Below, in pieces: positions 1 through 64,000 of a stretch of DNA of 64,000 nucleotides. The stretch covers positions 4,513-68,512 of the forward strand of contig CAYQLT010000003.1 in assembly GCA_964418425.1 (NCBI GenBank), in the 5' to 3' direction. The translations under genes were made by a program, and so were the position numbers. Every line of letters begins with the position of its first letter. Positions within the stretch are counted from its first letter, which is position 1. This DNA is from an uncultured Clostridia bacterium. GTDB taxonomy: Bacteria > Bacillota > Limnochordia > Limnochordales > Geochordaceae. The notes below the pieces were generated by a model that did not search any database, was not told where the DNA came from, and was given only the letters and a program-made list of their open reading frames with translations.

Positions 1-623
1 CCGCCATGCCCCTGTTCACCCTGCCGCTGGCGTGGCTTTGGAGCCGCGAGCCCGTCGGTCGCTCGCAGGTGGCCGGTATGGTGCTGGGGTTTGTGGGTGT
101 GTTGCTCGCGGCCGGGCTGCGGGAGGGGGCCGGCTTCACCGGGCCGGCCCATCTGCGACTGTGGGCCCAGCTGGGCATGTTGGGCTCGGCGTTCTTCTAC
201 GCCTCCTCCTACGTCTTCAGCCGCCGCTACTTCACCACCGACACCTACTCGAGCACTGCCATCCACCTCGGGATGTCCGGCCTCTACCTGGGAACCCTGG
301 CGGCCGGTGTGCGAGAGGCGCTGAGCCCGCAGGTGTTGCAGCCCCCGGCTCTCGTGACCCTGGCCTACCTGTCGCTGGTGGGTTCTGCGCTGGCCTATTG
401 GCTGATGTTCTACCTGGTCGACCACGTCGGCAGCGTGCGGGCCTCCTACGTCACCCTCATCAACCCTGTGGTGGCGGTCATCCTCGGGGTGCTTATCCTG
501 GGAGAGCCCCTCACCGCCGGCATGGTGGCGGGCGCAAGCCTGGTGGTCGGCGGGGCCTGGCTGGTCAACCGCCGCCCCACGCCCGTCGCTCCCCAAGCTC
601 TTCCGGCGGCCAAGACCCCATGA
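1..623 (+). CDS. EamA/DMT-family transporter, C-terminal part (5' end lies outside the window)
   Basis: ORF 6..623 enters from the window edge. It is a polytopic hydrophobic protein with Gly-rich helices ([46 protein letters not shown]) typical of an EamA repeat. Confidence 0.6.
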
Positions 624-771
624 ACGTCTGCCGGGTCGCCCCGTCCCGCAGGCGAATGCGGGACGCTGCAGGCCCCGGGCCGGCCGGCCCGCGCCCGGCG
701 GTGGCCACGGGAACCGTCGGCCGAGAGGAGCCGGTGGCCACGGGAGCCGTCGGCCGAGAGGAGGAAGACCC

Positions 772-2283
772 ATGGCACGCTACGTGGGCGCCATCGACCA
801 GGGCACGACCAGCACTCGGTTCATCCTCTTCGACCACGACGGGCGGGTGGTCAGCATGGCCCAAAAGGAGCACCGCCAGCTCTACCCCCGGCCGGGCTGG
901 GTGGAGCACGATCCCATGGAGATCTGGGAACGCACCGGCGAGGTCGTCCGGGAGGCCATGGCCCGGGCGGGCGCCGGCCCCGGGGAACTCTCGGCCATCG
1001 GGGTGACCAACCAGCGGGAGACCACGGTGGTCTGGAACCCCCGCACGGGCCGGCCGTACCACCCGGCGGTGGTCTGGCAGGACACCCGAACCGCCGAATT
1101 GTGTGAGGAGCTTGCCCGGGAGGGCGGCCCGGACCGCTTCCGGAGCCGAACCGGGCTGCCCCTTGCGACTTACTTCTCGGGTCCCAAGATTCGCTGGCTT
1201 CTCGACCACGTGGACGGGCTGCGGGAAGCGGCCAGGCGAGGCGAGGCGGTCTTCGGCACCATCGACTCGTGGCTCATCTGGTGGCTGACCGGCGGGCCTG
1301 ACGGAGGGGCCCACGTTACCGACGTCACCAATGCGAGCCGCACCATGCTCATGAACCTGCGCACGCTGGACTGGGACGATGAGATCTGTGAGGCACTGGG
1401 GATTCCCCGCCGGATGCTGCCGGCCATCCGACCCTCCAGCGACCCGTCCGGGTATGGACGGACCCGGCGCGACGGCCCGCTGGGAGGCGAGGTGCCGGTC
1501 TGCGGCGACCTGGGCGACCAGCAGGCGGCGCTGGTGGGGCAGACCTGCTTCACCCCGGGGGAAGCCAAGAACACCTATGGCACCGGCTGCTTCTTGCTGC
1601 TCAACACGGGCCGGCAGCCCGTTGCCTCGAAGTGCGGGCTCATCACCACCGTGGCGTACCGCATGGGAAGCTCGCCGCCCTCTTACGCCCTGGAGGGCTC
1701 CATCGCCATCACCGGGGCCCTCGTGCAGTGGCTGCGGGACAACCTGGGCATCATCGCGAGCTCCTCGGAGGTGGAGGACCTGGCCCGCACGGTGGAGGAC
1801 AGCGGCGGCGTTTACTTCGTTCCGGCCTTCTCGGGCCTGTTCGCCCCGCACTGGAACAGCCGGGCCCGCGGCCTGATCATCGGCCTCACCCGCTATGCCC
1901 ACAAGGGCCATCTCGCCCGGGCGGCTTTAGAGGCGACCGCGTACCAGACCCGGGAAGTCGTGGAAGCGATGGAGCGGGACTCGGGGGTTCGGCTGACGGA
2001 GCTTCGGGTGGACGGGGGGATGGTGGTCAACGAACTGCTCATGCAGTTCCAGGCGGATCTGCTGGGGTTACCGGTGGTGCGGCCCGCTGTCGCGGAGACC
2101 ACGGCCCTCGGGGCTGCCTGCGCGGCCGGCCTGGCATGTGGCTTTTGGGAGAGCCTCGACGAACTGCGGGCTCACTGGAAAGAGGAACGGCGCTGGATCC
2201 CCCGCTGGGACGAGGCTCGCCGGGAAGCCTCCTACCGGGGGTGGCGGAAGGCCGTCCAGCGGGCGATGGACTGGCTGGAATAG
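772..2283 (+). CDS. glpK: glycerol kinase
   Basis: 503-aa ORF. The N-terminus [21 protein letters not shown], plus [11 protein letters not shown] and [20 protein letters not shown], are classic FGGY/GlpK motifs. Length is typical. Confidence 0.95.
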
Positions 2284-2353
2284 AGGAGCCGGCATCCTCC
2301 GTATCGAGCAGAAAGACCGGGCGCCACCGCGTGGTCGGGCGCCGGGCGGCGCC

Positions 2354-2388
2354 TTGCCGGGCAAAGAGAATCCGATTATCTTATTCTC
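2354..2388 (+). promoter_or_regulatory. candidate promoter (TTGCCG-17 nt-TATCTT) overlapping the inverted repeat GAGAAT-N11-ATTCTC, upstream of the Phd/VapC pair
   Basis: An AT-richer patch in GC-rich DNA, 37 nt upstream of the antitoxin start. A perfect 6-bp inverted repeat at 2366-2371/2383-2388 straddles the -10-like hexamer, as expected for an autoregulated TA operator. Confidence 0.3.
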
Positions 2389-2424
2389 AGACACCGGGGG
2401 CGCTCCCGTGGGAGGCAGGAGGTT

Positions 2425-2694
2425 GTGGAGACCAGGATTACGGCCACCGAACTGGCCAAGAATCTCTCGGACGTCCTGAGCCGTGTCCGCTACCGGGGGG
2501 AGCACTTCGTGGTGGAGCGCAACGGCGAACCCGTGGCCAGCTTAGGTCCCGTCACCCGCCCTCAAGGGATCACCGTGCGACAACTGGTGGCCCGAGTGGG
2601 GCACCTCACGTTGCCCGGCGAGGGCTTTGCCGATGACCTCGAGCAAATCCAGGCCAGCCAGCCCCCGGCCGAAGCGCTCCGATGGCCCAGCTGA
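2425..2694 (+). CDS. type II antitoxin, Phd/YefM-like
   Basis: 89 aa with a 13-nt overlap onto the downstream PIN gene. The N-terminus ITATELAKNLSDVLSRVRYRGEHFVVERNGEPVA fits the prevent-host-death antitoxin pattern. Confidence 0.7.
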   Translation: METRITATELAKNLSDVLSRVRYRGEHFVVERNGEPVASLGPVTRPQGITVRQLVARVGHLTLPGEGFADDLEQIQASQPPAEALRWPS

Positions 2695-3089
2695 TCGACT
2701 CCAGCATCTTCATCGCCTTGGAGCGGCGCAGGGCGCCACTGGGCGCCCTGGCCCGCGCGCTACCGGATGAGCCCGTCGCGCTGGCCAGCATCACCGCATC
2801 GGAATTGCTGGCCGGCGTCCACCGGGCCGATTCTCCGGCACGCAGGGCCCGGCGGGAGGCGTTTGTGGAGGCGGTTTTGGAGGCGGTTCCTGTCCTGCCT
2901 TTCGACCTTCTTGCCGCCCGGGTGTATGCTCGACTCTCGGTGGAACTCGCTGCCACCGGGAGACCCATTGGTGCCCACGACCTGCTCATCGCGGCCACAG
3001 CTCTAGCCCACGGATGTGCCGTTGTCACCGAAAACCCGAGGCATTTCCAAGCTGTGCCGGGCCTAGTGGTGCGGACTCCACTGTGGTAA
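2682..3089 (+). CDS. vapC: PIN-domain toxin VapC
   Basis: 135 aa. PIN acidic residues are in the expected places (LIDSSIF..., ITASELL, GAHDLLIAATA, VVTENPRHF). It is coupled to the upstream antitoxin. Its 3' end overlaps the convergent M20 gene by 27 nt. Confidence 0.85.
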   Translation: MAQLIDSSIFIALERRRAPLGALARALPDEPVALASITASELLAGVHRADSPARRARREAFVEAVLEAVPVLPFDLLAARVYARLSVELAATGRPIGAHDLLIAATALAHGCAVVTENPRHFQAVPGLVVRTPLW

Positions 3090-4295
3090 GGCCACGTCCT
3101 CGCACCCGAGGTAATCGCACACGACGGCGGCGTACAGCAGCGCCGCCTGTCTCAGCTGCTCCAGGGAGATCGACTCGTTGACGGTATGGGCCTGCTCAAG
3201 CTCGCCCGGGCCGAGGATCACGGCGGGCACTCGCCCCTGGTTCACGAGAAAGCGGGCATCCGTGGTGCCCGGCATGCCGCCCGGCGATACGGGTTCAAGG
3301 CCCAGAAGGGCCCGAGCGCGCAGGGCGGAGCGGACGATGGGTTCGTCTGCCGAGATCTCGGATGGCTCAGCCTCCTTGATGGTGCGAAGCTCCACCCGAA
3401 GGTCCGGGTCCGAGACCCTCAGGGTGTCCAGCTGCCGCTTCAGGTGCTCGAAGGCGTGCGCCGGGCTCTCCCCGGGAAGCAGGCGCCGGTCGACGGTGAC
3501 CGTGCAGCGGTCCGGCACCACGTTGGTCTTGGTTCCGCCGGCGATGGTGCCGACGCTGAGGGTGGGATGGCCGAGCAACGGGTGGTTTGCCGCAAAGCGG
3601 GTCTCGGCGAGGGCCTGGACGACCCGGCTCATCTTCACGATGGCGTTGACGCCCAGGTGCGGGGTCGAGGCGTGGCAGCTTCGCCCGAAGGTCGTCGCCT
3701 CCACCCACAAAAGGCCCCGTGCGGCCACCAGCGGCCGCAGGGAGGTGGGCTCGCCGCAGATGGCGGCGTCAGCCTGCGCCTGCCCCTGCTCGACCAGAAG
3801 GCGGGTTCCCAGGTCGCCCAGCATCTCCTCGTCCGCCACGGCGTGCACGAGCAGGGTTCCCCGCAGGCGAAGGCCCGCCCGGTGCAGAATGGCGGCTGCC
3901 TCGAGGATGGCGGCCACTGCGCCTTTCATGTCCGCCGAACCCCTGCCCCACAGGCGCCCGTCCGCCACCACGCCCTCAAAGGGCGGATAGCGCCAGGCCG
4001 AGGGATCTCCGACAGGCACCACGTCGATGTGGCCGTTCCAAAGAAGGGTGCGGCTGCCGGGGGCCTGGCTGCCTCCTGGGAACCGGCCGACCACGCTCAC
4101 CCGGCCCGGCAGAGGCTCGACCAGGCGCACGTCCTCGAACCCCAGCCGGGGCATCTGCTCTTGAAGCCACCGAGCGGCCGGCGCTTCGTGGCCGGGGGGA
4201 TTGCTGGTGTCGGCCCGTACCAGGGCCCGAGCCATCTCCACCAGCTCGTCCATGTCCAGGTACCGCTCCAGCCAGGCAATCTCCCCACCAGCCAC
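3063..4295 (-). CDS. M20-family metallopeptidase (ArgE/DapE/ACY1-like deacylase)
   Basis: This is the C-terminal 410 codons of track ORF 3063..5162. Motifs include VRADTSNPPGHE, LLWNGHIDVVP, GRGSADMKG, HAVADEE, PGTTDARF and HTVNESI. The proposed GTG start at 4295 has GGGGAG upstream; ATG 4253 is an alternative. The upstream Arg/Gly-rich part of the ORF is not coding. Confidence 0.85.
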   Translation of the reverse strand: MAGGEIAWLERYLDMDELVEMARALVRADTSNPPGHEAPAARWLQEQMPRLGFEDVRLVEPLPGRVSVVGRFPGGSQAPGSRTLLWNGHIDVVPVGDPSAWRYPPFEGVVADGRLWGRGSADMKGAVAAILEAAAILHRAGLRLRGTLLVHAVADEEMLGDLGTRLLVEQGQAQADAAICGEPTSLRPLVAARGLLWVEATTFGRSCHASTPHLGVNAIVKMSRVVQALAETRFAANHPLLGHPTLSVGTIAGGTKTNVVPDRCTVTVDRRLLPGESPAHAFEHLKRQLDTLRVSDPDLRVELRTIKEAEPSEISADEPIVRSALRARALLGLEPVSPGGMPGTTDARFLVNQGRVPAVILGPGELEQAHTVNESISLEQLRQAALLYAAVVCDYLGCEDVALPQWSPHH

Positions 4296-4360
4296 CTTGG
4301 TCTCCCCTTCCCAGAGCGCCCGCCCGACCGTAGGCGTTGCCGGCGGGCGCCTTGCATGCG

Positions 4361-5305
4361 TCAGGGGTTCAGCTGAAACCACAGAACCGGCGCCGGACTC
4401 CCCGACGGCGTCACGGCCAGGTCCAGCCGGTATGCCCCGAACAGCCCGGCCGACATTGACACGCCCAGCCCTGCCGCCGCGCCCCAATCCGAACCTCCCC
4501 CAAAGGCGGCCGAGGGCCAGGCGAAAGCCAAGTCGGCGAACGCGTGCAGGCCCAGCGGCCAATCCGGCAGCGGCGCCCACCGGTGGTCGAGGGTGAGCGC
4601 GGCCACGGAGCCTCCGGTCAGGGTGCCTGGAGGATATCCCCGAAGAACTGCGGAACCGTGGGGCCCCCCGAGCTCGAAGCGGAAGCCCTGAAGACCGGCG
4701 CCCCACGCCTCGCTGAGGCCAACTTTGAGGGTTGCGCGCAGTTCCCCAAGCTCGACTGCCGCCTGGTACGTGGCTGCCGCCACGGCGCGAGCCGGGGGCA
4801 GGCCGGCCTCGTGGAGCAGTTCGACCTCCCGTAGCACGCTGAGCCCATAGAGCACCCCGGGGTTTCCCGCATCGGTTCCCGTGACGATGGCGACCCCCGC
4901 GCGGTAAGCGGTACGCATCGAGAAAACGTCCACGAGAAGCGGCCAGACGTTGGGCCCGGTCTCGGGTGCCCCGGCGTGAACATGCACGTCGATGAGGCCG
5001 GGAATGGCGTACCCACCCTGCCCGTCGATGATCCGTGCCTGCGGATGGCGCTCCGCCAGTGCCGGCCCGATAGCCGCGATCCGGTCGCCGGCCACGGCGA
5101 TGTCGACCGGGGCAGGGGAGATCTCGGCGCGGGGCCATACGGATCCCGCTTCGGGATGCCACGTCAGAGCATAAACGTTACGAATGACGAGGCTCACCGG
5201 TGCGGGCGCATCGGGGCCGGAGGCCGCCTGAGCCGTCCCGGCGGCCGCAGACCGAGCCGCATAGAGGAGAGAGGCGAGCAGCATCAGCAGCGCGGCCCCT
5301 GTCAT
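4361..5305 (-). CDS. secreted mosaic protein: internally shortened amidohydrolase-like N-part plus Omp85/BamA-like C-terminal strands
   Basis: Start taken at MTGAALLMLLASLLYA (signal peptide). It carries the amidohydrolase N-motif IPGLIDVHVHAG and the C-motif VTGTDAGNPGV...EAGLPPARAVAAAT, but the central barrel is missing. The tail LRGYPPG...FADLAFAW...GLGVSMSAGLFGAYRLDLAV...LWFQL resembles the last strands of surface-antigen barrels. Confidence 0.5.
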   Translation of the reverse strand: MTGAALLMLLASLLYAARSAAAGTAQAASGPDAPAPVSLVIRNVYALTWHPEAGSVWPRAEISPAPVDIAVAGDRIAAIGPALAERHPQARIIDGQGGYAIPGLIDVHVHAGAPETGPNVWPLLVDVFSMRTAYRAGVAIVTGTDAGNPGVLYGLSVLREVELLHEAGLPPARAVAAATYQAAVELGELRATLKVGLSEAWGAGLQGFRFELGGPHGSAVLRGYPPGTLTGGSVAALTLDHRWAPLPDWPLGLHAFADLAFAWPSAAFGGGSDWGAAAGLGVSMSAGLFGAYRLDLAVTPSGSPAPVLWFQLNP

Positions 5306-5434
5306 GGGGCCGACGCGCCTGCGGGGCCTGCAACAGACGCCCGCACCTACGCCCTCTGGGGGCTTCGCTTCGGGGAAGCGCATGGGGTTCTCCCTGTCGG
5401 CACCCGGCTGTGCGAACCGGGAATTTCTTGGAGG

Positions 5435-5537
5435 GGGATTTCACCGGTTCACCCTGGGAAACCTGCCCGGGTCGTCCTGCTGGGCGGCGAGGCGGCGGGC
5501 GGGATTTCACCGGTTCACTCCGCAGAACCTGCTCGGG
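5435..5537. repeat. two imperfect 37-nt direct repeats with a 66-nt period (GGGATTTCACCGGTTCAC core)
   Basis: Copy 1 is 5435-5471 and copy 2 is 5501-5537, with 31/37 identical positions and the first 18 nt identical. They lie in the intergenic region between the mosaic ORF and the RHH/PIN pair. Confidence 0.7.
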
Positions 5538-5715
5538 CTCTGGCCGTCGCTCTGCATTCCCGGGGCCTCGCCGGCGGCGCGTGGCAGGGCGGATTGGGGC
5601 GTCCCGTCGCATCCGCCGGCCACCGTGGGGCCGCTGCTTCTTGATGACCATGCGATGTGCTTGTCAGCTTGACGCCCCTTCCGCCACCCGATACGCTGGC
5701 GTGGGGGTGCCGCGG

Positions 5716-5949
5716 ATGCGCAGGAAGGTCGCGACCACGATGGACGCAAGGCTTTATGAACGGGCCAAGGAGCAAGCCCGCAAGGAGGGACGCCCGCTTA
5801 ACGACTTACTCGAACACGCCCTGCGTCGGTACCTGGATTCGGCCGGTCGGAGCAGGTCCGTGGTGCGGGAAACGGCGGGGGTTTTCGACGTGCCCCGCGA
5901 GTTTGTGATGGAAGTCGCAGAGGCCGATCTCTATGGCGAGCTTGAGTGA
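5716..5949 (+). CDS. ribbon-helix-helix (CopG/VapB-like) antitoxin
   Basis: 77 aa taken from the 3' end of track ORF 5200..5949. The sequence MRRKVATTMDARLYERAKEQARKEGRPLNDLLEHALRRYL is a typical RHH strand-helix-helix. It overlaps the downstream PIN-like gene by 17 nt. Confidence 0.6.
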   Translation: MRRKVATTMDARLYERAKEQARKEGRPLNDLLEHALRRYLDSAGRSRSVVRETAGVFDVPREFVMEVAEADLYGELE

Positions 5950-6304
5950 GATCCCTGACGGGGTTCGGGTGTATGTGGAAGCCCGACAAAAAGGCCTCAT
6001 AGCGGGTTCCAACCCAGTGCGCCAGCTCTCACTACACCCGGACCGCGTACGGCAACTGGCGGACTACCAGCTCTATGCAGCCAAGCTGCCGCAAATGGGC
6101 ATCAGTATCCTCGACCTGCCGAGGGAGTACATCACCCGAAGCGCGGAGTTTCGCCAGAGGTACGGGCTTTTGACCCATGATTCCCTCATCGCGCTGGACT
6201 TGACCGACCACGGGATTCCCTGGCTGGCCTCCGCAGATGCCGCGTTCGATCGGCTCTCCTTTTTAAAGCGTGCGTCTCCCAGCGACCTACCGGCCGTCTC
6301 TTGA
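5933..6304 (+). CDS. PIN-like toxin (divergent VapC)
   Basis: 123 aa. LLTHDSLIALDL and LASADAAFDRL match the third and fourth PIN acidic motifs. The first acidic position is atypical (VYVEA). It is coupled to the RHH gene. Confidence 0.55.
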   Translation: MASLSEIPDGVRVYVEARQKGLIAGSNPVRQLSLHPDRVRQLADYQLYAAKLPQMGISILDLPREYITRSAEFRQRYGLLTHDSLIALDLTDHGIPWLASADAAFDRLSFLKRASPSDLPAVS

Positions 6305-6489
6305 CGGGCTCCTGGCCGCCTGCTACGGCACCTCCCAGGAAGACCTAGCCGGCATGGCGTGCATGCGTCAGGCTGGCACCTATGCGTCAGGCTGGCACGT
6401 AGTGGGTGAGCCACCCTATACTGGAACCGTCCGGCGCGGCGCCTCGTGCGCTGGGGCCCGGATCCACAGCCTTCAAGGGGGAGAGCACG

Positions 6490-7245
6490 ATGGCGATGGC
6501 CGCGAAATGCGCACGGAGTGGCCGACTTTTCATCGGCGGGGTGGCGTGGGGCGTCGCTGCCGTGATGGCGGGAGCACTGGCATCCGGCGCGGCCGCGGCC
6601 CCCCTGGCAGGGGGCGGCTTCACGCTCTGGCTGCAGCAGCTCAGTGTTCCCCAGCTGGCCCAGGACTTGAAAGACGCCGGATACGGCGAGCTGCCTACCT
6701 CCATCGTCCTTTACGGCGGCGGGGGCCAGGGCCCGGTGGGGCGATCAGCGGTCGGTGGGGGGTTCACCACCGGCGGGTTCGGCGCCGGCGGCGCCGCGCG
6801 CGTCGCGAGCGGGACGAAGTGGGCCGAGCTGGCGCTTGGGTTCGGAGGCGTGCGGTTCGGCTTCGACGCGCCCATCACGGAGTCGGTCTCCATCGACGGC
6901 GGGCTCGGGGTAGCGTTCGGCGCGGCGTCTCTCACGGTGGTTCCCGATACGCAGGCATGCAAGCAGTACACCCTCGCCAGCTCCTGCGAGAGGTCATACG
7001 CCAGGTTCCTGTTGGCCCTGGTGCCCGATCTGTCGGTCTCCCTGTCGCTCAGGCGGTTCGTGCACCTGCAGGCCGGCGTGGGGTACTTATTCGATACGGG
7101 CCTGGGAGGCGGACGCTGGATGAGCGTAACGGGCGAGGAAGTCCAGGGAGGGCCGGCAGAGTCTCTGACCGGGCTTCAATACCGGCTGACGCTGGTGTTT
7201 GGTGCGCGGGGCCTGCGTCCTGCCCGCTGGCCGGCGGGCTGGTGA
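6490..7245 (+). CDS. secreted Gly-rich small beta-barrel-like (outer-membrane-protein-like) protein
   Basis: Start at ATG 6490 with GGGGGAG upstream. It has a signal peptide (LFIGGVAWGVAAVMAGALASGAAAAP) and alternating hydrophobic strands (WAELALGFGGVRFGFDA, SIDGGLGVAFGAA, VHLQAGVGYLFD, LQYRLTLVFG). Confidence 0.5.
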   Translation: MAMAAKCARSGRLFIGGVAWGVAAVMAGALASGAAAAPLAGGGFTLWLQQLSVPQLAQDLKDAGYGELPTSIVLYGGGGQGPVGRSAVGGGFTTGGFGAGGAARVASGTKWAELALGFGGVRFGFDAPITESVSIDGGLGVAFGAASLTVVPDTQACKQYTLASSCERSYARFLLALVPDLSVSLSLRRFVHLQAGVGYLFDTGLGGGRWMSVTGEEVQGGPAESLTGLQYRLTLVFGARGLRPARWPAGW

Positions 7246-7296
7246 GGCGGCGCCATCGACAGCGCCCGGGCACCCGGGCAGGGCCGCGAACGCCGA

Positions 7297-8625
7297 TCAG
7301 GCGAAAGCGCCGCCTTCCCCCGGCACAGGACCCTGGGCCCAGGCGATGGCCGGCTGCAGGGCCTGCACCCGCACCCGATCGCCCCGGCGAAAGGCGGGGG
7401 CGGCCGGGCAGCGGACCCGCAGGGGTGTGGCGGAGCGGCCTATCAACGCAGGCAGGGCAAGCCCGGCCGGCTCGGCAGCCGGCGCCGGGCAGGGCTCGGC
7501 CGCACCCGGCTGGTCCACCTGGGGCGCCGGATCGGCGAGCAGGCGCAGGGAGACCATCTGGTAGGCACCGTAAAACTCCCGCTGCACCACCTGAAGGGGC
7601 CCTCCGGGATCCCGGGCGCAGGTCAGCCATTCGGGCCGCATCATGACCAGAACCGGCCCCAGCGGATGGGCCCGGCGCAAGGGGAGCGGCCCCACGGGCG
7701 TGATGGCATGGCTGCCCCGGGACTGGCCCGGCAGCAGGTTCACCTCCCCGAGCAGGGCGGCCAGCCCCGGGGATAGGGGCTGCTCGTAGACCACCTCCGG
7801 GGTGCCCACCTGCAGAATCCGGCCGCCCGCCATGACGGCCACCAGGTCGGCCACGCTCAGAGCCTCTTCCCGGTCATGGGTGACCAGGAGCGCGGTCAGG
7901 CCCTCCTGCTGGATGATCTCCTTGAGTTCCCGACGCAGCCGCACCCGCGTCCCCAGGTCCACGCTGGCAAAGGGCTCGTCCAGCAAGAGCAGCCGGGGCC
8001 GGGCTGCCAGCGCCCGCGCCAGGGCCACCCTCTGCTGCTGGCCACCGGACAGCTGGTGGGGGTAGCGGTGCTCCAGCCCCTCCAGCCCCACCCGCCGGAT
8101 CCAGCGGGCCACCTCCTTGCGGGGGTCCGCCCCCGCTCGCAGGCCGAAGGCAATGTTTTCTGCCACGGTCAGGTGGGGAAAGAGGGCATAATCCTGAAAC
8201 ACCATTCCCACCTGCCGCCGCTCCGGAGGCACCGACCGCCCCGGCTCGGCGACGACGACCCCGTCCAGCTCCACCCGGCCCCGGTCGGGCACCTCAAACC
8301 CGGCCAGGAGGCGCAGCAGCGTGGTCTTGCCGCACCCGCTGGGCCCGATGAGGGTTACCAGCTGGCCTCGCTTGAGCGCCAGCGAGGCTCCGTCCACCGC
8401 CCGCACCGGGCCGAAGTAGCGGGCTACGTCCTGGCAACGGGCCACCACGTCCGCCTGCGGAATCCGGGGCGGCCCGCCGCTCCACCCGTCCGGTTCGGGT
8501 GCCGTCGCCAGGGCGCTGGCCACCGGCGCCGGCGACGTGTCCTTCACCGCACCCGGTTCGGGGCTGGCGGCTCGCCGACCCAACAACCGCACAGGCTTTC
8601 GCCCCTTCCTCTCCCACGTTCTCAT
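7297..8625 (-). CDS. ABC transporter ATP-binding protein, Fe(3+)/polyamine (FbpC/PotA-like) type
   Basis: Walker A GPSGCGKTT, Q-loop MVFQDYALFPH, signature LSGGQQQRVALARAL and Walker B LLLLDEPF. ATG 8625 overlaps the permease stop (ATGA). It has a roughly 70-aa low-complexity N-terminal extension. Confidence 0.85.
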   Translation of the reverse strand: MRTWERKGRKPVRLLGRRAASPEPGAVKDTSPAPVASALATAPEPDGWSGGPPRIPQADVVARCQDVARYFGPVRAVDGASLALKRGQLVTLIGPSGCGKTTLLRLLAGFEVPDRGRVELDGVVVAEPGRSVPPERRQVGMVFQDYALFPHLTVAENIAFGLRAGADPRKEVARWIRRVGLEGLEHRYPHQLSGGQQQRVALARALAARPRLLLLDEPFASVDLGTRVRLRRELKEIIQQEGLTALLVTHDREEALSVADLVAVMAGGRILQVGTPEVVYEQPLSPGLAALLGEVNLLPGQSRGSHAITPVGPLPLRRAHPLGPVLVMMRPEWLTCARDPGGPLQVVQREFYGAYQMVSLRLLADPAPQVDQPGAAEPCPAPAAEPAGLALPALIGRSATPLRVRCPAAPAFRRGDRVRVQALQPAIAWAQGPVPGEGGAFA

Positions 8626-10352
8626 CGGCGAGCTTGCCCCCACCGCTGCTCCTGGTGGCGAAGCAGGAGCCCCACCGAGACCCCCGACACCACCAACAGC
8701 AAAAGCCCCGGCAAGGCGGCCCGAGCGAAGAACCCTTCCGCGGCGCTCAGCCACGTCAGCGTCGCCAGGGTTCGAAATCCGACCGGCGCCAGAAGCAGCG
8801 TGGCGGGCAGCTCCTTGATGCTGGTGAGGAAGACCAGGCTCGCCCCTGCCAGAAGCCCCGGCTGCAGGAGCGGAACTGTCACCCGCCGCAACACCTCCGT
8901 CGGCTTCTTGCCCAGGGACCGGGCTACCTCCTCAAGGCGGGGATTGAGCTGGGCGAGGCAGGCGGCTTCGGGTCCCACCGCCTGGGGCAGGAAGTGCAGA
9001 ACATGGGCCGCCACCAGCAACACCAGCGTCTGGTACAACGGCCCCAGGAACCGGATGCCGAAGAAGACCAGCGACAGCGCCAGCACGATGCCCGGCAGAC
9101 CGTAGCTCAAGAAGGTCAACTGCTCCACCGCTCTCCCGAGCCGCCCGGAGTTGCGGGCAACCAACCAGGCAATGGGGAAAGCAGCCACCACGGCACCCGC
9201 GGCAGCGGCGGAGGCGACCGAGACCGACCCCCAGGCGGCCCGCGCCAGGGTGGCGAACGGCTCCAGCCCCCAGAGGCTGTCGGCAGGGGAATCCCGGGTA
9301 AGCCCGCGCACCAGCCAGTGTACCAGCGACATGGCTGGAACCCCGACCACAGCCAGCGCGACCAGCGCGCACGCCCCAACCGCCGGGACGCTGGCGAGCC
9401 CCAGGCGAAGCGGCGGGGCCTGCCGCGCCGCGGCGGGATCCGACCGGTAGAAGCTTGCCCCCGGGCGGCGCCGGCTGGCCAGCTCCAGGCGGTGGACAGC
9501 GGCGGTGACGGCCATGAGCAAAAGGGCCAGCACCGCCGCCCGGCTTCGGTCGAAGGCCGCCCCGTACTGCAGGTAGATGGCCAGCGTCAGGGTTTCATAA
9601 CGCATCAACGAGACGGCGCCAAAGTCGCTTACCACGTACAAAGCCACCAGCAACGCCCCCGAGGCGATCGCCGGCCGAAGCAGGGGAAAGGTCACCCGCC
9701 GGAAGACCGCTGCCGGCCCCAGCCCCAGCGAACGGGCTGCCTCCTCAAGGGCCGGGTCCAGCCGACTCCAGGCTGCCTGAACCGGTAACAGCACGAAGGG
9801 GTACGTGAAAAACGTGAGGCTCACCCACGCTCCCGCAAACCCCTCGAAGCGGGGCAGAGTCACCTTCCCGAAAAGCGGGTACAGAAGCGCCGCCACCACC
9901 CCGTCCGGGTGCACGGCCGCGATCAGAGCAAAGGCACCCACGTAAGATGGAATGGCCAGCGGCAACGCCAAAAGCACCCGCCACAGGCTCCGGCCAGGCA
10001 GATCCGTCCGGGCGAGAAGCCAGGCCAGCGGCAGCGCCAGCCCTACGGCCGCCACGGTGACGGCACCGGCCAGAAGCACGCTTGCCTGCAGGAGCTGCCC
10101 GATGCGGGGATGCCAGATCCACGCACCCAGCCGATCTACCGCGGAGGCCGCCCGCACCAGCAGGTAGCCGGGCGGGATGAGCAGCGCCGCGGTCACGGCG
10201 AGGGCAGCGGCCGCAATGGCCGGGGGGATGGGTGGGGTGCGGTGAGCCGCCGCGCCGGGCAGGGGCCTTCGCGCCCGCCCCCCGATGGCCGCGATGGTGG
10301 CTCCCCTGCCCGGCACGGCAATCCCTCCGGTTACAGGACCCCGGTCTCCCAC
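8622..10352 (-). CDS. ABC iron(III)-type transport permease (duplicated BPD-transporter domains, FbpB-like)
   Basis: 576 aa with about 12 TM segments and two permease repeats (EEAARSLGLGPAAVFRRVTFPLLRP and EEVARSLGKKPTEVLRRVTVPLLQP). Confidence 0.85.
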   Translation of the reverse strand: MGDRGPVTGGIAVPGRGATIAAIGGRARRPLPGAAAHRTPPIPPAIAAAALAVTAALLIPPGYLLVRAASAVDRLGAWIWHPRIGQLLQASVLLAGAVTVAAVGLALPLAWLLARTDLPGRSLWRVLLALPLAIPSYVGAFALIAAVHPDGVVAALLYPLFGKVTLPRFEGFAGAWVSLTFFTYPFVLLPVQAAWSRLDPALEEAARSLGLGPAAVFRRVTFPLLRPAIASGALLVALYVVSDFGAVSLMRYETLTLAIYLQYGAAFDRSRAAVLALLLMAVTAAVHRLELASRRRPGASFYRSDPAAARQAPPLRLGLASVPAVGACALVALAVVGVPAMSLVHWLVRGLTRDSPADSLWGLEPFATLARAAWGSVSVASAAAAGAVVAAFPIAWLVARNSGRLGRAVEQLTFLSYGLPGIVLALSLVFFGIRFLGPLYQTLVLLVAAHVLHFLPQAVGPEAACLAQLNPRLEEVARSLGKKPTEVLRRVTVPLLQPGLLAGASLVFLTSIKELPATLLLAPVGFRTLATLTWLSAAEGFFARAALPGLLLLVVSGVSVGLLLRHQEQRWGQARR

Positions 10353-11377
10353 AGCAAATCCAGCGTCTTTTTCAAGTCGGACAGGTCACCCAGATCGATA
10401 GCGGGCGTCCGTATCTGGGAGAGAGGCGGCAGGTCCGGGTGGGCAAGCACTCCGCCCGCCAGAGGATATTCGTAGGTTCGGCGTGCGAAATACGTCTGCG
10501 CCTCCTCCGACAGCAGGAATTCTATCAGACGCAGCGCCGATTCCTTGTTGCGTGCGCCTTTCAGCAGGCCCACCCCGGCCACGTTGACCATGGCGCCGGC
10601 CCCGCCGGCTCTGGGGTGGTAGTTGCGCACCGGAAAGGATGGGCCTCGCTCGGCCAGAAACGTGTACAGATAGTAATGGTTGACGAATCCCACGTCTATC
10701 TCGCCGGCCGCGATGGCCTGGATGATAGCCGTGTTGTTGCGGTACGCCTTGGGTTGGTTGGCCTTGATCCCCAGCAGCCACTGCCGGGCCGCCTCTTCAC
10801 CCAGCGTCCTGCGCAGCGCGGTGACGAAGGCCTGAAACGACCCGTTGGTTGGGGGCCAGCCGATCCGGCCCTTCCATTTGGGGTCGGTGAAGCCAAGGAT
10901 GGAATCGGGCAGTTCCTCCGGCCGCACGCGCTCCGTGTTGTACGCAACCACCCGAGCCCGGCCCGTGACCCCGACCCAAAGCCCCTCGGCCGAACGGAAG
11001 CGAGGCTCGACCCGGGAGAGGATCCTCTCCGGCAGGCGCTCAAACAGGCCGGCTTGCGCCACCGCACCCAGCGCGCCCGCATCCTGGGTGAAGAAGATAT
11101 CTGCCGGGGAGCGAGCCCCCTCCTCCATCAGCGTGGCAGCCAGCTCCGAAGTGTCCGCGTAGCGAACCTGCACCCGGATCCCCGTGGCCTCCTGAAATCT
11201 GCGGAACACAGGGTCCACAAGGGCTTCGGTGCGACCCGAGTAAACGATCACCGAACCTGCGCCAGCAGGGCCCGAGGACGCCGACGCCATGCCCGGCAAA
11301 AGTGCGAGCGCCGTAAGCACCAGGACCGTCGCGACAAAGCCGAGGCGGTTCAAGCTTTTCAACCTCCTGTACCTCAT
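10331..11377 (-). CDS. Fe(3+) ABC transporter substrate-binding protein (FbpA/AfuA-like)
   Basis: Signal peptide, VIVYSGRTEALVDPVFRRFQEATGIRVQVRY and ADIFFTQDAGALG. It is the first gene of the three-gene operon. Confidence 0.85.
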   Translation of the reverse strand: MRYRRLKSLNRLGFVATVLVLTALALLPGMASASSGPAGAGSVIVYSGRTEALVDPVFRRFQEATGIRVQVRYADTSELAATLMEEGARSPADIFFTQDAGALGAVAQAGLFERLPERILSRVEPRFRSAEGLWVGVTGRARVVAYNTERVRPEELPDSILGFTDPKWKGRIGWPPTNGSFQAFVTALRRTLGEEAARQWLLGIKANQPKAYRNNTAIIQAIAAGEIDVGFVNHYYLYTFLAERGPSFPVRNYHPRAGGAGAMVNVAGVGLLKGARNKESALRLIEFLLSEEAQTYFARRTYEYPLAGGVLAHPDLPPLSQIRTPAIDLGDLSDLKKTLDLLWETGVL

Positions 11378-11499
11378 AACTCTACCTCATACCTCCAGCT
11401 CGACGCTGGCTCGCCCTGGACACCTTGTCTCAGAGTCTTCGCATTCAATCGCGAACAGGTCTCATTTGAAATCCTCTCTCCACCCCCCTGGCGCACGAC

Positions 11500-11523
11500 G
11501 GCCCCGAGGTAGACCTCGGGGCC
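11500..11523. other. perfect 10-bp GC-rich stem-loop (GGCCCCGAGG-TAGA-CCTCGGGGCC) in a divergent intergenic region
   Basis: Read directly from the sequence. It lies 123 nt upstream of the Fe-ABC binding-protein start and has no U-tract on either strand. Confidence 0.3.
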
Positions 11524-11741
11524 GTACCCTCCCGGGCAGACCTGGTTCGTTTCCAAAGGTAAATCGTAACTAGGTTAACTATGCGTGTCAAGGGACCTTT
11601 GTCTCCCGACCCTCCTCCGCCTGTCGCCGCTACGGCCCCACAGCCGCGCACAAGCTCAGGCCGCTGCGAAGCGGGGGTGTGATATCCCGGGGGCGGGGCG
11701 TCGCCCCGCAGGGCCCACACCGAGCCAACGGGCTGGGCGCC

Positions 11742-11793
11742 TTGATGCCCGCCTGCACCAGCCCTATAATGCGGCCAGACCGACCAGTCGGTC
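11742..11793 (+). promoter_or_regulatory. near-consensus sigma-A type promoter (TTGATG-17 nt-TATAAT) followed by the palindrome GACCGAC-CA-GTCGGTC, upstream of menF
   Basis: -35 at 11742-11747, -10 at 11765-11770, and a perfect 7-bp inverted repeat at 11778-11793 over the predicted +1 region. It lies 19-40 nt before the candidate menF starts. Confidence 0.45.
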
Positions 11794-11811
11794 GGCACTG
11801 CAGTTCCGGGC

Positions 11812-13380
11812 ATGGGGAGGGCATCGGTGGGGATGCCGGCGCTGTCAGGGGTCGCGGCCGCTTCGCTGGCCGCTCGCTGGCGCGAGGCAGCCGAGCGCGC
11901 CCGGGTCTTGGGCCAAAGTGTCCTTGTGAGCCTGAGCGGGCCGGCGCCATCCGCGGATCCTATCCGGGCCTTCGCGCGCCTTGCCTCTGCGGCCGAATCC
12001 CCCTCCGCCGGGTGGGAGGTCGCATTGTGGGCCCGCCCCTCCGAGGATCTGACGCTGGTGGGCCTGGGGACCGCGGCGGCCCTGACGGCCCGGGGGCCCC
12101 GGCGCTTCGCACAGCTCAGCGCCGCCTGGCGCCAGCTCGTTGAAACCGCTCTGTGCGATCCCGCGGGACAGGAGCCCTTCGGCAGCCCCGTCGGGCTGGG
12201 GGGCTTCGCCTTCGAAGACCATTGGGAGGCCTGTGACGGGGCCTGGGGGTCGGGGGCGCAGCCGTGGGAGAGCTTCCCGCCGGCTCTCATCGCAGTGCCA
12301 CGGGTGCTGTGGTGGCGGGCGGGCGGAGCCGGGGGCGTCGTGATCAGCGCTCTGACGGATGCGCGCCGGGAAGACGGGTGGATCAAGTCCGACGACGCAT
12401 GGCTGGTTGACGTGGCTTTCGGCGACGGGCCAGCCGTGGAAGGCTCGGCGGGTAAGGCCGCACAGGAGGAGACGCCATCAGTAGCGGACGCCGCCGTCGA
12501 GTTCTCCATCGAGCAGCCTGCCGCCGAGTTCGAACTGCAGGAGGACGATGCCCGGCGCTGGATGGAGGCGGTGGCCCAAACCGCCAGGGCCGTGCGGGAA
12601 GGGCGGCTCGCCAAGGCGGTGTTGGCCCGGCGTGTGACGGTGCTCCTGCCCCAGGAGGTCAAGGTGCACCGGCTGCTTGCGGCCCTGTGGCAGGCCTACC
12701 CGCAGTGCAGCCTGTTTGCTTTCCGGCGTTCGGGGTGCTGGTTCGTGGGCGCCACGCCGGAACGGCTGGTGAAGGTGGAGGGCGGCAACGTCTATTCCAG
12801 CTGCCTGGCCGGGTCGGCTCCCAGAGGCCGCGACGCGCAGGAAGACCGCCTGCTGGAACAGGCCCTGCGGGCCAGCCCCAAGGAGCGCCGGGAGCACGCC
12901 CTGGTTCTGGAGGCCATCCGAGGGGGCCTGGAGAGGGTGTGCCGGCGCGTCGAACCCTCCGCTGAGCCGTCCGTCTGGAAGCTGCCGACCATCCAGCACC
13001 TTCACACCCTCGTCACCGGCCAACTCCTTCCCTCGATGGGCGTGCTGGAGGCGGCCGGCCAGCTGCACCCGACACCAGCGGTGGGCGGCGTGCCCCGAGA
13101 GGCCGCGCTGGAGTGGATCCGCCGCCACGAAGGGGTTCATCGTGGCTGGTATGCGGGCCCCGTGGGGTGGGTGGGGTCGGCGGGGGAGGGCGAGTTCGCG
13201 GTGGCCATCCGCTGCGCCGTGATCCAGGGGCGCCGGGCGGTGCTGTATGCCGGCTGCGGAATTCTGGGCGAATCGGATCCTGAGGCGGAGTACCGGGAGT
13301 CGTGGCTGAAGCTGCGCCCGATGCTCGCCGCCCTGAAGGCGGCCTCAGGTGGTCAGCCCCCAGCCCGCCGGGAGGCTTGA
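11812..13380 (+). CDS. menF: isochorismate synthase
   Basis: Chorismate-binding motifs GATPERLVKV, GSAPRG, LHPTPAVGGVP, GWYAGPVGWV, FAVAIRCA and AGCGI. The start is uncertain (ATG 11812, GTG 11827 or ATG 11833). Confidence 0.9.
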   Translation: MGRASVGMPALSGVAAASLAARWREAAERARVLGQSVLVSLSGPAPSADPIRAFARLASAAESPSAGWEVALWARPSEDLTLVGLGTAAALTARGPRRFAQLSAAWRQLVETALCDPAGQEPFGSPVGLGGFAFEDHWEACDGAWGSGAQPWESFPPALIAVPRVLWWRAGGAGGVVISALTDARREDGWIKSDDAWLVDVAFGDGPAVEGSAGKAAQEETPSVADAAVEFSIEQPAAEFELQEDDARRWMEAVAQTARAVREGRLAKAVLARRVTVLLPQEVKVHRLLAALWQAYPQCSLFAFRRSGCWFVGATPERLVKVEGGNVYSSCLAGSAPRGRDAQEDRLLEQALRASPKERREHALVLEAIRGGLERVCRRVEPSAEPSVWKLPTIQHLHTLVTGQLLPSMGVLEAAGQLHPTPAVGGVPREAALEWIRRHEGVHRGWYAGPVGWVGSAGEGEFAVAIRCAVIQGRRAVLYAGCGILGESDPEAEYRESWLKLRPMLAALKAASGGQPPARREA

Positions 13381-13383
13381 AGT

Positions 13384-15189
13384 TTGGGGGCCCAGGACGT
13401 CTCTCGCGCGGCTTACCTCTACGTCCGGGCGTTCACCGAGGAGCTGGAGCGCTCCGGGGTGCGCCACGTCTGCCTCACCCCCGGCTCCCGGTCGACCCCC
13501 CTTGCCCTTTGCCTGGCGGAGCGTGGTGGAGTGCGGCTGTGGCCTCTGGTGGACGAGCGCAGCGCCGCATTCTTCGCCCTGGGCATGGCCCGGGCCCTGC
13601 GGGAGCCTGTGGGCGTGCTGTGCACGTCGGGTACGGCCGCCGCCAACTTCTATCCCGCCATCATCGAGGCCCGGTATGGACGGGCACCCCTGGTAGTGCT
13701 GACGGCCGATCGCCCCCATGAGCTGCGCGAGGTGGGAGCGCCCCAGGCCATCGACCAGCTGCGGATGTTCGGGTCCCACGTGAAGTGGTTCGTGGAGATG
13801 GCGATCCCCGAGGCTTCCGTGGAGATGCTGCGCTACGCCCGCACCGTCGCCTGCCGGGCCGTGGCCATCGCCCGGGAGGCTCCCGCCGGCCCGGTCCATC
13901 TCAACTTTCCCTTTCGTGAGCCGCTGGTGCCCACCCCGAGCCCCGCTCCCGACGATCCTCGCCTGCGCCAGGATGCAGCCCCGCAAGGCCTTCGGCCATA
14001 CACGGCCGTGCGCTGGGGGCTGCGGGTGCCCGACCCAACCGAACTGCGGCGACAGGCGGCAGAATTCGCCCGGGTGGAGCGAGGGCTCATCGTCTGCGGG
14101 CCCCAGGAGGACCCCGACTTTGCGGGGGCCGTCGCCGGGTTGGCCGCACGGCTGGGGTTCCCTGTGCTGGCCGACCCGCTATCGCAGGTGCGGTGGGGAC
14201 GGCACGACCGCCAGCTGGTGGTGGACGCCTACGATGCGTTCTTGCGGGATTCCGCCGTCAGCTCGGCGCTGGAACCCGAGCTCATCATTCGGTTCGGGGC
14301 CATGCCCACCTCAAAGGCGCTGGCCGGTTACCTCAAACAGCACGCAGCGGCACACCAGGTGGTGGTGGACGAGGGGGGCGACTGGCGGGATCCCACGCTC
14401 CTGGCAGCCGAGCGGGTCGTGGCGGACCCTTCCACATGGGCGCGGGCGCTTGGCGAGGAGCTGGCGCAAGCCCCCCGGGCGGCCGGAACCGACACCTGGG
14501 CCGAACGGTGGCTGGCGGCCAACCGGGCGGCACGAGAGGCCATCGACGCTGCCATCACCCGGCAGCCCGAACCGAATGGGGGGCTTTTATCGGAAGCGCG
14601 CCTGTGGTGGGAGCTGGCGGGGCTCCTGGGGGATGGGGCAACCCTTTTTGCAGGCAACAGCATGCCGGTGCGGGACCTGGACAGCTTCTTCCCGGGTGCG
14701 CCGTGGGGAGTCCGCTTCATGGCCAACCGGGGGGCCAACGGCATCGACGGGGTCGTGTCGGCCGCGCTGGGCGTTGCGGCTGCTGGCCCGGGGCCGCTGG
14801 TGCTGGCCATCGGGGATCTCTCCTTTTACCACGACCTCAACGGGCTTCTGGCAGCGCGCAAGTTTGGCCTGGCGGCCACCGTGGTGCTCATCCACAACGA
14901 CGGCGGGGGTATCTTCTCCTTTCTCCCGCAGGCCGAGCAGGCCTCGCATTTCGAGGAGCTGTTTGCCGTGCCCCTGGGTCTTGACTTCCGGCCGGCCGTG
15001 GAGATGTACGGCGGGAGGTACGTGGCGGCCCGAAGCTGGGAGCAGTTCCGGCAATCGGTGCGGGAGGGGATGGCCGGCCGAGGGCTGACGGTGGTGGAGG
15101 TGCGCACGGATCGGCGCCGCAACGTCCGGGAGCACCAGCAGCTGTGGCAGGCGGTGTCGGCCGCCGTGCGGACTGTGGTGGGGCTGTGA
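13384..15189 (+). CDS. menD: 2-succinyl-5-enolpyruvyl-6-hydroxy-3-cyclohexene-1-carboxylate (SEPHCHC) synthase
   Basis: ThDP-enzyme pattern (CLTPGSRSTPLALC, LCTSGTAAANFYPAIIEA, LTADRPHELR, GANGIDG, IGDLSFYHDLNGL). It has a TTG start 4 nt after the menF stop. Confidence 0.92.
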   Translation: MGAQDVSRAAYLYVRAFTEELERSGVRHVCLTPGSRSTPLALCLAERGGVRLWPLVDERSAAFFALGMARALREPVGVLCTSGTAAANFYPAIIEARYGRAPLVVLTADRPHELREVGAPQAIDQLRMFGSHVKWFVEMAIPEASVEMLRYARTVACRAVAIAREAPAGPVHLNFPFREPLVPTPSPAPDDPRLRQDAAPQGLRPYTAVRWGLRVPDPTELRRQAAEFARVERGLIVCGPQEDPDFAGAVAGLAARLGFPVLADPLSQVRWGRHDRQLVVDAYDAFLRDSAVSSALEPELIIRFGAMPTSKALAGYLKQHAAAHQVVVDEGGDWRDPTLLAAERVVADPSTWARALGEELAQAPRAAGTDTWAERWLAANRAAREAIDAAITRQPEPNGGLLSEARLWWELAGLLGDGATLFAGNSMPVRDLDSFFPGAPWGVRFMANRGANGIDGVVSAALGVAAAGPGPLVLAIGDLSFYHDLNGLLAARKFGLAATVVLIHNDGGGIFSFLPQAEQASHFEELFAVPLGLDFRPAVEMYGGRYVAARSWEQFRQSVREGMAGRGLTVVEVRTDRRRNVREHQQLWQAVSAAVRTVVGL

Positions 15190-16364
15190 GCCGCACAAGG
15201 CGCGAGGTGCCCGAGCAGCAGGCGAGCGCGACGGGGGAGGTGAGCGAAGCCTTTGTGGTGGTCAACGGGGTGAGCTACCACCTGCTGGTTGCAGGCGAGG
15301 CAAGCCACCCGCCGCCCCAGCCGGTCCCAAGCGCACCGGGAAGGCCGGCGGGCTTTCAGCAGCCCGCGGGTGCGAAGGGCTTGCGCCCCATGCCGGCGCT
15401 TTGGCTGTTGCACGGGTTCACCGGCAGTGCGCAGACGTGGATGCCCTTACTCCGGAGGTTCGGGGTGGGCCGGCGCGCGGTGGCGGTCGACCTCCTCGGC
15501 CACGGCCTGTCGGAGGCGCCCCGGGACCCAGGTCGTTACAGCATGCCCCAGGTGGTGGCCGACCTGGTGGCGCTGCTGGACGCGGTGGGCGAGCGCCGGG
15601 CAGATGTGCTGGGCTACTCCATGGGCGGGCGAGTCGCCCTGCACCTGGCGCTGCGCGCGCCCGACCGCATCCGGCGGCTGGTGCTGGAAAGCAGCTCCCC
15701 CGGCATCGCCGACCCTCGGGAGCGGGAGCGAAGGCGGGAGGCCGACTTCGAGCTGGCCGGCTTCATCGAACGGGAGGGCCTCCAGGCCTTCGTGGAGCGC
15801 TGGGAGAAGCTGCCGCTCTTTGAAAGCCAATCCCGCCTTCCCGAGCGGGTGCGGATGCAGCTGAGGGCCGTCAGGCTCGCGCAAAGACCGCAGGGGCTCG
15901 CCAACGCCCTACGGGGGCTGGGCCCGGGCAGCCACCCTCCGTTGTGGGGCGAACTGGGGAGGCTCCGGCCGCCAACCCTCATCGTGGCGGGGGAGCTGGA
16001 CGGGAAGTACTCGGCTATTTCCCGGGAAATGAGCCGGGCCATTCCCCGGGTACGCCTGGCGCTGGTGCCCGGCTGCGGCCACGCCGTCCACCTGGAGCGG
16101 CCCCGGCTCTTCGAGCGGCTCGTGCGGGCCTTCCTCGAGGAAGGCTCGCCCGCTGCGGCCCGTCCGCGGGAAGGCCGCCCGGCTCGCCTGCACCCGCTCT
16201 TCGAAGCACCCGGTGAACATCCCGAAAAGGTAGGAAGGAGAAAGCCGGATGCCCGTCGAGTGGAAACGAACACGAACCTACACGGACATCCTCTACGAGA
16301 CGGCGGAGGGCATGGCCAAGATCACCATCAACCGCCCGGAGGTTCGAAACGCCTTTCGTCCTGA
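15186..16364 (+). CDS. menH: SHCHC synthase (alpha/beta hydrolase MenH)
   Basis: The GTG start overlaps the menD stop (GTGA). Motifs are LLHGFTGS, the nucleophile elbow [10 protein letters not shown], and GHAVHLERP. The frame stays open 116 nt into menB. Confidence 0.8.
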
Positions 16365-17067
16365 GACCATCATGGAGCTGATGGACGCCTTTGCGGCGGC
16401 CCGCGACGACCGGAGCATCGGCGTCGTCATCCTGACCGGCGCCGGGCATGAGGCTTTTTGCGCCGGGGGCGACCAGCGGTACCGAGGCGAAGGCGGGTAC
16501 GTGGGAGAAGACCGCATCCCCCGTCTCAACGTGCTCGACCTTCAGCGCCAGATCCGCACCCTGCCCAAACCGGTCATCGCGATGGTGGCCGGCTACGCCA
16601 TCGGAGGCGGCAACGTGCTGCAGCTGGTCTGCGATCTCACCATCGCGGCGGACAACGCCATCTTCGGCCAGACGGGCCCGAAGGTGGGCAGCTTCGACGC
16701 CGGCTATGGAGCGGCCCTGCTGGCCCGGGTCGTGGGCCAGAAGAAGGCCCGGGAGATCTGGTATCTCTGCCGCCAGTATACGGCCCAGGAGGCCCTGGAG
16801 ATGGGCCTGATCAATGCCGTGGTGCCCCTGGAACGGCTCGAAGAGGAGACGGTGCGGTGGGCCCGGGAGATCCTCGCTAAAAGCCCTACCGCCATCCGGG
16901 TGCTCAAGGCGGCCTTCAACGCGGACACGGACGGCCTGGCGGGCCTGCAGGAGCTGGCCGGCAACGCGACGCTCCTCTACTACCTCACCGAGGAGGCGAA
17001 GGAGGGCCGGGACGCCTTCCTGCAAAAGCGGCCGCCGGACTTCTCCCGGTTCCCCCGGTTCCCATGA
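16249..17067 (+). CDS. menB: 1,4-dihydroxy-2-naphthoyl-CoA synthase
   Basis: Crotonase-fold MenB motifs: [40 protein letters not shown] and [25 protein letters not shown] strong GGAAGGAG sits upstream of the ATG. Confidence 0.95.
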
Positions 17068-18062
17068 GCGGGCCCGCGCCAGCGCCCCGCCCCCAAACGC
17101 CCGGCAGCCCCGGGCACCCGAGCGGGCTCCAGCCGGCCCCTGCCTCCCCCTACGCCCCGCGCCGGCCCACGGCCGCTCCCGGCGGGGTGCGAGCGTGGGT
17201 GCTCGCCGCCCGGGTCCCGACCCTGTCGGCTGCGGTCGCGCCCGTGCTGGTCGGGGCCGGAGCGGCGTTGCGGGATGGGGCGTGGCGCCCCGGCGTGTGG
17301 CTTGCCACCCTGGCCGCCTCGGTCCTCATCCAGATCGGAACCAATTTCGCCAATGACCTCTTCGACTTCCGCAAGGGGGCCGACACCGGGCAGCGACTCG
17401 GCCCGACCCGGGCCACCCAGGCGGGGCTTTTGACCGAGCGGCAGATGGCTTTGGGCACGGTGCTCGCCTTTGGCCTGGCGGTGCTGGTCGGCGCCTACCT
17501 GGCCCGGGTGGGCGGGTGGCCCATCGTGGCGGTCGGGGCCGCGGCCATCGCCGCCGGGGTTCTGTACACGGCCGGGCCCTGGCCCCTGGGGTACCACGGG
17601 CTGGGCGACCTGTTCGTGTTCATCTTCTTCGGGGTAGCCGCCGTCTGCGGGACCTACTATCTGCAGGCCGGGACCCTGAAGGCCGGCGTCCTGGCAGCCT
17701 CCGTGCCCGTCGGTCTGACGGTGACCAACATCCTGGTGGTCAACAACCTGCGGGATATCGAGACGGATCGGGCCGCCGGCAAGCGCACGCTGGCGGTGCG
17801 GGTCGGGGCGAGCTGGACCCGCAGGCAGTATGGCTTGTTCCTGGGCCTTGCCCTGGCCGCGCCCTTGCTCCTCTGGAAGGTGGGGCAAGCCGGGCCGGCG
17901 TTCTGGCTTCCGTGGCTGGCCCTGCCGGAAGGGGTGCGGCTGGCGAGGCGGGTGGCGAGGGAGTCGGGCCCGGCCCTCAACCGGGTGCTCAAGGAGACCT
18001 CACGGTTTCATCTCCTGTACGGCGCTCTGCTGGGCGCCTCCATGCTGGGTGGCAGCCCGTGA
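17064..18062 (+). CDS. menA: 1,4-dihydroxy-2-naphthoate polyprenyltransferase
   Basis: UbiA-family membrane protein ([32 protein letters not shown]). Its ATG overlaps the menB stop (ATGA). Confidence 0.9.
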
Positions 18063-19540
18063 CCGCCATCGCCCACTGGCTCTCCTATCAGGCGGCCACC
18101 CACGGTCACAGGCTCGCCCTGCAGGCGGGACAGGAGCGGTGGAGCTACGCCGAGCTGCATGCCTCGGCGGCCATCCTGGCACGGCGCCTGGCCTCTTGCG
18201 GGCTGCGCCCGGGAGACCGCCTGGCGTTGCTGTTGCCCAACGGGCCCGACTTCGTGCAGCTGGCGCACGCAGCCAGCCTTCTGGGAGCGGTGCTTGTCCC
18301 CCTCAACATCCGGCTGGCCATCCCCGAGCTCGCCTGGCAGCTGCAACACGCCGGGGCCCGGGCGGTGGTGGCCTGTGACGCCACGGCCGACCTTGCCCTG
18401 GCGGCGGCGCGCGGCCTGCAGGGGGTAGAGGTGTGGGAGGCGGCCGAGCTGCACCGGCGGCAGCCGGCGGAGACCGCCCTGCGGGAGTCCCTCGACCTGG
18501 AGGCGGTCTATACCGTCCTCTACACGTCGGGCACCACAGGCCGGCCCAAGGGGGCCATGCTCACCTACGGCAACCACTGGTGGAACGCGGTGGGTTCAGC
18601 GCTGCACCTCGACCTTCGGCCCGACGACCGCTGGCTTGCGTGCATGCCGCTGTTCCACGTGGGGGGCCTCGCCATTTTGGTGCGTGCGGCCGTCTGCGGG
18701 TTTCCCGTGGTGGTGCACGAGCGCTTCGACCCCGAGGCGGCCAACCGCGCCATCGACGAGGAGGGGATCACCCTCGTCTCGGTGGTGGCGACCATGCTCG
18801 CCCGCATGCTGGATGCCCGGGGGTCCCGGCCTTACCCGCCCTCCCTTCGGGCGGTGGTGGTGGGGGGCGGGCCGGTTCCGGCCGAGCTGTTGGAGCGATG
18901 CGCCCGCATCGGCCTGCCCGCTCTGCCCACGTACGGCCTGACAGAAGCCAGTTCTCAGGTGACCACGCTGCCCCCCGCCGAGGCGGGCACCCGGCGGGGC
19001 TGCTCCGGCAAACCCCTGCCAGTGGTCCGGGTCCGCATCGAGGCCGACGGCGAGGCGGCCCCGCCCGGGACGCCGGGCGAGATCCTGGTGCGAGGCCCCA
19101 CGGTGACCCCTGGGTACCTCCGGGACCCGCAGGCCACCCGCCGGGCGCTGGCGGGGGGATGGCTGCACACCGGCGACATCGGATATGTCGAACCGGACGG
19201 GTACCTTTACGTGCTCGACCGGCGAGACGACCTCATCGTGTCAGGCGGCGAAAACGTCTACCCGGCGGAGGTGGAGGCCGTCCTGACGGCTCACCCGGCC
19301 GTCGAAGAAGCGGCCGTGACCGGCCGCTCCGATGCCGAGTGGGGACAGGTGCCGGTCGCGGCGGTGCGGCTGCGCGCCGGCTACCACGCCACCGAGGCGG
19401 AACTGCTGGAGTTCTGCCGGGCCCGCCTGGCCGGCTTCAAGGTTCCCCGCCAGATACGCTTCGTGGATGCCCTGCCCCGCAACGCCGCCGGCAAGCTGCT
19501 GCGCCGGTCCCTGCGGGAAGCTCTGTCCTTACCAAAATGA
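18059..19540 (+). CDS. menE: o-succinylbenzoate-CoA ligase
   Basis: The GTG start overlaps the menA stop (GTGA). Adenylate-forming motifs are YTSGTTGRPKGA, TYGLTE, GDIGY, SGGENVYPAEVE and PRNAAGKLLR. The upstream part of track ORF 17516..19540 is the menA shadow frame. Confidence 0.9.
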   Translation: MTAIAHWLSYQAATHGHRLALQAGQERWSYAELHASAAILARRLASCGLRPGDRLALLLPNGPDFVQLAHAASLLGAVLVPLNIRLAIPELAWQLQHAGARAVVACDATADLALAAARGLQGVEVWEAAELHRRQPAETALRESLDLEAVYTVLYTSGTTGRPKGAMLTYGNHWWNAVGSALHLDLRPDDRWLACMPLFHVGGLAILVRAAVCGFPVVVHERFDPEAANRAIDEEGITLVSVVATMLARMLDARGSRPYPPSLRAVVVGGGPVPAELLERCARIGLPALPTYGLTEASSQVTTLPPAEAGTRRGCSGKPLPVVRVRIEADGEAAPPGTPGEILVRGPTVTPGYLRDPQATRRALAGGWLHTGDIGYVEPDGYLYVLDRRDDLIVSGGENVYPAEVEAVLTAHPAVEEAAVTGRSDAEWGQVPVAAVRLRAGYHATEAELLEFCRARLAGFKVPRQIRFVDALPRNAAGKLLRRSLREALSLPK

Positions 19541-19635
19541 CATAACCTGGGAATCTCCCAGAAAAAGGGTTTCTCGTCCGGGCGGCCGAACCCCTCCCTC
19601 GTCGAGCTGGACAGGCCTTGTAGGAGGTGTAGCCC

Positions 19636-20484
19636 GTGTTTTCGCACCCTTCGATCCGGCGCATTTGCGGACGGCCGCCCGTAGGCCGGCATGGCCTTAT
19701 CTCCGCCGGAACCGCGCTGGCCCTGCTCGTGGCCCTGGGCTGTGCCGGTCTTGCCGCACCGGCGCAGGCTGCGGCTCGCTCCAACAGTCTGGTGATGACG
19801 GTCAGTTCAACGAGTCGCTCCAGCAGCCCGTCCACGGGGGACCAGGAGCTCCCAGGGCCCGGCAACGCCGGCGGCAGCTTGGACTCCTCCGGCAGCGCCC
19901 CTGCTGCTTCCACGTCTACCAGCGTGGCGAGCCGGGGCTCGGTGGTCGTTCGACCCAGCCGCTCCCCTTCGCGCTCCTCGGGGCTGATCGTGTACCGCTC
20001 TTCCGGCCGCATCGTCGTACGGACACCGCCGCGGCCCGAGCCGGGCTCGCCCGGCCCCTCTAACCCTTCCTCGGACACTACGCAGCAGGAACTCCTAATG
20101 CTCCAGCTTATCAACGAGGCCCGCTCCCGAGCCGGCGTACCTCCCGTGCAGCCGAACCCCAAGCTGATGGAAATCGCCCACCTCAAGGGGCAGGACATCC
20201 TGGAAAACGGGTACTGGGGCCACGTTTCGCCCACCTACGGATCACCGTCGGACATGGCCAGGGCGGCGGGGCTTACCTTCTGGTGGATTGGCGAGAACCT
20301 GGCCAAGGCCGGAAGCGTTCAACAGGCGTTCGAAGCCCTCATGGGCAGCTCCAACCACCGTGCCAACATCCTGTACCCGTATCACACCCAGGTCGGAATC
20401 GCCGTCCTGGAATACGAGCGCTGGGACCAGCAGCGGGTTCTGGTGGTACAGGAGTTTCTCACTCCGGCGCCTCCCGCCCGCTGA
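19636..20484 (+). CDS. secreted CAP/SCP-domain (YkwD-like) protein with a Ser/Pro-rich linker
   Basis: GTG start with AGGAGG upstream, then a signal peptide and a low-complexity Ser-rich region. The C-terminal domain reads LINEARSRAGVPPVQPNPKL...GYWGHVSPTYGSP...ENLA...MGSSNHRANIL. Confidence 0.75.
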   Translation: MFSHPSIRRICGRPPVGRHGLISAGTALALLVALGCAGLAAPAQAAARSNSLVMTVSSTSRSSSPSTGDQELPGPGNAGGSLDSSGSAPAASTSTSVASRGSVVVRPSRSPSRSSGLIVYRSSGRIVVRTPPRPEPGSPGPSNPSSDTTQQELLMLQLINEARSRAGVPPVQPNPKLMEIAHLKGQDILENGYWGHVSPTYGSPSDMARAAGLTFWWIGENLAKAGSVQQAFEALMGSSNHRANILYPYHTQVGIAVLEYERWDQQRVLVVQEFLTPAPPAR

Positions 20485-20536
20485 TGCCGGGAGACGCCAT
20501 GCGCTCACGCATGCCCCCGCAGGCCGTGCGGGCGCG

Positions 20537-20561
20537 GCGGGCGGGATCGCCCCCCGCCCGC
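20537..20561. terminator. GC-rich hairpin (GCGGGCGGG-7 nt-CCCGCCCGC) between convergent genes; possible bidirectional terminator
   Basis: A 9-bp perfect stem, located between the CAP gene stop (20484) and the stop of the secreted paralogue P1 (20609). There is no clear U-tract. Confidence 0.3.
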
Positions 20562-20608
20562 AGCCCCTGTCTTGCGCCGCCCGGCCCGAGCATCCGCCGC
20601 GGGGCTGT

Positions 20609-21514
20609 TCACGGCGGGGGGACCACCTCCTCGGTCTCGAAGACCACCCGGGCGTCGGTCACCCGCACCCGCTCCCCGGGCTGGGCCCCCGGAACGGAGA
20701 TGAACCCGGCGAAGTCGATGCTCACGGGGATCTCCCGCGGCGTCGGCTCCCCGCTCACTTGAAACGAGACCACCTTTTCCACGACGCCCTCAAAGAGTAC
20801 TCCATCGGTCACCGCGTCCGCCTCGGTGATCTCCACCGTCTTGGTCAGGCCGACCACGATGCCCGGCCCCGGAAGGGGCGTGGTGATGGGGCCGAGGAAA
20901 AACCTGCCCCTCCCTGTGCCGGTGATCGCATCATGCAACCGCAGCCGCGCGAGCCCGCCATTCGGCTGCTCCGGGCCACCCTGCACGGTGTATGTCTCCA
21001 CGGCCACGTCCACCACCAGCTTTTCTCTCAACACGAACGGCTGCGGTCCCAGCGGTACGGTCAGGATGACCTTGCACTTGGCCCGAAGGCCCGTTGAATC
21101 GGTGGCGACGAGCACCACCCGAAACTCGCCGATCTGGGCATCCTGTTGGGTGGGTGTCCAGACGAAATCCGTCTGCACGGGGTTTGCCGGCGGCGGCACG
21201 GGATCGAAGAAAGGCCCTGGCGGAGCAGGCGCCGGCTCCATGGTGAAGCTGAGGGTGACCGTCTGGGCGGGGTCGGGATCCGACGCCCGCACCGCAAACC
21301 TCAGCGTCTGACCGACCTCCACCGCGAACTCCTGGCCGCAGGGCGTGGGAGGCACCACGAACTCCGGCGAGCCTGCGGGCACGATGACGGGGTTACGGAT
21401 GACGATGGGCTCCCCGCCGGCGGCGCCCCGCGGCAAGGGCGCGGCCATCCCGAGAGCCGCCGCCAGAATGCCGCAGACAAGCCCCGCGCGGCCGGGCCCC
21501 TTGCCGCATCTCAT
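20609..21514 (-). CDS. secreted protein P1: Ig-like (cadherin/He_PIG-like) N-domain plus DUF3794/SPOCS-like C-module
   Basis: The ATG overlaps the stop of P2 (ATGA). Signal peptide GLVCGILAAALGMAAP, then NPVQTDFVWTPTQQDAQIGEFRVVLVATD. Shared family motifs are TGTGRGRFFLGP and IDFAGFISVPGAQPGERVRV. The upstream 158 codons of track ORF 20609..21988 are not coding. Confidence 0.6.
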   Translation of the reverse strand: MRCGKGPGRAGLVCGILAAALGMAAPLPRGAAGGEPIVIRNPVIVPAGSPEFVVPPTPCGQEFAVEVGQTLRFAVRASDPDPAQTVTLSFTMEPAPAPPGPFFDPVPPPANPVQTDFVWTPTQQDAQIGEFRVVLVATDSTGLRAKCKVILTVPLGPQPFVLREKLVVDVAVETYTVQGGPEQPNGGLARLRLHDAITGTGRGRFFLGPITTPLPGPGIVVGLTKTVEITEADAVTDGVLFEGVVEKVVSFQVSGEPTPREIPVSIDFAGFISVPGAQPGERVRVTDARVVFETEEVVPPP

Positions 21515-22374
21515 GGGTCGATGACCTCCTCGCTCTCCGCCACCACACGAGGGCCGTCGACCACCTGCACCCTCGCCCCCGCCGTGGCCGTGGCCACGGG
21601 TATGAAGCCGGCGAACTCCAGCGCCTGCACCAGCGTCTGCGATGCCGAATCGACCTCCACCTCCACCGTCTTTTCCAGAACGGCGCTGAACACCACCCCG
21701 CCGCTTACCGCCTCCAGGTTGACCACCGTGACCTGCTTCTCCACGGAGACGATGCGAAGTGCCCCGTCGGGCAGCCCGATGTCCAGCGGCCCGACCAAGA
21801 ACCTGCCGGTACCGGTCCCGGCGGCAGCCAGGACGGGGTAGACGCGGCTTGCCCCCGTGCGCGCATCGAGCACCACCACCTCGCCCGGCTGGCCCACCTC
21901 CACACTCATTTCCACGACGACCTTCTCCCGCAGCGTCCCGTTTTGCGCGGCAACGTCGCCGGCGCTCACCTTGAAGAACACCCGGCACAGGGCCAGCCCG
22001 ACAAGCTCAGCGTCCCGCGTGCTGGAAGCCCGGAAGACCACCCGGTGGTCGCCCGTCTGGCCCGGGGCCGGCGTCCACGAGAACTGCGCCTGCACCGGAT
22101 TTCCCGGAATCGGCTCCTCGAACAACGCACCTGCAGGCAGCCCCGGCGGCGTCACAGGTGCAAGGGCGACCACCGAGCCGGGCGCGTCGTCCAGAGCCCG
22201 CACGGTGAACTGCACGGGGGAGGCGAGCTGAAGCCGAAATATGAAGCCGCAGGGGCTGGGTGGAACCTCAAAGCGTGGGGCTGTTCGCCCCGCGCCGGCC
22301 GACAGGGCCACCGCGGCCAGGACGACCGCACAGGCCCGGGCTGCCACGGGCGCCGCTGTGCCAGGCACGCGCAC
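21511..22374 (-). CDS. secreted protein P2, a paralogue of P1
   Basis: GTG start with GGGGGG upstream and a signal peptide (ACAVVLAAVALSAGAG). NPVQAQFSWTPAPGQTGDHRVVFRAS, TGTGRFLVGP and LEFAGFIPVATATAGARVQV are collinear with P1. Confidence 0.6.
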   Translation of the reverse strand: MRVPGTAAPVAARACAVVLAAVALSAGAGRTAPRFEVPPSPCGFIFRLQLASPVQFTVRALDDAPGSVVALAPVTPPGLPAGALFEEPIPGNPVQAQFSWTPAPGQTGDHRVVFRASSTRDAELVGLALCRVFFKVSAGDVAAQNGTLREKVVVEMSVEVGQPGEVVVLDARTGASRVYPVLAAAGTGTGRFLVGPLDIGLPDGALRIVSVEKQVTVVNLEAVSGGVVFSAVLEKTVEVEVDSASQTLVQALEFAGFIPVATATAGARVQVVDGPRVVAESEEVIDP

Positions 22375-22426
22375 GGTGGTCCCCCCTGTTCGTCTCCCAT
22401 CCCTCTGTTCTCCTGACGCCGGAGAT

Positions 22427-24085
22427 TCATGGCCCGGACGGACGGCCCACCAGGCGGCTTGTCGCTACCTGGTTCGCCGCCACCACGCCCCACCAGCGCC
22501 GAGCTGCCACCGCCAGCTCCACGGCCAACTCGCCCGAGGCGAGGAGATCCGTGCGGCGAGTCACCAGGCGTAGCGTCCCGGAAGCCAGCCCCACGTGGAG
22601 CTCCTCAAGCTCTTCCACGGGCCGAGCCAGCCGTAACGTCTCCCCCTGGACTGTGAGCGCCCCTGCGGGGATAGTGACCTGGATGGGCCCGAGCCGCACC
22701 TCCCATGGGACACGAGCCAGCTCCTGGGGGATCGCCTCCCCCAAATGGCCTTCCAGGAGCAAGGCCCGAGGTTGTGCTTGACGGTTTATCAGAAGCCATG
22801 CCGAGCGCCATTGGATGGGGAGAGGGCCTGCCTGCTGGGTGCGGTCTTTGTCGTCCGCCCTGGCGGCGCCGGCTTGCGCCCCGATTTCCCGGGCGGGCGG
22901 CTCGGGCCCGTTCGCCCCGCCGCCGGTGGGCCGGACGGACTTTCGGGCCGGAAGTTCCCCTTCGGCCTGGACCATCCGCCCATCGCGCCCCGAGAAGATG
23001 GCGAGGCGCAACAGGCCGGGCCCAGGCCCCGGCGCCAGGAAGGCAGCCACCAGGTCGCCGACCCCGTCCCCGTCCCGGTCGCCGCCAAAGGCAAGGGTGC
23101 TGCCCAGCCGAGCTCCCGGGTGCCCCCCCTCGACACTCCACAGCACCGAACCGTCCGCTCCCGAAAAAGCCACCACCCTACCCACGCCGTCCCGAGCTTC
23201 GGGGTCGGCTGCCGCAAAGTCGTCAACGCCGTCCCCGTCCACATCCCCCAGGCTGGCCACCGCCTGCCCGAGAGCCCCAGGACGGGCCGACGCGAACTCG
23301 GCCAGCCGCCTACCCTCGGGCAGCGACACCAGCACCATCCGGTTGCGCCCTGGCGTCCCGACCAAGGCAGCCATCTCACCGGCCGGCCCCCGGGCCGCAG
23401 CCACCGCAAAACCGAACTTCTCTCCTTCTCGGCCTTGCAGGTGGTAGACCTGAAACACCGGCTCGCCCGCCCGTCCCGCCGAACCTACCGGCGCCCCGGT
23501 AGCAGGCCTGGCGACGACCGCCAGTACCATCCCGTCCCCCCCGTTGGCTCCCGGCACGCCCACCAGAAAGCCGGCTATCCGCCCCGAACCCATCCCCTTG
23601 GTCTCCCCCGTCCCCTCGGTGAGGGGCGCCAGGGAGAGCGCTGGCTGGCAGGCCGAACAGCCCGGCGACAGGGAGACGGCCCCTATGAAACCGTATCCAA
23701 GGGAGGATCCGAAGACGAACACCCGGTTCACGCCCGGCGCGGCCACGGCGATGTCCGGGGTCCCGTCGCCGTCCAGATCGCCGGCTCCCGTCACAGCCGC
23801 CCCAAACCGGCTTGCCGTCCAGCCCCGGGCCCGCAGGGTAAACAGCTCCGAACCGTCCTCTCCCGATGTCACGTGCACCGTCTCCTCGTCGGGGACCCCT
23901 ACGATCTCCTCCGGCTTCCCATCTCCGTCCAGGTCGCCGAAAGGCTCCTTTACCACTTCGCCCTGCAACCCCGGGGCAGCTGCTACCTGCACCAGCAGCG
24001 CTCCGGCCGTGGCGACCACGATGGTCGCTACCACCGTCATGGCCCCGATCCCGGCGCCCCGGCAGGCTCGGCTCATCGTTCGCAC
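22427..24085 (-). CDS. secreted FG-GAP/VCBS (integrin-alpha-like) repeat protein
   Basis: N-terminal TM/signal segment and at least five repeats of the FG-GAP calcium-binding type (GDLDGDGKPEE, GDLDGDGTPDIAVAAPG, GDVDGDGVDDFAAADP, GGDRDGDGVGDLVAA). The C-terminal roughly 150 aa is of unknown type. The start is GTG 24085 or ATG 24076. Confidence 0.75.
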   Translation of the reverse strand: MRTMSRACRGAGIGAMTVVATIVVATAGALLVQVAAAPGLQGEVVKEPFGDLDGDGKPEEIVGVPDEETVHVTSGEDGSELFTLRARGWTASRFGAAVTGAGDLDGDGTPDIAVAAPGVNRVFVFGSSLGYGFIGAVSLSPGCSACQPALSLAPLTEGTGETKGMGSGRIAGFLVGVPGANGGDGMVLAVVARPATGAPVGSAGRAGEPVFQVYHLQGREGEKFGFAVAAARGPAGEMAALVGTPGRNRMVLVSLPEGRRLAEFASARPGALGQAVASLGDVDGDGVDDFAAADPEARDGVGRVVAFSGADGSVLWSVEGGHPGARLGSTLAFGGDRDGDGVGDLVAAFLAPGPGPGLLRLAIFSGRDGRMVQAEGELPARKSVRPTGGGANGPEPPAREIGAQAGAARADDKDRTQQAGPLPIQWRSAWLLINRQAQPRALLLEGHLGEAIPQELARVPWEVRLGPIQVTIPAGALTVQGETLRLARPVEELEELHVGLASGTLRLVTRRTDLLASGELAVELAVAARRWWGVVAANQVATSRLVGRPSGP

Positions 24086-24157
24086 CCCCGCCCATCTAAC
24101 AAGGTGCCCGGGGACGTACCCCGGGCGCCTCAGCTAACCGACACGTTTCGGCCCGCT

Positions 24158-24766
24158 TCATGGGTCGGAGACGAACTGGACCTGCTCCGTGCGGGTGGTT
24201 TTGAAGCTGACCAGGATGTCGTCCTTCTCCTCAAGGGTTGAGCACTGGGCGTCTTGTAGGGTCACGTTGGTGCCCACGAAGTCGACGCAGTCCAGTGCCG
24301 TGATCTTCTGGTTGACCGTGAACCCCTCCAGCTGCACGTTGTCCCCCGGAAGTGCCCCTGGAACATCTGCGGAGCCGGCGAAATCGATGAAAAGGGTCAC
24401 GTGAACCACGTCTCCGCTGGTCTCGATGCGCTGGGGTGGCCCGGACTGCAGGGTCGCGCTCTCGATGGTCTTATATTTGACGTTCTTGCTGAGCGTGCAG
24501 TTGAAGATCACAACGCCATCGCCGGCCTGCAGGTTTTCGCAGCTTACGTCCTTGCTAACCTCATTGATGAACGGATTACCCGTGAACGGATCTCGAAACA
24601 ACGGAACGGCCAGGGTGGTGCGAATGGGACCGATGAACACCCTTCCTGAACCGGTCCCGGTGACGACCTCCGCCTTGATGGTGGTCTTCTGCTGGGCATA
24701 CGCGCCGACGGCCGCCATGAGAAGAACGAGTGCCAGCGCCACACCCGCCATGGGCCTCGCCTTCAT
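24158..24766 (-). CDS. secreted protein P3: stand-alone DUF3794/SPOCS-like module, paralogous to the C-parts of P1/P2
   Basis: GGGAGGGG sits upstream of the ATG, with signal peptide VALALVLLMAAVGAYA. Motifs are TGTGSGRVFIGP and FIDFAGSADVPGALPGDNVQL. Its GC content (about 60%) is visibly lower than that of its neighbours. Confidence 0.6.
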   Translation of the reverse strand: MKARPMAGVALALVLLMAAVGAYAQQKTTIKAEVVTGTGSGRVFIGPIRTTLAVPLFRDPFTGNPFINEVSKDVSCENLQAGDGVVIFNCTLSKNVKYKTIESATLQSGPPQRIETSGDVVHVTLFIDFAGSADVPGALPGDNVQLEGFTVNQKITALDCVDFVGTNVTLQDAQCSTLEEKDDILVSFKTTRTEQVQFVSDP

Positions 24767-24938
24767 GCCGAACCCCTCCCACCGCCGCCTGGAATCAACG
24801 CTCCCCGCCTCATCGACCGATGCAGACCCCCGTTCCTGAGTGGAAGGCCCGTGTGGCCTTCTGGTTGAAAACAGGCTATGAGAGGGGTCTCAGGCTGGTA
24901 ACCCTGGCAAACTGGGTCCACAGGGCCATTTGAAGGAC

Positions 24939-25709
24939 TCAGGGTTCAACCCACACAGGAAAGCTTTGCCTGCGCAGGGCGCGCACTACCACGCGGGCAA
25001 CAGCATACCCGCCCAGGCGCCGGCAGGCGATTTCCCGGTCCGTCTCCACGCAGTCACCCGGCGACAGGCCGATGCGCGGATGCACGGGTGAAAACTCCGC
25101 CCGGTCTCCCGGCAGGGCGCCGGACACGTCGGCCGCTGCGGAAATGGGGATCCACGCTGTCACGTGGGAAATCCGGCCAGCCGACGACGCGTACTCAGCC
25201 GAAATGCGAAGCCGGCAGTCGAGGAACAGACGCCCCGGGGCCACCACCTCGCCCTTACATGCGGAGGCGAAATCCACGCCGCTGGGGTCCCACCGCCGCC
25301 GGTCCGGCACGGGCCGCACGGGGCGGTCGGGCGGCAACGACAGCTCCAGCCTGCCCGCGAGGATCTGGGCCGATCCCTCGCCCGTCAGCCGGTCGCCCTC
25401 AAGCCACAGCCGGCGCGCCCCGGGCGGGAAGAGCCGGACCGGACGGGAACCAGCCGCCGCCTCGTTCCCGTCCGGTGAGAGCGAGGTGTCCCCGGCGTTT
25501 GGTACGAGGGAGGTCTCCCTGGCGTCTGGCGCGAGGGAGGTCTCACTGGCGTTCGGGGCGCGGGAGACCTCCCTGGCATTCGGCCCGCGGGCAAGCTCCC
25601 CCGCGCCCGGCGCCAGCGCCACCATCAGCGCCAGGGTGCAGGCGCAGGTAAGTCCGATCACTCGGCCGGCCAGGGGACGCCGGGCTATCTTGCAGGGAGA
25701 GGCGCTCAC
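24939..25709 (-). CDS. secreted protein P4: nonapeptide-repeat linker plus a divergent copy of the P-family C-module
   Basis: GTG start 51 nt after the gvpO stop, with an N-terminal hydrophobic segment. Tandem repeats read PNAREVSR/APNASETSL/APDARETSL/VPNAGDTSL. The C-terminal IPISAAADVSGALPGDRAEF aligns with the FAGF..VPGA.PG motif. Confidence 0.5.
   Translation of the reverse strand: MSASPCKIARRPLAGRVIGLTCACTLALMVALAPGAGELARGPNAREVSRAPNASETSLAPDARETSLVPNAGDTSLSPDGNEAAAGSRPVRLFPPGARRLWLEGDRLTGEGSAQILAGRLELSLPPDRPVRPVPDRRRWDPSGVDFASACKGEVVAPGRLFLDCRLRISAEYASSAGRISHVTAWIPISAAADVSGALPGDRAEFSPVHPRIGLSPGDCVETDREIACRRLGGYAVARVVVRALRRQSFPVWVEP
25477..25584. repeat. 4 x 27-bp in-frame tandem repeat (a fifth degenerate unit runs to about 25611) inside P4
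   Basis: Units at 25477-25503, 25504-25530, 25531-25557 and 25558-25584 share the pattern (a/g)cgagggaggtctc(c/a)ctggcgt(c/t)(t/c)gg(c/g). Confidence 0.8.
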
Positions 25710-25760
25710 GCCCCAGGCTATGCGCTCGTGCTCGCGGCGGCCTCCTGACGGCCGCCTGCC

Positions 25761-26060
25761 TCACCCGCCGCCCTGGACGTCTGTCTCGATTTGCGCACCC
25801 GGGATGGCTGCCTCCACGTCCCCCCGGTGCCTCAGTACCTGGCGCTCGAACTGCAGCACGTGCCCGTCGACGCTGGTGAGCACCTCGTAAAGGCCAATGA
25901 GGTCCATGGTGTCGGGGACGCCCCGGCGCTCCAGAAGCTCGATGCGAAGGCTCCATCCGTCCGCCCGTCGGGCGACGGCCACCACGCTGGAAAGCTCGAA
26001 CCCCGTCAGCGACTTCAGTTCCTGCACCGCCCGCTCCAAGATAGGCCCGAGCTCGGACAT
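25761..26060 (-). CDS. gvpO: gas vesicle protein GvpO
   Basis: 99 aa. LKSLTGFELSSVVAVARRADGWSLRIELLERRGVPDTMDLIGLYEVLTSVDGHVLQFERQVLRHRG follows the GvpO pattern (LtG..e.vs....dGW.v.vEvlE...iPdT.dl...YeV.ld..G.l..y.R). Confidence 0.85.
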   Translation of the reverse strand: MSELGPILERAVQELKSLTGFELSSVVAVARRADGWSLRIELLERRGVPDTMDLIGLYEVLTSVDGHVLQFERQVLRHRGDVEAAIPGAQIETDVQGGG

Positions 26061-26112
26061 GGCCCGCCCTCCTCTCGCAACCCTAGATGCTGCGCGGCGC
26101 GGTGAGCCACCC

Positions 26113-26457
26113 TCAGCCGCCGCCCCTCGACGGTGCCCGTTGTTCCAACGAGCACCGGAGGCTCTGCAGGGATCGGGAGTGATCGTCGGCGGTCGGTGGC
26201 ACGGCCGCCGTCGGCGCGTCGAGGGGGCTCCCCCGATCCGGCTCGGAACGGCGATCGGGCCCCTGGGCGTTCAGCCAGTCCGTCATGACGCCGTATCGCA
26301 GCATGGTCTCCACACTGGCCAACAACAGCCGGAGGTTGAGCGCGATGAGGGGCACCCCGGACAAGGTGATGAGCACGTCGGCATGCAACACCAGCCCCCG
26401 TTCCAGGGCCCGCTCCAGGAGGTCGGCCAGCTCACCCCGCACAGGCCGGACTGCCAT
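26113..26457 (-). CDS. GvpA/J/M-family small gas vesicle protein (GvpM/S-like)
   Basis: 114 aa from ATG 26457, just after the gvpL stop. The core LADLLERALERGLVLHADVLITLSGVPLIALNLRLLLASVETMLRYG is the GvpA-fold motif, followed by a Pro-rich tail. Confidence 0.75.
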   Translation of the reverse strand: MAVRPVRGELADLLERALERGLVLHADVLITLSGVPLIALNLRLLLASVETMLRYGVMTDWLNAQGPDRRSEPDRGSPLDAPTAAVPPTADDHSRSLQSLRCSLEQRAPSRGGG

Positions 26458-26459
26458 GC

Positions 26460-27548
26460 TCACCGGCCCTCCGGGCGACCCGCAGGCAGGTTCACGAAGC
26501 TGTACGGGGGCCAGGGGCCCGTCAGCCGGATCCGGTAGCCGTCCTCGTTGCACCCGTTCAGGCGCTCCAGGAGACCCTCTACCCGGTCGACGGGCACAAG
26601 ACACGAGAAGTTCCCGACCATCTCTGTGCCATCGGCCATCTCACGCAACCTCTCCGCCCGCACCGCGGCGCACGCAGCCTGCAGGAGGCTCTCCAGCTCT
26701 GCCGCTCGCCGGCGCCCGTCGGCCTCCAGCCGCTCTTCAAGCTGTCGCTCCAGTTCCCGGCGCAGCAGGTAGGCGGTGGCCGCCGGGGCATGCTCAAGGC
26801 GGTCACGAAGGGGCTGCAGCTCGCCGCAGCTCTGCAGGATCGCCTGCCTTGCCGTCTCGCCCTCCCGCAAGAGCTGCACGCCGTATTCCCTGCAGCCGCC
26901 GATGCGCTGAAGGATCTCACCGAGCAGCGGCGAGTGGGCCTGGATCCAGGCCTGCAGGGCTTGCGCCGGATCCTCCCCATCCCCGCCGATGATGGTGTCG
27001 AAGGCGACCGGGATCAGGTCCGGGCAGAGTTCTAAGACGCGCTCCAGAAGCCCCTGGTGCTCCCGAAGCCAGCGCTCCACCACGGCCCGATCCCGGGAGG
27101 CGTAGGGGCAGGGTGCGCACTCGTGCACCACGGCGAACCACTCCCCTGCCCGCACCAGCTTCACGGGGCATCCGTCAAGGCCCGTGCATCCTTCGGGCAG
27201 CCTGGCCGGGCCACGGCCGATGGCATAAAGGTAAAGCGCACCGTCGCGCCGGGCAGCGCTGGGGGCCCCCAGCGCCTGCGGTGCAGCAGCGGAGCCGGAG
27301 GCGACGGGTTCCCTGGACTTCGGGCCCTCACAGCCCGGCCGGGGCGTCTGCGTGGCGGCTTGCCCGGCCAGGCGCGCGACGCACTCGAGCACCCACGGGT
27401 CGAGGCCCTCCATCCCCAGCTCCTCAAGCACGCGCCGCAGGTCGGCCGCGTTCACGGGGGCTCCGGCGGCCTGCATCAACAAGGCCGCCAGTACCGCCGC
27501 CAGGGCTTCTCGGTCGGGGTCGCAGCGGCTCACCGGCCACGGTCCCAT
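26460..27548 (-). CDS. gvpL: GvpL/GvpF-family protein with an N-terminal extension of about 100 aa
   Basis: The core starts at LYLYAIGRG and ends in YRIRLTGPWPPYSFV (the GvpF/L hallmark). Residues 1-100 are extra. There is no alternative start codon near the core, and ATG 27548 overlaps the gvpK 3' end by 19 nt. Confidence 0.8.
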   Translation of the reverse strand: MGPWPVSRCDPDREALAAVLAALLMQAAGAPVNAADLRRVLEELGMEGLDPWVLECVARLAGQAATQTPRPGCEGPKSREPVASGSAAAPQALGAPSAARRDGALYLYAIGRGPARLPEGCTGLDGCPVKLVRAGEWFAVVHECAPCPYASRDRAVVERWLREHQGLLERVLELCPDLIPVAFDTIIGGDGEDPAQALQAWIQAHSPLLGEILQRIGGCREYGVQLLREGETARQAILQSCGELQPLRDRLEHAPAATAYLLRRELERQLEERLEADGRRRAAELESLLQAACAAVRAERLREMADGTEMVGNFSCLVPVDRVEGLLERLNGCNEDGYRIRLTGPWPPYSFVNLPAGRPEGR

Positions 27549-27838
27549 TGCGCCGATTGCGTGATTCGAGTCGACACGTCATCCACCAACCGATCCAGCG
27601 ACCGCCGTACAGACCGAACCACATCGGCAAGTCCTTGCTCAGCCTTGAGTCGCTCCAGGGCGCTGTCAAGCTCCATCAGTGCGGCCCCCAGGCGCTCCAC
27701 CTCAGCCCCCGTGAGGCGGCCGCCGCGCATCCGCTTGAGGGCCTCGGCCTCCAGCACGTCCCGGACGATCTCGACCAGCGCCACCACGAGGCCCAGCAAC
27801 CCCTGCTTCAGCTTTTCGCCGTCCACTTCGACAGCCAT
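27530..27838 (-). CDS. gvpK: gas vesicle protein GvpK
   Basis: 102 aa. LKQGLLGLVVALVEIVRDVLEAEALKRMRGGRLTGAEVERLGAALMEL matches the GvpK signature. Confidence 0.85.
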   Translation of the reverse strand: MAVEVDGEKLKQGLLGLVVALVEIVRDVLEAEALKRMRGGRLTGAEVERLGAALMELDSALERLKAEQGLADVVRSVRRSLDRLVDDVSTRITQSAQWDRGR

Positions 27839-28209
27839 GGCTCCACTTCGGCCTCCGGCCTCCCGCCGGTCGGCGGGAGGATTCTAGCCGGCGGCATCCA
27901 TCCGCACCACGGGCATCCTTCGGTCAGCAACAACTGGCGAGATTCCCCACGACCGCACGAAGGGCACGCTTCCCGAGCCGAGGACGCATGCCGCCAGCCG
28001 ATGGCGTCGAGGTTTACTCCCGAAGGGAACTCAAGACCGTAGCGGGCCGCAGTCTCAAAGGATGCGACGGCAGCCCGGATCTTGATCCCGAGAAGCTCCA
28101 CACCCACCACCGAGACCACGATGTCCGCATTGATCACAAGCCCTTTGTCCAGCAGCCGGTCCAGCAGGTCTACCACGGTGTAGGAAGTGCCCGGCCTGTC
28201 TGCTCCCAT
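27808..28209 (-). CDS. gvpJ: GvpJ-type (GvpA-fold) protein with a C-terminal CxxC...CxxC tail
   Basis: The core is VVDLLDRLLDKGLVINADIVVSVVGVELLGIKIRAAVASFETAARYG. The tail is ACPSCGRGESRQLLLTEGCPWCGW. Its 3' end overlaps gvpK by 31 nt. Confidence 0.85.
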   Translation of the reverse strand: MGADRPGTSYTVVDLLDRLLDKGLVINADIVVSVVGVELLGIKIRAAVASFETAARYGLEFPSGVNLDAIGWRHASSAREACPSCGRGESRQLLLTEGCPWCGWMPPARILPPTGGRPEAEVEPWLSKWTAKS

Positions 28210-28215
28210 TGCGGC

Positions 28216-28464
28216 TCACCCCTCCTCGACCGACCCGCCCGCAAGCGGGCCCGCCATCCGCTCGTACTCCGCTCGGGTTAGCTCTCCCAACGTCAGGGCC
28301 GCTTGCGCGTCCGCCAGCTCTTCGGGGATGGCCCCTTGGGACTCACGATGCTGCTCCCGGCGCGCCAGGGCCACTGCCTCGTCGAGGGCGGCCCAGGCAA
28401 CCCTGAGGGGCAGGGAGACGGGCAAGAACAAGAGATCCGCGAGCCCGAACCTCAGGATGGCCAT
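28216..28464 (-). CDS. gvpG: gas vesicle protein GvpG
   Basis: 82 aa. It has an N-terminal hydrophobic LADLLFLPVSLPLRVAWAAL and then a charged helix ending GELTRAEYERM, which is the GvpG pattern. It overlaps the gvpF 3' end by 13 nt. Confidence 0.75.
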   Translation of the reverse strand: MAILRFGLADLLFLPVSLPLRVAWAALDEAVALARREQHRESQGAIPEELADAQAALTLGELTRAEYERMAGPLAGGSVEEG

Positions 28465-29327
28465 AGCTCATCCCCATTCCGGGCATCCCGGTGCCCGTCC
28501 GGGCGTCGGGGCTCGCCCTCCGCACCCGCATCGCCCCCAGGGGGAGCCAGCCGCAGCTCTGTGAAGACAAACGGGGGCAGGGGAGCTGTGACCCGGAACC
28601 GAATGCGCCGCTGGATTCGGGCTTCCAGGTGCTCCACAGCCGTCCGCAGCGAACCCTCCGCTCCGGCCGGGATCAGGGCCGCGAAATTGAGGAGCATCCG
28701 GACGCCGATGGGCTCCCGCTCGCGCAGCTGCAGCACCTGTCCGGCGAGCGTGCGCCGCACCAGGTCCCCGTAACGCTGCCGCCAGGCGTGCGCCACCTGT
28801 TCGGTGAGTTCCCCGATCCGGGCCCGCACCAGTGCCGGCGCGGTGCGCGGCGCACCCCCGCCGGGCGCAAGCCACCGCCGGGCCACCGGGTGCTTGAGAA
28901 GTTCCCGTACCACGGCCTGGCGGTCCCAGAAGGCCACTACGGCCGCCTCCACCTTGCCCTGCATTCGGTGAAGTTCGGCACGCACCGCTGGCTCGTTGTA
29001 ACGTATCAGTTCCACCACTTCGGCCCGTCCGGGCGCCGCCACCCCGAACCGAAATGGGAGCACCGTCGCCCCGTTGGTCAGAAGCCAGCACGCCAACCCC
29101 GCGTGGCAGGCGAGGTCGTGGGGCGTTGGGCGGTCGATGGGACGCTGCAACGGGCTGGCCGCGACCACCAGGCCCTCCCACTCAACGAACTCCACCGGGG
29201 CTCCGCCGATACCGGGAGGGGGAGCACTGACGCCGCAAGGGAACTCGGCGCCATGAGCCGGTGCGCCGGGTTCGGTGGAGAGCGCCGGTCCGGAAAGCTC
29301 AGCGACGCCGTAAAGGTGCCAGACCAT
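28452..29327 (-). CDS. gvpF: GvpF/GvpL-family protein
   Basis: Start at MVWHLYGV with AGGAG upstream. It ends ...RFRVTAPLPPFVF plus a tail. The upstream 71 codons of the track ORF are probably not translated. Confidence 0.8.
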   Translation of the reverse strand: MVWHLYGVAELSGPALSTEPGAPAHGAEFPCGVSAPPPGIGGAPVEFVEWEGLVVAASPLQRPIDRPTPHDLACHAGLACWLLTNGATVLPFRFGVAAPGRAEVVELIRYNEPAVRAELHRMQGKVEAAVVAFWDRQAVVRELLKHPVARRWLAPGGGAPRTAPALVRARIGELTEQVAHAWRQRYGDLVRRTLAGQVLQLREREPIGVRMLLNFAALIPAGAEGSLRTAVEHLEARIQRRIRFRVTAPLPPFVFTELRLAPPGGDAGAEGEPRRPDGHRDARNGDELWPS

Positions 29328-29536
29328 GGCCAACTCCTGTCGATCCGTAGACCTGGGTGACTCGGGCCGCGTATGAGACGCGTACGATCCCCGATCCCAC
29401 GGTTCCGACAAACCAATGCGGGCCCGAAGCTTCCTCCAGTTCGCCGACCCGTTCGCAAGCCCAGCGCAGGAGCCGGAGCCATCGGCCCCCGCGACGGGGC
29501 CACACCGTGCTCGCCCTCTCTCTCGGCTCCATTTTG

Positions 29537-30457
29537 TCAATCCCCCTCGTGATCGGCAGGCCGCGCGGCGAGCGTGGGACCCAGCCGCAGGTGCCCTCCG
29601 GGTACGCCCACCACATCGGCCAAAAGCTGGCGAAATCGGGCATCCTGGGGATCCATTGGCAGGCCTTCGGCGGCCACCACCCTCGCCGCCATGAGCGAGC
29701 GGCGTAGCAGCGAGCCGAAGGCGCCCAGCCTGCCCTGCTCAAGCCGGCCGCGGACCGCCTCCACCAGGCGCCGCGCCGCCTCGGGCTCCATGCCGCACCG
29801 GCGGGCGACGATGACCGCCAGCTCCTCGAGGCCGTAGCCCGGCAGCCAGAGGGTCACGACCCTATCCAGCAAAGCCCGCTGCACGGCGTGCGAACCCACG
29901 GACTCGCCGGGGTCGCTGGTGAGGATCAGGCGAAAATCCTCGTGAACGGGCATCAGCGTCACCTCGTCCCGCGAGGTGGCCAGGGGTAGCACCCGCTCCT
30001 CCAGCACCGGCAACAGCACGCTGTGGGCCTCGGGCCTCGACCGGGTGAACTCGTCGTACACCACCGTGGCCCCGGTCCGGCAGGCAACCGCCAGGCGGTT
30101 GGGCACCCAGCGCTCGCTCACCAGCTCTTCCCGTTTGCGCACGTTGCGAATGAATTCGTCGACCACCAGGCGCCGCCGGTAGCTGACCGGGGCCCCCACA
30201 AGCTCGGCCGTCCCCAGCGCCTCGTCGCCGTGGACCAGGAAGACCGGGCGTGAACGCCGGTGTGCGAGGAGAAGGGCCAGCGTTGTCTTCCCGACCCCGG
30301 GCGGCCCGGCCAGGTGGACCGGGATGTTGAGAGAAAGGTACATCTCGGCCCGCCGGACCACCGAGAGCACCTCGGGTGTCAGCACCACTTCGCCTCGGGC
30401 GACGCCGGGCACGCTCCAGGTTTCGGTCGCAGGCAAGCTGAACTCCGACACCTTCAA
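29537..30457 (-). CDS. gvpN: gas vesicle AAA+ ATPase GvpN
   Basis: Walker A GPPGVGKTTLA and Walker B VVYDEFTRSRPE, with MoxR/CbbQ-like length (306 aa). It sits immediately after gvpA. TTG start. Confidence 0.9.
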   Translation of the reverse strand: MKVSEFSLPATETWSVPGVARGEVVLTPEVLSVVRRAEMYLSLNIPVHLAGPPGVGKTTLALLLAHRRSRPVFLVHGDEALGTAELVGAPVSYRRRLVVDEFIRNVRKREELVSERWVPNRLAVACRTGATVVYDEFTRSRPEAHSVLLPVLEERVLPLATSRDEVTLMPVHEDFRLILTSDPGESVGSHAVQRALLDRVVTLWLPGYGLEELAVIVARRCGMEPEAARRLVEAVRGRLEQGRLGAFGSLLRRSLMAARVVAAEGLPMDPQDARFRQLLADVVGVPGGHLRLGPTLAARPADHEGD

Positions 30458-30490
30458 ACCCGCCTCGGCCCCCGAGGGTCATGCCGCTTG

Positions 30491-30510
30491 CGCCGCCCAA
30501 CCTGGCGGCG
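30491..30510 (-). promoter_or_regulatory. 7-bp GC stem-loop (CGCCGCC-N6-GGCGGCG) in the gvpA-gvpN spacer; possible attenuator or processing site
   Basis: Read directly from the sequence. It lies in the 99-nt spacer after the highly expressed structural gene and has no U-tract. Confidence 0.25.
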
Positions 30511-30556
30511 AACACCCGTCGCGGCACGAGCCCCCGGGGATGCGGATGCGCGGCGG

Positions 30557-30772
30557 CTAGGCGGCCGCCGGCGCAGGGTGCAGAAGGCCAACCGCTTCAG
30601 CATACTTGAGCCAGGTATCCACCGAGGCCACAACGACGCGGGCCTCAACGGAAAGGAGCTCGATCCCCACCAACGAAACCTTCGCCCAGATGTCGACCAC
30701 CACACCTTTGTCGAGGACCCGGTCCAACACCTCGACAAGAGTGGAGGTCTGCATGGCCGTTTTGACGGACAA
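30557..30772 (-). CDS. gvpA: major gas vesicle structural protein GvpA
   Basis: (L/M)[62 protein letters not shown] is collinear with canonical GvpA. A TTG start at 30772 lies 8 nt after GGAGG and gives the canonical N-terminal length; ATG 30754 is the alternative. Confidence 0.92.
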
Positions 30773-31019
30773 CCTCGACTCCTCCCTTCCGGAACCTGAG
30801 CCAGAGGTGGCCGCGGTCACAGCCGCTCTAGTGTATGCTCCGGCTTCTTGGAGGCTTTCACCACCCCCGGCGTTGCCGGTTTCCCTCAAAACCTATGAGG
30901 GTGGCGAGAAAAGCGGGATGGCTCCGCGGTCCTGACCGGGAAGGGGTAGGGGAAACCGACCTGCCGGTGCGGGGGGGACCCGGCCGGGAGCAACGCCGTT
31001 TCGAAACGAGAAACCCGCC

Positions 31020-32831
31020 TCAGGGATGCCAGCGCACGATACGACGTTCGGCCGCCCTCAGGGCCCAGTTGCTCCCGATGCCTAGAGCGGACAGGACGAC
31101 GATACCCGCCATCAGCCGGCTTACCAGCATCAGCTCGCCGCCCTGCAAGATCAAGAAGCCCAGTCCTGCGGAGGCGGCGATCATCTCCGCTGAGACCACC
31201 AGCAAAAGCGCCATCCCGGCCCCCAGGCGAAGTCCGGCGAAGACGGTGGGCAAGGCCCCGACGATGGAGACCTTGGAAATGACCTGCAACGGCCGGGCCC
31301 CCAGGCTTCGAGCCGCCCGTACCAGTGAGGAGTCCACGCCCCGGACGCCCGCCGCGGTGTTAACGGCCACCGGGAAAAAGACGCCGATGGCGATGACGGC
31401 CACCTTGGAGGTCTCGCCGATCCCCAGCCACAGCACCAGCAGGGGAAGAATGGCAATCTTCGGGATGGGGTAAGTGAGGGCGATGAGGGGGTCAAGCAAC
31501 GCATCGGCCAGGGCGGACAGCCCGATGCCAAGCCCCACGGCAAACCCGGCCCCCGAGCCCACCAGCCAGCCCAGCACGATGCGACGCAGGCTCAGGCTCA
31601 GGCTCCCCAGCAGTTCGCCCGTGGCTACCAACCGGGCGAGCTCCGCCACGACGTCGGAGAGGCGGGGGAGAAAAAGCGGCGGGATCAGGCCGGCCCGCGC
31701 CACGCTTTCCCACACCACCAGCACCAGAACCACCGACGCCGCTCCCAGCCATCCCCTCGGGAGCGGCCGCCGGGCCGCAGCGGGGCTGCGGGATGCCGCC
31801 AGGACAGCTTTCGAAGATGAGGGTGACGGTTCCAGCGGGTCTGCCCCGCCCGCCGTATCCTGCCTGCCGCCCTCCTCACGACGGGCGGCTGCTGGGACAG
31901 CGGTGAGTTCGTCGCCGCGCGGCAAAGCCTCGCCAGCCGAACGCTGTGGCGACAGCGCGTGTCGGGCGGCAGCAGGAAGTCGGGAGCCGGTCCGACCGTC
32001 CAGCTCCCACATGGCCTGCCGGGCGTCGTCCCGGATCAAGGTCCACAGCCGGTGGGTGAACGCTGCAAACTCGGCGCTGGCCGTCAACGCCTCGGTGCGG
32101 GGGCGGTCGAAAGGCACCCGCAACTCTGCGCGGACCCGCCCCGGCCGACGGCTCATGAGGATGATCCGGTCGGCGAGAAACGCCGCCTCCTCGATGTTGT
32201 GGGTCACGTAGAGCACCGTCTGGCCGGTTCGGCTCCACAGGTCCAGCAGGTCCTGCTGCAGCAAAGCCCGGGTTTGGGCATCCAGCGCCGACAGTGGCTC
32301 GTCCATCAGCAACACCCGCGGACCCACAGCCAGTGCCCGGGCGATGCCCACCCGTTGTTTCATGCCTCCCGACAGCTCGGAGGGAAGTCGACCCTCCACG
32401 GAGTGAAGCCCCACCCGCGCCAGCCACTCGCGCCCCACCGCCTGGCGGCGCGCCCGGCTCACCCCTCGCACCTCCAGGCCGAACGTCACGTTGTCCAGTA
32501 CGGTGCGCCACGGGAACAGGGCGAACTCCTGGAACACCATCGCGGTGAGGGCCCGCTCCCCGCCGGAGCCTGCCTGCCGCGGTCCTGCCCCGCTGCCCCG
32601 GGCGCCTCGCACCCCAGGGCCCACGTCGAGAAACCGAACCTGCCCCGCGGACGGCGGCAAAAACCCCGCCACCACCGACAAAAGGGTGGACTTGCCGCAC
32701 CCGCTGGGGCCCAGGATGGCCACGAACTCGCCCGACTCCACCTGGAAGCTGACGTCTTCCAGCGCCACGACGCCCTCCCGGCCGTGGCGGCCGGGAAAAC
32801 GCACATGCAACCGGTCGACCTCAACGCGCAC
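31020..32831 (-). CDS. fused ABC ATPase-permease of the NitT/TauT (SsuB-SsuC-like) family
   Basis: The N-half has GPSGCGKST, LSGGMKQRVGIARAL and LLMDEPLSALD. A Pro/Ala-rich linker follows. The C-half is a 6-TM BPD permease (VRAARSLGARPLQVISKVSIVGALP). It is a single uninterrupted 603-codon frame. Confidence 0.8.
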   Translation of the reverse strand: MRVEVDRLHVRFPGRHGREGVVALEDVSFQVESGEFVAILGPSGCGKSTLLSVVAGFLPPSAGQVRFLDVGPGVRGARGSGAGPRQAGSGGERALTAMVFQEFALFPWRTVLDNVTFGLEVRGVSRARRQAVGREWLARVGLHSVEGRLPSELSGGMKQRVGIARALAVGPRVLLMDEPLSALDAQTRALLQQDLLDLWSRTGQTVLYVTHNIEEAAFLADRIILMSRRPGRVRAELRVPFDRPRTEALTASAEFAAFTHRLWTLIRDDARQAMWELDGRTGSRLPAAARHALSPQRSAGEALPRGDELTAVPAAARREEGGRQDTAGGADPLEPSPSSSKAVLAASRSPAAARRPLPRGWLGAASVVLVLVVWESVARAGLIPPLFLPRLSDVVAELARLVATGELLGSLSLSLRRIVLGWLVGSGAGFAVGLGIGLSALADALLDPLIALTYPIPKIAILPLLVLWLGIGETSKVAVIAIGVFFPVAVNTAAGVRGVDSSLVRAARSLGARPLQVISKVSIVGALPTVFAGLRLGAGMALLLVVSAEMIAASAGLGFLILQGGELMLVSRLMAGIVVLSALGIGSNWALRAAERRIVRWHP

Positions 32832-32894
32832 GGGACAGCGCCCCCGCCCGGCGGCTCAGCGTGCGGGCCGCAGCCCCGGCGCCTGCTCCCCCGC

Positions 32895-33962
32895 TCACCG
32901 GAGCGTCGCCAGGGCCTCCTCGACGAAGGACATGTCCACGAACTCGGCGGGATCCACCACCCGAGTCAGCATGCCCTGCGCCTTATACCACTCCTGCTGC
33001 TGGATGAGGTCCTGCACGTCCACCCGTGCGTCCGGGTCGATGTAGGATAGCGAACGGGCGATGGCCTGGGGCTGGGCCCCGGTGTAGCGGGCTACCAGGC
33101 CCAGCAGCTCCTCGAACTCCGCCGACCCCGGCCCGCCGCGGCCCGATTCGCCGAAGGCCGCCTGGCGGTACCATCGGACGCCCCGGATGTAGCCGCGCAT
33201 GAAGCGCACGCCCACGTCCCGGCGCTGGCGCATCCGGTCCGAGAAGAAGACCCCGGTCACCTGGTACGGCAGCAGGTCTCCGGCCCAGAAGACCACCCGT
33301 CCCCAGCCCTCCTCTTCGGCGTTGGCCCCCCAGGGCGGCGACACCAGGGCCGCATCCACCGTCCCCTGCTTGACGGCCTCCAGCATGACCGAGATGCTCC
33401 GCAGGGGCACCAGCTCCACGTCCTTGAGCGTCAGTCCGTTGCGCTCCAGGATCCGGCCGATCTGGTAATGGTACGTGGAGCCCAGCTGGGTGATCCCGAT
33501 GCGGGTGCCCTTCAGGTCCCGCACGCTCCGTAACCCGGCCTCATACCTTGCCCGGCTGGTGACCAGGGCGTTGAGGCGATATCCGGGGCGCTCCGAACCC
33601 CGGTCGGCCACCAGGATGATGCGGGCGCCCTGGGCGATGCTGTTAAACAGCGCTCCGGTGATGCCCGTCGCCCCCACGTCCAGGTCTCCGGACGCCACGG
33701 CCACCGCGATGGGTGAGGCCGCCGCAAACCATTCGAACCGAACATCCAGGCCCTCGGCCGCGAAATACCCCTTCTCGACCCCCACGAACAGGGGGGCGCC
33801 GCCGATGAGCTTCAGCGTCCCCACGCTGACCACCTCCGGCCGCCCCGGCGCCGCAGCACCCGCCTGCGCGGCGGCCAGCGCCGCCAGCATGAGGCTGGTC
33901 AGCAGGACGGCGGACCGGACCATGTCCCGCCGCACCCCTAAAAGACCTGTGCACAACTGCAT
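32895..33962 (-). CDS. ABC substrate-binding protein, NMT1/SsuA/TauA-like
   Basis: Signal peptide, then GTLKLIGGAPLFVGVEKGYFAAEGLDVRFEWF and DLDVGATGITGALFN. It lies upstream of the fused ATPase-permease. Confidence 0.8.
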   Translation of the reverse strand: MQLCTGLLGVRRDMVRSAVLLTSLMLAALAAAQAGAAAPGRPEVVSVGTLKLIGGAPLFVGVEKGYFAAEGLDVRFEWFAAASPIAVAVASGDLDVGATGITGALFNSIAQGARIILVADRGSERPGYRLNALVTSRARYEAGLRSVRDLKGTRIGITQLGSTYHYQIGRILERNGLTLKDVELVPLRSISVMLEAVKQGTVDAALVSPPWGANAEEEGWGRVVFWAGDLLPYQVTGVFFSDRMRQRRDVGVRFMRGYIRGVRWYRQAAFGESGRGGPGSAEFEELLGLVARYTGAQPQAIARSLSYIDPDARVDVQDLIQQQEWYKAQGMLTRVVDPAEFVDMSFVEEALATLR

Positions 33963-34140
33963 AGTGAAAAACCGCCCTCCTCACCTGCCGACCCCAACGA
34001 GCGTCTGATGGGTTCGGGGAGAAGGACGGCTTTCCTCTTCGGCGCGGTACCGCCCGGGCGGGGCGTGCCGGGAGTACGGGGACCGGGCGGCCGTGCCCGC
34101 ATGGGGGGCTGTGACAGCCGCCCGGCCTCCAGAGCGAAGC

Positions 34141-34623
34141 TCAGAGCTCCAGCTTCAGGTGCCCGGGTGGCGCGGGCGGAAGCTGGTAGACAATGTACCC
34201 GTACCCCGTCGCCTTGTGGCAGCGGTTGCAACCCTCGACACCCGCGTTCCAGGCAGCCTCGAATTCACTCCAGTTCTTGGCCTTGATGGCGGCATCGATG
34301 GGTTGCAGGTAGGTCTGCTCAAAGCGCTGCAGCCCGCTCTTTCGCTTCGGCCGCGTCGTTTCGGCGACCTCCTGGATCTCCAGCGCCTCCTTCAGTTGAT
34401 ATGCGGCCATGTCCCAGTTGCCCGCCTTCGCGGCGTAATACATGATGCCGTACCGATCCGCATACTCCCGCATGACGGTCCCGAGGCCGGGCTGGATCGC
34501 CGCCAGGGTGTTCAGCTTCTCGTCCGTGGTTCCCGTCAGCCAATCGCTGGCCGCATACGCCACCCCCAGCAGCCCGGCCAACAAGGCGACTACGCCCGCC
34601 GACACCATCAGCCGCCGATACAT
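34141..34623 (-). CDS. membrane-anchored class II (four-helix-bundle, cytochrome c'/c556-like) monohaem cytochrome c
   Basis: ATG 34623 with AAGGAGGGG upstream. It has an N-terminal TM anchor, a helical body, and a single CNRCH motif near the C-terminus, as in class II cytochromes c. Confidence 0.6.
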   Translation of the reverse strand: MYRRLMVSAGVVALLAGLLGVAYAASDWLTGTTDEKLNTLAAIQPGLGTVMREYADRYGIMYYAAKAGNWDMAAYQLKEALEIQEVAETTRPKRKSGLQRFEQTYLQPIDAAIKAKNWSEFEAAWNAGVEGCNRCHKATGYGYIVYQLPPAPPGHLKLEL

Positions 34624-34695
34624 CCGATCCCCTCCTTGCACCATGCATCCTTGTCCCGTCGCCACAAATCCCCGGGCGCCACCGATGCGTGGCGC

Positions 34696-36993
34696 TCAGC
34701 GCGCCGCCCCGCCGCCAGGGGAACCGCGGCCTCTCTCCATCCGGCGCAGCTTCAATTGCAGGCTGAACGCCGCGAACAGCAGAAGCCCAACGGACACCGC
34801 CAGCCCTCGGCGCCGGAAGCGAACCTCGTCCAGCGCGGCCCGCCCGGCCGCCTCGCCCTTCGCGGCAAACTCCAGCCCCTCCCGAACCACCTTTTGAACC
34901 TCATCGGCGAAGGCGACGTGCACCGTGGTGCGGGCCAGAATCAACCGGGTGGTCGCTTCGCCCACATCCAGCCGGGCGTCGCCCACCTCCATCCCCAGCT
35001 GCTCGGCCCGGTCGAGAACCCCGTCCACCTCCGCGAGTCGCGCGCTCAGCCCGTCCAGGCCGGCTCGGATGGCTTCCGCTGCCGCCAGACCCCGAGAGCC
35101 TGGCTCGTGGCATCGCACGCAGACCGAACTCAAGCCGCTTCCCACCATCTCGTCGGTGGGCGGCACAATCTCATGCTGGCCGTGGCAGGCGATGCACTCC
35201 GGCAGCCCCTCGGCGTCAAAGGCCTTCTTGTGGGGGCCTTTCACAAACAGGTCCCGAGTGGCGCTGTGGCACTGCGCGCACACGTTGGCCACGGATTCTA
35301 CGCCGGGCGGCACCGCCCCGTGGTTGCCGTGGCAGTCGTTACAGGCCGGCGCCAACCGGCTGCCCCGCTCCAGCAAGGCCACCCCGTGGACGCTGCGGCG
35401 GTACTGTTCAAACTGGTCGGTGGGGATATCGTAGCCCTTCATGTAGATGGCGTTGGCGTGGCAGCGGGCGCAGGTGAGGGGAACGTTCAGCCGGTTCACC
35501 GGCGACTTCACATCCGCGACGGACCGCACCGGGTGAACTCCATGGCAGTTCGTACAGGTGGCCACCCGGTTGTCACCGCGGGCGAGCTGCTTTCCGTGAA
35601 CGCTGGTGCGGTACTGAGCCTCCTGGTCGGTGGGAAGCGAAGGATTGAACTTCCGCATGACATCGGGGCTGCTGTGGCAACGCCCGCAAAAGGCCGGGGT
35701 CTCCTGGCGGGAGGGAGCCCCGATGAAGCCTTCCGCCTCGCTCATCGCCTCGTCCATGTCCTCTTTCGCCGGGTTACCCCCATGGCAGTCCGCGCAGCCG
35801 AGCCCTGCGGCCACGTGGGCATCGTCCTTCATCTCGGCCACCCGGCGCTCCCACTCCTCGTCCAGCTGGGCGTGGCACTGGGAGCAGGAGTCCTGGCCTG
35901 CCGGGGCGGCCGGAGGGGATGGGGCCGCCTTTGCCTCGCGGGCCGGCAGCAGGCTCCAGAGGGTCATCATGACGACGAAGGCGACCGCCAGTGCTCCCAG
36001 CAGCGTCACCAGGGCGTGTCGGCGCTCCCGTGCGGCCCATACGTCGAGGAAGGGCACGGCGATGAGCACCAACGCCGCCAGGCCAAAGGCCACCACCCCC
36101 ACCATCTCGCCCTCCAGCCCCAGGATGTGCCCCGGCAGGAGCCTCAAGGTCTGGTACATGAAGAGGAAGTACCACTCGGGCTTGATCCCGGCGGGCGCCG
36201 GAGCCAGCGGGTCCGCCTTCTCGCCGGCCGGCCATGGGAACAGGGTGGCCAGGGCAGCCAGCGCCGCCAGAAGCACAAGCCACACGGCGGCCTCCCGCAG
36301 CAGGAAGTTGGGATAGAAAGGGATGGAACCGTGCGGGTTCGTGCCGATGGGATGGCTCATCCCGTGGATTTGAACGAGGAGCAGGTGCACTCCCAGGATC
36401 ACGGTGGTCAGGGCCGGCAGGATTGCGACGTGAATCCCGAAGAAGCGGGTCAGGGTGGCCTCGGTGACGTCGGGGCCTCCCCGAAGCAGCAAGAGCAGCC
36501 CCTTGCCCACCCACGGCACAGACCCCACGATCTCGGTGCCCACCTTGGTGGCAAAGAAGGCAAGCTTGTTCCAGGGCAGCAGGTACCCTGTAAACCCAAA
36601 CGTCAAAGTGATCAGAAACAACAGGGCCCCGCTGACCCACGTCAGCTCTCGGGGACGGCGGTACGCGCGCACGAAGAACGCGCCGGCCATGTGAACGAAG
36701 ACCCAAAACACCATCAGGTTGGCTGACCAGCTGTGGATGGAGCGGATGAGCCAGCCAAAGCGAACCCGCGACATGATGAAGGTAATGCTCTCGTACGCCG
36801 CGTCCGCAGTGGGACGGTAGTACATCAGCAGGAGAAGGCCGGTGATGACCTGGATGACAAAGAAGAAGAGGGTGATGCCGCCGAAGTAGTACACGTAGGA
36901 TAGGCGGTGCACGGGCACGCCCTTGTGGCGGAGAAACTCGCCGACGGCTCCCAGTCGAAGGCGTTCGTCGGCCCAGCGAGACGTGGAAGCCAT
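34696..36993 (-). CDS. cytochrome b (b6 + subunit IV type) fused to a nonahaem c-type cytochrome domain with a C-terminal TM anchor
   Basis: The N-part has SIHSWSANLMVFWVFVHM, FFGIHVAILP...GVHLLLVQIHG and PEWYFLFMYQTLR. The C-part has 9 CxxCH motifs (CSQCH, CADCH, CGRCH, CTNCH, CARCH, CNDCH, CAQCH, CIACH, CVRCH). It starts at ATG 36993, 14 nt after the Rieske stop. Confidence 0.85.
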   Translation of the reverse strand: MASTSRWADERLRLGAVGEFLRHKGVPVHRLSYVYYFGGITLFFFVIQVITGLLLLMYYRPTADAAYESITFIMSRVRFGWLIRSIHSWSANLMVFWVFVHMAGAFFVRAYRRPRELTWVSGALLFLITLTFGFTGYLLPWNKLAFFATKVGTEIVGSVPWVGKGLLLLLRGGPDVTEATLTRFFGIHVAILPALTTVILGVHLLLVQIHGMSHPIGTNPHGSIPFYPNFLLREAAVWLVLLAALAALATLFPWPAGEKADPLAPAPAGIKPEWYFLFMYQTLRLLPGHILGLEGEMVGVVAFGLAALVLIAVPFLDVWAARERRHALVTLLGALAVAFVVMMTLWSLLPAREAKAAPSPPAAPAGQDSCSQCHAQLDEEWERRVAEMKDDAHVAAGLGCADCHGGNPAKEDMDEAMSEAEGFIGAPSRQETPAFCGRCHSSPDVMRKFNPSLPTDQEAQYRTSVHGKQLARGDNRVATCTNCHGVHPVRSVADVKSPVNRLNVPLTCARCHANAIYMKGYDIPTDQFEQYRRSVHGVALLERGSRLAPACNDCHGNHGAVPPGVESVANVCAQCHSATRDLFVKGPHKKAFDAEGLPECIACHGQHEIVPPTDEMVGSGLSSVCVRCHEPGSRGLAAAEAIRAGLDGLSARLAEVDGVLDRAEQLGMEVGDARLDVGEATTRLILARTTVHVAFADEVQKVVREGLEFAAKGEAAGRAALDEVRFRRRGLAVSVGLLLFAAFSLQLKLRRMERGRGSPGGGAAR

Positions 36994-37007
36994 CTCCCGT
37001 CCCCCCG

Positions 37008-37481
37008 CTACGAAGGCCTGCTCACGATGACCTCCTGGCCCTTCAAAGTGACGACGTACTCGGGAAGCGGCCTGGGGGGCGGACCGGCGAGCACCTGCCC
37101 GTTGAGGTCGTAATGGCCGTCGTGACAGGCGCACCAGATGTGGCCCAGGTCAGCCCGGTACTGCACCGTGCACCCCAAGTGGGTGCAGACCGCCGAAAAG
37201 GCCCGGTACGCGCCGGTCGGCGTGCGCACCAGGATCGCCGGGCGCCCGCCGAAGTTAAAGATCTTCCCGGAGCCGGAGGGAAGCTCGTCGACCCGGGCTG
37301 CCACCACGCTGCCCGCCGCCACTTCCTTCACGGGCGGCGGAACGAAGTAGTGCATGACCGGGTAAAGCACCGAACCCCCGAGGCCCACCAGGCTGCCGGC
37401 CACCAGGTAGTCCACCACGTCCCGCCGGGGCACCTCCGGGCCCTCCTTCTCCGGATGCCCCTTCTTGCTCTCCTCGGCCAT
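37008..37481 (-). CDS. Rieske [2Fe-2S] subunit of a Rieske/cytochrome b complex
   Basis: 157 aa with a TM anchor and the two cluster boxes CTHLGC and CACHDGHY. Confidence 0.9.
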   Translation of the reverse strand: MAEESKKGHPEKEGPEVPRRDVVDYLVAGSLVGLGGSVLYPVMHYFVPPPVKEVAAGSVVAARVDELPSGSGKIFNFGGRPAILVRTPTGAYRAFSAVCTHLGCTVQYRADLGHIWCACHDGHYDLNGQVLAGPPPRPLPEYVVTLKGQEVIVSRPS

Positions 37482-37746
37482 CTCTGGTCCCCCCGGCCCG
37501 TGCCTGCGGTCCAGACCCTAGGGTCTGCGGCCCCATTCTAGGGGCCAACCGTCCAGGGCTGGTAGAGACGATCCACCGCTGCTCCGGGGCCGTTTGTCCG
37601 GGACAAGGCGCTCCCGCCCGCAGGCGCGCCCGGCTCGCCACCGACGCCCGCAGGCGCTGGCGCCGCTTGACGCCCTCGATACGGCGCTGGTACAAGAAGG
37701 ATCAGCGCCCTCGAGCAAACTCCCGTGGAAGGGCTGGTGCACCCAG

Positions 37747-39315
37747 ATGGCAAAGGCGCGGGCTGTCAGACTGGTAGCGGCAGCCGCTGTTGTGATGCTG
37801 TCGGCCGCAATGCCCGCGGCCGTCCAGGCGGGACCGGCGCGAACTTTCAGCATCGCGGTGGGCATCGACGCCGACACCCTGGACCCGGCGGGCCAGACCA
37901 CCACCACCGTCGCCAACATGGTGGACTACATGTTCGAGACCCTGGTTGCGATGGACTGGGAGTCCGGCAAGGTGGTTCCCAGGTTGGCCACGAGCTGGGA
38001 AGTCTCCCCGGACGGGCTTGCGTACACGTTCCGCCTGCGCCAGGGAGTCCGCTTTCAGGACGGGACGCCCTTCGACGCCCGGGCGGTCAAGTTCACCTTC
38101 GAGCGCCTGCTCAACCCCGATACCCGGGTTCCCATCCGGTACGTGTACGCCGCCATCGACTCGGTGGAGGCCCTCGATCCGTACACTGTGCGCCTTCGGC
38201 TGAAGAACCCCTCGGGTTTTTTGTTGGGGGCCCTGACCTACACGGTTGCGGCCATCGTCTCGCCCGAGGAAGTGCAGCGCATCGGATCGGCCAACCTGCG
38301 GCTCAACCCGGGGCGCGCGGGCACCGGCCCCTACCGCTTCGTCGAGTGGGTGCACGGCGACCACATCACTGTCGAGCGAAACCCGGACTATTGGGGAGAC
38401 AAGCCGGCCTATGACCGGGTGGTCTTCCGGGTGATGCCGGACGCCGGCGCCCGGGAGGCCGCCCTTTTGGCCGGAGACGTGCAGATGGCGGTGCTGCCTC
38501 CGGCGCCCGATGTGCCGGCCCTGCAGCGCAACCCGCGGGTGCAGGTCGTGGCAGCGCCGACGGTTCGGGAGATCTTCCTGGCCCTCAACAACCAGCGCAA
38601 GCCCTTTGACGACGTGAGGGTTCGCCAGGCCGTCAACTACGCCCTGGATAAGCAGACCCTCATCAACCAGGTGTTGTTCGGCCTGGCCTCGGTTCTGGAT
38701 GCCCCGACGACACCCTTCCTGTTCGGCTACCGGCGCCAGCAGGAGGGCGGGTGGCCGTATGACCCGCAGAAGGCGCGCCAGCTCCTGGCCGAGGCGGGCT
38801 ACCCCAACGGGTTTGAGGCGGACCTGCTGACGCCCAACGGGCGTTACATCCAGGACTACCAGTTCGCCCAGGCCATCGCCGCGCAGCTCAGCCGGGTGGG
38901 CATCCGGGCCAGGGTGCGTACGGCGGACTGGCCGACCTTCGTATCCGAGGTGGTCAAGCCGCTGGAGCAGACCTCCATCCACATGCTGGTTCTGGGGTGG
39001 GCCACGCCGTACCCGGACGCGGATGGGGAGCTTTACGGGCAGTTCCACTCGTCCCAGTGGCCGCCCCGGGGGCTGGCGCCGGCCTTCTACCGCAACGAGA
39101 GGGTGGACGCCCTGCTGGATGAGGCGCGCCGGCTCGCCGACCAGGAGCGGCGCCGGGCTTTGTACGCGGAGGCTCAGCGGCTCATCTGGGAAGATGCGCC
39201 GTGGGCCTGGCTGTGGAGCCAGAAGTTTTACGTGGCCGTGGACGCCGAGGTGGAGGGGGTGCGGATCACCCCGGACGAAAAGTGGGACGCCATTTACGCC
39301 AGGCCACGCCGGTAG
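37747..39315 (+). CDS. ABC substrate-binding protein, family 5 (peptide/nickel, DppA/OppA-like)
   Basis: Start at MAKARAVRLVAAAAVVMLSAAMPAAVQA. Motifs are IAVGIDADTLDP, RFQDGTPFDA, ERNPDYWG and typical family-5 length. Confidence 0.85.
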   Translation: MAKARAVRLVAAAAVVMLSAAMPAAVQAGPARTFSIAVGIDADTLDPAGQTTTTVANMVDYMFETLVAMDWESGKVVPRLATSWEVSPDGLAYTFRLRQGVRFQDGTPFDARAVKFTFERLLNPDTRVPIRYVYAAIDSVEALDPYTVRLRLKNPSGFLLGALTYTVAAIVSPEEVQRIGSANLRLNPGRAGTGPYRFVEWVHGDHITVERNPDYWGDKPAYDRVVFRVMPDAGAREAALLAGDVQMAVLPPAPDVPALQRNPRVQVVAAPTVREIFLALNNQRKPFDDVRVRQAVNYALDKQTLINQVLFGLASVLDAPTTPFLFGYRRQQEGGWPYDPQKARQLLAEAGYPNGFEADLLTPNGRYIQDYQFAQAIAAQLSRVGIRARVRTADWPTFVSEVVKPLEQTSIHMLVLGWATPYPDADGELYGQFHSSQWPPRGLAPAFYRNERVDALLDEARRLADQERRRALYAEAQRLIWEDAPWAWLWSQKFYVAVDAEVEGVRITPDEKWDAIYARPRR

Positions 39316-39376
39316 GCGGATAGGGGACGGCCCTGCCAGGAGCGGGTGGGGCGGGGGTGGACGGAGGCGGGCTCCG

Positions 39377-40312
39377 ATGACGCGGATGGGTGTCGGCGAG
39401 TACGTCCTGCGCCGCCTGATCCTCATGGTGCCGACGCTCTTTGGGGTCTCCCTGGCGGCGTTCGCCATCGTGCGGGCGGCCCCGGGGGACCCCGCCCGCA
39501 TCCTCGCGGGGATGCTGGCCAGCGCCGAGGAGGTGGAGCGGCTGCGCCGGGAGCTGGGGCTCCACCTGGTGCTCCCGGTCCAGTACGTGCGCTACCTGAG
39601 GCGGCTTTTGGTGGGGGACCTGGGGGCCAGCATGGAGACGGGGGCTCCGGTGCTGCATGAGATCGGGCTGCGCCTGGGCCCCACTGTGCTCCTGGCGGTG
39701 GTGGCCACGGCCATCGCCACGCTCTTCGGCGTGCTCGCGGGGGTGCTGGCGGCCACCCGGCGGCGGACCGGGTGGGATTATGCGGCCATGATGGTGGCCC
39801 TGTTCGGCGTATCCGTCCCCGTCTTCTGGCTGGGGCTCATGCTCATCCTGGTGTTTGCGGTGCGCCTGCAGTGGCTGCCAGCCGGGGGCTTCCGCTCGCC
39901 CCAGGGACTCATTCTGCCCGCCATCACTCTGGCCGCCTTCTCCCAGGCCGTCATCGCCCGGATGACCCGCTCCAGCCTGCTCGAGGTTCTCGGGCAAGAT
40001 TACGTGCGCACCGCCCGAGCCAAGGGGGTGCCCGGCAGGCGCGTCGTGTGGCGCCATGCGCTGCGAAACGCGCTGGTGCCGGTGGTGACGGTGGTGGGCC
40101 TGCAGTTCGGGACCCTGCTTGGGGGTTCCGTGCTGACGGAGACCACCTTCGCCTGGCCCGGCATGGGGCGCCTTTTGGTGCGGGCCATCGCCGCCCGGGA
40201 CTACACCGTCATCCAGGGGGCGGTGCTGGTGTTCGCCCTGATGTTCATGGTGGTCAATCTGGTGGTGGACCTGCTGTACGCGGTCATCGACCCCCGGGTT
40301 CGCTACGGATAA
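39377..40312 (+). CDS. ABC peptide/nickel permease (DppB-like)
   Basis: YVLRRLILMVPTLFGVSLAAFAIVRAAPGDP is the canonical DppB/OppB N-terminus, and EAA loop DYVRTARAKG is present. Confidence 0.9.
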   Translation: MTRMGVGEYVLRRLILMVPTLFGVSLAAFAIVRAAPGDPARILAGMLASAEEVERLRRELGLHLVLPVQYVRYLRRLLVGDLGASMETGAPVLHEIGLRLGPTVLLAVVATAIATLFGVLAGVLAATRRRTGWDYAAMMVALFGVSVPVFWLGLMLILVFAVRLQWLPAGGFRSPQGLILPAITLAAFSQAVIARMTRSSLLEVLGQDYVRTARAKGVPGRRVVWRHALRNALVPVVTVVGLQFGTLLGGSVLTETTFAWPGMGRLLVRAIAARDYTVIQGAVLVFALMFMVVNLVVDLLYAVIDPRVRYG

Positions 40313-40358
40313 GGTACGGGCCCGCGGCGCAGGAGGGGACGCGAAGGGGCGGCGGGGC

Positions 40359-41267
40359 GTGGCGGACGTGGAGGCGGTACTTCGGCGGACGGCGCAGCTG
40401 CAGGAGGCGGCAGAGCGCGCTCCGGCCAGGGGCGGGCGCTGGGTCGCCAGGCAGCTGGTCGCCCACCGCGGCGCCCTGATGGGCCTGATTTTGGTGGCCG
40501 CCACGGTGGCGGCCTCGGCCGCGGCGCCCCTCATCGTCCCGTACGACCCCGTGGAGGCGGACTTCACGGCCATCTTGCGACCGCCGGGGCTACCCCACCT
40601 GCTCGGGACCGACCAGCTGGGCCGTGACATCTTGAGCCGGGTCGTGTACGGCGCCCGGCTGTCTTTGGTGATGAGCGCGGCGGCCGTCGCGCTCAGCGTG
40701 CTTGCCGGGGTGCCTGTGGGGCTTGTCTGCGCCTACTACGGAGGCTGGCTGGACTCCCTGGTTCAGCGCCTCGTGGACATCCTGCTGGCCTTTCCCGGGT
40801 TTTTGCTGGCGTTGGTGTTCATCGCGGTGCTGGGCGTGGGCGAAACCAATGTGGTGGCGGCCGTGGGGCTCGCCGGCGTGCCGGTGTACGTGCGGCTGGT
40901 GCGAGGCGTCGTGCTGGTCGTTCGGGAGGATCTGTACGTGGAGGCCGCCCGGGCGCTGGGCGTGCCGGACGGGCGGGTACTGTGGCGGCACGTGCTGCCC
41001 AACGCCGTGATGCCGGTGATCGTGCAGTCCACCCTGCAGCTGGGGACGGCGCTCTTGACGGCGGCGGGGCTGGGGTATCTCGGGCTGGGCGTGCGCCCGC
41101 CCACGCCCGAGTGGGGCGCGATGATCGGGGAAGCCCAGAGCTACGTCTTCTCGGCCTGGTGGATGTCGGTCTTTCCCGGCCTGGCCATCTTCTGTACGGT
41201 GATGGCCTTCAACCTCATCGGGGACGGCCTGCGGGACGGCCTGGATCCCCGCACCTCGGTCGGGTGA
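40359..41267 (+). CDS. ABC peptide/nickel permease (DppC-like)
   Basis: PPGLPHLLGTDQLGRDILSRVVYGAR is the DppC/OppC N-terminal signature, and EAARALGVP is the EAA loop. Confidence 0.9.
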   Translation: MADVEAVLRRTAQLQEAAERAPARGGRWVARQLVAHRGALMGLILVAATVAASAAAPLIVPYDPVEADFTAILRPPGLPHLLGTDQLGRDILSRVVYGARLSLVMSAAAVALSVLAGVPVGLVCAYYGGWLDSLVQRLVDILLAFPGFLLALVFIAVLGVGETNVVAAVGLAGVPVYVRLVRGVVLVVREDLYVEAARALGVPDGRVLWRHVLPNAVMPVIVQSTLQLGTALLTAAGLGYLGLGVRPPTPEWGAMIGEAQSYVFSAWWMSVFPGLAIFCTVMAFNLIGDGLRDGLDPRTSVG

Positions 41268-41462
41268 GGTAGCAGCCGCCCCCGCACCCGGGCGCGACCG
41301 GCCGCCCCCGGCGGTGGTAGAGGCTCTCCCCGACTCTCGTCAGGCCTCAGCTTGGCCGCCAGACCGGTGTAAGAGATCATCCTCAGCCAGAGCCTCAGGC
41401 CGGTCATCGCTGCTTGGACCTCCGAGAAACCCGCCTACGAGGTGACAGTAGAAGGGTAGCTG

Positions 41463-41675
41463 GTGGAACTCCAGATCGTCCCGAAATTGCACTTCAAAGT
41501 GCTGTCCGTGGATGATGAACGGCTTGTCGAGGCGGAATTCAAGGAGGGAATCGAGCCGTCCCTCATCGCATGTATGGGCCAAATGGTTAGGGTATACCTA
41601 CAGTTACTGGCCGAGCGCGGCCGGCTCCAGACGCAGCAGGGCCAGCCACCCTTTCGGACGGGTCGCGCCCGGTAG
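41463..41675 (+). CDS. hypothetical small protein (ambiguous with the antisense ORF 41340..41582)
   Basis: It lies in a locally AT-richer patch. GTG start with GAAGGG upstream, and the same orientation as the flanking genes. Third-position GC does not discriminate it from the antisense ORF. Confidence 0.2.
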   Translation: MELQIVPKLHFKVLSVDDERLVEAEFKEGIEPSLIACMGQMVRVYLQLLAERGRLQTQQGQPPFRTGRAR

Positions 41676-41708
41676 AGGGCAGGGGTCCGCGCACGGTGAC
41701 GCAGAAGA

Positions 41709-43391
41709 ATGGCCAGCGGGGCAAGGCGGGTCGGCCGGAGGGAGACGGCGGCCGTGAGGTTCCAGGCGTACGCCTACGGGCGTAATCACTTCACGCTCGA
41801 CGCAGACCTGCAGACGGTCTTGCGGCGCTACTGGCCGCAAGCCGACCAGCATTGGGACGAATTAGTGCGCTGGGGGGAGCTGACGGGCGGGGAAGCGTAC
41901 CGGGTGGCGTACCACGTGGATCAGGAGAGCCCGCCGGTGCTGGTGATGCACGACCTGGACGGCAACCGGGTGGACCGGGTGCGCCTTTCGCCGGCCCAGG
42001 AGAGCTTGCTCGGCAAGCTTGCCCCGCTCATGCGCCCGCCATACGAGGGAGGGAGCTGGCACCACCACTACGCGCTGGGCTATCTTCTCGGAGACCCCGG
42101 GCTGTACTGCATCCTCACCATCACCCAGCAGGTGGTCTACGCCATACACAAGTACGCTCCCGAGCACGCCGCCTGGAAAGAGCCGCTCTTGCGTGGCGAG
42201 GCGTGGGGCGCCACCTGGATGACCGAGATCCAGGGCGGGAGCGACCTGGGCGCCAACCGCACGGTGGCCCGGCCGGACGGGGAGCTATGGCGGTTGTACG
42301 GCGGGGACAAGTACTTCGCCAGCGGCGCCGGGCTGGCGGATGTGGCGCTGGTGACGGCGCGGCCCGAGGGGGCGCCGCCCGGCACCAAGGGGCTCGCCCT
42401 CTTCCTGGTGCCCCGGTTGCGCCGGGACGGTTCGCTGAACTACCGGGTGCGGCGGCTGAAGGACAAAAGCGCCACCCGGGCGGTTCCGTCCGGCGAGGTG
42501 GAGCTGGAGGGGTCGGAGGCGTACCTGGTGGGCAGGGCCGAGGAGGGCGTCTATTACACCCTGGAGGTTCTGACCTCGTCGAGGCTGGCCAACGCGGTGG
42601 GGGCCATGGGCATCGCCGCCAAGGCGCATCTGGAGACGCGCTTTCGAGCAGAGCACCGAACCGCCTTCGGAAAGCGCCTGGTGGAACTGCCGCTTTTGCG
42701 GCGCGACCTGACAGACCTGGCGGTGCGCCACGCCGGGGGTCTCGCGCTGGCATTTCGGGCGGTGGATGCCTTCGAGCGGGCCTGGCAGGATCGCCCGCCG
42801 TACGGCCCGGCCTATCATTATGCCCGCTTTCTCGCCCACCTGGCCAAAAACCGCACCGCCGAGCACGCAGCCGAGATGACCCGGATGGCCATGGAGCTGT
42901 TTGGTGGGCTGGGGTTCTTGGAGGAGTACGCCGTAGCCCGCTGGCACCGGGAGGCGCTCATCACCCCCATCTGGGAGGGAACGAGCAACATCCAGGCCCT
43001 GGACATGCTGGAGGCGATGGCCAAGAAGCGAGCCCACGAAGCCTTCCTCGACGAATTCGTGCCGCTTTTGGAACGCTCGGGCACGCCGGAGGCGGACGAG
43101 GCGCGGCGGCTCATGGAGGGCGAACTCGGCCGCCTGGCCGGGCTCGAGCCGGACGAGGCGCAGTGGTTTGCGAAACACGCGCTCACCCGCCTTGCGGATG
43201 CGGCGCAGGTGGCGCTGCTGCTGGACCTGGCCGATGTGGGCGGCGAGCGCTACGCCAAGCTGGCTGCCCTGTACGCCAGGCGGTTCCTGCGGGGCGAAGA
43301 GTACCCGGTCTGGGCGATGTCGGATCCGGACATCGTGACGCCCGCCGGGGAGGAGGCAGCCGTCGCTCGGGCCACCGCGAAGCCCGGGTGA
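41709..43391 (+). CDS. acyl-CoA dehydrogenase family protein (AidB-like)
   Basis: WGATWMTEIQGGSDLGAN, GDKYFASGAG, FLVPR and IWEGTSNIQALD. The 560-aa length fits the AidB subgroup. Confidence 0.85.
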   Translation: MASGARRVGRRETAAVRFQAYAYGRNHFTLDADLQTVLRRYWPQADQHWDELVRWGELTGGEAYRVAYHVDQESPPVLVMHDLDGNRVDRVRLSPAQESLLGKLAPLMRPPYEGGSWHHHYALGYLLGDPGLYCILTITQQVVYAIHKYAPEHAAWKEPLLRGEAWGATWMTEIQGGSDLGANRTVARPDGELWRLYGGDKYFASGAGLADVALVTARPEGAPPGTKGLALFLVPRLRRDGSLNYRVRRLKDKSATRAVPSGEVELEGSEAYLVGRAEEGVYYTLEVLTSSRLANAVGAMGIAAKAHLETRFRAEHRTAFGKRLVELPLLRRDLTDLAVRHAGGLALAFRAVDAFERAWQDRPPYGPAYHYARFLAHLAKNRTAEHAAEMTRMAMELFGGLGFLEEYAVARWHREALITPIWEGTSNIQALDMLEAMAKKRAHEAFLDEFVPLLERSGTPEADEARRLMEGELGRLAGLEPDEAQWFAKHALTRLADAAQVALLLDLADVGGERYAKLAALYARRFLRGEEYPVWAMSDPDIVTPAGEEAAVARATAKPG

Positions 43392-43400
43392 GGCGCGCCG

Positions 43401-44840
43401 TCAGGGATGCCAGCAGTACGCCTGGTCCGCGGCCTGCCCGACCGGTTTCACCACGCCGCGGGCTTCCAGGCGCTCTAGCACGGCGCGGGCCACCGCCACC
43501 GAACGCTGGAGGAGCCGGGCCGCCTCGTCCACGCGGATGCGACCTTGGTCCCTGGCCGCTCGGGCCACCAAAAGCTCCTCGATGGCCAGGGGCGAGCCTG
43601 CTTTTTCGGCCGCCAGCAATCGGCGCACGAACCCCTCGTCCGGTTCGCCGCCGGGAAGAATCACTTTGACGAAATCCTCCGTGGATTGACCGTATTCCGG
43701 GGTGCCGTGGCCGCTGCGCAGGCAGCCTTCGAAGATGATATCCACGCCCCGGTCCGTCCGCTCCACGAGCCCCAGGCGTTTGAATGCATCCGCCAGCCGA
43801 GGATTGCGGGGAGCCGGCGGGGTGACCAGCAGGTTGTCGAGGCGCACCCCCTGCGGCAGGCCGCCGGGGTTGGCCACCTCGATGCGGTTCCGGTGCCACT
43901 GGACGTAGACGGCGCCCGGTCGTGCGTAATCCCGGTGGATCAGGGCGTTGTGGACGGCCTCCCGGAAGCTGCGTTCGTCGTATTCGGGCAGCGGGACCCG
44001 GTAGGGGCCGTCTTGAAGCTCGTGTTCGCGCCGTCGGGCCGCATAGCGCGCCGCCAGCTCCTCAGAGAGCCGGATGAGCGGCCGGCGAAAGAATTCGTTG
44101 ACCTCGACCCTGGTGCCGACCAGAACCTGGAAGGCCACCTCGTGGGTGGGCACCCGCCGGGCGATGGCCTCCTCCCGCCCGAAGAGGAGCATGCCCGCCA
44201 CCGTGACCTGTCGCACCTCGCCGTTGGCCTCCACCGCGCCGAGGGCCTTGGCCATCTCCAGGTCGTCCAGCTCCAAAAGCAGCGGGTCACCCCGATGGCG
44301 GCGGATCACCTGGCGGGCCCGCTCGAACTCCAGCGGGTCAAGCTCGTCCCAGCCGGCGCCCGGGAGGGCCAGCGCGGTATAGTCCAGGCCGCCCATGAAC
44401 GGGCGGGGCGTCATCTCGTGTTGGAAAAACGGGACGCACCTCGGGCGGCCATCGGCCCCCATCGCCCGGCGCAGGTATCGTCCCGCCGAGGTGGCCACTG
44501 CCCGTTCCATCCTGGGAACCCGTATGACGACCACGTCCTTGCCGTCGATGCGGACCACCGCACAATCCGTGACCACGGGCGGAACTGTGCGGGCCTGAAT
44601 GAGGGCCTGCAGGCGCAGCGGATCGGTGGTCAATCGGTGGCGCGGCCTGGCGCCCGTGACCCGCCCGTCGTCTTCGACCCCTACCAGCAGCACGCCGCCT
44701 GCACCGTTGGCCAGGCAGACCACGGCTTCTACGAGGTCTGTGTCGCCGAGCGCCGCTCTCTCTTCGCCCTTGAACTCCACCGTGAAGCTTTCCCCGCCGA
44801 GGATGAGCTGGCGAAGCTCCTCAACAGGGAAGACCGTCAT
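43401..44840 (-). CDS. AlbA_2 (Schlafen-type) / HATPase_c_4 / wHTH protein (RecG-like putative DNA-binding regulator)
   Basis: ESFTVEFKGEE...AVVCLANGAGGVLLVGVEDDGRVTG is the AlbA_2 part, NALIHRDY...IEVANPGGLP follows, and the C-terminus is winged-helix-like. Confidence 0.8.
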   Translation of the reverse strand: MTVFPVEELRQLILGGESFTVEFKGEERAALGDTDLVEAVVCLANGAGGVLLVGVEDDGRVTGARPRHRLTTDPLRLQALIQARTVPPVVTDCAVVRIDGKDVVVIRVPRMERAVATSAGRYLRRAMGADGRPRCVPFFQHEMTPRPFMGGLDYTALALPGAGWDELDPLEFERARQVIRRHRGDPLLLELDDLEMAKALGAVEANGEVRQVTVAGMLLFGREEAIARRVPTHEVAFQVLVGTRVEVNEFFRRPLIRLSEELAARYAARRREHELQDGPYRVPLPEYDERSFREAVHNALIHRDYARPGAVYVQWHRNRIEVANPGGLPQGVRLDNLLVTPPAPRNPRLADAFKRLGLVERTDRGVDIIFEGCLRSGHGTPEYGQSTEDFVKVILPGGEPDEGFVRRLLAAEKAGSPLAIEELLVARAARDQGRIRVDEAARLLQRSVAVARAVLERLEARGVVKPVGQAADQAYCWHP

Positions 44841-44846
44841 GCGCCT

Positions 44847-45156
44847 TCACCGCCATCTCGCGACGCCAGTATACCAGCCTGTCTTCCCGCTCGGTCTGGC
44901 CGCCGCCGGCGCCTCAGTCACTGACCGCACCCGGTCCACCACATCGATGCGTAAAAGATCCAGTCCCTGGGGATCATCGAGCAGCGCCACCTCGGGAAAC
45001 CCGGCGGGGCGGAACCTCACGGGCCTCCAAGGCCGCATCGGCGATCTGGTAAAGGATGGTGGTCTTCCCCACCCGCCCGATGGGGCCCTGCAAGCCTGGT
45101 ATACTATCCTTATCGCGTCTCAATAAGCTCAGCGTAGTAACCTTAACGTGTGGCAT
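44847..45156 (-). pseudogene. frameshifted, truncated remnant of an AAA (AAA_14/DUF4143-type) ATPase gene
   Basis: ORF 44974..45156 carries the P-loop GPIGRVGKTTILYQIA. The continuation (FPEVALLDDPQGLDLL) is found in another frame (ORF 44847..45038) and then stops. Total length is under 110 codons. Confidence 0.45.
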
Positions 45157-45173
45157 CGCCCTGAGATGAGGAG

Positions 45174-46583
45174 TTATCCCGGTTTATGGCTGCCAGGACC
45201 CCAGGCCGCCGTCGTACCCGCCGCGGCCCCGGCCCCCTCGCCCACCACCCCCGGCCGCCTCGACGCCGCAATGGCAACCAGGGCTCCCAGCGGCAGCGCC
45301 CCAAGGGCTGCCCACGCCAGCGCGTAGTGGCCACCCACCCGCTCCACCAACCAGCCGAACGCCGGGGGCGCCAGCATCGTCCAGACGTACAGCACCGTCA
45401 TGCTGAGCCCCAGCATCACGGCCGACGCCTCGCCGGCCAGCTCGGAGATGCGCGTCACGTAGAGGCCGTTCCAGCCGAGAAGCGTCATGCCTCCGGCCAG
45501 CGCGGCCGCCTCGGCTGCCAAAAGCGGCAAGGAACCCCAGGCGCTGAGGCCCGCCACCCCCACGGCCGCGGCCGCCCCCGCCCCGCACACCAGGGCCAGC
45601 GGCCCCACCCGGTCGGCCCCGAACCACCGATCCGAAACCCACCCCCACAGCAGCCGCCCGGCGATCCCGCCCAGGTGCACCACCAGCAGCAGCCGGGCCG
45701 CCGCCTGCCGTTCCCAGCCAAAGCGGTCCACCATATACAGGGGCAGATAACCCGTCAGGCTGAACTGGGATGCGCCCAGCAGGCAGGCCATCAGCGTGGT
45801 CAGCACCAGGCCCCTGGTTCGCACGAACCGCCGGGGCGCCTCCCAGAACCCCGGCCGCCGCCCGCCATCGGCCCCCTGCCTGCGCACCCCCCGGCCATCG
45901 GACGAGGCCCCGCTTGCGGCCTGGTCTGCTCCGGCCAAACCCACCAGCGTGGCAAGACCCGCCAGCGCGCACCCCGCCGCCGCGACCGCCAGGGCCGCTC
46001 TCCATCCCCACCGCGAAGCTGCCCACGGGAGGACCAGCGCCGCGCTCAGCCCTCCGGCCGGCAGCCCGGCCTGGCGCACCCCCATGGCGACGCCCCGCTC
46101 CCGGGCCGGAAACCACCCCATCACCGCATGGCTCCCCGCCACCTGGCTGGATGGGAAGCCCACACCCGCGACGGCCAACAGGGCCGCCAGCACCCCCACG
46201 CCCGGCGCCCCCGCCGCAGCCGCCGTCCACGCGGCCGTGAGCAGCGCCCCAGTCCCCATCACCCGCCGCTCGCCGAACCGGTCGGTCGCCATGCCGGTCA
46301 GGTAAAACGCCAAAAGCGCCCCGAGGTCGAAAGCGCCCAGCACCGCCCCGGTTTGCGCCAGCGAAAGGCCGAGATCGGCCCGGATAAACGGAACGACCGT
46401 TGGAAGACCGAACCGGACGAAGGTGAGCCCCGCCTGCTGCAGGGTGGCCACGGCAAGCAGCCACCACCGCGCTCCGCGCCTCGGGTACTCCTGTCCCTCC
46501 GCATGGGGCCTGCTCCCCGGCCCCATTTGGCCGTGTGTCCCGCTTCGCGTCTCCATCCAAGACCTCGGCCTTCCGTTCGCCAC
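45174..46583 (-). CDS. MFS transporter
   Basis: About 12 TM helices and the loop 2-3 signature GMATDRFGERRVM. The start is uncertain (46583, 46556 or 46526). Two very long shadow ORFs overlap it. Confidence 0.8.
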   Translation of the reverse strand: MANGRPRSWMETRSGTHGQMGPGSRPHAEGQEYPRRGARWWLLAVATLQQAGLTFVRFGLPTVVPFIRADLGLSLAQTGAVLGAFDLGALLAFYLTGMATDRFGERRVMGTGALLTAAWTAAAAGAPGVGVLAALLAVAGVGFPSSQVAGSHAVMGWFPARERGVAMGVRQAGLPAGGLSAALVLPWAASRWGWRAALAVAAAGCALAGLATLVGLAGADQAASGASSDGRGVRRQGADGGRRPGFWEAPRRFVRTRGLVLTTLMACLLGASQFSLTGYLPLYMVDRFGWERQAAARLLLVVHLGGIAGRLLWGWVSDRWFGADRVGPLALVCGAGAAAAVGVAGLSAWGSLPLLAAEAAALAGGMTLLGWNGLYVTRISELAGEASAVMLGLSMTVLYVWTMLAPPAFGWLVERVGGHYALAWAALGALPLGALVAIAASRRPGVVGEGAGAAAGTTAAWGPGSHKPG

Positions 46584-47087
46584 GGGCCGAAGCCCACCCG
46601 CCCTTCCGGTCGCCTGCGCCCGGATACGCCGGGCTGCGACTTCGGTGCCTCCTCATCCACCGGATTGCGCGGGACCCGGCGGACAAACAAAGCCGTTCGC
46701 TTCGCAAGGCCGGTCTCCTTGCTGCAACCGAGCCCTCTTCGCCCTGTCTGTCGGGATCTGCTGCCCTGACCGCTTAATCGCCAGATAATCGCGCTCCCGT
46801 AGAGTAGCTGCGAGAGGCGGCCGCAACCGCTGACCGAAGGCAGGGCGCTTGCGCCAGGCGCTGCCGCGCACCTGGCGGGCCGAACCCGCCAAGGGGGTGA
46901 AAGGGAGCAGGCCTGCTCCTTGGGCGACCCCAAGGACGACGGCCCGGGTCGCCCCGGAGCCGGAACAGAAGCGCTCAGGGCAGACGGTGCGGGGATTTCG
47001 CAGGCCGGCAGCCTGCGGATCCGCGCACGGGTAACTTATCCAACATGGGAATGAGGGTCCTTGAACCATGGGGATACGGAGGGACGC

Positions 47088-50000
47088 ATGATGCACGGGC
47101 ATAGACGCGGTCCGACCCTCAGGACTTACGTCGCCGTGCTATGGGCTACTGCCTGCGTGCTGGCCGCTGCCTTCCCCTGGCCGGCGGCGGCCGAGGGGCT
47201 CACGCCCCTGGCAGCAGCAGGCCCCAGCTCGGCGGTGCGCCCGGAGGGATACCAAGAACAGTTCGTTCAGCCCGCGGGGCAACTGGCGAACTCCGGGGCC
47301 AAAGTGCTCATCATCCGGGAATTCTACGGTGACCGGCCCTGGAACAACTGGCCCGAGAGCTCCAACGTTTTGGTGCTACAAAGCTTCGGCTTCACCGAAG
47401 GCACCTACGGAGCGCAGAACACCGGCGACAAGTACCTCATCGCCGGGATGGATAACTCCAGCAACTTCTCCGACATCGACTTCTCGAAGTTCCAGGTCGT
47501 CATCGTCGAAAACGACAACTCCCAGGCCTTCTTCGATGCCCTCGCCACGCGCTGGGATGACATCACCCGGTGGGTGGCCGATGGAGGGGTGCTGGTGTTC
47601 CACGGCGCCGAGGTCTCGTGGCACGGAGGGAGGTACGGCATCAGTGACCCACCAGATCCAAACAACCCTCGCAACGTCATCCGCCCACCAGGGATGACGC
47701 TGGAGCAAAGCGCCCACAACGTCTGGTTCGCCCCACCGGGAGTCCTCTATAGCAATTACGTTGATCCAACCGCCTACTCTGAGTACGCCTCCATCACCGC
47801 AGGCATGATTAGCCCCACATGGGGCAACTACACGAGCCACGACGTCTTTTACAACGTCACCGAGTCAGGCACTTACGACGATGGCCCCGGCTATATAGCC
47901 CGCCTGGAAGTGCTAACCGTGGACTCGCCGAATACGCGACGTGCCACGAGCTTCGTGTACCGCTACTTGAAAGACAACACAAGCGACGGCGGCTGCGTGT
48001 ACTTCGGCGGGCTGACATTGGAATGGGGCTACTATTACAACTACGACTATGGCCGCAAGATGCTGCCGCAGCTCCTGTCCTGGGCCTTAAGTTGTGCCGC
48101 ACCCCCGCCGCAGCCTACCGGGGTCCCAGACATATCCGTCATCCCTCCCGTCATCGATGTTACTCTCAACGAAGGCGCTCTCGGCCAGGCTCACGTGGAG
48201 GTCAAGAACGATGGTGACGCGGAGCTTGCAGTCGAGAACGTGTCCTTCTCAGGAGACTGGGCAAGCTGGGCGAGCGTAGAGCCTCTTTCGGCGACGGTCA
48301 GCCCGGACAGCTCGGTACCGTTTGAGGTCAGCATCAATCCAGGTTCGGCCGAACCAGGGACATATCGCATCGACATGACCATCTCGAGCGACGACCCTGA
48401 CGAACCGGAATTCGTGGTGCCAATGATCGTCGAGATCCAGGGACCAAACATCGCGGTAGCACCTGCGTCACTATCCGCGACACTGGTCCAAGGACAAGTC
48501 GATGAGACTCGAACGCTGAACATCCGAAACGTCGGCAACCGGGACCTCAATGCCATCAACTTGAGCGCTGACGTTGGCTGGATCTCGCCTGGCACGCACG
48601 CACCAGCCCTAGCTCCTGGCGGACACATGGACGTCCCGGTGCGATTGGATGCGACCGCGCTATCTCCTGGCATTTACCCTGCACTGTTGACTGTTTCTTC
48701 CGACGACCCTGACGGGCCTGTCTCGGTGCCCGTCCAAATCACCGTACTGTCCCGGAACGAAGTTGCGGCCCTGTACGTGTCGCCGACCAGCCTGGAAGCG
48801 CAGGACATGGTTCCGGGCGAAATCCGGCACTTGAGCCTCGACGCTATCAACACCGGTAACGTCGCTTTAGACATATTGGTTGGCACGGCCGGGAACGCCA
48901 CCTGGCTGACAGTCGCCCCGACCACGTTCTCTGTCGGGCCTGGAGAAGTCCGCCGCCTGGATGTGACCTTCAATGCCGCGGATCTAAGCCCTGGCGATTA
49001 CAACGCTTCGCTTAGGATGAGTGCTCCGCAACTTGAATCTCCCGTGGAAGTACAGGCTACTATGGCCGTCGTACAAGGTCCGCCGCCGGTGCAACCGGTG
49101 CTGGGCGTCGTACCCAGGTACATATCACCCAATGACGACTTCATGGATCGGGGAATCGCTACCATCAACTGGGACATTCTCAACGTAAGCGAAGCCCTCG
49201 TCGGAATGGCCATCTTGGACCAAACAGGCCGCGTGATCCGGAGCCTGCTTGGGTCGGGAACGGGGCTGCGCCTGGACTGCAACCGGCCGTTTGGAACGCC
49301 CGACAACGGCTACCTCCCGATCTCCGTGCAACGAGGCGCCGTGACCCAGGCCTCCTGGGATGGGCGCGATGAAAGCGGACATGTGGTTGAAGAGGGCGAA
49401 TACACCGCCGTACTGATGGCCAAAGATGACGCTCAGCGCTACGCCTGTGCGACGAGGCTCGTCGGCGTCGACACCACTCCGCCGGACGTCTCGATCCGTG
49501 TTCTCTCTCCAACGGGACAGCCTTATGCCGAAGGCGAAATTCCTACCGTCTATTACGAGGTGGTGCTTGAGGTATCCGCACATGATGAGCTCTCCGGGAT
49601 CAATTTCCCGTCGGCCGACGACCCAAACTTCGCGCGGCTGCGACCCCGGATCACGGTCAAGCAGGCCAATATGCCCCCGGAGGAGCAGCTGGAGGTTGTT
49701 ACCCAGGAATACACCGTCAGCGCGGACGGCCGGGAAGCAACTTTCCGGTTCCGATACCGCGTGGTCAAGGCCACGCTGGAAGACGAAAGAGCGGGCCTGG
49801 GATGGGACGGGCCAGCGTCAGTCACGGTGAATGTAGCCGACAGGTCGTACGCTCCGAACGATAGAACCCAACCGTTCGGGGAGCTGTTCTACGTCAATAC
49901 CCAGGGGCCGAGGGTGGCCATCACGGGCGTAAGCCCCGGGAGCAACGCGAAGGACGACCCGTTCCGGCCGGAGTTTAGGAACGGGGAATTCACCAGGTCG

Positions 50001-50663
50001 AGGATCTCGGTGAGATACACAGCCAACGACCCGAATCTTGAGGGCACCGTGTACCTGAAGATCTATCCGGGGCAGTTCCAGAGCATAACCCGAGAGCAAT
50101 TCGACGCAAACAACCCCTATCCGATTCGCGTACTCGACCCCATCTCTACCGGGGCTCTCGAGCAGAGTGGCGACGGCTTTAGCAAAGAGGTGACCTTCGA
50201 ATGGGACGGCCGGGATGCGCTCGGCAACTTCGTGAGGGCAGGTACCTACACCCTGGTGGCGGCAGCGGACACGGTCGTCCCGGCTGCCGAGGAAAACCAG
50301 GCAGCCCAAGTGCGGCCGTCGGTGGACACGGACGACGAACGCATCTTCGTCACCTTCCCTCCCATGAGCATCGGCGAGCTGCACGCCTTCCCCAACCCCG
50401 TCCGGTCGGGCCGTCCCGTCACCTTCGTCCTCGACCTCAACCGCCCGAGCGAGGTCATCGTGGAGCTGTATTCGACTGCCGGTCACCGGATCAACACCGT
50501 CTCCTTTAACGGAAACATTGGGCGGCAAGAGTATGTCTGGTCAGCGGTCACCGATGCCGATGGCAACCCATTGGTCAACGGGCTGTACCTGGTGAAGGTG
50601 ACGGTCTTCGACGAGGCGGGGGCGCCCACGTTTCGGATCGGAAAGCTGGTGGTGGTGCGCTAG
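47088..50663 (+). CDS. large secreted multidomain surface protein ending in a T9SS-CTD/FlgD-Ig-like domain
   Basis: ATG 47088 lies after GGAGGG, followed by a signal peptide (TYVAVLWATACVLAAAFPWPAAA). Next come a GATase1/ThuA-like N-domain (VLIIREF...VVIVENDN...WVADGGVLVFHG) and three Ig-fold repeats of HYDIN/choice-of-anchor-D style (NDGDAELAV...ISSDDPDEPEFVVPM; NVGNRDLN...VSSDDPDGPVSVPV). Two FlgD-Ig-like modules follow (ASWDGRDESGHVVEEGEYTAV; FEWDGRDALGNFVRAGTYTLV). The terminal 90 aa read FPNPVRSGRPVTFVLDL...VELYSTAGHRI...NGLYLVKVTVFD...KLVVVR. Confidence 0.8.
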   Translation: MMHGHRRGPTLRTYVAVLWATACVLAAAFPWPAAAEGLTPLAAAGPSSAVRPEGYQEQFVQPAGQLANSGAKVLIIREFYGDRPWNNWPESSNVLVLQSFGFTEGTYGAQNTGDKYLIAGMDNSSNFSDIDFSKFQVVIVENDNSQAFFDALATRWDDITRWVADGGVLVFHGAEVSWHGGRYGISDPPDPNNPRNVIRPPGMTLEQSAHNVWFAPPGVLYSNYVDPTAYSEYASITAGMISPTWGNYTSHDVFYNVTESGTYDDGPGYIARLEVLTVDSPNTRRATSFVYRYLKDNTSDGGCVYFGGLTLEWGYYYNYDYGRKMLPQLLSWALSCAAPPPQPTGVPDISVIPPVIDVTLNEGALGQAHVEVKNDGDAELAVENVSFSGDWASWASVEPLSATVSPDSSVPFEVSINPGSAEPGTYRIDMTISSDDPDEPEFVVPMIVEIQGPNIAVAPASLSATLVQGQVDETRTLNIRNVGNRDLNAINLSADVGWISPGTHAPALAPGGHMDVPVRLDATALSPGIYPALLTVSSDDPDGPVSVPVQITVLSRNEVAALYVSPTSLEAQDMVPGEIRHLSLDAINTGNVALDILVGTAGNATWLTVAPTTFSVGPGEVRRLDVTFNAADLSPGDYNASLRMSAPQLESPVEVQATMAVVQGPPPVQPVLGVVPRYISPNDDFMDRGIATINWDILNVSEALVGMAILDQTGRVIRSLLGSGTGLRLDCNRPFGTPDNGYLPISVQRGAVTQASWDGRDESGHVVEEGEYTAVLMAKDDAQRYACATRLVGVDTTPPDVSIRVLSPTGQPYAEGEIPTVYYEVVLEVSAHDELSGINFPSADDPNFARLRPRITVKQANMPPEEQLEVVTQEYTVSADGREATFRFRYRVVKATLEDERAGLGWDGPASVTVNVADRSYAPNDRTQPFGELFYVNTQGPRVAITGVSPGSNAKDDPFRPEFRNGEFTRSRISVRYTANDPNLEGTVYLKIYPGQFQSITREQFDANNPYPIRVLDPISTGALEQSGDGFSKEVTFEWDGRDALGNFVRAGTYTLVAAADTVVPAAEENQAAQVRPSVDTDDERIFVTFPPMSIGELHAFPNPVRSGRPVTFVLDLNRPSEVIVELYSTAGHRINTVSFNGNIGRQEYVWSAVTDADGNPLVNGLYLVKVTVFDEAGAPTFRIGKLVVVR

Positions 50664-50682
50664 CGCCGCGGGCGAAGATGGT

Positions 50683-50718
50683 GGGCGCACGGGCCGATGG
50701 AACCGAGCCCGTGCGCCC
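50683..50718 (+). terminator. perfect 12-bp stem-loop (GGGCGCACGGGC-12 nt-GCCCGTGCGCCC) 20 nt after the surface-protein stop; terminator or attenuator candidate
   Basis: Read directly from the sequence. There is no U-tract, so it may act as a partial terminator or RNA-stability element. Confidence 0.4.
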
Positions 50719-50813
50719 CGGCCCGGAGCGAGCGGCCTTGGCGGCGATCCGGGCACGTGGGTCGGGAAGATGCGCATCGACGGCCGCAAGACGCACATCG
50801 AGGAGGCAAGGCC

Positions 50814-51920
50814 ATGAGCAGAAAGGCCTTCACAAAAGCCCCGTGGATAGGGCCTCGGGCGGCAAGGACGCTGGTGGCCGCCTTGGCGACTGTGACCCTC
50901 TGCGCGCTGGGTGCGGTGGGCGTGGGGGCCGCCCCCGGCTTTCTGGATGACACGCCGGCTGCCTACCTGTACGGCAACCTGAGCGCCCGGGCCATCGGCA
51001 TGGGCGGAGCCTTTACCACCATGGGGGATACGCCGGCGGCCGCCCTGTACAACCCCGCCGCCGTGGCGGCCATGCCCGGGGTGAAGCTGGAGGGACTGTA
51101 CGTCTTTTTCGAGCCTCTGCAGCTCAACGTGGTCAGCCTTTCCCTGGGCAGCCTGGCTGTCAACTACGTGGCGCTGGACGGCGGTGCGATCGAAGGTCGG
51201 AACGAGTCCGACACCGTCACCGGCAACGTGGGCAACAAGGAACAGGCCATCGTCGCAGGCCTCGGCCTGGGTGGCGGCTTTCTGAAGCTGGGAACCAACC
51301 TCAAGTACTTGACCCACCGGATCTCGTTCCCCGGGGGAGCCGCCGACGGCAAGGCCTTGGGGTTGGATGCAGGGCTGTTGCTGACCCTGGGGCTGCCCTG
51401 GCTCAACCTGCGCCTGGGGGTGGCGGCCAGGGACCTGCCCCTCGCACCCCTGGCGGAGGCGCTCTCCGAGGGAAGAAAGCCGGCCGAGCTGTTAGGCCGG
51501 GAACCCAAAGGAACGGTCATGGTCTGGAGGGAGGGCGACCAGCTTTACGCCGAGGAGATCCCGACCACCCTGCGGGTGGGCCTGAGCGCGGAGGTTCTGC
51601 TCGTCACCCTTGCCCTGGAGATCGACCATCTCAAGGCGGAAGGCGGGCCGGAGGACAGCGTCATCGGGCGCATCGGAGCGCAGTTTAACCTCGGGAACGT
51701 CAAGCTGCGGGCCGGAGCCTACACCGACCCGACCCCCCTCAGCCAGCTCACGGCGGGGGCGGGTGCGGACAAGGGCCAGAAGTCGCTTCTGGAAGGCCTG
51801 CACCTCACGGCGGGGATTGGTGTGCGCTTCACGCGCAACATCGGCCTTGATTACGCTCTCGAGGACTCGCCCGTCGGCCTGCGCCACTATCTGGCAGCAA
51901 ACTTCCAGTTCGGCGGCTGA
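50814..51920 (+). CDS. outer-membrane beta-barrel protein, PorV/PorQ/FadL-like
   Basis: ATG 50814 lies after GAGGAGG, with signal peptide LVAALATVTLCALGAVGVGAAP. The N-terminal motif is SARAIGMGGAFTTMGDTPAAALYNPAAVA. Alternating strands run to the C-terminal YLAANFQFGG. Confidence 0.6.
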   Translation: MSRKAFTKAPWIGPRAARTLVAALATVTLCALGAVGVGAAPGFLDDTPAAYLYGNLSARAIGMGGAFTTMGDTPAAALYNPAAVAAMPGVKLEGLYVFFEPLQLNVVSLSLGSLAVNYVALDGGAIEGRNESDTVTGNVGNKEQAIVAGLGLGGGFLKLGTNLKYLTHRISFPGGAADGKALGLDAGLLLTLGLPWLNLRLGVAARDLPLAPLAEALSEGRKPAELLGREPKGTVMVWREGDQLYAEEIPTTLRVGLSAEVLLVTLALEIDHLKAEGGPEDSVIGRIGAQFNLGNVKLRAGAYTDPTPLSQLTAGAGADKGQKSLLEGLHLTAGIGVRFTRNIGLDYALEDSPVGLRHYLAANFQFGG

Positions 51921-52012
51921 GTCCCGGGCGGCGGAGGCCCGGCGCACCCGGCGCCTGACCCGGGACCCTGCCGTACGCCCCGCCGGCAGCAGGCCGGCAC
52001 CGGGGGAGGGGG

Positions 52013-55000
52013 TTGGGTGTGTCGGAAGCCCCGGCTCGTAAGGGCGGGCCGGGGCTTCCGGCTGCCCATGCCCTGGCCGTCGGACTGTTCGTGCGGGTGG
52101 CGACGGTATGCGTGGTGGCCGTTTCGGCTGCCGCCGGCGCCTCCGGGTCCGACGACGCCCAGGCGCCTTCCGGACTTCAGGTGAACGGCCTCAAGACCTG
52201 GAGTCTGAAGTACGCCTGGGGCGACCTTCGCGGGCTGGACGACCTGGAAGGCTACCGGGTCAACGAACTGAACCTGGAGCAGTCCCTGGCGGTGGATGTC
52301 ACCGGAAATCTGGCCCCGGGCATGCGGGTGGATGCCCACCTGGACGATCACCAGGCCGGCAACCTGCAACTGCTAACCTTGCGTCTGGACGGAGGCCCGC
52401 TACAAGCCACCTTCGGCGATTTCACCCACACCTCACCCAACCCCTACACGGTCTACGGCAAACGCCTGCGGGGTATGGAACTGAACCTGCGCGTGGGCCC
52501 GGTGGCGGCCCGGCTGGACGTGGCCCGGCTGGAGGGCCTGTCCGCCAGCCGCACCTTCCGGGGAACCTCCGCCGCCGAGCAGGTGGTCTACCGGGCAGGT
52601 GCGGCCTACGCTCCCCGGCGTGAGGCCGGGGGCGTCCTGACCGGCGACTGGCGGGGGCTTGCGCACCTGGCCCTTCGTGAAGCCTTCGATCCGGACTTCA
52701 TGGAGGTCCGGCTGCGCTACGAGGATGCCCGGGGAGAAAGCCTCAAGGCCTACCTGGAACGGCATCTGCTGGGTTTTATCTACCGAGACGCCGACAACCC
52801 CCATGGGGTTCTTGCCGCAGGGGACGCCCTGGCGGTCCCGCCCGGGGCCTATGCGGCCATCCCGCCGGGCGCGGCGCTGGATGCGCCCCAGGGCCAGGCT
52901 TTCCTGGTGCTCAGGCGTGCACCTCTTCAGCTCCTGCGGGACCAGATCCGCCAACTTGTGGTCGAATACACCCGTCGCACCGGGGAGAACCGCCAGTACC
53001 CCTGGGTGGTGGGAAGCCTCGCGGAACTGGACTTCCTGGTGGGACTGCTGCGCGACCATGCTCGTCTGCAAGCCGGGCCCGCCGAACAGCCCGGGAGCAG
53101 CCTCGACGCCCCTCTGCCTGACTGCGAGCTGGAAAACCCCGTTCGCTGCGAAAGGGGCCGATTCTACGATCTGGGACAGCCGCTGGTAACGCCAGGAAGC
53201 GTCCGCATCGTGTTTCACCGGGTCAAAGACGCAGCTCCTGTTCCAGCCGAGCAGATCCCCGGCCTGCGGTGGCGGATTTTGGAAGAGGAAGGGATTCTCA
53301 ACGTCTTTCCCTCTCTTGACGAAACCGCGGCCACGGAGCCGGGGTACCAGGACGTGGAAGTCAGCTATCGCTACACCCTGTCCGGGGGCATCTATTTCCT
53401 GGGCGCAAACCTGGTGCGGGGAAGCGAACGCGTCTACCTCAACGGCCAGCTGCTGCAACGTGGCGTGGACTACCACCTCGACGACGAGCTGGGCGTGCTC
53501 ACCCTTTTCCGGGTTGTCACCCCTTCCGACACCATCCGGGTGGACTATGAGTTCTACGCCGGCCCCCTCGGCGCAGCCCGCCCGTTCAAGACCGACTTTT
53601 TTGCGGCCTCTATCGCCTACGACGCGCCCGCTCCCGGCCGCGCCGGGGAAGCCGATGCGGCGTCGACCCGCCCCGAAGGCCCCGCCCTCTCAGGTGCGCC
53701 GCCTCGGGTACGCCTGGAGGTGGTGCAATCCCGCGACCAGCGCCCGTCGCCTCTCCCGGATGACGTGGCCACCCTGCCCAACACCCACACCGTGGCCGGC
53801 CTGTACACCGCCTTCGCGGTCCCCTGGCCCGAGAGGTCGGATGCAAAGCAAGGGCCGGCCTCTCCTTTCGGCCCGGCGCCGGAGCCGTTGTCCGTTGAGG
53901 TGGCTCTGGGATTGAGCCACGACGAGGCTCCCGTGGACTTGTCTTCCCGCCCGCACCAGCCCAACGCCATCAACGCCCTGATGGCTGACCCCGCTGTCGG
54001 TTTGCTTTTCGTGGGGCACCGGGCAGGGCTCAGCGTAGGGCGAGAGCTGGCGGCGGGCGGCGGCCGGTGGGTCCACTACGGTCCCGGGCAGGGGCTGGGG
54101 GGCCAGAGCGTGCTGTCGGCGGCGGCCACACAGCTGGGATGGCTGTTTGGAACCGAAAGCGGGCTTACCTTTGCTGCGGCCCCCGCTGACGCCCTGGACC
54201 GCGTCGACGCCTGGCAGCGCTACTATCCCTCCAACGGGTTACCCGCGGCACCGGTTCAGGCCCTGGCCGTAGTTGCAGCCCCTCTGGCCGATGAACCGCA
54301 GGTCTGGGTGGGCACCCCGGAGGGCCTGGCTTCGGCTCCCCTCTCGCGGCTTGCCGACGGCTGGCAGGTTTACACCACCCGCACCCATCCGGGGCTGCTC
54401 TCGGACCGCGTGTACGCGCTGGCTTTCGCCGGGGACCGCCTGTTCGTTGGCACCGACCGGGGTCTGGCCCAGGTCGACGGCCGGGACGTGCGGGGCGTGG
54501 ACGGGGTTCCGGCCTCGCTGGAGGGCGCGCCCGTTTGGGCGCTGGCCGTCTCGGCGCGCCCCGGCCGGGAGGCGCTCCTGTTCGTCGCCGGGCCGAAGGG
54601 GCTCTGGCGGTGGGACCTTGCCATGGGAACCTGGGACCCACTCGAGTCCCGCCCTGTGGAGGCCGTCCTCGGCTCGCCCTCCTATGTATGGTACACGGTC
54701 GGCGGTCAGCTCTACGTGGCGCCGGACGAGGCCCCAGAACCCCCAGGCCCGATCCCCGTGACCCGGCCGGACGGAAGCCCGCTGGCGGGGGTCACGTCCC
54801 TGGCGGCAGACCCCTGGCTTACCGGAGCGATCTGGGCCGCTGTGCGGGGACAGGAGGGAAGTGGGCCGGAGCTGTGGCACATCCAGCCGGCCGCGGGGGC
54901 CGGTGACCGCTTCGCCGCCGCCATGACGAAATTGCCTGCCTCCGCCACCGGGATTGCGGCCGAAGACCCGCGGCGCTTCCGTGACCCCGACGTCGTACCC

Positions 55001-56692
55001 GTGCGCCAGGGAGCCGCCGGCCGCCTGCGCTTGAGCCAGCGCTTCGGTCGCCTCACCCTGCAGGGGCTGTACGAAAGTGTGGAGCCGGGCTTCGCCGCCA
55101 TCGGATGGCTCCAGCGGCGAGACGTCGAGCGCTGGCAGCTCGAAGCCCGATACCGGTTCTCTCCCCACCTGGAGGCGCGCGTCGCCCACGGCGTAGCTCG
55201 CGAGGCCCTGCGCGCCCTTGACACCCTTCCGGTGGCCGGGCAGGCCACGATACCCACCGGCGCTTCGCCGCCTTCGCCCTCCATCACCCGCACGGAGCTT
55301 CTCGGCCTGGGATGGTCGCCCGACCCACTCCCGGACGCATCCGGCTGGCCGTGGGGGGAGCTGTCGCCCGATAGTTTCCTGTGGCCATTGGGGGGGACTT
55401 TGGCCGACGACGCGGTCCGGCCCCTGACCCCCCAGAACCCAAGGGGGGTAAGCCTCACCCTCGCGCAAGCCCGCGTCGACGACCGTCTCGACCGTCCGGG
55501 GTCGGAGAAGCAGATCGACCACCTGCGCCTGAGCGCGCGCACCCAATGGCTGGAAGGACGGGCGGACGCGGGACTTATCCTGGACGCGGAGTTCTTGCAG
55601 GATCTTCCGATGCCGCCTGCGTCCCGACGGCGCTATCACGTGGCGGCTGCCATGGCCTGGAGACCGCTGGATGGCCTTGAGATCCGGACCGAGTACGCGC
55701 GCCCGGTGGTCTACTACGGCCCGAGTCCCGGCTACGGCCTGAGTCTCAGTTACAGCCCGAGTTCGGGCGCGTCGGCCGGGCTGCCCGACGCAGCCTCCCC
55801 TTCCCCCCGGGTGCAGGGCGACGAGCAGTTTCGCTGGGAGCTGCAGGCCCAGCTCTCCCCCGGAAGCGTACGGCTTGCCCCGAGTTACCGGGAGTTTCAC
55901 CGGGTCCCGGTGGGCGAGCCGGCCGGGCAGCCGGAGGAGCATCACCGCCGCTTCGCCCTGGAGGCCACCCTACAAACCTGGCGCGCCGGAGCGCTCAGCC
56001 TGTCCCCTTCCGCCCGGCTGACGTGGAGCGACTACCGGCCCTCGCCCGCTCGCCTGGCGGAGCGCTCGGAAGCCCTGGGCAGCCAGCTTTCGCTGGATCT
56101 GCGCGGCGGACCTCTTGAGGCTCGCGCCAGCTTCGAGCAGGCGGCGACCCGATATCCGGGCCAGGAGAAAGAGCAGCGCCAGCAGTGGCTGGCGCTGGAA
56201 GCCCGGATGCGGTGGTCTTCCGCGCTGACGCAACGTCTGCTCTACCGGATCCACCACGAGCGCTCCGTCTCGCCTCGCTTCGGAGACCAGCGCCTGTTCT
56301 CCACCCAGCTCCAGGGACGCCTGGAGTGGCAGCCTGCGTCGTGGTGGACGCTGGCCCTGACCGCCGGCACGGAAGGTAGCACCTCTTCCGGAGCCCGCTC
56401 CTCCCCCACCGATGTGACAAGCCAGTTCGCCCGGGCGGAGGCGGAGCTGGCCCTCTCCTCTGCCACCACCCTTACCCTCAGCGTGGGAAGGCTGCGACGC
56501 GCCGGGCTGGAGCGCGGAGCTGCGGTGGACCGGCGCACCACCAGCTGGACAGCGACCGGACGCTACCTACCCGCACCCGGCTGGGAGGCCGCGCTCACAG
56601 CGGGCGTGGTGAGCGGGGCACAGGGTTCGGGAGACGACGCGGGCGGGTATTTTACCCCGTTTGCCGGTCTTGACGTGCGCGTGGCGTTCTAG
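52013..56692 (+). CDS. giant (1559 aa) outer-membrane-associated protein: SprA_N-like N-region, propeller-like middle, beta-barrel C-region ending in Phe
   Basis: TTG start after GGGGGAGGGGG, with an N-terminal hydrophobic segment. The N-region reads LNLEQSLAVDVTGNLAPGMRVDAHLDD...LQATFGDF...VYGKRLRGMELNLRVG...GLSASRTFRG. The middle has blades such as VYALAFAGDRLFVGTDRGLAQVDG. The last roughly 500 aa are amphipathic strands ending FAGLDVRVAF. Confidence 0.7.
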   Translation: MGVSEAPARKGGPGLPAAHALAVGLFVRVATVCVVAVSAAAGASGSDDAQAPSGLQVNGLKTWSLKYAWGDLRGLDDLEGYRVNELNLEQSLAVDVTGNLAPGMRVDAHLDDHQAGNLQLLTLRLDGGPLQATFGDFTHTSPNPYTVYGKRLRGMELNLRVGPVAARLDVARLEGLSASRTFRGTSAAEQVVYRAGAAYAPRREAGGVLTGDWRGLAHLALREAFDPDFMEVRLRYEDARGESLKAYLERHLLGFIYRDADNPHGVLAAGDALAVPPGAYAAIPPGAALDAPQGQAFLVLRRAPLQLLRDQIRQLVVEYTRRTGENRQYPWVVGSLAELDFLVGLLRDHARLQAGPAEQPGSSLDAPLPDCELENPVRCERGRFYDLGQPLVTPGSVRIVFHRVKDAAPVPAEQIPGLRWRILEEEGILNVFPSLDETAATEPGYQDVEVSYRYTLSGGIYFLGANLVRGSERVYLNGQLLQRGVDYHLDDELGVLTLFRVVTPSDTIRVDYEFYAGPLGAARPFKTDFFAASIAYDAPAPGRAGEADAASTRPEGPALSGAPPRVRLEVVQSRDQRPSPLPDDVATLPNTHTVAGLYTAFAVPWPERSDAKQGPASPFGPAPEPLSVEVALGLSHDEAPVDLSSRPHQPNAINALMADPAVGLLFVGHRAGLSVGRELAAGGGRWVHYGPGQGLGGQSVLSAAATQLGWLFGTESGLTFAAAPADALDRVDAWQRYYPSNGLPAAPVQALAVVAAPLADEPQVWVGTPEGLASAPLSRLADGWQVYTTRTHPGLLSDRVYALAFAGDRLFVGTDRGLAQVDGRDVRGVDGVPASLEGAPVWALAVSARPGREALLFVAGPKGLWRWDLAMGTWDPLESRPVEAVLGSPSYVWYTVGGQLYVAPDEAPEPPGPIPVTRPDGSPLAGVTSLAADPWLTGAIWAAVRGQEGSGPELWHIQPAAGAGDRFAAAMTKLPASATGIAAEDPRRFRDPDVVPVRQGAAGRLRLSQRFGRLTLQGLYESVEPGFAAIGWLQRRDVERWQLEARYRFSPHLEARVAHGVAREALRALDTLPVAGQATIPTGASPPSPSITRTELLGLGWSPDPLPDASGWPWGELSPDSFLWPLGGTLADDAVRPLTPQNPRGVSLTLAQARVDDRLDRPGSEKQIDHLRLSARTQWLEGRADAGLILDAEFLQDLPMPPASRRRYHVAAAMAWRPLDGLEIRTEYARPVVYYGPSPGYGLSLSYSPSSGASAGLPDAASPSPRVQGDEQFRWELQAQLSPGSVRLAPSYREFHRVPVGEPAGQPEEHHRRFALEATLQTWRAGALSLSPSARLTWSDYRPSPARLAERSEALGSQLSLDLRGGPLEARASFEQAATRYPGQEKEQRQQWLALEARMRWSSALTQRLLYRIHHERSVSPRFGDQRLFSTQLQGRLEWQPASWWTLALTAGTEGSTSSGARSSPTDVTSQFARAEAELALSSATTLTLSVGRLRRAGLERGAAVDRRTTSWTATGRYLPAPGWEAALTAGVVSGAQGSGDDAGGYFTPFAGLDVRVAF

Positions 56693-56705
56693 CGGCCGGG
56701 GAACA

Positions 56706-59700
56706 GTGGATAACGGCTCGCTTCGGCGCCTGGAGAAGCCCCCGCGATTCCGGCCCGTGCTGGCAGGTTGCTGGCGAGGCCCCCAGGAATTTTCAACGCG
56801 GAACAGGCTGTCGTCGGTGAAGCGGTCAGGCTCCTCCAGGTATTTTCAGTTGTTCCGGCCGGCGCTCGAGTGGGGGCCGGAGGCCGTGGTGCGGCCTCGT
56901 CTGCTCAAGCCGCTGGAGGCCGCCTGGCGCCACAGCTCCCTGGTGCTCGTCTGGGGGTTCGCCGGACTGGGGAAGACCTGGCTGGTACGACAGCTATGCG
57001 GTCGCCTGGGCGAGTCGGCCATGTGCCTGTGGCGTACGGCCGGCCCGGAGGATGCCGACGGGCGGTGGCTGGCAGGTCGCATCCGCGATGCTCTCGGTGA
57101 GCTTGTGCCCCTGCTTCGACACCGCGAGGCGCCCCCGGCGCAGGCGGACCTGGAAGCGCTGGCCATGGATCTGGCCGACGCGTGTACCGAGGCCCTGCGC
57201 CGCGACGTGCTCCTGGTGCTGGACGATTTCCATCTCACCTACGACCCGGCCGCCAGGGCGTCCTGCGGGCAGGCGTTCGTCACGCTGCTGGCGGAGCAAG
57301 CGCCACCCCAGCTGCACCTCATCGCGGTCGCACGCGGTGCGGACTTCCTGTCCCTGGGGTCGCTGGCCTCTCGGGGGAGGCTGTTCGAGTGCGGGCCAAC
57401 CTCTCTTCGATGGACGGCGGCGGAGCTGGGGGAGCTCATCGAGCGGCTGGCTGGCCGGCCCGCCGACGCGCAGGAAGCAGAGGCAGTCTGCCGCTGGTCG
57501 GGCGGGCTTGTGGAGCCCGTGGCAGCGGCGCTGAGAGCCGGGCCCGGGGTTCTGGAGGCCGCAGTAGCCCATTTTCGTGGGACGACGCCCCTAAGCGCAC
57601 CGTCTGCCGCACTGTACCCGGCCACGGCGTCGCTGCAGACCATCCTCGCCCGCCTGCCGGCCAACATGGCGTCATTCATCCAGCGCTGCGCCCTGGCTCC
57701 CCAGCTGACTCCCGAGGTGGCTGCGTCGCTATCGGGCATGAGCGAGGCACAAGCCCGGGCGCTGCTCCACGAGCTGGCCCGTGGGGGCGGACTGCTGGAG
57801 GTGCTTCCCGGCGAGGAGCGGTTCCGCTTTCACGAGATGTGGCGGCAGGCGGTTCGCAACCTCTTGCTGGTGCGCGGCGGGCGGGCGGCACTGGCAGAGG
57901 CTTGCCGGAGGACCGCAGCCGCCATGAAGGCTGCCGGCCATCCCGAAGCGGCCGTGGACCTCCTGCTGGACGGGGGGCAGTGGGAGCAGGCGGCCGACGC
58001 CACCGCGGCGCTGGTCCTCCCCCTGCTGGAGCAAAACCTCCATCGCCGCCTGTGGCGCTGGATCGAGGCCCTTCCCCACGAAGCCTGCCAGCGCCATCTG
58101 GGGTTGTTCTCCCTGGCCAGGGGAGTCGCCCTGCGCCACGAAGGCCGCCTGGAAGAGGCCGAGAGAGCTTTGGAGCAGGCCGAGCGGGCGGGAGCTCCTC
58201 CTGTACGCTGCCTGCTCGCCCGGGCCGATGTGGCCGCTGCCCGGGGCGAGTATGACCGCTGCGCCGAACTGGCCATGCAGGCTGTTCGTCTCCTGCCCGC
58301 TTCTGGAAGCTCGGAGCCCCGCTGCGAACGCGAGGGCGAGGCATTCACAGGTCCCCCTGCCAGCCCCGGGCCTCCAGCCTCGTACGAGGCGGCACGGATC
58401 CTGGAACTGGCGGCAATGCGCCTGTGGTACCGGGGCGAGCGCTCCCAGGCGGCCGAACTGCTGGGCCGGGCGCTGGAGGGCTACCGGCTGGCCAGAGCGA
58501 GGCCCCAACAGGCGTTTTGCATGGTGCTGCTGGCCCTCACCGAGCACGAGCCGGCAGGCCGGTTTCGGCACATCCTGGACGTCATCCGGGCCGCCCGAGA
58601 AGTGGCCCCCGATGACCCGGGCGGGGTGCTCTCGTATTACGAAGCCTCCACCTGGCACTGTCTGGGTGAGTACGAACGGGCGGAGCCCCTCTACATGGAG
58701 GCTCTGCGAGCCTGCCGGGAGACGGGAAACCTCAGTCTGGAGAGCCTGGCCGTGGCCAAGACGGGGCTGCTGGCTGCCGAGCGCCACCGTCTGCACGAAG
58801 CCCGGGAACGGCTCCTCGAGGCTCGCCGGCTTTTAGAAGGGCTGGGCGAACCCATGCGGCTGGCCAACGTCCACTGGGGCCTGAGCCTGGTCTACCGCAT
58901 GGAAGGCGAGGCGTCGCAGGCCGCCGCCCACGCCCGGGAAGACCTGCGCCTGATGGAAAAGCTCGGCTTCGAGGTCTACGTGGCCGAATCGCAGCTCAAC
59001 CTGGCCTTCTGTGCCCTGGCCGCCCAGGATCTGGCATCGGCCTGCGAACTGCTGGAGCGCGCCCGCGAGGCCCTAACCCGCTGGCAGTCTGCCCATAACC
59101 TGACCCTGTGGAACCTGGCCCGGGCGGCCTGGCTCAAGGCCTCTCTGCCACCCGGCCCGGGCCGGGAACAAGGGGTGGACGCCTGCCTGCAGGCGGCGCT
59201 GCGCCTGTCCGAAGCGGGTGGGTACCGGTTTGCCTGGAGGCGGGAGGCGGCCATCTGCCGGTTGTTGCTGGAGGACTATCTGCGCCGCCATCCTGGAGAC
59301 ACCTACGCCCGGGCCGCGTGGGCCGAGGCGGCTGCGCAGCCCCTGGGGCCCTCGGAGGAAGCGCCGTGGCGGCTCCTGTTCGGGCTCGATGGCGAAGCGC
59401 CCGCCCCCGCACCGGCGCGCGAGGCGCCGGCCCCGGCACGCGTGGTCGTCCGCCTGCTGGGGGCCTTTGAGCTGCGGGTGGGCGACCGGCCGGTGCCGTG
59501 GGGGAGCTGGCGCAGCAAGGCTGTTCGGCTGCTGCAGTTTCTGCTGCTGCGCTTTGGTCGCTGGGTGCCCACCGACGAACTGCTGGAACGGTTCTGGCCG
59601 GCGGTTGAGCCCGCTGCCGGCAAGCGTGCACTGGCCGTGACCGTTCACTACCTTCGCCGCCAGCTGGCCCCCTGGGGCCTGCGGGACCTGGTGCAATCCC

Positions 59701-60206
59701 GCAAAGGTAGCTACCGGGCCTCGGAGGCCGGGCTGGCGGGGCTTGAAGTTCAGGTGGACTTGCGGGAGCTGTCAAGCCTCCTGGGGAGCCTGCGCCGACA
59801 GTTCGATGGCAGCAAGGTGGAACAGCTTCTCGGGCTGTACCGGGGCGACCTGTTGCAGGAAAGCCCCTACGAAGAGTGGCTGGACCCCGAACGAGCCGCC
59901 CTGCGCGAAGAGGTGGTGCAGGTGGCCGAAGCTGCCGCCCAAAAGGCCCTCGAGGATCGCCAGTACGCCCGGGCCCGCCAGCTGGCCGGTCGGGCCCTGG
60001 AGCTGGACCCCCTGCGGGAGACGCTGCACCGCGTGCTGATCAGCGCGCTGCACGCCGAGGGCCGCCGCTCCGAAGCAGTTCGGCAGTTTCGGGCCTGCCG
60101 ACGGCTGCTTCGCCGCCAGCTGGGAGTCGCACCCGAACGGGAGACGGTAGAGCTGGTGCAGCGCATCCTGGACGGCAAGGCGCCGGGACGCCGGGCGGCC
60201 TCCTGA
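56706..60206 (+). CDS. large STAND-type NTPase / TPR regulator with a C-terminal SARP (OmpR-type wHTH + BTAD) module
   Basis: P-loop LVWGFAGLGKTWLV, Walker B VLLVLDDFH, and about 600 aa of helical/TPR repeats. The C-terminus is VVVRLLGAFELRVGDRPVP...AVRLLQFLLL...ELLERFWP, then LYRGDLLQESPYEEWLDPERAALRE. The start is uncertain (TTG 56661, GTG 56706 or later). Confidence 0.8.
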   Translation: MDNGSLRRLEKPPRFRPVLAGCWRGPQEFSTRNRLSSVKRSGSSRYFQLFRPALEWGPEAVVRPRLLKPLEAAWRHSSLVLVWGFAGLGKTWLVRQLCGRLGESAMCLWRTAGPEDADGRWLAGRIRDALGELVPLLRHREAPPAQADLEALAMDLADACTEALRRDVLLVLDDFHLTYDPAARASCGQAFVTLLAEQAPPQLHLIAVARGADFLSLGSLASRGRLFECGPTSLRWTAAELGELIERLAGRPADAQEAEAVCRWSGGLVEPVAAALRAGPGVLEAAVAHFRGTTPLSAPSAALYPATASLQTILARLPANMASFIQRCALAPQLTPEVAASLSGMSEAQARALLHELARGGGLLEVLPGEERFRFHEMWRQAVRNLLLVRGGRAALAEACRRTAAAMKAAGHPEAAVDLLLDGGQWEQAADATAALVLPLLEQNLHRRLWRWIEALPHEACQRHLGLFSLARGVALRHEGRLEEAERALEQAERAGAPPVRCLLARADVAAARGEYDRCAELAMQAVRLLPASGSSEPRCEREGEAFTGPPASPGPPASYEAARILELAAMRLWYRGERSQAAELLGRALEGYRLARARPQQAFCMVLLALTEHEPAGRFRHILDVIRAAREVAPDDPGGVLSYYEASTWHCLGEYERAEPLYMEALRACRETGNLSLESLAVAKTGLLAAERHRLHEARERLLEARRLLEGLGEPMRLANVHWGLSLVYRMEGEASQAAAHAREDLRLMEKLGFEVYVAESQLNLAFCALAAQDLASACELLERAREALTRWQSAHNLTLWNLARAAWLKASLPPGPGREQGVDACLQAALRLSEAGGYRFAWRREAAICRLLLEDYLRRHPGDTYARAAWAEAAAQPLGPSEEAPWRLLFGLDGEAPAPAPAREAPAPARVVVRLLGAFELRVGDRPVPWGSWRSKAVRLLQFLLLRFGRWVPTDELLERFWPAVEPAAGKRALAVTVHYLRRQLAPWGLRDLVQSRKGSYRASEAGLAGLEVQVDLRELSSLLGSLRRQFDGSKVEQLLGLYRGDLLQESPYEEWLDPERAALREEVVQVAEAAAQKALEDRQYARARQLAGRALELDPLRETLHRVLISALHAEGRRSEAVRQFRACRRLLRRQLGVAPERETVELVQRILDGKAPGRRAAS

Positions 60207-60351
60207 GGGCCCGCTCCCTGCGTCGAAGGTCTGGGAAACGCCGCCGGGGACGGACGAATGTCCCGAAGACTGGGGCACCCTTCCATTACACCTTCCCGCA
60301 GTAGCCGGGCCCCCGGATCCCGAACCATCGAGGTGGAGAGGAGGGGCCTTC

Positions 60352-61515
60352 GTGACAGGTCGGATGCGCCTGACCGCTGTGGCCTCGCTGGCGCTGCTTC
60401 TCGTTGCCGGGATCAGCCTCGCGCTGGCGTGGTTTCTCCCGGCCGCAGTAGGGGCCAGCACAGAGGATCCCGAGGCCCAGTGGATGGTCTCGGGGCATTC
60501 GAACGAAGAGCGGGTCCACGAGACGTCTCTCGTAGAGGTCCGAGGGGCAACCGCCGCGCACTGCGGCCGTTGCCACTCCGAACAAGGGTTTGTTGCGTGG
60601 GTGCCGCAGTTGAAGGCCGGAAACCCGGGCCTTCTGGCGGGGCCCGACGGAAAGCCGGCCACGGTGGAACACCTGAAGAGCCTCGGGCTGACGGCCGACA
60701 CCGCCCGACCCATCACATGCGACGCGTGCCACACGGAGACCTACGAAACCCGGATCCGCGACTCGACCCCGATGCTGCCAGCGGGCTTCCAGGCGTCGGG
60801 AGTTGGAGCCGGAGCGCTGTGCATGACGTGCCACAACACCCGCAACGGACGCATTGAGTGGAACGTGGCCGACGTGAAGCGGTACACCGCGCCGCACCAC
60901 TCCGCGCAGGCGGACGTCATCATGGGTCAAAACGTGTACTTCCTGGACTTCGGCGCGGCCGACATGGTGTCGCCCCACGCGGCCTTCGTGGGCGACTCGT
61001 GCGTGACCTGCCACCTGGAGCTGGGCAAAAACGGGCACGAGTTCAAGCCGTCCGAGCAGGTATGCGCCAACTGCCACGGGCCGCAGCTGACCCCGGAGCG
61101 GGTTCAGAAGCCGGTGAAGGGACTGCTCGCCGAAGTGATGCAGGCCTTCAACAACCGGTTCCTGGCCCTCTACGCCGGCAAGGTCGCCCGGGCAGACCTC
61201 TGGGATCCCGAAACCGACCAGACGACCCGGGGTGCCAGCCTGAACGGGGCGGAGATCCGCTCGGTCGAGCTGTTGGGCATCCATGGCCAGATGGGCCTGA
61301 AGATGACCATGGCCGACGGGCGTGAGCTGTACAGCCAGCTGGGCGGCCTCAAGGACAGCGCCGGCAAGCCCGTTGTGCCCACCACCGACCCGCTGGTCAA
61401 GGCCGGGTGGAACTACCTGCTGGTGCTGTGGGATGGTTCCTACGGCGTGCACAACCCGAGCTTTGCCCGCACGGTGCTGCTCACGACCATCGGGGAGCTG
61501 AAGACCGGCCGCTGA
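60352..61515 (+). CDS. membrane-anchored pentahaem c-type cytochrome
   Basis: GTG start after GGAGAGGAGG, with a signal anchor LTAVASLALLLVAGISLALA. It has five CxxCH motifs (CGRCH, CDACH, CMTCH, CVTCH, CANCH). Confidence 0.85.
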   Translation: MTGRMRLTAVASLALLLVAGISLALAWFLPAAVGASTEDPEAQWMVSGHSNEERVHETSLVEVRGATAAHCGRCHSEQGFVAWVPQLKAGNPGLLAGPDGKPATVEHLKSLGLTADTARPITCDACHTETYETRIRDSTPMLPAGFQASGVGAGALCMTCHNTRNGRIEWNVADVKRYTAPHHSAQADVIMGQNVYFLDFGAADMVSPHAAFVGDSCVTCHLELGKNGHEFKPSEQVCANCHGPQLTPERVQKPVKGLLAEVMQAFNNRFLALYAGKVARADLWDPETDQTTRGASLNGAEIRSVELLGIHGQMGLKMTMADGRELYSQLGGLKDSAGKPVVPTTDPLVKAGWNYLLVLWDGSYGVHNPSFARTVLLTTIGELKTGR

Positions 61516-61534
61516 GCGTCGACCGGGAAGGCGG

Positions 61535-61582
61535 ACGGGCCCGCTCTGGCGCCAGAGCGCCACGGCGGGCCCGTTCTTCGTT
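61535..61582 (+). terminator. intrinsic terminator candidate after the pentahaem cytochrome gene
   Basis: The outer stem is ACGGGCCCGC...GCGGGCCCGT (61535-61544/61565-61574) and encloses the palindrome GCTCTGGCGCCAGAGC. It is followed by TCTTCGTT. Confidence 0.55.
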
Positions 61583-61642
61583 GGGCCACCCGGAAGGGAT
61601 CGGGCTTTGGGAGGCCAAACCCGGGCTTGCCACCCTGAGAAG

Positions 61643-61678
61643 GCTGGTGAGCCCGGTGCAAGCTGGTGAGCCCGGTGC
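61643..61678 (+). repeat. tandem duplication of GCTGGTGAGCCCGGTGC (two 17-nt copies, 19-nt period) spanning the methyltransferase start codon
   Basis: Copies are at 61643-61659 and 61662-61678. The GTG in copy 2 (61666) opens the long frame. The GTG in copy 1 is out of frame and terminates after 11 codons. Confidence 0.7.
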
Positions 61679-62820
61679 CTGAGTGGAAAAACCAGCTTTA
61701 CTTTGGCGACAACCTGGAGGTCCTGCGCACCTGCGTCCCCGACGAGAGCGTCGACCTGGTCTACCTGGATCCCCCCTTTAACTCCCGGGCGACATACAGT
61801 GTGCTCGTGTCAGACCCAAGCGGCAAGGCGCCCAGTGCTCAGATGGTCGCCTTCCAGGACACGTGGCACTGGAGCCGGGAAACGGAGGGGGTATACCACG
61901 AGACGGTCGAGCACGGGCCGCAGCGCCTGAGCCATCTACTTCGGGCCCTTCGGCACTTGCTCGGGCGCAACGACATGATGGCGTACCTGGTCATGATGGC
62001 CCCCCGGCTTGTGGAGCTGCGCCGGGTGATGAAACCCACCGCGAGCCTGTACCTTCACTGCGACACCAAGGCGAGCCACTACCTGAAGCTGGTGCTGGAC
62101 ACGCTGTTTGGCCCGTCCATGTTCCGAAACGAGATCGTGTGGGTTCGGGATCCGGCGGGCAAGGGCGCCAAGCGGGTGAGCCGGCAGTGGCCCAGAAACT
62201 TCGATGTGCTGCTCCTGTACTCCCGCTCGCAGCAGATGAAGTTTCGCCAGCTCTACACGGAGCTGACCGAGAAGCAGAAGAAGGCGTACCGCTACAGGGA
62301 CGCGCGCGGGCGATTCAAGGTGGTCCAGCGGGGCGACTACACCGACGAGAGCATGGAGCGACTGCGGCAGCAGGGCCGGGTGTACGTATCCTCCACCGGC
62401 AAGGTGGGGGTCAAGTATTACCTGGATGAAGCCCGGAGCACCATCGGGGCCGTCTGGACCGACATCCCTGGTTTCGGCACCCGAACGGGCTCCAAGGAGC
62501 GGCTCGGTTACCCCACCCAGAAGCCTGAAGCCTTACTTGAGCGCATCATCCAGGCGAGCAGCGACGAGGGAGACCTCGTCCTCGACCCATTTTGCGGCTG
62601 TGGGACTACGGTGACAGTCGCTGAGAGGCTACGGCGACGGTGGATCGGGATTGACATCACTCCCCTTGCCATCCACCTCATCCGCCGGCGCCTGGAGGGC
62701 ACCTTCGGCAGCGACTTATCCCCTTACGAAGTGAAGGGCATCTCCGTCGACCTGCCGGGCGCAGCAGCTCTGGCGCAGGACAACGTCTGGAGGATCTCGC
62801 CCGGCACCCAAAGGCTCTGA
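61666..62820 (+). CDS. beta-class N6-adenine/N4-cytosine DNA methyltransferase, apparently C-terminally truncated
   Basis: [14 protein letters not shown], motif [14 protein letters not shown] near the N-terminus, and motif [18 protein letters not shown] near the C-terminus. The frame ends abruptly after [19 protein letters not shown], where relatives (from memory) continue into a further domain. Confidence 0.8.
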
Positions 62821-62871
62821 CGGTCGCGGGTCTGCGGCCCGGGGCCGACCGCCCGTGCGGCGTTCCACCGG

Positions 62872-62900
62872 CTGCCATGGAAGGCATACGAGAGTATAAT
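62872..62900 (+). promoter_or_regulatory. candidate promoter CTGCCA-17 nt-TATAAT upstream of the DUF234 ATPase gene
   Basis: A perfect TATAAT at 62895-62900 sits in a conspicuous AT-rich patch (gagtataatccagattagactaatcc), 51 nt upstream of GTG 62951. Confidence 0.4.
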
Positions 62901-62950
62901 CCAGATTAGACTAATCCCGCGACCAATTTCCCGGGTGGGCGAGAACGCAA

Positions 62951-64000
62951 GTGATCCACACGGCCTTTGTCGACCGAGAGGCCGAGCTGGCGTTGCTGGA
63001 GGAGCAGTACCGCGCACCGGACGCCTCCCTCTTCATCCTGTACGGCAGGCGCCGGGTCGGCAAGACCGAACTGCTGCGTCATTTTGCGGCATCCCGGCGT
63101 CACGTCTTCTTCGTGGCCGACCAGGCGCCCGCAGCCGCCCAAATTGCGGAACTTTCCCGGCGACTATGGGCCCTGGTGCACGGCGAGCCCCCCGACGCTT
63201 TCACTTTCCCTTCGTGGGACGCCCTGTTGCGCTTCATGGGCCAGGCAGCGATGAGTGAGCCTTTGCTGGTGGTGCTGGATGAGGTGCCGTACCTGGTAGA
63301 GAGCGAGCGGTCCATGCCATCGGTGCTGCAGCGGGTGTGGGACGCGTCGCTGCGCCACACGCGCTTGAAACTCATCCTCTGCGGCTCACTCATCAGCTTC
63401 ATGGAACGAGAGCTCCTGGGACACAAAAGCCCTCTCTTCGGGCGTCGGACAGGTCAATACCAGTTGGAGCCCATGACGTTCCGCCAGGCCGCAGGCTTCT
63501 TTCCCGAGCGCAGCCCGGCCTGGAGGGTTGTCGCCTACGCTGCCTTCGGCGGGATGCCCGCATACCTCACTTTGCTGTCGGGCGAGGAAGACCTGGATGC
63601 CGCCCTCGTTCGACATGTGCTGCGCAAACAGGGCGTCCTCTTTGAGGAGCCCCGCTTTTTGCTCAGCCAGGAGCTCCACCAACCGACGTACTACTTTTCT
63701 TTGCTTGCCGCCATCGCCGGCGGCAAGACCCGTCTCAACGAGATCGTTCGGGGTGCCCACCTCCCCGACCGTGCCGCAGCGTCTCGGTACCTGGACATCT
63801 TGCAGACCATGGGGCTGGTCCAACGGGAGGTGCCCGTCACCGAGCCGGCGCCGCAACGTTCCCGCCGGGGCATTTACCGGATCAAGGACCCGTTTCTGAG
63901 GTTTTGGTTCCGCTTCGTCTACCCGTACCGGACGGAGCTGGAAACGGTCGGGCCCGAGCTTGTTCTTGAGCGTTTCATTCGACCTCGGCTCCACGAATTC
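62951..64000 (+). CDS. AAA ATPase of the archaeal-ATPase/DUF234 family (3' end outside the window)
   Basis: It is absent from the supplied ORF track because no stop occurs before the window end. Translated by hand from GTG 62951 it gives 350 open codons. These include VIHTAFVDREAELALLEEQY...LFILYGRRRVGKTELLRHF (Walker A) and LLVVLDEVPYL (Walker B). The C-part reads LLAAIAGGKTRLNEI...YRIKDPFLRFWFRFV. Confidence 0.8.
   Translation, partial: MIHTAFVDREAELALLEEQYRAPDASLFILYGRRRVGKTELLRHFAASRRHVFFVADQAPAAAQIAELSRRLWALVHGEPPDAFTFPSWDALLRFMGQAAMSEPLLVVLDEVPYLVESERSMPSVLQRVWDASLRHTRLKLILCGSLISFMERELLGHKSPLFGRRTGQYQLEPMTFRQAAGFFPERSPAWRVVAYAAFGGMPAYLTLLSGEEDLDAALVRHVLRKQGVLFEEPRFLLSQELHQPTYYFSLLAAIAGGKTRLNEIVRGAHLPDRAAASRYLDILQTMGLVQREVPVTEPAPQRSRRGIYRIKDPFLRFWFRFVYPYRTELETVGPELVLERFIRPRLHEF

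Follow-up and report, generated by a model that had tools for sequence, protein, structure and literature searches.

A compact gas-vesicle gene cluster in a Geochordaceae genome of the class Limnochordia

Does a run of short, co-oriented genes in an uncultured bacterium of the family Geochordaceae encode a complete set of gas-vesicle proteins, and how does it relate to the systems already characterised? The host is a metagenome-assembled genome (3.3 Mb) of a high-GC Firmicute in the class Limnochordia, whose members are diderm, probably thermophilic Firmicutes known from deep aquifers and from heated soils, and the window that we analysed is a 64,000-nt stretch of it. Profile searches and comparison with relatives make it very probable that the window carries a gas-vesicle operon that is both intact and complete, gvpA-gvpN-(orfX)-gvpF-G-J-K-L-M-O, of a widespread type recognised by its zinc-ribbon GvpJ and J-K-L-M gene order, in a host that is probably thermophilic. 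As gas-vesicle operons go it is unremarkable, and its kind is well documented; what sets it apart is its rare and unusual host lineage and a candidate tenth small gene.

Gene content and layout

The cluster is a minus-strand run of nine co-oriented genes, gvpA-N-F-G-J-K-L-M(S)-O, at 25761-30772, to which we add one candidate gene and two non-coding features:

30773..31019, minus strand: gvpA upstream region, 247 nt, presumed promoter (sequence inspection)
30557..30772, minus strand: gvpA, major shell protein, 71 aa, TTG start (PF00741, NF006874)
30458..30556, minus strand: gvpA-gvpN spacer with a G+C-rich hairpin (folding energy)
29537..30457, minus strand: gvpN, AAA+ ATPase, 306 aa (AAA_5, TIGR02640)
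29299..29532, minus strand: orfX, unannotated candidate gene, 77 aa (cross-species frame conservation)
28452..29327, minus strand: gvpF, 291 aa, ATG with an AGGAG Shine-Dalgarno (PF06386, 130.2 bits)
28216..28464, minus strand: gvpG, 82 aa, overlapping gvpF by 13 nt (PF05120, synteny)
27808..28209, minus strand: gvpJ, 133 aa, GvpA-type core, C-terminal zinc ribbon and clade-specific tail (PF00741)
27530..27838, minus strand: gvpK, 102 aa, overlapping gvpJ by 31 nt (PF05121, 65.8 bits, cut-off 25)
26460..27548, minus strand: gvpL, 362 aa (PF06386, 185.6 bits; NF045778 GvpL, 139 bits)
26113..26463, minus strand: gvpM/gvpS-type minor GvpA-fold protein, 114-116 aa (PF00741)
25761..26060, minus strand: gvpO, 99 aa (PF05800, 67.1 bits, cut-off 25)

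Eight of the nine gvp products score over or near curated thresholds. GvpG falls under the Pfam gathering score (25.9 bits, E 1.2e-5, against 30.6); it is 58% identical to the syntenic open reading frame (ORF) of Carboxydochorda subterranea L945, a cultured member of the same family, and lies between F and J as in characterised clusters. The gene identities, order and compactness proposed in a preliminary description of this DNA are upheld by HMM searches, with GvpG a probable call that leans on synteny. Its extent for the cluster also stands, and two start codons are corrected here. Comparison with Carboxydochorda, a 291-aa gene call in L095 and the sequence itself place the gvpF start at ATG 29327; a longer gvpF was rejected, as the 71 codons upstream of this ATG hold stops in Carboxydochorda. 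For the GvpM-like gene the start is GTG 26463 or ATG 26457, with GTGA coupling to the gvpL stop; a start at 26604 was discarded on two grounds, stops in the Carboxydochorda frame and the sequence itself. The 13-31-nt overlaps described earlier occur at three junctions only (F/G, 13 nt; J/K, 31 nt; K/L, 19 nt), the others being gaps of 99, 209, 6, about 0 and 52 nt. To judge from the short overlaps and the GTGA junctions, translation of neighbouring genes may be coupled. Because the segment 26537-33457 is the same DNA in two independent run assemblies, the reading frames are not assembly artefacts.

A genome-wide search for a second gvp locus found none. As had been stated, GvpC is missing: the cluster contains no repeat protein, and PF01304 (GvpC, 33-aa repeats) gave no match genome-wide, although the control genomes likewise gave none. 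No regulator of the cluster was identified, and the earlier claim that gvpR, gvpT and gvpU are lacking probably holds for T and U. It needs qualifying for R, since GvpO is homologous to the GvpR of Bacillus megaterium (PMC11445434) and matches the gvpR position in Halobacillus loci.

The gene set matches the essential genes of two model systems, and on this ground we regard the cluster as complete. In Halobacterium, experiment identifies A, F, G, J, K, L, M and O as essential, which is the present set minus N (PMC9501494). B. megaterium needs B/A, N, F, G, L, S, K and J (PMC11223475, PMC11445434), all eight of which have counterparts here, whereas its R, T and U are dispensable (PMC11223475). 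By homology with these systems, GvpA would polymerise into a ribbed, gas-permeable and water-excluding shell; the GvpA-like GvpJ and GvpM would form a seeding complex with GvpF, GvpL, GvpG and GvpK; and the AAA+ ATPase GvpN, aided by GvpO, would convert initial bicones into cylinders. Lacking GvpC, the shell would be unbraced, as in B. megaterium. Expression, vesicle formation and a physiological role, presumably in the buoyancy of cells or resting forms, are likewise projected from homology.

The shell protein and its upstream region

GvpA exceeds the thresholds of both PF00741 (51.8 bits, cut-off 25) and NCBIfam GvpA NF006874 (116.3 bits, cut-off 100), and the solved shell proteins 7R1C (GvpA residues 1-65) and 8GBS (2-68) align with it (E 2e-24). 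Carboxydochorda GvpA is 83% identical and keeps the TTG start. A Shine-Dalgarno, GGGAGGAG, lies 7 nt ahead of the TTG, and a -10-like element, CATACACTA, at 30829-30837, 57 nt upstream of the gene; a sigma-70 consensus scan of the upstream region found no promoter. The CATACACT motif is rare, and its 25 copies genome-wide stand ahead of housekeeping genes (glnA, gdh) and not of sporulation genes, and the element is therefore likely a standard TAnnnT -10. The upstream CATACACTA is not kept in Carboxydochorda. Between gvpA and gvpN, the spacer folds with a minimum free energy of -63 kcal/mol, which does not differ significantly from shuffled sequences (z = -1.67), and an Rfam search of it gave no match; the hairpin could possibly serve as an attenuator or RNA stabiliser.

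GvpN and the minor proteins

GvpN scores 65.6 bits with AAA_5 (cut-off 22) and 258.2 bits with TIGR02640, slightly under the equivalog cut-off of 266.8. The phylogeny agrees with its earlier assignment: the protein falls inside the GvpN tree, where the sequences of the two Geochordaceae genera and four metagenomic sequences group apart on a long, well-supported branch for which no donor lineage could be identified. Walker A (GPPGVGKTT), Walker B (VVYDEF) and the conserved arginines are all intact. At 68 highly conserved columns, however, GvpN departs from the consensus nine times, more often than any other of 120 homologues; the N182D change, probably at the sensor-1 site, is unique among them, and N145H and N146S are rare. 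Carboxydochorda GvpN (63% identity) retains all three canonical asparagines; other clade members and Bacillaceae GvpN also show 5-7 deviations at these columns.

GvpJ and the GvpM/S-like protein both have a GvpA-type core (PF00741, 57.8 and 44.6 bits), with GvpJ and halo GvpM (49.6 bits) as their respective top NCBIfam models; both NCBIfam scores lie under haloarchaeal 'exception' cut-offs, as expected of bacterial proteins. The zinc ribbon of GvpJ, CPSC-x13-CPWC, has all four cysteines in Carboxydochorda, and the 21-residue span is the same in 120 of the 120 best homologues. AlphaFold2 models residues 80-110 with a pLDDT of 90-95. GvpL consists of a three-helix N-terminal domain (residues 11-63; pLDDT 83-90), a disordered linker (64-101; pLDDT about 30) and a GvpF/L core whose model aligns with crystal structures of GvpF, 6L5D and 4QSG (E 1e-13, TM 0.75). 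The N-terminal domain is lineage-specific, turning up only in clade relatives. GvpK and GvpO are 60% and 61% identical to their Carboxydochorda counterparts.

A candidate tenth gene

Overlooked in the preliminary description, a conserved ORF of about 70-77 aa occupies the gvpN-gvpF spacer. We denote it orfX; its ATG lies 4 nt past the gvpN stop codon, and it terminates 28 nt inside gvpF. Each of the five relatives keeps this frame open, whereas the other two frames hold 4 and 3 stops, and the cross-species BLOSUM62 score is highest in the orfX frame (508, against 371 and 341). An unbiased DNA alignment with the metagenomic clade member L097 makes the third codon position the most variable (28/40, against 16/41 and 16/40). 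The peptides of the relatives align, and in one of them (L101) the equivalent was called as a 75-aa gene. Three observations count against a gene: the GC3 of the copy in this cluster is just 0.67, no family in Pfam or NCBIfam was hit, and start positions differ among relatives. On balance, a real gene is slightly more likely than not. Its position is that of gvpV in Serratia sp. ATCC 39006, a small gene between gvpN and gvpF1 (PMC4982088), the loss of which leaves bicones only (PMC4982088). The analogy is positional only, because an orfX profile finds nothing in proteobacterial loci.

Distribution and relation to known systems

Gas-vesicle genes occur in 2 of 95 Limnochordia species genomes (93 lack them) and in two of the seven family genomes, and the literature searched contained no paper tying the class to gas vesicles, which bears out the earlier remark that the lineage is notable. 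The second carrier, C. subterranea L945, shares all nine genes and their order (protein identities 37-83%), with the zinc-ribbon GvpJ, the GvpL N-terminal domain and the spacer ORF. Its cluster is known from automatic NCBI annotation and goes undiscussed in the paper describing the organism, which does not mention gas vesicles. The genomic neighbourhoods of the two carriers differ, so that the shared content is the nine genes, plus orfX, and nothing more. The metagenomic clade members L097 and L099 keep the same gene order up to their contig ends, and frames are intact and order kept in at least five diverged relatives.

By its sequence, the cluster is a member of a widespread type defined by a zinc-ribbon GvpJ and J-K-L-M order. 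The order J-K-L is seen in 9 of the 16 loci with a zinc-ribbon GvpJ and in 2 of the 22 further loci that contain K. Clusters in uncultured Atribacterota, Dehalococcoidia, Desulfobacterales, Aerophobetes, Thermoplasmata and Pelotomaculum have a CPxC-x13-CPWC tail followed by K-L-M, as here, and an Atribacterota locus (L046) has the order N-F-J-K-L-S-O in common with ours. Most of the others exceed ours in size, carry additional gvpF copies and have O ahead of J, and they lack the GvpL N-terminal domain and the orfX peptide.

The pNL29 cluster of B. megaterium (gvpB-R-N-F-G-L-S-K-J-T-U) is likewise from a Firmicute and without GvpC. It differs in the block L-S-K-J, where ours has J-K-L-M, and in having the GvpO homologue before N rather than at the end; it has no zinc ribbon on GvpJ and no extra domain on GvpL, and Bacillaceae GvpN is just about 40% identical to ours. 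The order F-G-J-K-L-M is shared with the p-vac cluster of Halobacterium salinarum (gvpACNO / gvpDEFGHIJKLM) and with Methanosarcina barkeri (gvpAAA-NOFG-JHKLM); by comparison, the present cluster lacks GvpC, H, I and the GvpD/E regulators, and runs as one operon along a single strand of a bacterial genome. Thermacetogenium phaeum, a thermophilic Firmicute, has a gvp operon known from its genome alone (PMC3551663), previously recorded; unlike ours, it comprises ten genes, with four of the gvpA type and GvpC (PMC3551663). Vesicles were sought in T. phaeum and never seen, the cluster being silent in culture (PMC3551663).

Alternative interpretations

That last precedent, together with Streptomyces coelicolor (PMC4982088), raises the question of whether the present cluster is cryptic or impaired, either silent in ordinary growth or yielding small bicones only from a weakened GvpN ATPase. 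The departures of GvpN from its consensus and the silence of the Carboxydochorda description on vesicles point in this direction; the intact frames and conserved order among relatives, the preserved Walker motifs and arginines of GvpN and the deviations at the same columns in other clade members and Bacillaceae argue against it, and we think it unlikely. A different role is suggested by spore-linked gas vesicles in Desulfosporosinus, Desulfofarcimen and 'Desulforudis' (PMC12739157): vesicles might benefit resting or spore-like forms, or aid dispersal in subsurface water, instead of keeping growing cells buoyant. Geochordaceae form round bodies, the genome encodes a sigma-E over its equivalog cut-off, and CATACACTA resembles mother-cell -10 elements. 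This motif, however, is absent at the Carboxydochorda cluster and marks housekeeping genes elsewhere in the genome, the neighbouring SPOCS-type genes do not adjoin the relative's cluster, and spores are undescribed for Geochordaceae; we hold such a role to be improbable.

The patchy occurrence and the differing neighbourhoods of the two carriers could also mean that the cluster arrived recently by horizontal transfer, as an island, and is not a trait inherited within the family. Yet the G+C content of the cluster is that of the surrounding DNA, no repeats, tRNA or mobile genes were seen in its flanks, the GvpN clade has no donor, and the protein identities fit between-genus divergence, making recent acquisition decidedly unlikely. 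More tentatively, and with the odds against it, the locus might be a naturally minimal high-temperature system with lineage-specific assembly parts, namely a coupled orfX and a tethered GvpL three-helix domain. If so, orfX might act in the bicone-to-cylinder step, as its Serratia-like position would allow, and deep-aquifer diderm Firmicutes would make vesicles at temperatures from 55 °C upwards.

Under the favoured reading, an ordinary and complete operon, the cluster extends gas-vesicle genes to a class where the trait is rare, and the cultured C. subterranea L945, with the same cluster, makes vesicle formation at about 55 °C directly testable. The suggestion that it is a useful minimal cluster is sound in that the set equals experimental minimal sets, but the compactness is not new, equally compact clusters being common. 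Comprising exactly the essential genes of two model systems in 5 kb, it offers a handy natural starting point for making vesicles in other hosts or in thermostable form, although comparably small gvp clusters are already used. The spacer ORF and the GvpL N-terminal domain are small additions to the unexamined accessory parts of these systems.

Identity and anatomy of the cluster

The region described here is a complete, compact gas-vesicle operon, as the preliminary description had read it; the reading is borne out by profile matches, by structural matches of GvpA and GvpL, and by DNA that is identical between two independent run assemblies from 26537 to 33457. The features discussed are the following.

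25761-30772, minus strand: nine co-oriented ORFs, gvpA-N-F-G-J-K-L-M-O
27360-27518, minus strand: three-helix N-terminal domain of GvpL (residues 11-63)
29299-29532, minus strand: orfX, an unannotated candidate tenth gene
29912-29914, minus strand: codon of GvpN residue 182
30829-30837, minus strand: motif CATACACTA, 57 nt upstream of the gvpA start

Pfam and NCBIfam searches gave the same identities as the nine gene names first proposed by eye. Eight products score at levels that support the calls, and GvpG falls below its gathering score. GvpA aligns from residue 1 with 7R1C (Bacillus megaterium) and 8GBS (Anabaena), the shell proteins of solved vesicle structures (E 2e-24), which supports the TTG start of gvpA at 30772; this start is preceded by the Shine-Dalgarno sequence GGGAGGAG. 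The GvpL model fits known crystal structures of GvpF (6L5D and 4QSG, E 1e-13).

Table. Gene products, profile matches, identity to the Carboxydochorda protein, and junction with the following gene
GvpA: PF00741, 51.8 bits; NF006874, 116 bits (cut-off 100); 83%; gap of 99 nt
GvpN: AAA_5, 65.6 bits; TIGR02640, 258 bits (slightly below the cut-off of 266.8); 63%; gap of 209 nt
GvpF: PF06386, 130 bits; 37%; overlap of 13 nt
GvpG: PF05120, 25.9 bits (below the gathering score of 30.6); 58%; gap of 6 nt
GvpJ: PF00741, 57.8 bits; 63%; overlap of 31 nt
GvpK: PF05121, 65.8 bits; 60%; overlap of 19 nt
GvpL: PF06386, 185.6 bits; 45%; about 0 nt
GvpM/S-like: PF00741, 44.6 bits; 54%; gap of 52 nt
GvpO: PF05800, 67.1 bits; 61%

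The genes had been described as packed with overlaps of 13-31 nt, which holds for F/G, J/K and K/L; the remaining junctions are gaps. Comparison with Carboxydochorda places the start of gvpF at ATG 29327 (291 amino acids, AGGAG Shine-Dalgarno), and the start at 29540 was dropped. The GvpM-like gene starts at GTG 26463 or ATG 26457. N-terminal extensions of 71 codons for GvpF and 49 codons for GvpM were both rejected because the corresponding Carboxydochorda frames contain stops.

Distribution and origin

The cluster is the only gvp locus in the host genome (3.34 Mb, 92% complete, 69% G+C), and its main points of note are the rarity of the host lineage and a cultured relative that allows a functional test. 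Among 95 Limnochordia species genomes from 52 genera, only the host and Carboxydochorda subterranea carry Gas_vesicle domains. The latter (strain L945, VKM B-3704 = JCM 39509), whose GvpN is the top match for that of the window (63%), belongs like the host to the Geochordaceae (Limnochordia) but to a different genus; it is a cultured diderm thermophile from a deep aquifer (PMC11456536). The amino-acid make-up of the host suggests an optimal growth temperature near 63 °C, a rough figure that high G+C may bias. Gas vesicles go unmentioned in the description of Carboxydochorda (PMC11456536), and the searchable literature links them to Limnochordia only through an occurrence in a reference list. 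Thin sections of Geochorda subterranea LN contain ‘filamentous electron-transparent structures’ (PMC11456536, Figure 2 legend); these are unlikely to be gas vesicles, since we found no Gas_vesicle domain in the complete 3.0-Mb family genome that probably belongs to strain LN.

The Carboxydochorda cluster comprises nine genes in the identical order. Nothing besides the gvp genes matches between the 64-kb window and the 19 kb around that cluster, so the conserved unit runs exactly from gvpA to gvpO; it includes no regulator gene. Metagenomic contigs of the same clade keep this order as far as they extend. In the GvpN tree, the proteins of both genera group with four from metagenomes in a well-supported clade on a long branch, for which no clear donor lineage was found. 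The G+C content of the cluster is not deviant, and a search for signs of mobile elements found no flanking repeats. Inheritance within the Geochordaceae with later loss fits these data no worse than recent transfer does. A single-protein genome scan yielded no further clade members, and metagenome scans with GvpL and GvpM alignments came back empty or with no more than distant O-J-K-L-M clusters lacking orfX.

Comparison with known systems and proposed roles

In haloarchaea, A, F, G, J, K, L, M and O are essential and N enlarges the bicones (PMC9501494); the set in the window equals these essential genes plus gvpN. It also contains all eight essential genes of B. megaterium, which can do without GvpR, T and U (PMC11223475). 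GvpR is a homologue of GvpO (PMC11445434), and GvpO of the window matches the gvpR position of Halobacillus loci. The order F-G-J-K-L-M is shared with archaeal clusters and N-F-J-K-L-S-O with an Atribacterota locus; in a set of 80 GvpN-bearing loci spanning many phyla, similarly composed clusters are common. Gvp operons are already known from thermophilic Firmicutes: one is on record for Thermacetogenium phaeum, in which vesicles have never been seen (PMC3551663).

By homology, GvpA would form the shell, which GvpJ and GvpM may seed together with GvpF, L, G and K, and GvpN with GvpO would drive vesicle growth. The absence of GvpC noted in the preliminary description extends to the whole host genome, where its domain had no match, the control genomes likewise giving none; the shell may thus be unbraced, as in B. 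megaterium.

Features of individual proteins

Of 68 highly conserved columns, GvpN departs from 9, the highest count in a set of 120 homologues. At residue 182, probably the sensor-1 asparagine position, an Asp stands where 119 of the 120 have Asn (TSN to TSD), making N182D unique, and His-Ser replaces a near-invariant Asn-Asn at residues 145-146. Because other clade members and Bacillaceae GvpN sequences also deviate (5-7 columns), we take these substitutions as a caution and not as evidence of decay.

GvpJ carries a CPSC-x13-CPWC zinc ribbon, modelled at pLDDT 90-95. The 21-residue span is present in all of the best 120 homologues (out of 3327 matches), and the J-K-L order occurs in 9/16 zinc-ribbon loci versus 2/22 other loci. 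Zinc-ribbon GvpJ therefore marks a widespread cluster type and is not peculiar to the host genome. We found no paper describing the ribbon, and a fold search with the GvpJ model gave no significant match, zinc-finger proteins ranking at the top with E > 2. Ribbon-bearing GvpA-fold proteins occur in 16 of the 80 GvpN loci; in some clusters, such as that of a Pelotomaculum sp. metagenome-assembled genome, a long GvpM-type protein has a four-Cys ribbon besides GvpJ.

A disordered linker, roughly 40 residues long, joins the N-terminal domain of GvpL (pLDDT 83-90) to the core. The domain is kept in the three clade GvpL sequences and was found only in Geochordaceae-type GvpL; Pfam, NCBIfam and PDB sequence searches gave no match, and exhaustive phmmer returned one clade GvpL and repeat proteins only. 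A ribosomal-stalk-like reading was supported neither by Pfam nor by a fold search of the whole GvpL model. We regard this lineage-specific domain as a minor novelty.

A candidate tenth gene

The 209-nt spacer between gvpN and gvpF holds orfX (about 70-77 amino acids), which opens at or beside the stop codon of gvpN and runs a short way into gvpF. It occurs in all five clade relatives, in only one of which it is called as a gene (locus L101, 1292-1519, 75 amino acids). Its frame is open in 5/5, the other two having 4 and 3 stops, and scores 508 across species versus 371 and 341. In an unbiased DNA alignment with the metagenomic locus L097, differences fall on 28/40 third codon positions versus 16/41 and 16/40 at the others. 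Against a gene count a GC3 of only 0.67 in the window copy, start positions that differ among relatives, searches of Pfam, NCBIfam and PDB sequences that found no counterpart, its absence outside the clade, and its dissimilarity to GvpO; a reading as a short GvpO/GvpR paralogue was rejected (hhalign probability 0.1). The GHGLAP-RRR shared at the C-terminus merely reflects the overlap with gvpF, whose start is conserved. On balance, these sequence patterns tip slightly towards orfX being a real gene; as a probable unannotated small gene it would be a minor novelty. Serratia gvpV, needed for the bicone-to-cylinder step (PMC4982088), occupies the same cluster position, an analogy of position only.

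Upstream region and neighbourhood

No sigma-70 consensus promoter was found for the cluster. The motif CATACACTA is locally improbable and fits Bacillus mother-cell -10 consensus patterns. We rejected a sigma-E/K sporulation-type promoter before gvpA, as the motif is not kept in Carboxydochorda and the 25 copies in the genome lie ahead of housekeeping genes. The host genome encodes a sigma-E equivalog (369 bits, above the cut-off) and has a spore-former genotype; spores are not described for the family. Two genes, this equivalog and another paralogue close to it (259 bits, possibly sigma-K), lie on the genome contigs at C42:21753-22442 and C1:185139-185768. The cluster region has no Rfam match, and a gvpA-gvpN hairpin did no better than shuffles as a structured RNA.

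The cluster is flanked by the following features.

24939-25709: gene for a secreted SPOCS-like protein, just downstream of gvpO; it does not adjoin the cluster in Carboxydochorda
25469-25603: four tandem 27-nt repeats within that gene, encoding 9-residue repeats
31020-32831, minus strand: directly upstream of gvpA, a single 603-residue polypeptide in which an ABC ATPase and a binding-protein-dependent permease domain are fused
32895-33962: NMT1-type substrate-binding protein, just upstream of the ATPase-permease fusion

Follow-up and report, generated by a model that had tools for sequence, protein, structure and literature searches.

The DNA analyzed here, referred to as the window, is a stretch of 64,000 nt from an uncultured Clostridia bacterium. 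Between positions 34141 and 37481, three open reading frames were found on its minus strand, as originally predicted: a Rieske gene, a gene fusing cytochrome b to a nine-haem cytochrome c, and a gene for a small monohaem cytochrome. Pfam matches to Rieske, Cytochrome_B and Cytochrom_B_C confirmed the Rieske/cytochrome b operon. The neighboring genes of the operon in the window code for ABC-transporter components only; genes for an outer-membrane conduit, Cyc2 or MtrAB do not adjoin it within the window, and no molybdoenzyme gene flanks it, nor is there one beside the operon of a sister population that was sampled in another study.

The first gene (37008..37481, minus strand) codes for a Rieske [2Fe-2S] subunit of 157 aa, in which the predicted boxes CTHLGC and CACHDGHY are present and which matches PF00355 with E = 1e-14; PetC-type NCBIfam models match as well, below their cut-off. 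Its N-terminus is of the Tat type, with an RR motif (PRRDVVDYL) ahead of a single membrane helix. A Rieske gene immediately preceding the gene for cytochrome b recurs at 75 of 80 related loci.

The fusion gene (34696-36993, minus strand) has 765 codons and starts with the ATG at 36993, while its maximal open reading frame, counted from a GTG, comprises 812 aa. HMM annotation placed Cytochrome_B (PF00033; 7.8e-50) and Cytochrom_B_C (6.7e-13) together with Cytochrome_C7, Cytochrom_c3_2 and Paired_CXXCH_1 in this one 765-aa frame, as expected for the proposed fusion. Residues 1-350 (35944..36993, minus strand) form the cytochrome b moiety, whose seven membrane helices correspond to a b6-like part continuous with a subunit-IV-like part. 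The histidine pairs H87 and H101 in helix B (13 residues between) and H188 and H203 in helix D (14 residues between, the b6f-type spacing) are invariant in 37 homologues, and so are P272, E273 and W274 of the Qo motif PEWY in the ef loop (GIKPEWYFLFMYQ). A sequence search against the PDB gave b6 chains as top matches (1e-56) and also subunit IV, and a fold search with the whole fusion returned cytochrome b chains only. Histidine spacing, helix number and PDB matches thus agree with the predicted b6 plus subunit-IV type with PEWY. The equivalog model for ExtP (NF040969) scored 216 bits over residues 29-213 and did not reach its cut-off of 290 bits. Residues 1-369 contain no cysteine, and the N-terminal cysteine for a b6f-type haem ci/cn is accordingly absent, which makes haem ci impossible.

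A linker (residues 351-365, PAREAKAAPSPPAAP; 35899..35943, minus strand) leads to the periplasmic nine-haem cytochrome c domain (residues 366-632; 35098..35898, minus strand). The fusion holds exactly nine CxxCH motifs, at residues 370, 400, 436, 480, 508, 551, 572, 600 and 625. H393, H466, H487, H536, H558 and H607 are invariant in the 37 homologues and represent candidate distal ligands; most of the nine haems appear to be bis-His and presumably low-potential. Searched alone by sequence against the PDB, the haem domain gave nothing significant. It is followed by a three-helix coiled coil (residues 634-728), for which no Pfam family was matched, and an eighth hydrophobic helix (residues 729-750; both within 34699..35097, minus strand), which is added to the seven of cytochrome b and ends in a short basic cytoplasmic tail. 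In the AlphaFold model of the fusion (mean pLDDT 83.8), seven helices, a disordered linker (pLDDT < 50 at residues 353-365), the haem domain, the coiled coil and the eighth membrane helix follow each other, the last two with pLDDT 85-98, and hydropathy and charge distribution agree with the model. The predicted union of nine CxxCH motifs and a C-terminal membrane helix in one polypeptide was thereby verified, and from this topology the haem domain must face the periplasm, as had also been proposed. The monohaem cytochrome f that accepts electrons from a Rieske protein is thus replaced here by a nine-haem domain of the c7/c3 type.

The third gene (34141..34623, minus strand) begins 72 nt after the fusion with its own ribosome-binding site and may be co-transcribed with it. 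Its true start is the ATG at 34623, which is preceded by AAGGAGG, agrees with the start of 332 homologues and yields a protein of 160 aa. The N-terminus is a typical Sec signal peptide, with a cleavage site between AYA and AS that is conserved across the family. In the AlphaFold model (pLDDT 82.8), helices span residues 47-66, 70-90, 92-114 and 118-139, and the CxxCH motif (CNRCH, residues 132-136, 25 residues from the C-terminus) lies at the end of helix 4; the invariant Met51 is a candidate sixth ligand. Class II cytochromes c (c', c556, b562 fold) and Kusta0087/0088, a small cytochrome c of Kuenenia, are likewise four-helix bundles with CxxCH ending the last helix, and six-coordinate class II members have an invariant Met early in the first bundle helix as well, whereas about 25 extra N-terminal residues set the third protein apart from class II cytochromes c. 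Cytochromes c' and Kusta0087/0088 were also the best Foldseek matches, with a TM-score up to 0.71 on the target and non-significant E-values of 0.2-1, and a profile search against the PDB gave weak matches to cytochrome c' (E 0.2-0.6). Pfam gave no match even at E <= 10, PF01322 included, and neither did NCBIfam; within the tight family of at least 332 proteins, one homologue has a precomputed PF01322 match. Of the membrane-anchored four-helix monohaem cytochrome that had been predicted, the class-II-like bundle with CNRCH stands, and a cleavable signal peptide takes the place of the anchor.

Operons with a Rieske gene, a cytochrome b gene and a nine- or eleven-haem cytochrome occur in at least 578 species-level genomes from many phyla; among those with the nine-haem unit are Acidobacteriota, Zixibacteria, KSB1, Aminicenantes, Ignavibacteria, Calditrichota, Gemmatimonadota, Binatia and Sysuimicrobiota. 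This does not agree with the earlier view that multihaem partners are known mainly from anammox and Deltaproteobacteria-type complexes. The haem-subunit family, for which there is no curated model, comprises 576 clusters at 50% identity (E <= 1e-30; matches spanning residues ~4-395 of the 403-residue query), and nine CxxCH motifs are present in 106 of the 150 best representatives. With nine CxxCH in register, the coiled coil, the C-terminal helix and a position right after cytochrome b, the haem part in the window fits the family pattern. In most such operons b and haem protein are encoded by adjacent separate genes. The search for the same fusion in other genomes showed that fused forms recur as a minority, in at least 120 further clusters; one fused form had already been published, as the cytochrome b of Ignavibacterium album was described as 'fused to a triheme c7 domain' (Kao & Hunte 2014, PMC4122944). 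At least 10 changes between fused and split state are required on the tree, and fusion arose in at least 5-10 independent events. The electron exit route, regarded at first as an unusual consequence of the fusion, is common to the whole multihaem family, split forms included. Further multihaem cytochromes and class I cytochromes c are the most frequent neighbors of related loci.

The closest relatives of the fusion, with 69-70% identity, belong to Sysuimicrobiota and have split b and haem genes; in the tree, the window falls into a clade with three split loci (99% support). At the junction, the split relatives L076, L049 and L051 carry a stop codon, a start codon and a signal peptide of ~25 residues, and judged by this comparison the fusion merely swaps the signal peptide of the haem subunit for helix G of cytochrome b. 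At about 45 related loci b and haem genes lie in the same frame with one stop between them, and programmed read-through or recoding was considered there. It was rejected because all three stop codons are used (TAG 14, TAA 10, TGA 8) and every haem gene starts immediately behind the stop with a Met and signal peptide of its own; same-frame loci are over-represented through a ranking bias of tblastn.

As the closest relatives are split and the source genome is a MAG of 138 contigs, the single 765-codon frame might be taken for an artefact of assembly or binning, or for a pseudogene in decay, so that the cell would make separate subunits or nothing at all. We consider this extremely improbable. 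The identical 765-aa protein was found on four contigs from two runs, and in the sister population, sampled independently and differing by 11% in nucleotide sequence, the gene is likewise fused, codes for 765 aa (93% identical, with 89% nt identity), contains no stop and lies in the same synteny. Between the two, dN/dS is 0.086 overall (cytochrome b 0.057, haem domain 0.097, coiled coil and membrane helix 0.13), and the linker is fast-evolving yet in frame. In Geochorda subterranea, the SBP and ABC genes that flank the operon have syntenic counterparts of 77-79% identity, which puts the contig firmly in Limnochordales and rules out a mis-binned Sysuimicrobiota contig, and the many other fused clusters also speak against an artefact. 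A stop or frameshift separating b from the haem domain, which would have undermined the original prediction, occurs in neither population: the fused frame is real and under purifying selection.

The host is a heat-loving bacterium of the Limnochordales (Bacillota), and the operon is missing from all 40 relatives compared within its family, order or class (Limnochordia). Together with the split nearest relatives and the flanks shared with Geochorda, this absence points to horizontal acquisition and later fusion in the lineage of the window itself. The two-gene core would have passed from a Sysuimicrobiota-like donor to a Limnochordales lineage, with the fusion occurring afterwards.

Based on these data, we read the locus, with a probability of roughly 0.7, as a horizontally acquired and subsequently fused quinol:cytochrome c oxidoreductase of the complex III type, in which the nine-haem domain replaces the monohaem c1/f and which operates a Q cycle. 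Quinol, probably menaquinol, would be oxidized at the PEWY Qo site; we infer that the first electron is then passed to the cluster of the Tat-exported Rieske protein, to the nearest c-haem, along the nine-haem chain and on to periplasmic acceptors. The second electron would cross the membrane via haems bL and bH to the Qi site, completing the Q cycle without haem ci. Helix G of cytochrome b would export the haem domain in place of the subunit's signal peptide, and the C-terminal coiled coil with the eighth helix would anchor the distal end of the domain in the membrane. The capacity to produce such a protein is present, as the genome codes for cytochrome c maturation and four haem-copper oxidases. 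It also holds a canonical locus for a cupredoxin, b6, SUIV, Rieske protein and dihaem c on another contig, which counts against the proposed function.

The same complex might instead work mainly in reverse, the nine-haem wire taking up electrons from periplasmic or extracellular donors such as Fe(II), reduced sulfur or the cytochromes of a partner and delivering them to the quinone pool or an uphill pathway. Mostly bis-His, presumably low-potential haems would suit electron uptake as well as output and leave the direction unfixed, additional multihaem cytochromes are encoded at many related loci, along with a large putative outer-membrane protein, and in Zixibacteria RBG-1 the homologous PetAB (locus L073) lies in an MtrAB-type cluster that its authors relate to iron oxidation (PMC3903129). 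Reverse operation nevertheless appears unlikely here: the operon in the window is not accompanied by an outer-membrane conduit, Cyc2 or MtrAB, its Qo/Rieske machinery is intact and of the quinol-oxidizing type, and the organism is already equipped with four oxidases as well as a standard bc complex. Also, its closest relatives adjoin periplasmic molybdoenzymes, which are more often electron acceptors.

These molybdoenzyme genes, coding for Mo-bisPGD oxidoreductases directly beside the split operon in both Sysuimicrobiota loci, suggest another variant, in which the complex would be a dedicated donor to one periplasmic reductase of this kind, or to the small four-helix cytochrome encoded 72 nt downstream, and not an entry point to a general network. 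As noted above, a molybdoenzyme gene flanks the operon neither in the window nor in the sister population. The gene for the small cytochrome is absent at 80 related loci, and in seven genomes of these loci that were searched only one unlinked copy was found. In the sister population it has decayed to a pseudogene remnant of 40 aa while the fusion stays under selection, and its homologues elsewhere adjoin two-component systems, cupredoxins and copper-related genes. We therefore judge a dedicated donor to be quite improbable, and absence and decay led us to reject the third gene as a conserved subunit. Within the proposed oxidoreductase, the secreted cytochrome would be at most an optional acceptor.

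Among known systems, the Rieske/b/nine- or eleven-haem operons, exemplified by PetAB of Zixibacteria RBG-1 (PMC3903129), share all three modules and their order with the window at 43-70% identity over the full length, together with nine conserved haem sites, the coiled coil, the C-terminal helix and fused versions in several lineages. Unlike in these, the fusion in the window is an event of its own lineage, in a Limnochordales host whose relatives lack the operon. The protein of I. album was placed in the GPWY clade (PMC4122944), whereas the Qo motif in the window is PEWY; in a further known kind of fusion, cytochrome b carries one or two class I haem domains instead of a nine-haem c7/c3-type domain with its own C-terminal anchor. 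In ExtMNOPQ/Cbc6 of Geobacter sulfurreducens, with the Rieske protein ExtO, the b6-like cytochrome b ExtP, the membrane protein ExtQ, the 12-haem ExtM and the 10-haem ExtN (PMC5877670), the partners of the Rieske protein and the b6-type cytochrome b are likewise multihaem cytochromes and not c1/f. However, b6 and the subunit-IV-like protein as well as the 10- and 12-haem cytochromes are separate there, in contrast to the one fusion in the window, which also has none of the rhodanese, porin-like and selenoprotein genes of the Geobacter cluster. In the anammox complexes Kustd1480-1485 and Kuste4569-4574, a b6-like cytochrome b is combined with a membrane-anchored hexa- or octahaem cytochrome c replacing cytochrome f, and published models show the multihaem subunit winding long helices around the complex (PMC12954380). 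Compared by description, these complexes consist of separate subunits; the haem cN and the NAD(P) oxidoreductase or HAO-like subunits that they contain are all absent here.

The locus is thus an additional member of a large family known from surveys, and as the fused architecture recurs elsewhere, the discovery is modest; the kind is biochemically unstudied. We know of no purified complex or solved structure of the nine-haem type, and our literature search found no expression, haem-staining or activity data for any member of the Rieske/b/nine-haem family; two genome papers on CSP1-3/Sysuimicrobiota do not discuss complex III. Rieske/b complexes with multihaem acceptors occur in many uncultured phyla and have been proposed as an early, anaerobic complex III; according to PMC5317091, Dibrova et al. 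(2013) suggested that multihaem acceptors are ancestral. Against this background, the window offers a compact two-gene version with a covalently attached haem wire and clear purifying selection, in a lineage that has cultured relatives (Geochorda, Limnochorda), and could for these reasons be a convenient target for expression and cryo-EM. It is also an example of transfer between phyla with subsequent gene fusion, for which a close split form can serve as comparison.

A further-reaching reading, which is speculative and in our view rather unlikely, sees fusion and Rieske protein as a self-contained, mobile two-gene 'plug-in' wiring the quinone pool to periplasmic or extracellular partners, and the fusion as an adaptation for cross-phylum transfer. 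If so, a bacterium without a multihaem network would gain direct wiring of its quinone pool, and the haem subunit would no longer have to be exported on its own and assembled in stoichiometric amounts. Two other cytochromes of the host, a pentahaem cytochrome in the window (60352-61515) and an octahaem cytochrome on contig C22, are each 48% identical to neighbors of the operon in Fervidifonticultor and were considered as co-acquired partners. This was rejected, as the pentahaem cytochrome occurs in five relatives without the operon and co-transfer can therefore not be claimed. Encoded 23 kb from the operon, it is vertically inherited in these relatives, an observation that also counts against the preferred reading of the locus as an acquired oxidoreductase.

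Three closely packed genes lie at 34141–37481 of the window, on the minus strand. The first encodes a Rieske protein of 157 aa (37008–37481, minus strand) that combines an RR motif and a single membrane helix with the motifs CTHLGC / CACHDGHY (Pfam Rieske, 1e-14). The 765-codon frame of the second gene (34696–36993, minus strand) opens at ATG 36993, 14 bases after the Rieske gene. Its residues 1–350 form a cytochrome b moiety of the b6 plus subunit IV type (Pfam Cytochrome_B 7.8e-50, Cytochrom_B_C 6.7e-13), for which b6 chains (1e-56) and subunit IV were the top PDB sequence matches. H87 pairs with H101, and H188 with H203 at a spacing of 14 residues, as is typical of b6; the Qo motif is PEWY. 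Residues 1–369 of the fusion contain no cysteine, which precludes binding of the haem ci known from b6f and Bacillota-type complexes.

Exactly nine CxxCH motifs are located in fusion residues 366–632, a domain matching only generic multihaem models (Pfam Cytochrome_C7, c3_2 and Paired_CXXCH). In an AlphaFold model obtained with 37 homologues as input (mean pLDDT 83.8), seven membrane helices are followed by a disordered linker (353–365), the haem domain, a confidently predicted three-helix coiled coil (634–728) whose last helix runs on into an eighth membrane helix (TM8, 729–750), and a basic tail. Given a cytoplasmic N-terminus, helix G ends outside, so that the haem domain is periplasmic, in agreement with the orientation proposed originally, and TM8 takes the chain back to the cytoplasm. 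Comparison of homologues revealed six further invariant histidines in the domain besides those of CxxCH, suggesting that the nine haems are mostly bis-His.

Four contigs, assembled from two runs, all encode exactly this 765-aa protein. Also, a sister population (L127/L128) from a different study has the same gene order, i.e. peptide-binding protein, Rieske protein, fused 765-aa gene, NMT1-type binding protein and ABC gene. The fused genes of both populations share 93% protein and 89% DNA identity without gaps. The dN/dS was 0.086 for the whole gene, 0.057 for the cytochrome b part, 0.097 for the haem domain and 0.13 for coiled coil plus TM8; the linker evolves faster with the frame kept. Because the sister population keeps a gap-free fused frame at low dN/dS, an assembly artefact or a pseudogene is very unlikely, and the predicted fusion of cytochrome b with a nonahaem domain was confirmed. 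Judged from the gene table only, the nine clustered gas-vesicle genes of the window seem to be missing in L127 (8054–11601 compared with window 25761–32831), where SPOCS/FG-GAP genes follow the ABC gene with one 236-aa gene between; this difference seems to be an indel between two close populations.

A distribution scan with one genome per species gave more than 600 pattern matches, 578 of which encode a relative. The best 80 loci belong to Acidobacteriota (Blastocatellia, Pyrinomonadaceae, Chloracidobacterium, Thermoanaerobaculia, Vicinamibacteria) and to Zixibacteria, KSB1, Aminicenantes, Ignavibacteria, Calditrichota, Gemmatimonadota, Binatia and Sysuimicrobiota, with the Rieske gene directly upstream in 75 of them. 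In 72 of 78 informative non-self loci, two adjacent genes encode cytochrome b (~360 aa) and the haem protein separately; only six loci are fused. The haem protein of split loci has 9 or 11 CxxCH motifs and a start of its own, and carries a signal peptide as well as a C-terminal helix. When only the haem, coil and TM part was used as query, an exhaustive HMMER search retrieved 3570 representatives at E ≤ 1e-3, of which 576 remained at E ≤ 1e-30. The best 150 were mostly stand-alone proteins of 400–450 aa; 106 had nine CxxCH motifs and only four or five contained cytochrome b sequence. A length-restricted protein search yielded at least 120 fused clusters (685–1021 aa). On a FastTree tree of the b moiety (197 rows), the fused/split character requires at least 10 changes, at least five of these being forced by well-supported branches. 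Because fused loci are few and changes on the tree repeated, we regard the fused form as a recurrent minority within a large family. Some of the family members P0243, P0311, P0312 and P0359 show a tandem duplication of the whole module (760 aa, ~18 haems), others N-terminal repeats of an 'IPH...GR..C..CH' haem unit; the haem wire is thus extended in a modular way in other lineages.

Most closely related to the window's copy are those of Ca. Fervidifonticultor sextus and Ca. Calidihabitans tengchongensis (Sysuimicrobiota, 69–70% identity) and of one MAG. All three are split and form a clade with the window at 99% support in the b-moiety tree. Their cytochrome b stops two to seven residues past helix G, followed by a signal peptide of ~25 residues and a Pro/Ala-rich stretch before the first CxxCH, whereas in the window helix G continues directly into the Pro/Ala stretch. 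The flanking binding protein of the window shares 77% identity with Geochorda subterranea and 65% with Limnochorda pilosa, and the flanking binding-protein and ABC genes are syntenic in the Geochorda genome; we assign the window's genome to the Limnochordales. Forty relatives from the same family, order or class all lack the operon and have ordinary b6-like genes only (~40% identity). The simplest reading is that the operon was acquired horizontally and that its genes fused later, in an ancestor shared by both sister populations.

The third gene encodes a monohaem cytochrome of 160 aa (34141–34623, minus strand). Its true start is ATG 34623, which is preceded by AAGGAGG and agrees with homologue starts. 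The predicted four-helix bundle (pLDDT 82.8), with CNRCH ending the last helix, bears out the expected fold; the protein had also been described as TM-anchored, and has instead a Sec signal peptide (AYA|AS) conserved across homologues. Fold matches favoured cytochromes c' and the Kuenenia four-helix cytochrome Kusta0087/0088 with non-significant E-values. The family is tight (at least 332 proteins, ~159 aa, 53–68% identity), and no Pfam or NCBIfam model was found for it. Met51, which is invariant and lies where the first bundle helix begins, suggests an electron carrier with six-coordinate His/Met ligation. All 80 related loci lack the gene, as do all 40 Limnochordia relatives and the Sysuimicrobiota genomes. 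Because the sister population keeps a mere 40-codon remnant ('...YYAAKAGN.DMAAY' joined to 'PGHLKLEL*', the haem site being deleted), the gene is ancestral to both populations yet dispensable. We take its product not to be a subunit of the complex; in the window's genome it may accept haem-wire electrons. Homologues elsewhere adjoin two-component systems, cupredoxins, CopC/YHS and Aq_1264_TM genes. Usually the gene occurs alone, downstream of a two-component system and by Aq_1264_TM, cupredoxin, CopC or YHS (loci L083–L086 and L123–L126), which hints at a periplasmic redox function linked to copper or envelope stress.

By homology, the complex would oxidise quinol in a Q-cycle, and the Rieske cluster would reduce the first of nine c-haems in place of c1/f. 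High-potential Rieske proteins have Ser in box II (CPCHGSxY); at this position the window's CACHDGHY has Gly, which, given what is known of Rieske proteins, suggests that the potential is lower and that menaquinol is the substrate. Genes for additional multihaem cytochromes, for class I cytochrome c and for a large putative outer-membrane protein abound around related loci. Since these neighbourhoods are rich in cytochromes and oxidoreductases, the family looks like a general quinol-to-periplasmic-cytochrome entry point. Mo-bisPGD oxidoreductases with a Tat signal directly adjoin the split operon in two Sysuimicrobiota relatives (L049 8888–12231 and L076 2304–5456), one with a 4Fe-4S subunit alongside. 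In 19 loci (L075 3009–5267 and 18 other Blastocatellia/Pyrinomonadaceae), the Rieske gene is preceded by one for a conserved secreted protein of ~750 aa without Pfam match. Its composition makes an outer-membrane beta-barrel probable, and it may thus be the partner of the complex in the outer membrane of Acidobacteriota. Candidate acceptors in the window's organism are the 160-aa cytochrome, a pentahaem cytochrome whose C-terminal domain is non-haem (60352–61515, plus strand) and an octahaem cytochrome on contig C22. The pentahaem protein shares 48% identity with the product of L076 8407–9618, which adjoins the split operon of Ca. Fervidifonticultor sextus, and the octahaem protein 48% with a neighbour of the Fervidifonticultor operon. 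Five relatives from the same family carry the pentahaem gene, which was found in no other family searched; it is inherited vertically in relatives without the operon.

An Ignavibacterium cytochrome b 'fused to a triheme c7 domain' was mentioned earlier by Kao & Hunte (PMC4122944), as were clades in which fusions with class I cytochrome c occur. Dibrova et al. 2013, as cited in PMC5317091, proposed that early acceptors of Rieske electrons were multihaem cytochromes. Homologous PetAB of Zixibacteria RBG-1 are listed within an Mtr-type cluster (PMC3903129). In Geobacter ExtO/ExtP (Cbc6), a Rieske/b6 pair is coupled to 10- and 12-haem cytochromes (PMC5877670); the window's b moiety scores under the ExtP cut-off. 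The hexa- and octahaem subunits of anammox complexes are separate (PMC12954380), in contrast to the fused nine-haem domain. No biochemical characterisation of the nine-haem family was found in the literature searched, and the CSP1-3 genome papers do not mention the complex. Overall, we consider the locus genuine and under selection, acquired horizontally and fused locally; the kind of complex III to which it belongs is widespread but unstudied. The original interpretation was partly right: the multihaem partner stands, its rarity does not. The locus is of value mainly because it offers biochemists and structural biologists a representative that is compact and tractable.

The window's genome (G000) has four cytochrome b homologues in all. 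They include a canonical cupredoxin-b6-SUIV-Rieske(CPCHGS)-dihaem c locus (C6:20710–24922) and two cytochromes b of 355–363 aa (C17:21854–22921 and C27:20202–22499) with 'KPPWF/KPPWP' replacing PEWY, one of which adjoins a cupredoxin gene. The genome also carries genes for cytochrome c maturation and four for haem-copper oxidases.

Follow-up and report, generated by a model that had tools for sequence, protein, structure and literature searches.

The window (the whole 64-kb stretch of DNA that was analysed) carries at positions 47088-56692 three genes in succession, all on the plus strand, here called A, B, and C (Table 1). A and B are separated by 150 nt and B and C by about 95 nt, and the open reading frame calls of all three are identical in two public Logan assemblies. 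A sequence-only reading of this DNA had described three consecutive plus-strand genes, and all of the reading frames were found as it described them. The translations also bear out its account of the products: a secreted protein of 1191 aa with the tail FPNPVRSGRPVTFVLDL...VELYSTAGHRI...NGLYLVKVTVFD...KLVVVR, a protein of 368 aa with a signal peptide and the motif SARAIGMGGAFTTMGDTPAAALYNPAAVA, and a giant protein ending in ...VRVAF, which has 1557 aa, or the 1559 aa originally given if counted from the TTG at 52013. Promoter and terminator scans of the locus stayed at background level, and the window has no Rfam match. A MalT/SARP regulator gene downstream was considered as a part of the system and rejected, as it adjoins the trio in close relatives only and not in distant loci.

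Table 1. Genes A, B, and C and their features (positions in the window).
Feature	Coordinates	Strand	Basis
Gene A, secreted cargo, 1191 aa	47088..50663	+	Translation; Pfam, NCBIfam
Three-Ig insert of A (aa 344-667)	48117..49088	+	BLASTP against 884-aa orthologue; GC3
Sorting tail at the C-terminus of A (aa 1101-1191), resembling a T9SS CTD	50388..50660	+	TIGR04183, Pfam, alignment
Gene B, PorV/PorQ-family outer-membrane protein, putative carrier/anchor for A, 368 aa	50814..51920	+	NCBIfam PorV_fam
Gene C, SprA-homologous giant outer-membrane beta-barrel, putative translocon, 1557 aa	52019..56692	+	hhalign, AlphaFold2, Foldseek
N-terminal beta-strands of C (aa 53-185), homologous to SprA about 181-316	52175..52573	+	hhalign P 3.4e-7, 93%
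Mini-domain of C (aa about 385-530), motif SERVYLNGQLLQRGVDY..D.ELG	53165..53602	+	TIGR04189, hhalign P 2.7e-17 to 4e-17
Reg_prop-type beta-propeller insert of C (aa about 640-975)	53936..54943	+	PDB profile search
Barrel region at the C-terminus of C (aa about 975-1557), with about 25 long strands in beta-hairpins	54943..56689	+	DSSP on model; hhalign

From N- to C-terminus, the product of A consists of a signal peptide, an N-terminal domain (about aa 60-343), three Ig domains of the HYDIN/BACON/choice-of-anchor-D type, FlgD-Ig-type domains, and the tail. It matches FlgD_ig (3.6e-16), HYDIN_VesB (6.5e-13), and BACON_2 (1.8e-11) in Pfam and choice_anch_D (7.5e-13) in NCBIfam, while the N-terminal domain has no family match in either collection and no match in the PDB. 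The three Ig domains are missing from the 884-aa orthologue of a close relative (L059) by BLASTP, and their GC3 of 0.714 is the lowest of any stretch, compared to 0.81-0.88 in the neighbouring genes. Of 27 cargos in this position, 26 are S8 proteases, and the A of the window is the sole exception.

The tail of A had been read as a C-terminal sorting domain (CTD) from type IX secretion systems (T9SS) or as a FlgD-Ig fold. Against TIGR04183 (Por_Secre_tail), aa 1101-1172 of 1191 score 22.6 bits, close to the cut-off of 23, and the assignment is ambiguous with respect to Pfam FlgD_ig, where the tail reaches 25.7 (cut-off 27); PF18962 gives 14 bits. Taken by itself, the sequence of this tail does not distinguish it from a generic domain of the FlgD-Ig kind. 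The tails of relatives do reach the TIGR04183 cut-off (L004 at 23.8 bits and L010 at 26 bits), and 17 of 27 cargos match the model at E up to 0.01. The tail of A can be aligned with those of 23 other cargos, and has an NP, a G-L-Y-L, and a K six residues before the end; in the aligned cargo tails, K or R precedes the hydrophobic C-terminal stretch. In T9SS, a near-invariant and functionally important Lys has been described close to the CTD C-terminus (Lauber 2024, PMC10994853). The cassette tails share with type-A CTDs (TIGR04183/PF18962) a length of ~90 aa, a position at the extreme C-terminus, and the NP, G.Y/L, and K/R-hydrophobic motifs, but are by Pfam equally near FlgD_ig, below threshold, and that of L004 is also near CHU_C (PF13585), the type-B relative of the type-A CTD.

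In genome and metagenome loci alike, the tail stands every time at the very C-terminus of its protein, encoded immediately 5' of a PorV-like gene (for the metagenome loci, in 44 of 45). An HMM built from the aligned cargo tails (jackhmmer started from just the tail in the window did not recover any more of them) identifies exactly one C-terminus per cassette, and two in L019. With the same HMM, no second tagged protein was found in the 64-kb window or in ~0.9 Mb of genome-derived loci, and none further in 45 metagenome loci that had been retrieved with a narrow motif. The alignment of 23 tails was too divergent for scanning metagenomes, and the narrow tail motif used there would miss divergent tags. 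In T9SS, the CTD is carried by tens of proteins per genome, whereas here it is on one protein per locus, and the evidence from these sequences points to one cargo per cassette rather than to a genome-wide tag.

B is matched by the NCBIfam PorV_fam model (NF033709) at 41.5 bits (E 1.2e-10), below the curated cut-off of 90, in an alignment that spans the full protein (aa 51-366, placed on positions 6-320 of the 326 in the model). The match is common to the family: PorV_fam is found in 25 of 25 members (E up to 0.01; best 3.6e-31), PorVQ2 in 24, and PorQ in 21, and the best-scoring member probably passes the 90-bit cut-off. B keeps the conserved N-terminal motif G.SAR.LG.GGAF.A..DD..A...NPA.L, and ends in ...NFQFGG, compared to ...RF in its relatives. 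For a FadL-like outer-membrane barrel of 14 strands with CTD-binding loops, the signs are indirect: a signal peptide, alternating strands, the ...RF end of the relatives, and weak Pfam matches to Toluene_X/FadL. B itself has no match in the Pfam scan and none to the PorP/SprF models, and the family lengths are mostly 280-320 aa versus 402 aa for the PorV of Flavobacterium. By its profile matches, B belongs to the PorV/PorQ family, and the full-length match shared by all 25 relatives scanned agrees with the earlier proposal of a PorV/PorQ/FadL-type protein. The family shares the subfamily match, the N-terminal motif, and, in the relatives, the aromatic end with PorV, PorQ, and PorV2 (NF033709, NF033711, NF052325). 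Like PorQ, which pairs with PorZ, it adjoins a CTD protein. The PorP/SprF proteins are a more distant family, in which type-B cargos are likewise paired with their own carriers; type-B cargos cluster with PorP/SprF carriers, and PorZ retains its CTD to sit on PorQ (PMC10202324).

Gene C encodes a signal peptide and a protein that ends in ...LDVRVAF, and a terminal Phe is common in outer-membrane beta-barrels. The TIGR04189 model of SprA matches C at 25.8 bits (E 1.4e-6), in aa 448-513 against model positions 585-652. The match is significant though far below the equivalog cut-off of 200, and is repeated in every distant relative (14.7-38.8 bits); true SprA of Gemmatimonadota, Eisenbacteria, and Zixibacteria reached 464-654 bits in the three cases scanned. 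The mini-domain that contains this match is the only part of C seen as SprA by plain HMM search, and it is this region that is matched in all the relatives too. For profile-profile comparison with hhalign, the SprA references were taken from seven loci whose 2017-2216-aa reading frames weakly match the C-family profile. An alignment of 24 C-family members against these seven true SprA sequences gave a probability of 99.2% (E 1e-19), with four collinear matches, two strong and two weak, and reversed controls all at P >= 0.18. The strong matches are the mini-domain and the N-terminal strands, for which the reversed-SprA control gave P 0.69 and which have pLDDT 84-96 in the structure model; the weak ones are aa 990-1064 against SprA 1365-1449 (P 0.012) and the last ~150 aa of C against the last ~140 aa of SprA (P 9e-4). 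The N-region had been likened to SprA_N repeats, and this holds at the profile-profile level but not in Pfam, where C has no SprA_N match at E up to 1 and only a weak one to DUF2460. The regions of C at aa 200-385 and 530-645 are without a SprA counterpart, as is the propeller, for which hhalign found none. The propeller matches the periplasmic propellers of Bacteroides hybrid two-component sensors in the PDB profile search (4a2l, E 2.3e-21) and, weakly, PorZ (5m11); one relative (P0003) matches the PorZ model at 1.4e-5. Profile searches of the PDB did not recover SprA with the C family and recovered PorV only at E 0.54 with the B family, so that comparison with solved structures by sequence is uninformative here.

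An AlphaFold2 model of C, built from a 63-sequence alignment on a construct with the propeller cut out, reached pLDDT 84.9 and pTM 0.75, and superseded an earlier 6-sequence model with pTM 0.44 and a non-discriminating fold search. The barrel strands are 12-19 residues long, with pLDDT mostly 84-97 (DSSP on the model), and about 35-39 long strands are predicted in C; the barrel of SprA has 36 (PMC10994853). In Foldseek against the PDB, ranks 1-4 are all SprA entries (E 3.4e-14 to 1.1e-6, TMq 0.38-0.57; best E for 8gl8_A and best TM, 0.57, for 8gl6_A), and the next fold is SlpA of Deinococcus (E 2.4e-6, TMq 0.26). Normalised by the length of SprA the TM-scores are 0.29-0.33, because SprA is twice as large. 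C is thus predicted to have a giant beta-barrel fold of the SprA type, as the sequence-only reading had supposed. By the profile matches and the model, C is a divergent, shortened homologue of SprA. It shares with SprA/Sov (TIGR04189; PDB 6H3I, 8GL6, 8GL8) the best-matching fold and collinear homologous segments, and is likewise encoded beside a PorV-family gene and a CTD cargo. It differs in its size (1310-1560 aa in the C family versus about 2000-2400 aa, with a barrel of about 60% of the SprA length), in having a Reg_prop propeller and an alpha/beta insert (aa about 200-385), in its operon linkage to one cargo, and in its hosts, which are Bipolaricaulota and other MAGs outside the FCB (Fibrobacterota-Chlorobiota-Bacteroidota) group.

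The order of tail-bearing cargo, PorV-like gene, and giant is found in 29 distinct genome-derived loci, at protein identities of 22-35%, and two further genome loci show the same three-gene layout as judged from gene calls alone. The cargo gene often overlaps the PorV-like gene by 4 nt. A tail-motif search of JGI metagenomes gave 45 loci, in which the tail is always the C-terminus of its protein, a PorV-like gene comes next in 44, and almost all contigs that are long enough have the giant behind it, bringing the cassette to about 75 loci in total. Being kept at such low identity across the 29 loci and 44 of the 45 metagenome loci, the order is conserved far beyond chance, and the synteny of the trio is very strong. 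For one member of the C family (L003/L008), the adjoining genes include no PorV-like one and none for a cargo with the tail. In L019, two cargo-carrier pairs precede a single giant, which fits a pairing of each cargo with its cognate carrier. The genome loci are labelled as Bipolaricaulota and as 'Thermotogae' and 'Bacillota' MAGs. Word-indexed homologue searches returned only five relatives of C and two of B, and with the C-family alignment, propeller-containing sensor kinases and diguanylate cyclases overwhelmed such a search. The C family lacks a curated model, and the only member named in its source is annotated as a 'two-component regulator propeller domain-containing protein'; the cassette thus exposes an annotation gap.

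T9SS has been reported as confined to Bacteroidota or to the FCB superphylum (PMC4793230, PMC10202324), and our literature search found nothing linking SprA or PorV to Bipolaricaulota, Acetothermia, Limnochordia, or Terrabacteria. The TXSScan definition has ten core components, including GldK/L/M/N, SprA, SprE, SprT, PorU, PorV, and PorQ, and placed the system in Bacteroidetes only (Abby 2016, PMC4793230). Near the cassettes just two of these were seen, an SprA-like and a PorV/Q-like component. In the cassettes and scanned flanks (the window and L010), the only T9SS models matched were PorV/PorQ, SprA, Por_Secre_tail, and, weakly, those of PorZ or the PorU tail, and in the other loci the Pfam lists of the gene calls name no T9SS families. 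In the loci with gene calls, no motor or ring protein (GldK/L/M/N, or PorK/L/M/N) turned up to a distance of about 10 kb, and none was among the five L010 flanking reading frames scanned; the earlier remark that the window has no PorK/L/M/N or PorU holds for every sizeable reading frame scanned. No sortase gene occurs in the local neighbourhoods of the cassettes. In the T9SS of Flavobacterium, the GldLM/PorLM motor is needed to release the carrier-cargo complex (PMC10994853). As this motor is required in known systems and none was seen near any locus, the machine that we describe may be incomplete.

On balance, the trio appears to be a variant of the T9SS translocon module with a single cargo. 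We regard it as probable (roughly 0.7) that it is a self-contained outer-membrane export or display cassette that shares its ancestor with the T9SS translocon. The sequence-only reading had suggested a divergent, minimal CTD-dependent export or anchoring module; the homology of B and C, the tail, and the synteny support this reading, in which the export or anchoring and the 'minimal' character are inferred. The outcomes that it had named as speaking against itself (no significant match to SprA or PorV/PorQ models, a giant without a very large barrel fold, or a tail that is only a generic FlgD-Ig domain with no other occurrence as a terminal tag) were not obtained outright, the last having been checked in part. 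By analogy with SprA-PorV of Flavobacterium, a working scheme can be proposed. A would cross the inner membrane by Sec, since it has a signal peptide; its tail, a beta-sandwich, would be recognised by loops of B, which may be docked on C; A would then pass through C and exit bound to B, and B would carry or hold it on the cell surface. Almost all relatives have a subtilisin-like protease as their cargo, so that proteolysis, at the surface or outside the cell, is probably what the cassette usually serves. It departs from the canonical T9SS in giving each cargo gene a carrier gene of its own. In having a cargo gene beside its own outer-membrane transporter and no energy module in the operon it is reminiscent of two-partner secretion (TpsA/TpsB), as an analogy only: TpsB, an Omp85 barrel of 16 strands, recognises its cargo by a TPS domain at the N-terminus, and the cassette barrel has no sequence or fold relationship to it.

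On one hand, the trio could be no more than the translocon of a canonical T9SS that is complete, with the motor, ring, SprE/PorW, PorU, and more cargos encoded elsewhere in the genome. T9SS genes are typically scattered, and four of the components are modelled as loners (Abby 2016, PMC4793230). Our component searches were local to the loci, and the metagenome motif was a narrow one that divergent tags would escape; the need for a motor in Flavobacterium (PMC10994853) also speaks for such a system. We nevertheless think it unlikely, as no other T9SS model was matched in the cassettes or scanned flanks, with the Pfam lists in agreement, and no second tagged protein emerged from ~0.9 Mb of genome-derived sequence or from the 45 metagenome loci. 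The one carrier per cargo in L019 and the architecture of C, together with its score far under the SprA equivalog level, argue in the same direction. The terms 'gliding', 'Por secretion', and 'secretion system' are missing from the metabolic-model tables of the closed Acetothermia Ran1 genome, which counts as weak evidence here, the tables being a curated set and not a full annotation.

On the other hand, B and C may form a platform for surface attachment, in which the cargo crosses elsewhere and its tail anchors it on B, and C is structural, with a propeller that binds a surface polymer. PorV-like barrels do serve as permanent anchors of CTD-retaining proteins in PorQ-PorZ and PorV-PorU (PMC10202324), a Reg_prop propeller is present in PorZ and in glycan-sensing domains as it is in C, and SlpA, the next-best fold match, is a structural giant barrel. 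Yet SprA matches C with an E-value better by 7-8 orders of magnitude and a TM-score twice as high, the collinear homology is with SprA, and the cargo is not linked to genes of any other secretion pathway; moreover, in the systems known, anchoring on PorV-like barrels comes after passage through SprA. We therefore consider the attachment platform improbable. Least credible, and barely worth entertaining, is that C is an unrelated giant barrel (LptD-, SlpA-, or usher-like) with coincidental neighbours. Large barrels tend to match each other in fold searches, and with the poor model (pTM 0.44) TonB-dependent receptors and SlpA came nearly equal to SprA, but the confident model sets SprA clearly apart from all other barrels. 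The collinear profile-profile matches are independent of that model and have clean reversed controls, and the order of the trio is conserved over about 75 loci at 22-35% identity.

A self-contained export or display cassette related to the T9SS translocon would widen the known range of this translocon to phyla beyond the FCB group. A more far-reaching proposal is that the cassette is a stand-alone, motor-free secretion machine in atypical diderms (Bipolaricaulota, 'Bacillota'/'Thermotogae' MAGs, and the high-GC lineage of the window), which we put forward tentatively, at somewhat less than even odds. If this is true, the SprA-PorV translocon does its work with no GldKLMN energy chain, and the cassette would be either the ancestral core of the Bacteroidota T9SS or a streamlined derivative. 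The new hosts include a lineage of which one closed Acetothermia genome, lying outside our survey of the trio, is reported to have no LPS genes and only a 'simple' outer membrane (PMC6092417), and in an LPS-less host PorU could not attach cargo to anionic LPS. Acetothermia are peptide fermenters, for which an S8/S53 peptidase is listed as the extracellular protease (supplement of PMC6092417), and the cassette would name a likely export route for the subtilisin-like protease, the listed extracellular protease of one peptide-fermenting uncultured bacterium. Much smaller than SprA and with one identifiable substrate and one carrier, this translocon is also attractive for structural and reconstitution work on the passage of CTD cargo, and makes it testable whether a need for the GldLM motor is intrinsic to the SprA-PorV step.

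In the window, which has a G+C content of ~70%, three consecutive plus-strand open reading frames encode a tail-bearing cargo (gene A), a PorV/PorQ-like putative carrier (gene B) and a giant SprA-like barrel, the putative translocon (gene C). The sequence-only reading had located these genes correctly, the motifs it cites occur in them, and all three have identical gene calls in the Logan assemblies SRR11582148 and SRR11582147. A contains Ig-type domains (FlgD_ig, 3.6e-16; HYDIN/VesB, 6.5e-13; BACON_2, 1.8e-11; choice-of-anchor D), and TIGR04183 (Por_Secre_tail, the T9SS type-A sorting domain; cut-off 23) matches the final 90 aa at 22.6 bits. B had no match in a Pfam scan, and in NCBIfam it matched PorV_fam over its whole length (41.5 bits, E 1.2e-10, cut-off 90; aa 51-366 against model 6-320 of 326). 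The only family model to match C was TIGR04189 (SprA; E 1.4e-6, 25.8 bits), and this match spans 66 aa. The suspected kinship of B with PorV and of C with SprA was thus recovered by profile search, in both cases below the cut-off, and by themselves these first matches of A, B and C are sub-threshold and suggestive.

Genes of the trio and of its surroundings, with positions in the window
Feature	Position	Strand	Description
Menaquinone biosynthesis cluster	11812-19540	+	order MenF, MenD, MenH-like hydrolase, MenB, MenA (UbiA family), MenE
Gas-vesicle cluster	25897-30457	mostly -	GvpL/GvpF 26460-27548; GvpF-like 28452-29540; GvpN-like AAA_5 ATPase 29537-30457
Rieske protein and cytochrome b fused to multihaem c-type cytochrome domain (812 aa)	34696-37481	-	adjoining genes
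SLFN/AlbA_2 + HATPase_c_4 protein	43401-44840	-	upstream of trio
Gene A	47088-50663	+	1191 aa, signal-peptide-like N-terminus
N-terminal passenger domain of A	47088-48116	+	aa 1-343
Ig insert of A	48117-49088	+	aa 344-667; three HYDIN/BACON/choice-of-anchor-D domains
Gene B	50814-51920	+	368 aa, signal-peptide-like N-terminus
Gene C	52019-56692	+	1557 aa (1559 aa from upstream TTG), signal-peptide-like N-terminus
STAND regulator, MalT/SARP-type	56817-60206	+	AAA_16/MalT-like NTPase, TPR, Trans_reg_C + BTAD; directly 3' of C
Multihaem cytochrome	60352-61515	+	387 aa; MtrC/MtrF-like, c7-like matches; downstream of STAND regulator
N6/N4 DNA methyltransferase	61666-62820	+	downstream of trio
ORF next after methyltransferase	62951-64000	+	no NCBIfam model matched

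Relatives of C were sought in several collections. A word-indexed search of 5.8 billion proteins returned five, and phmmer, run exhaustively over 1.84 billion cluster representatives with window C minus its propeller as query, returned 57 matches at E <=1e-30 and 97 at E <=1e-10, mostly of 1310-1460 aa. A scan of GTDB species representatives yielded ~30 members, from records labelled Bipolaricaulota/Acetothermia, 'uncultured Thermotogae', Thermotogota or 'Bacillota bacterium'. The nearest members to the window copy are 74-89% identical, and the next <=~41%. The three genes had been read as a module, and the order cargo, B-type gene, giant is indeed kept across 29 distinct loci (window counted), with the B homologue directly upstream of the giant gene. 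The gene immediately before the B homologue encodes 672-808 aa (1289-1311 aa in the two 'Bacillota' MAGs), and the two genes frequently share 4 nt. In another locus (L057), the matching positions are taken, according to the gene calls, by a 3445-aa cargo and a 305-aa gene, the latter recognized by size and place. In NCBIfam scans, PorV_fam was matched by 25/25 B-type proteins (best E 3.6e-31), PorVQ2 by 24 and PorQ by 21, and S8 subtilisin-like peptidases account for 26 of the 27 cargos. Every giant scanned matched the SprA model at positions ~583-716.

All cargo-position proteins upstream of a B homologue, window A among them, align in a common ~95-aa C-terminal tail (consensus NPV..a.F.y.lP.g...A.LRVY.vaG.LVfe....y.W.L....G..lA.GLYLY.vlvtD.g.S.vGrLVI.R). 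TIGR04183 is matched by 17/27 cargos, reaching the cut-off in L004 (23.8 bits) and L010 (26 bits), and a tail HMM run against all ORFs of ~0.9 Mb of genome-derived sequence matched these cargo C-termini only. K or R precedes the hydrophobic stretch that closes the tail; a near-invariant Lys close to the C-terminus is described for T9SS CTDs (Lauber 2024, PMC10994853). As an independent test of the cassette, JGI metagenomes were searched with the tail motif GLYLYVL[VI][TS] only. Among the 45 loci found, the motif lay at the protein C-terminus in every one and a PorV-like gene followed immediately 3' in 44, the remaining contig stopping there, and the giant came next in nearly every contig long enough to show it. 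Because gene order is shared among the genome loci and was found again by this tail-only search, we conclude that the trio is a conserved operon.

Tag and cassette correspond one to one across the loci examined, with L019 (1591-11978, a Bipolaricaulota MAG) carrying two tandem cargo and PorV-like pairs (752 aa + 321 aa, then 738 aa + 323 aa) before a single giant. This arrangement points to cognate pairs of cargo and carrier that use a common translocon. In a Bipolaricaulia MAG (K_2_bin.63; L003/L008 4742-10410), the giant has no adjoining PorV-like gene or tail-bearing cargo; an HtrA/DegP-like protease lies upstream and a Pup/UBact-proteasome cluster downstream.

The relationship of C to SprA was examined by profile-profile comparison, in which 24 C-family members against seven SprA-type ORFs gave 99.2% probability (E 1e-19). 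With the family alignment of 63 sequences split into segments, four matched SprA: the N-terminal strands (aa 53-185 with SprA 181-316; P 3.4e-7, 93% probability), a mini-domain (with SprA 590-667; P 4e-17), the first C-terminal strands (aa 990-1064 with SprA 1365-1449; P 0.012) and the last ~150 aa (with the last ~140 aa of SprA; P 9e-4). Their order is equal along both proteins, and reversed-SprA controls gave P >=0.18 in all. The likeness of the N-region to SprA_N repeats noted by eye holds in part, in that its strands match SprA at the profile level but the SprA_N model is unmatched. This comparison gave no SprA counterpart for aa 200-385, 530-645 or 640-975, the last being a Reg_prop beta-propeller that resembles the sensor domains which Bacteroides hybrid two-component systems carry in the periplasm (4a2l, E 2.3e-21) and has a weak likeness to PorZ.

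The structural prediction points the same way. AlphaFold2 modelling of C with the propeller removed (63 family sequences; mean pLDDT 84.9, pTM 0.75) predicts ~35-39 long beta-strands, and the very large barrel anticipated from the sequence has SprA as its best PDB match. In Foldseek, SprA entries rank 1 to 4 (8gl8_A, E 3.4e-14, TMq 0.50; 8gl6_A, E 1.6e-13, TMq 0.57; 6h3i_A, E 3.4e-12, TMq 0.48; 6h3j_A, E 1.1e-6, TMq 0.38), followed by the Deinococcus giant barrel SlpA (E 2.4e-6, TMq 0.26), while LptD and TonB-dependent receptors reach TMq ~0.15. Given the collinear profile matches with clean controls and SprA at the top of the Foldseek list, C is, by profile and predicted fold, a true SprA homologue, strongly diverged and shortened. 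It is not an SprA equivalog, since it lies far below the 200-bit cut-off of TIGR04189 and lacks an SprA_N match; three true SprA ORFs scored 464-654 bits, and C differs from SprA also in being shorter and in its added propeller.

Other SprA-related proteins were encountered. The GTDB scan also returned 2017-2216-aa ORFs from Gemmatimonadota, Eisenbacteria and Zixibacteria, from which the seven SprA-type ORFs compared with C and the three scored on TIGR04189 were taken. The mini-domain (VYLNG..L.RG.DY.IDYE.G) occurs in 900-1015-aa Armatimonadota and Methyloversatilis MAG proteins (L048 7344-10061, L052, L053), and that of a true SprA (L041 aa 631-668) weakly matches the phage tail-tube model NF052337 (1.1e-4). 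By itself the mini-domain is not diagnostic of SprA. Proteins of 1400-1812 aa (P0130, at L058 964-6171; P0126, P0158, P0172), one of which adjoins LptF/LptG, match the N-terminal strand region only (query aa 2-141) and may be further SprA-like barrel families between the C family and canonical SprA.

Window A is the only one of the 27 cargos without an S8 domain. A close relative, L059, whose C is 74% identical, has the same cargo at 884 aa (L059 5988-8642), lacking exactly the Ig insert. The last ~230 aa including the tail are ~99-100% identical between the two. GC3 of the cargo gene is 0.746 overall and 0.714 in the insert, the lowest of the region, against 0.81-0.88 in its neighbours, whereas the tail is host-like (0.845), which suggests that the passenger region was remodelled and the tail kept. 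The N-terminal passenger domain takes the place of the S8 protease, and searches of Pfam, NCBIfam and PDB sequences gave nothing for it; on visual inspection, the pattern VLIIRE...VVIVEND...GGVLVFHG is reminiscent of a ThuA or class-I glutamine-amidotransferase-like fold.

The STAND regulator adjoins the giant in L059 and not in distant loci, and is therefore probably a lineage-specific neighbour or regulator. The SLFN/AlbA_2 and methyltransferase-type genes have the appearance of variable genes for defence or restriction-modification on either side of the cassette; in L059, a second methylase, in which Mrr_cat and restriction-endonuclease-like (NA-iREase1) domains occur, lies near the locus end. 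The Rieske/cytochrome b and multihaem cytochrome genes may be connected with extracellular electron transfer.

Could the trio belong to a canonical T9SS with scattered genes, its motor and ring encoded elsewhere in the genome? We consider this the less likely reading, judging from the loci covered. The lack of PorK/L/M/N or PorU-like genes, remarked on from the sequence, stands for the window, where models for GldK/L/M/N, SprE, SprT and PorU matched none of the ORFs scanned, and none appeared in the gene-call lists of the other loci or in the five L010 flanking ORFs scanned. Published accounts restrict T9SS to Bacteroidota, or to the FCB group (PMC4793230, PMC10202324). We found no link of SprA or PorV with Bipolaricaulota, Acetothermia, Limnochordia or Terrabacteria in the searchable literature, and the sole C-family member with a source name is labelled merely a propeller-domain protein. 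The trio is a compact T9SS-translocon-like cassette in non-FCB lineages, apparently with a single cargo.

The SprA of Flavobacterium forms a capped barrel of 36 strands that opens laterally; PorV docks over this opening, PorV loops and the SprA wall bind the substrate CTD, and pulling off the PorV-substrate complex requires energy from the GldLM motor (PMC10994853). Homology and linkage of the trio are documented here, and we infer its route, carrier role and energetics by analogy. A (elsewhere an S8 protease) would cross the inner membrane through Sec; B, docked on C, would catch A by its tail, and A would pass through C, after which B would carry it or anchor it on the surface. Type-B cargo genes adjoin those of their own PorP/SprF carriers, and PorZ retains its CTD and has a permanent seat on PorQ (PMC10202324). 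That cargo and carrier genes are linked strictly one to one points to cognate pairs and possibly to permanent anchoring.

The closed Acetothermia genome Ran1 (Ca. Bipolaricaulis), cited here as a member of the lineage rather than as a known carrier of the trio, is reported to have no LPS genes and a BamA-like gene, an envelope termed 'simple diderm' (PMC6092417); a host without LPS would rule out attachment to anionic LPS in the manner of PorU. An S8/S53 peptidase is listed there as the secreted protease for extracellular peptide hydrolysis (PMC6092417 supplement), which fits a nutritional role.
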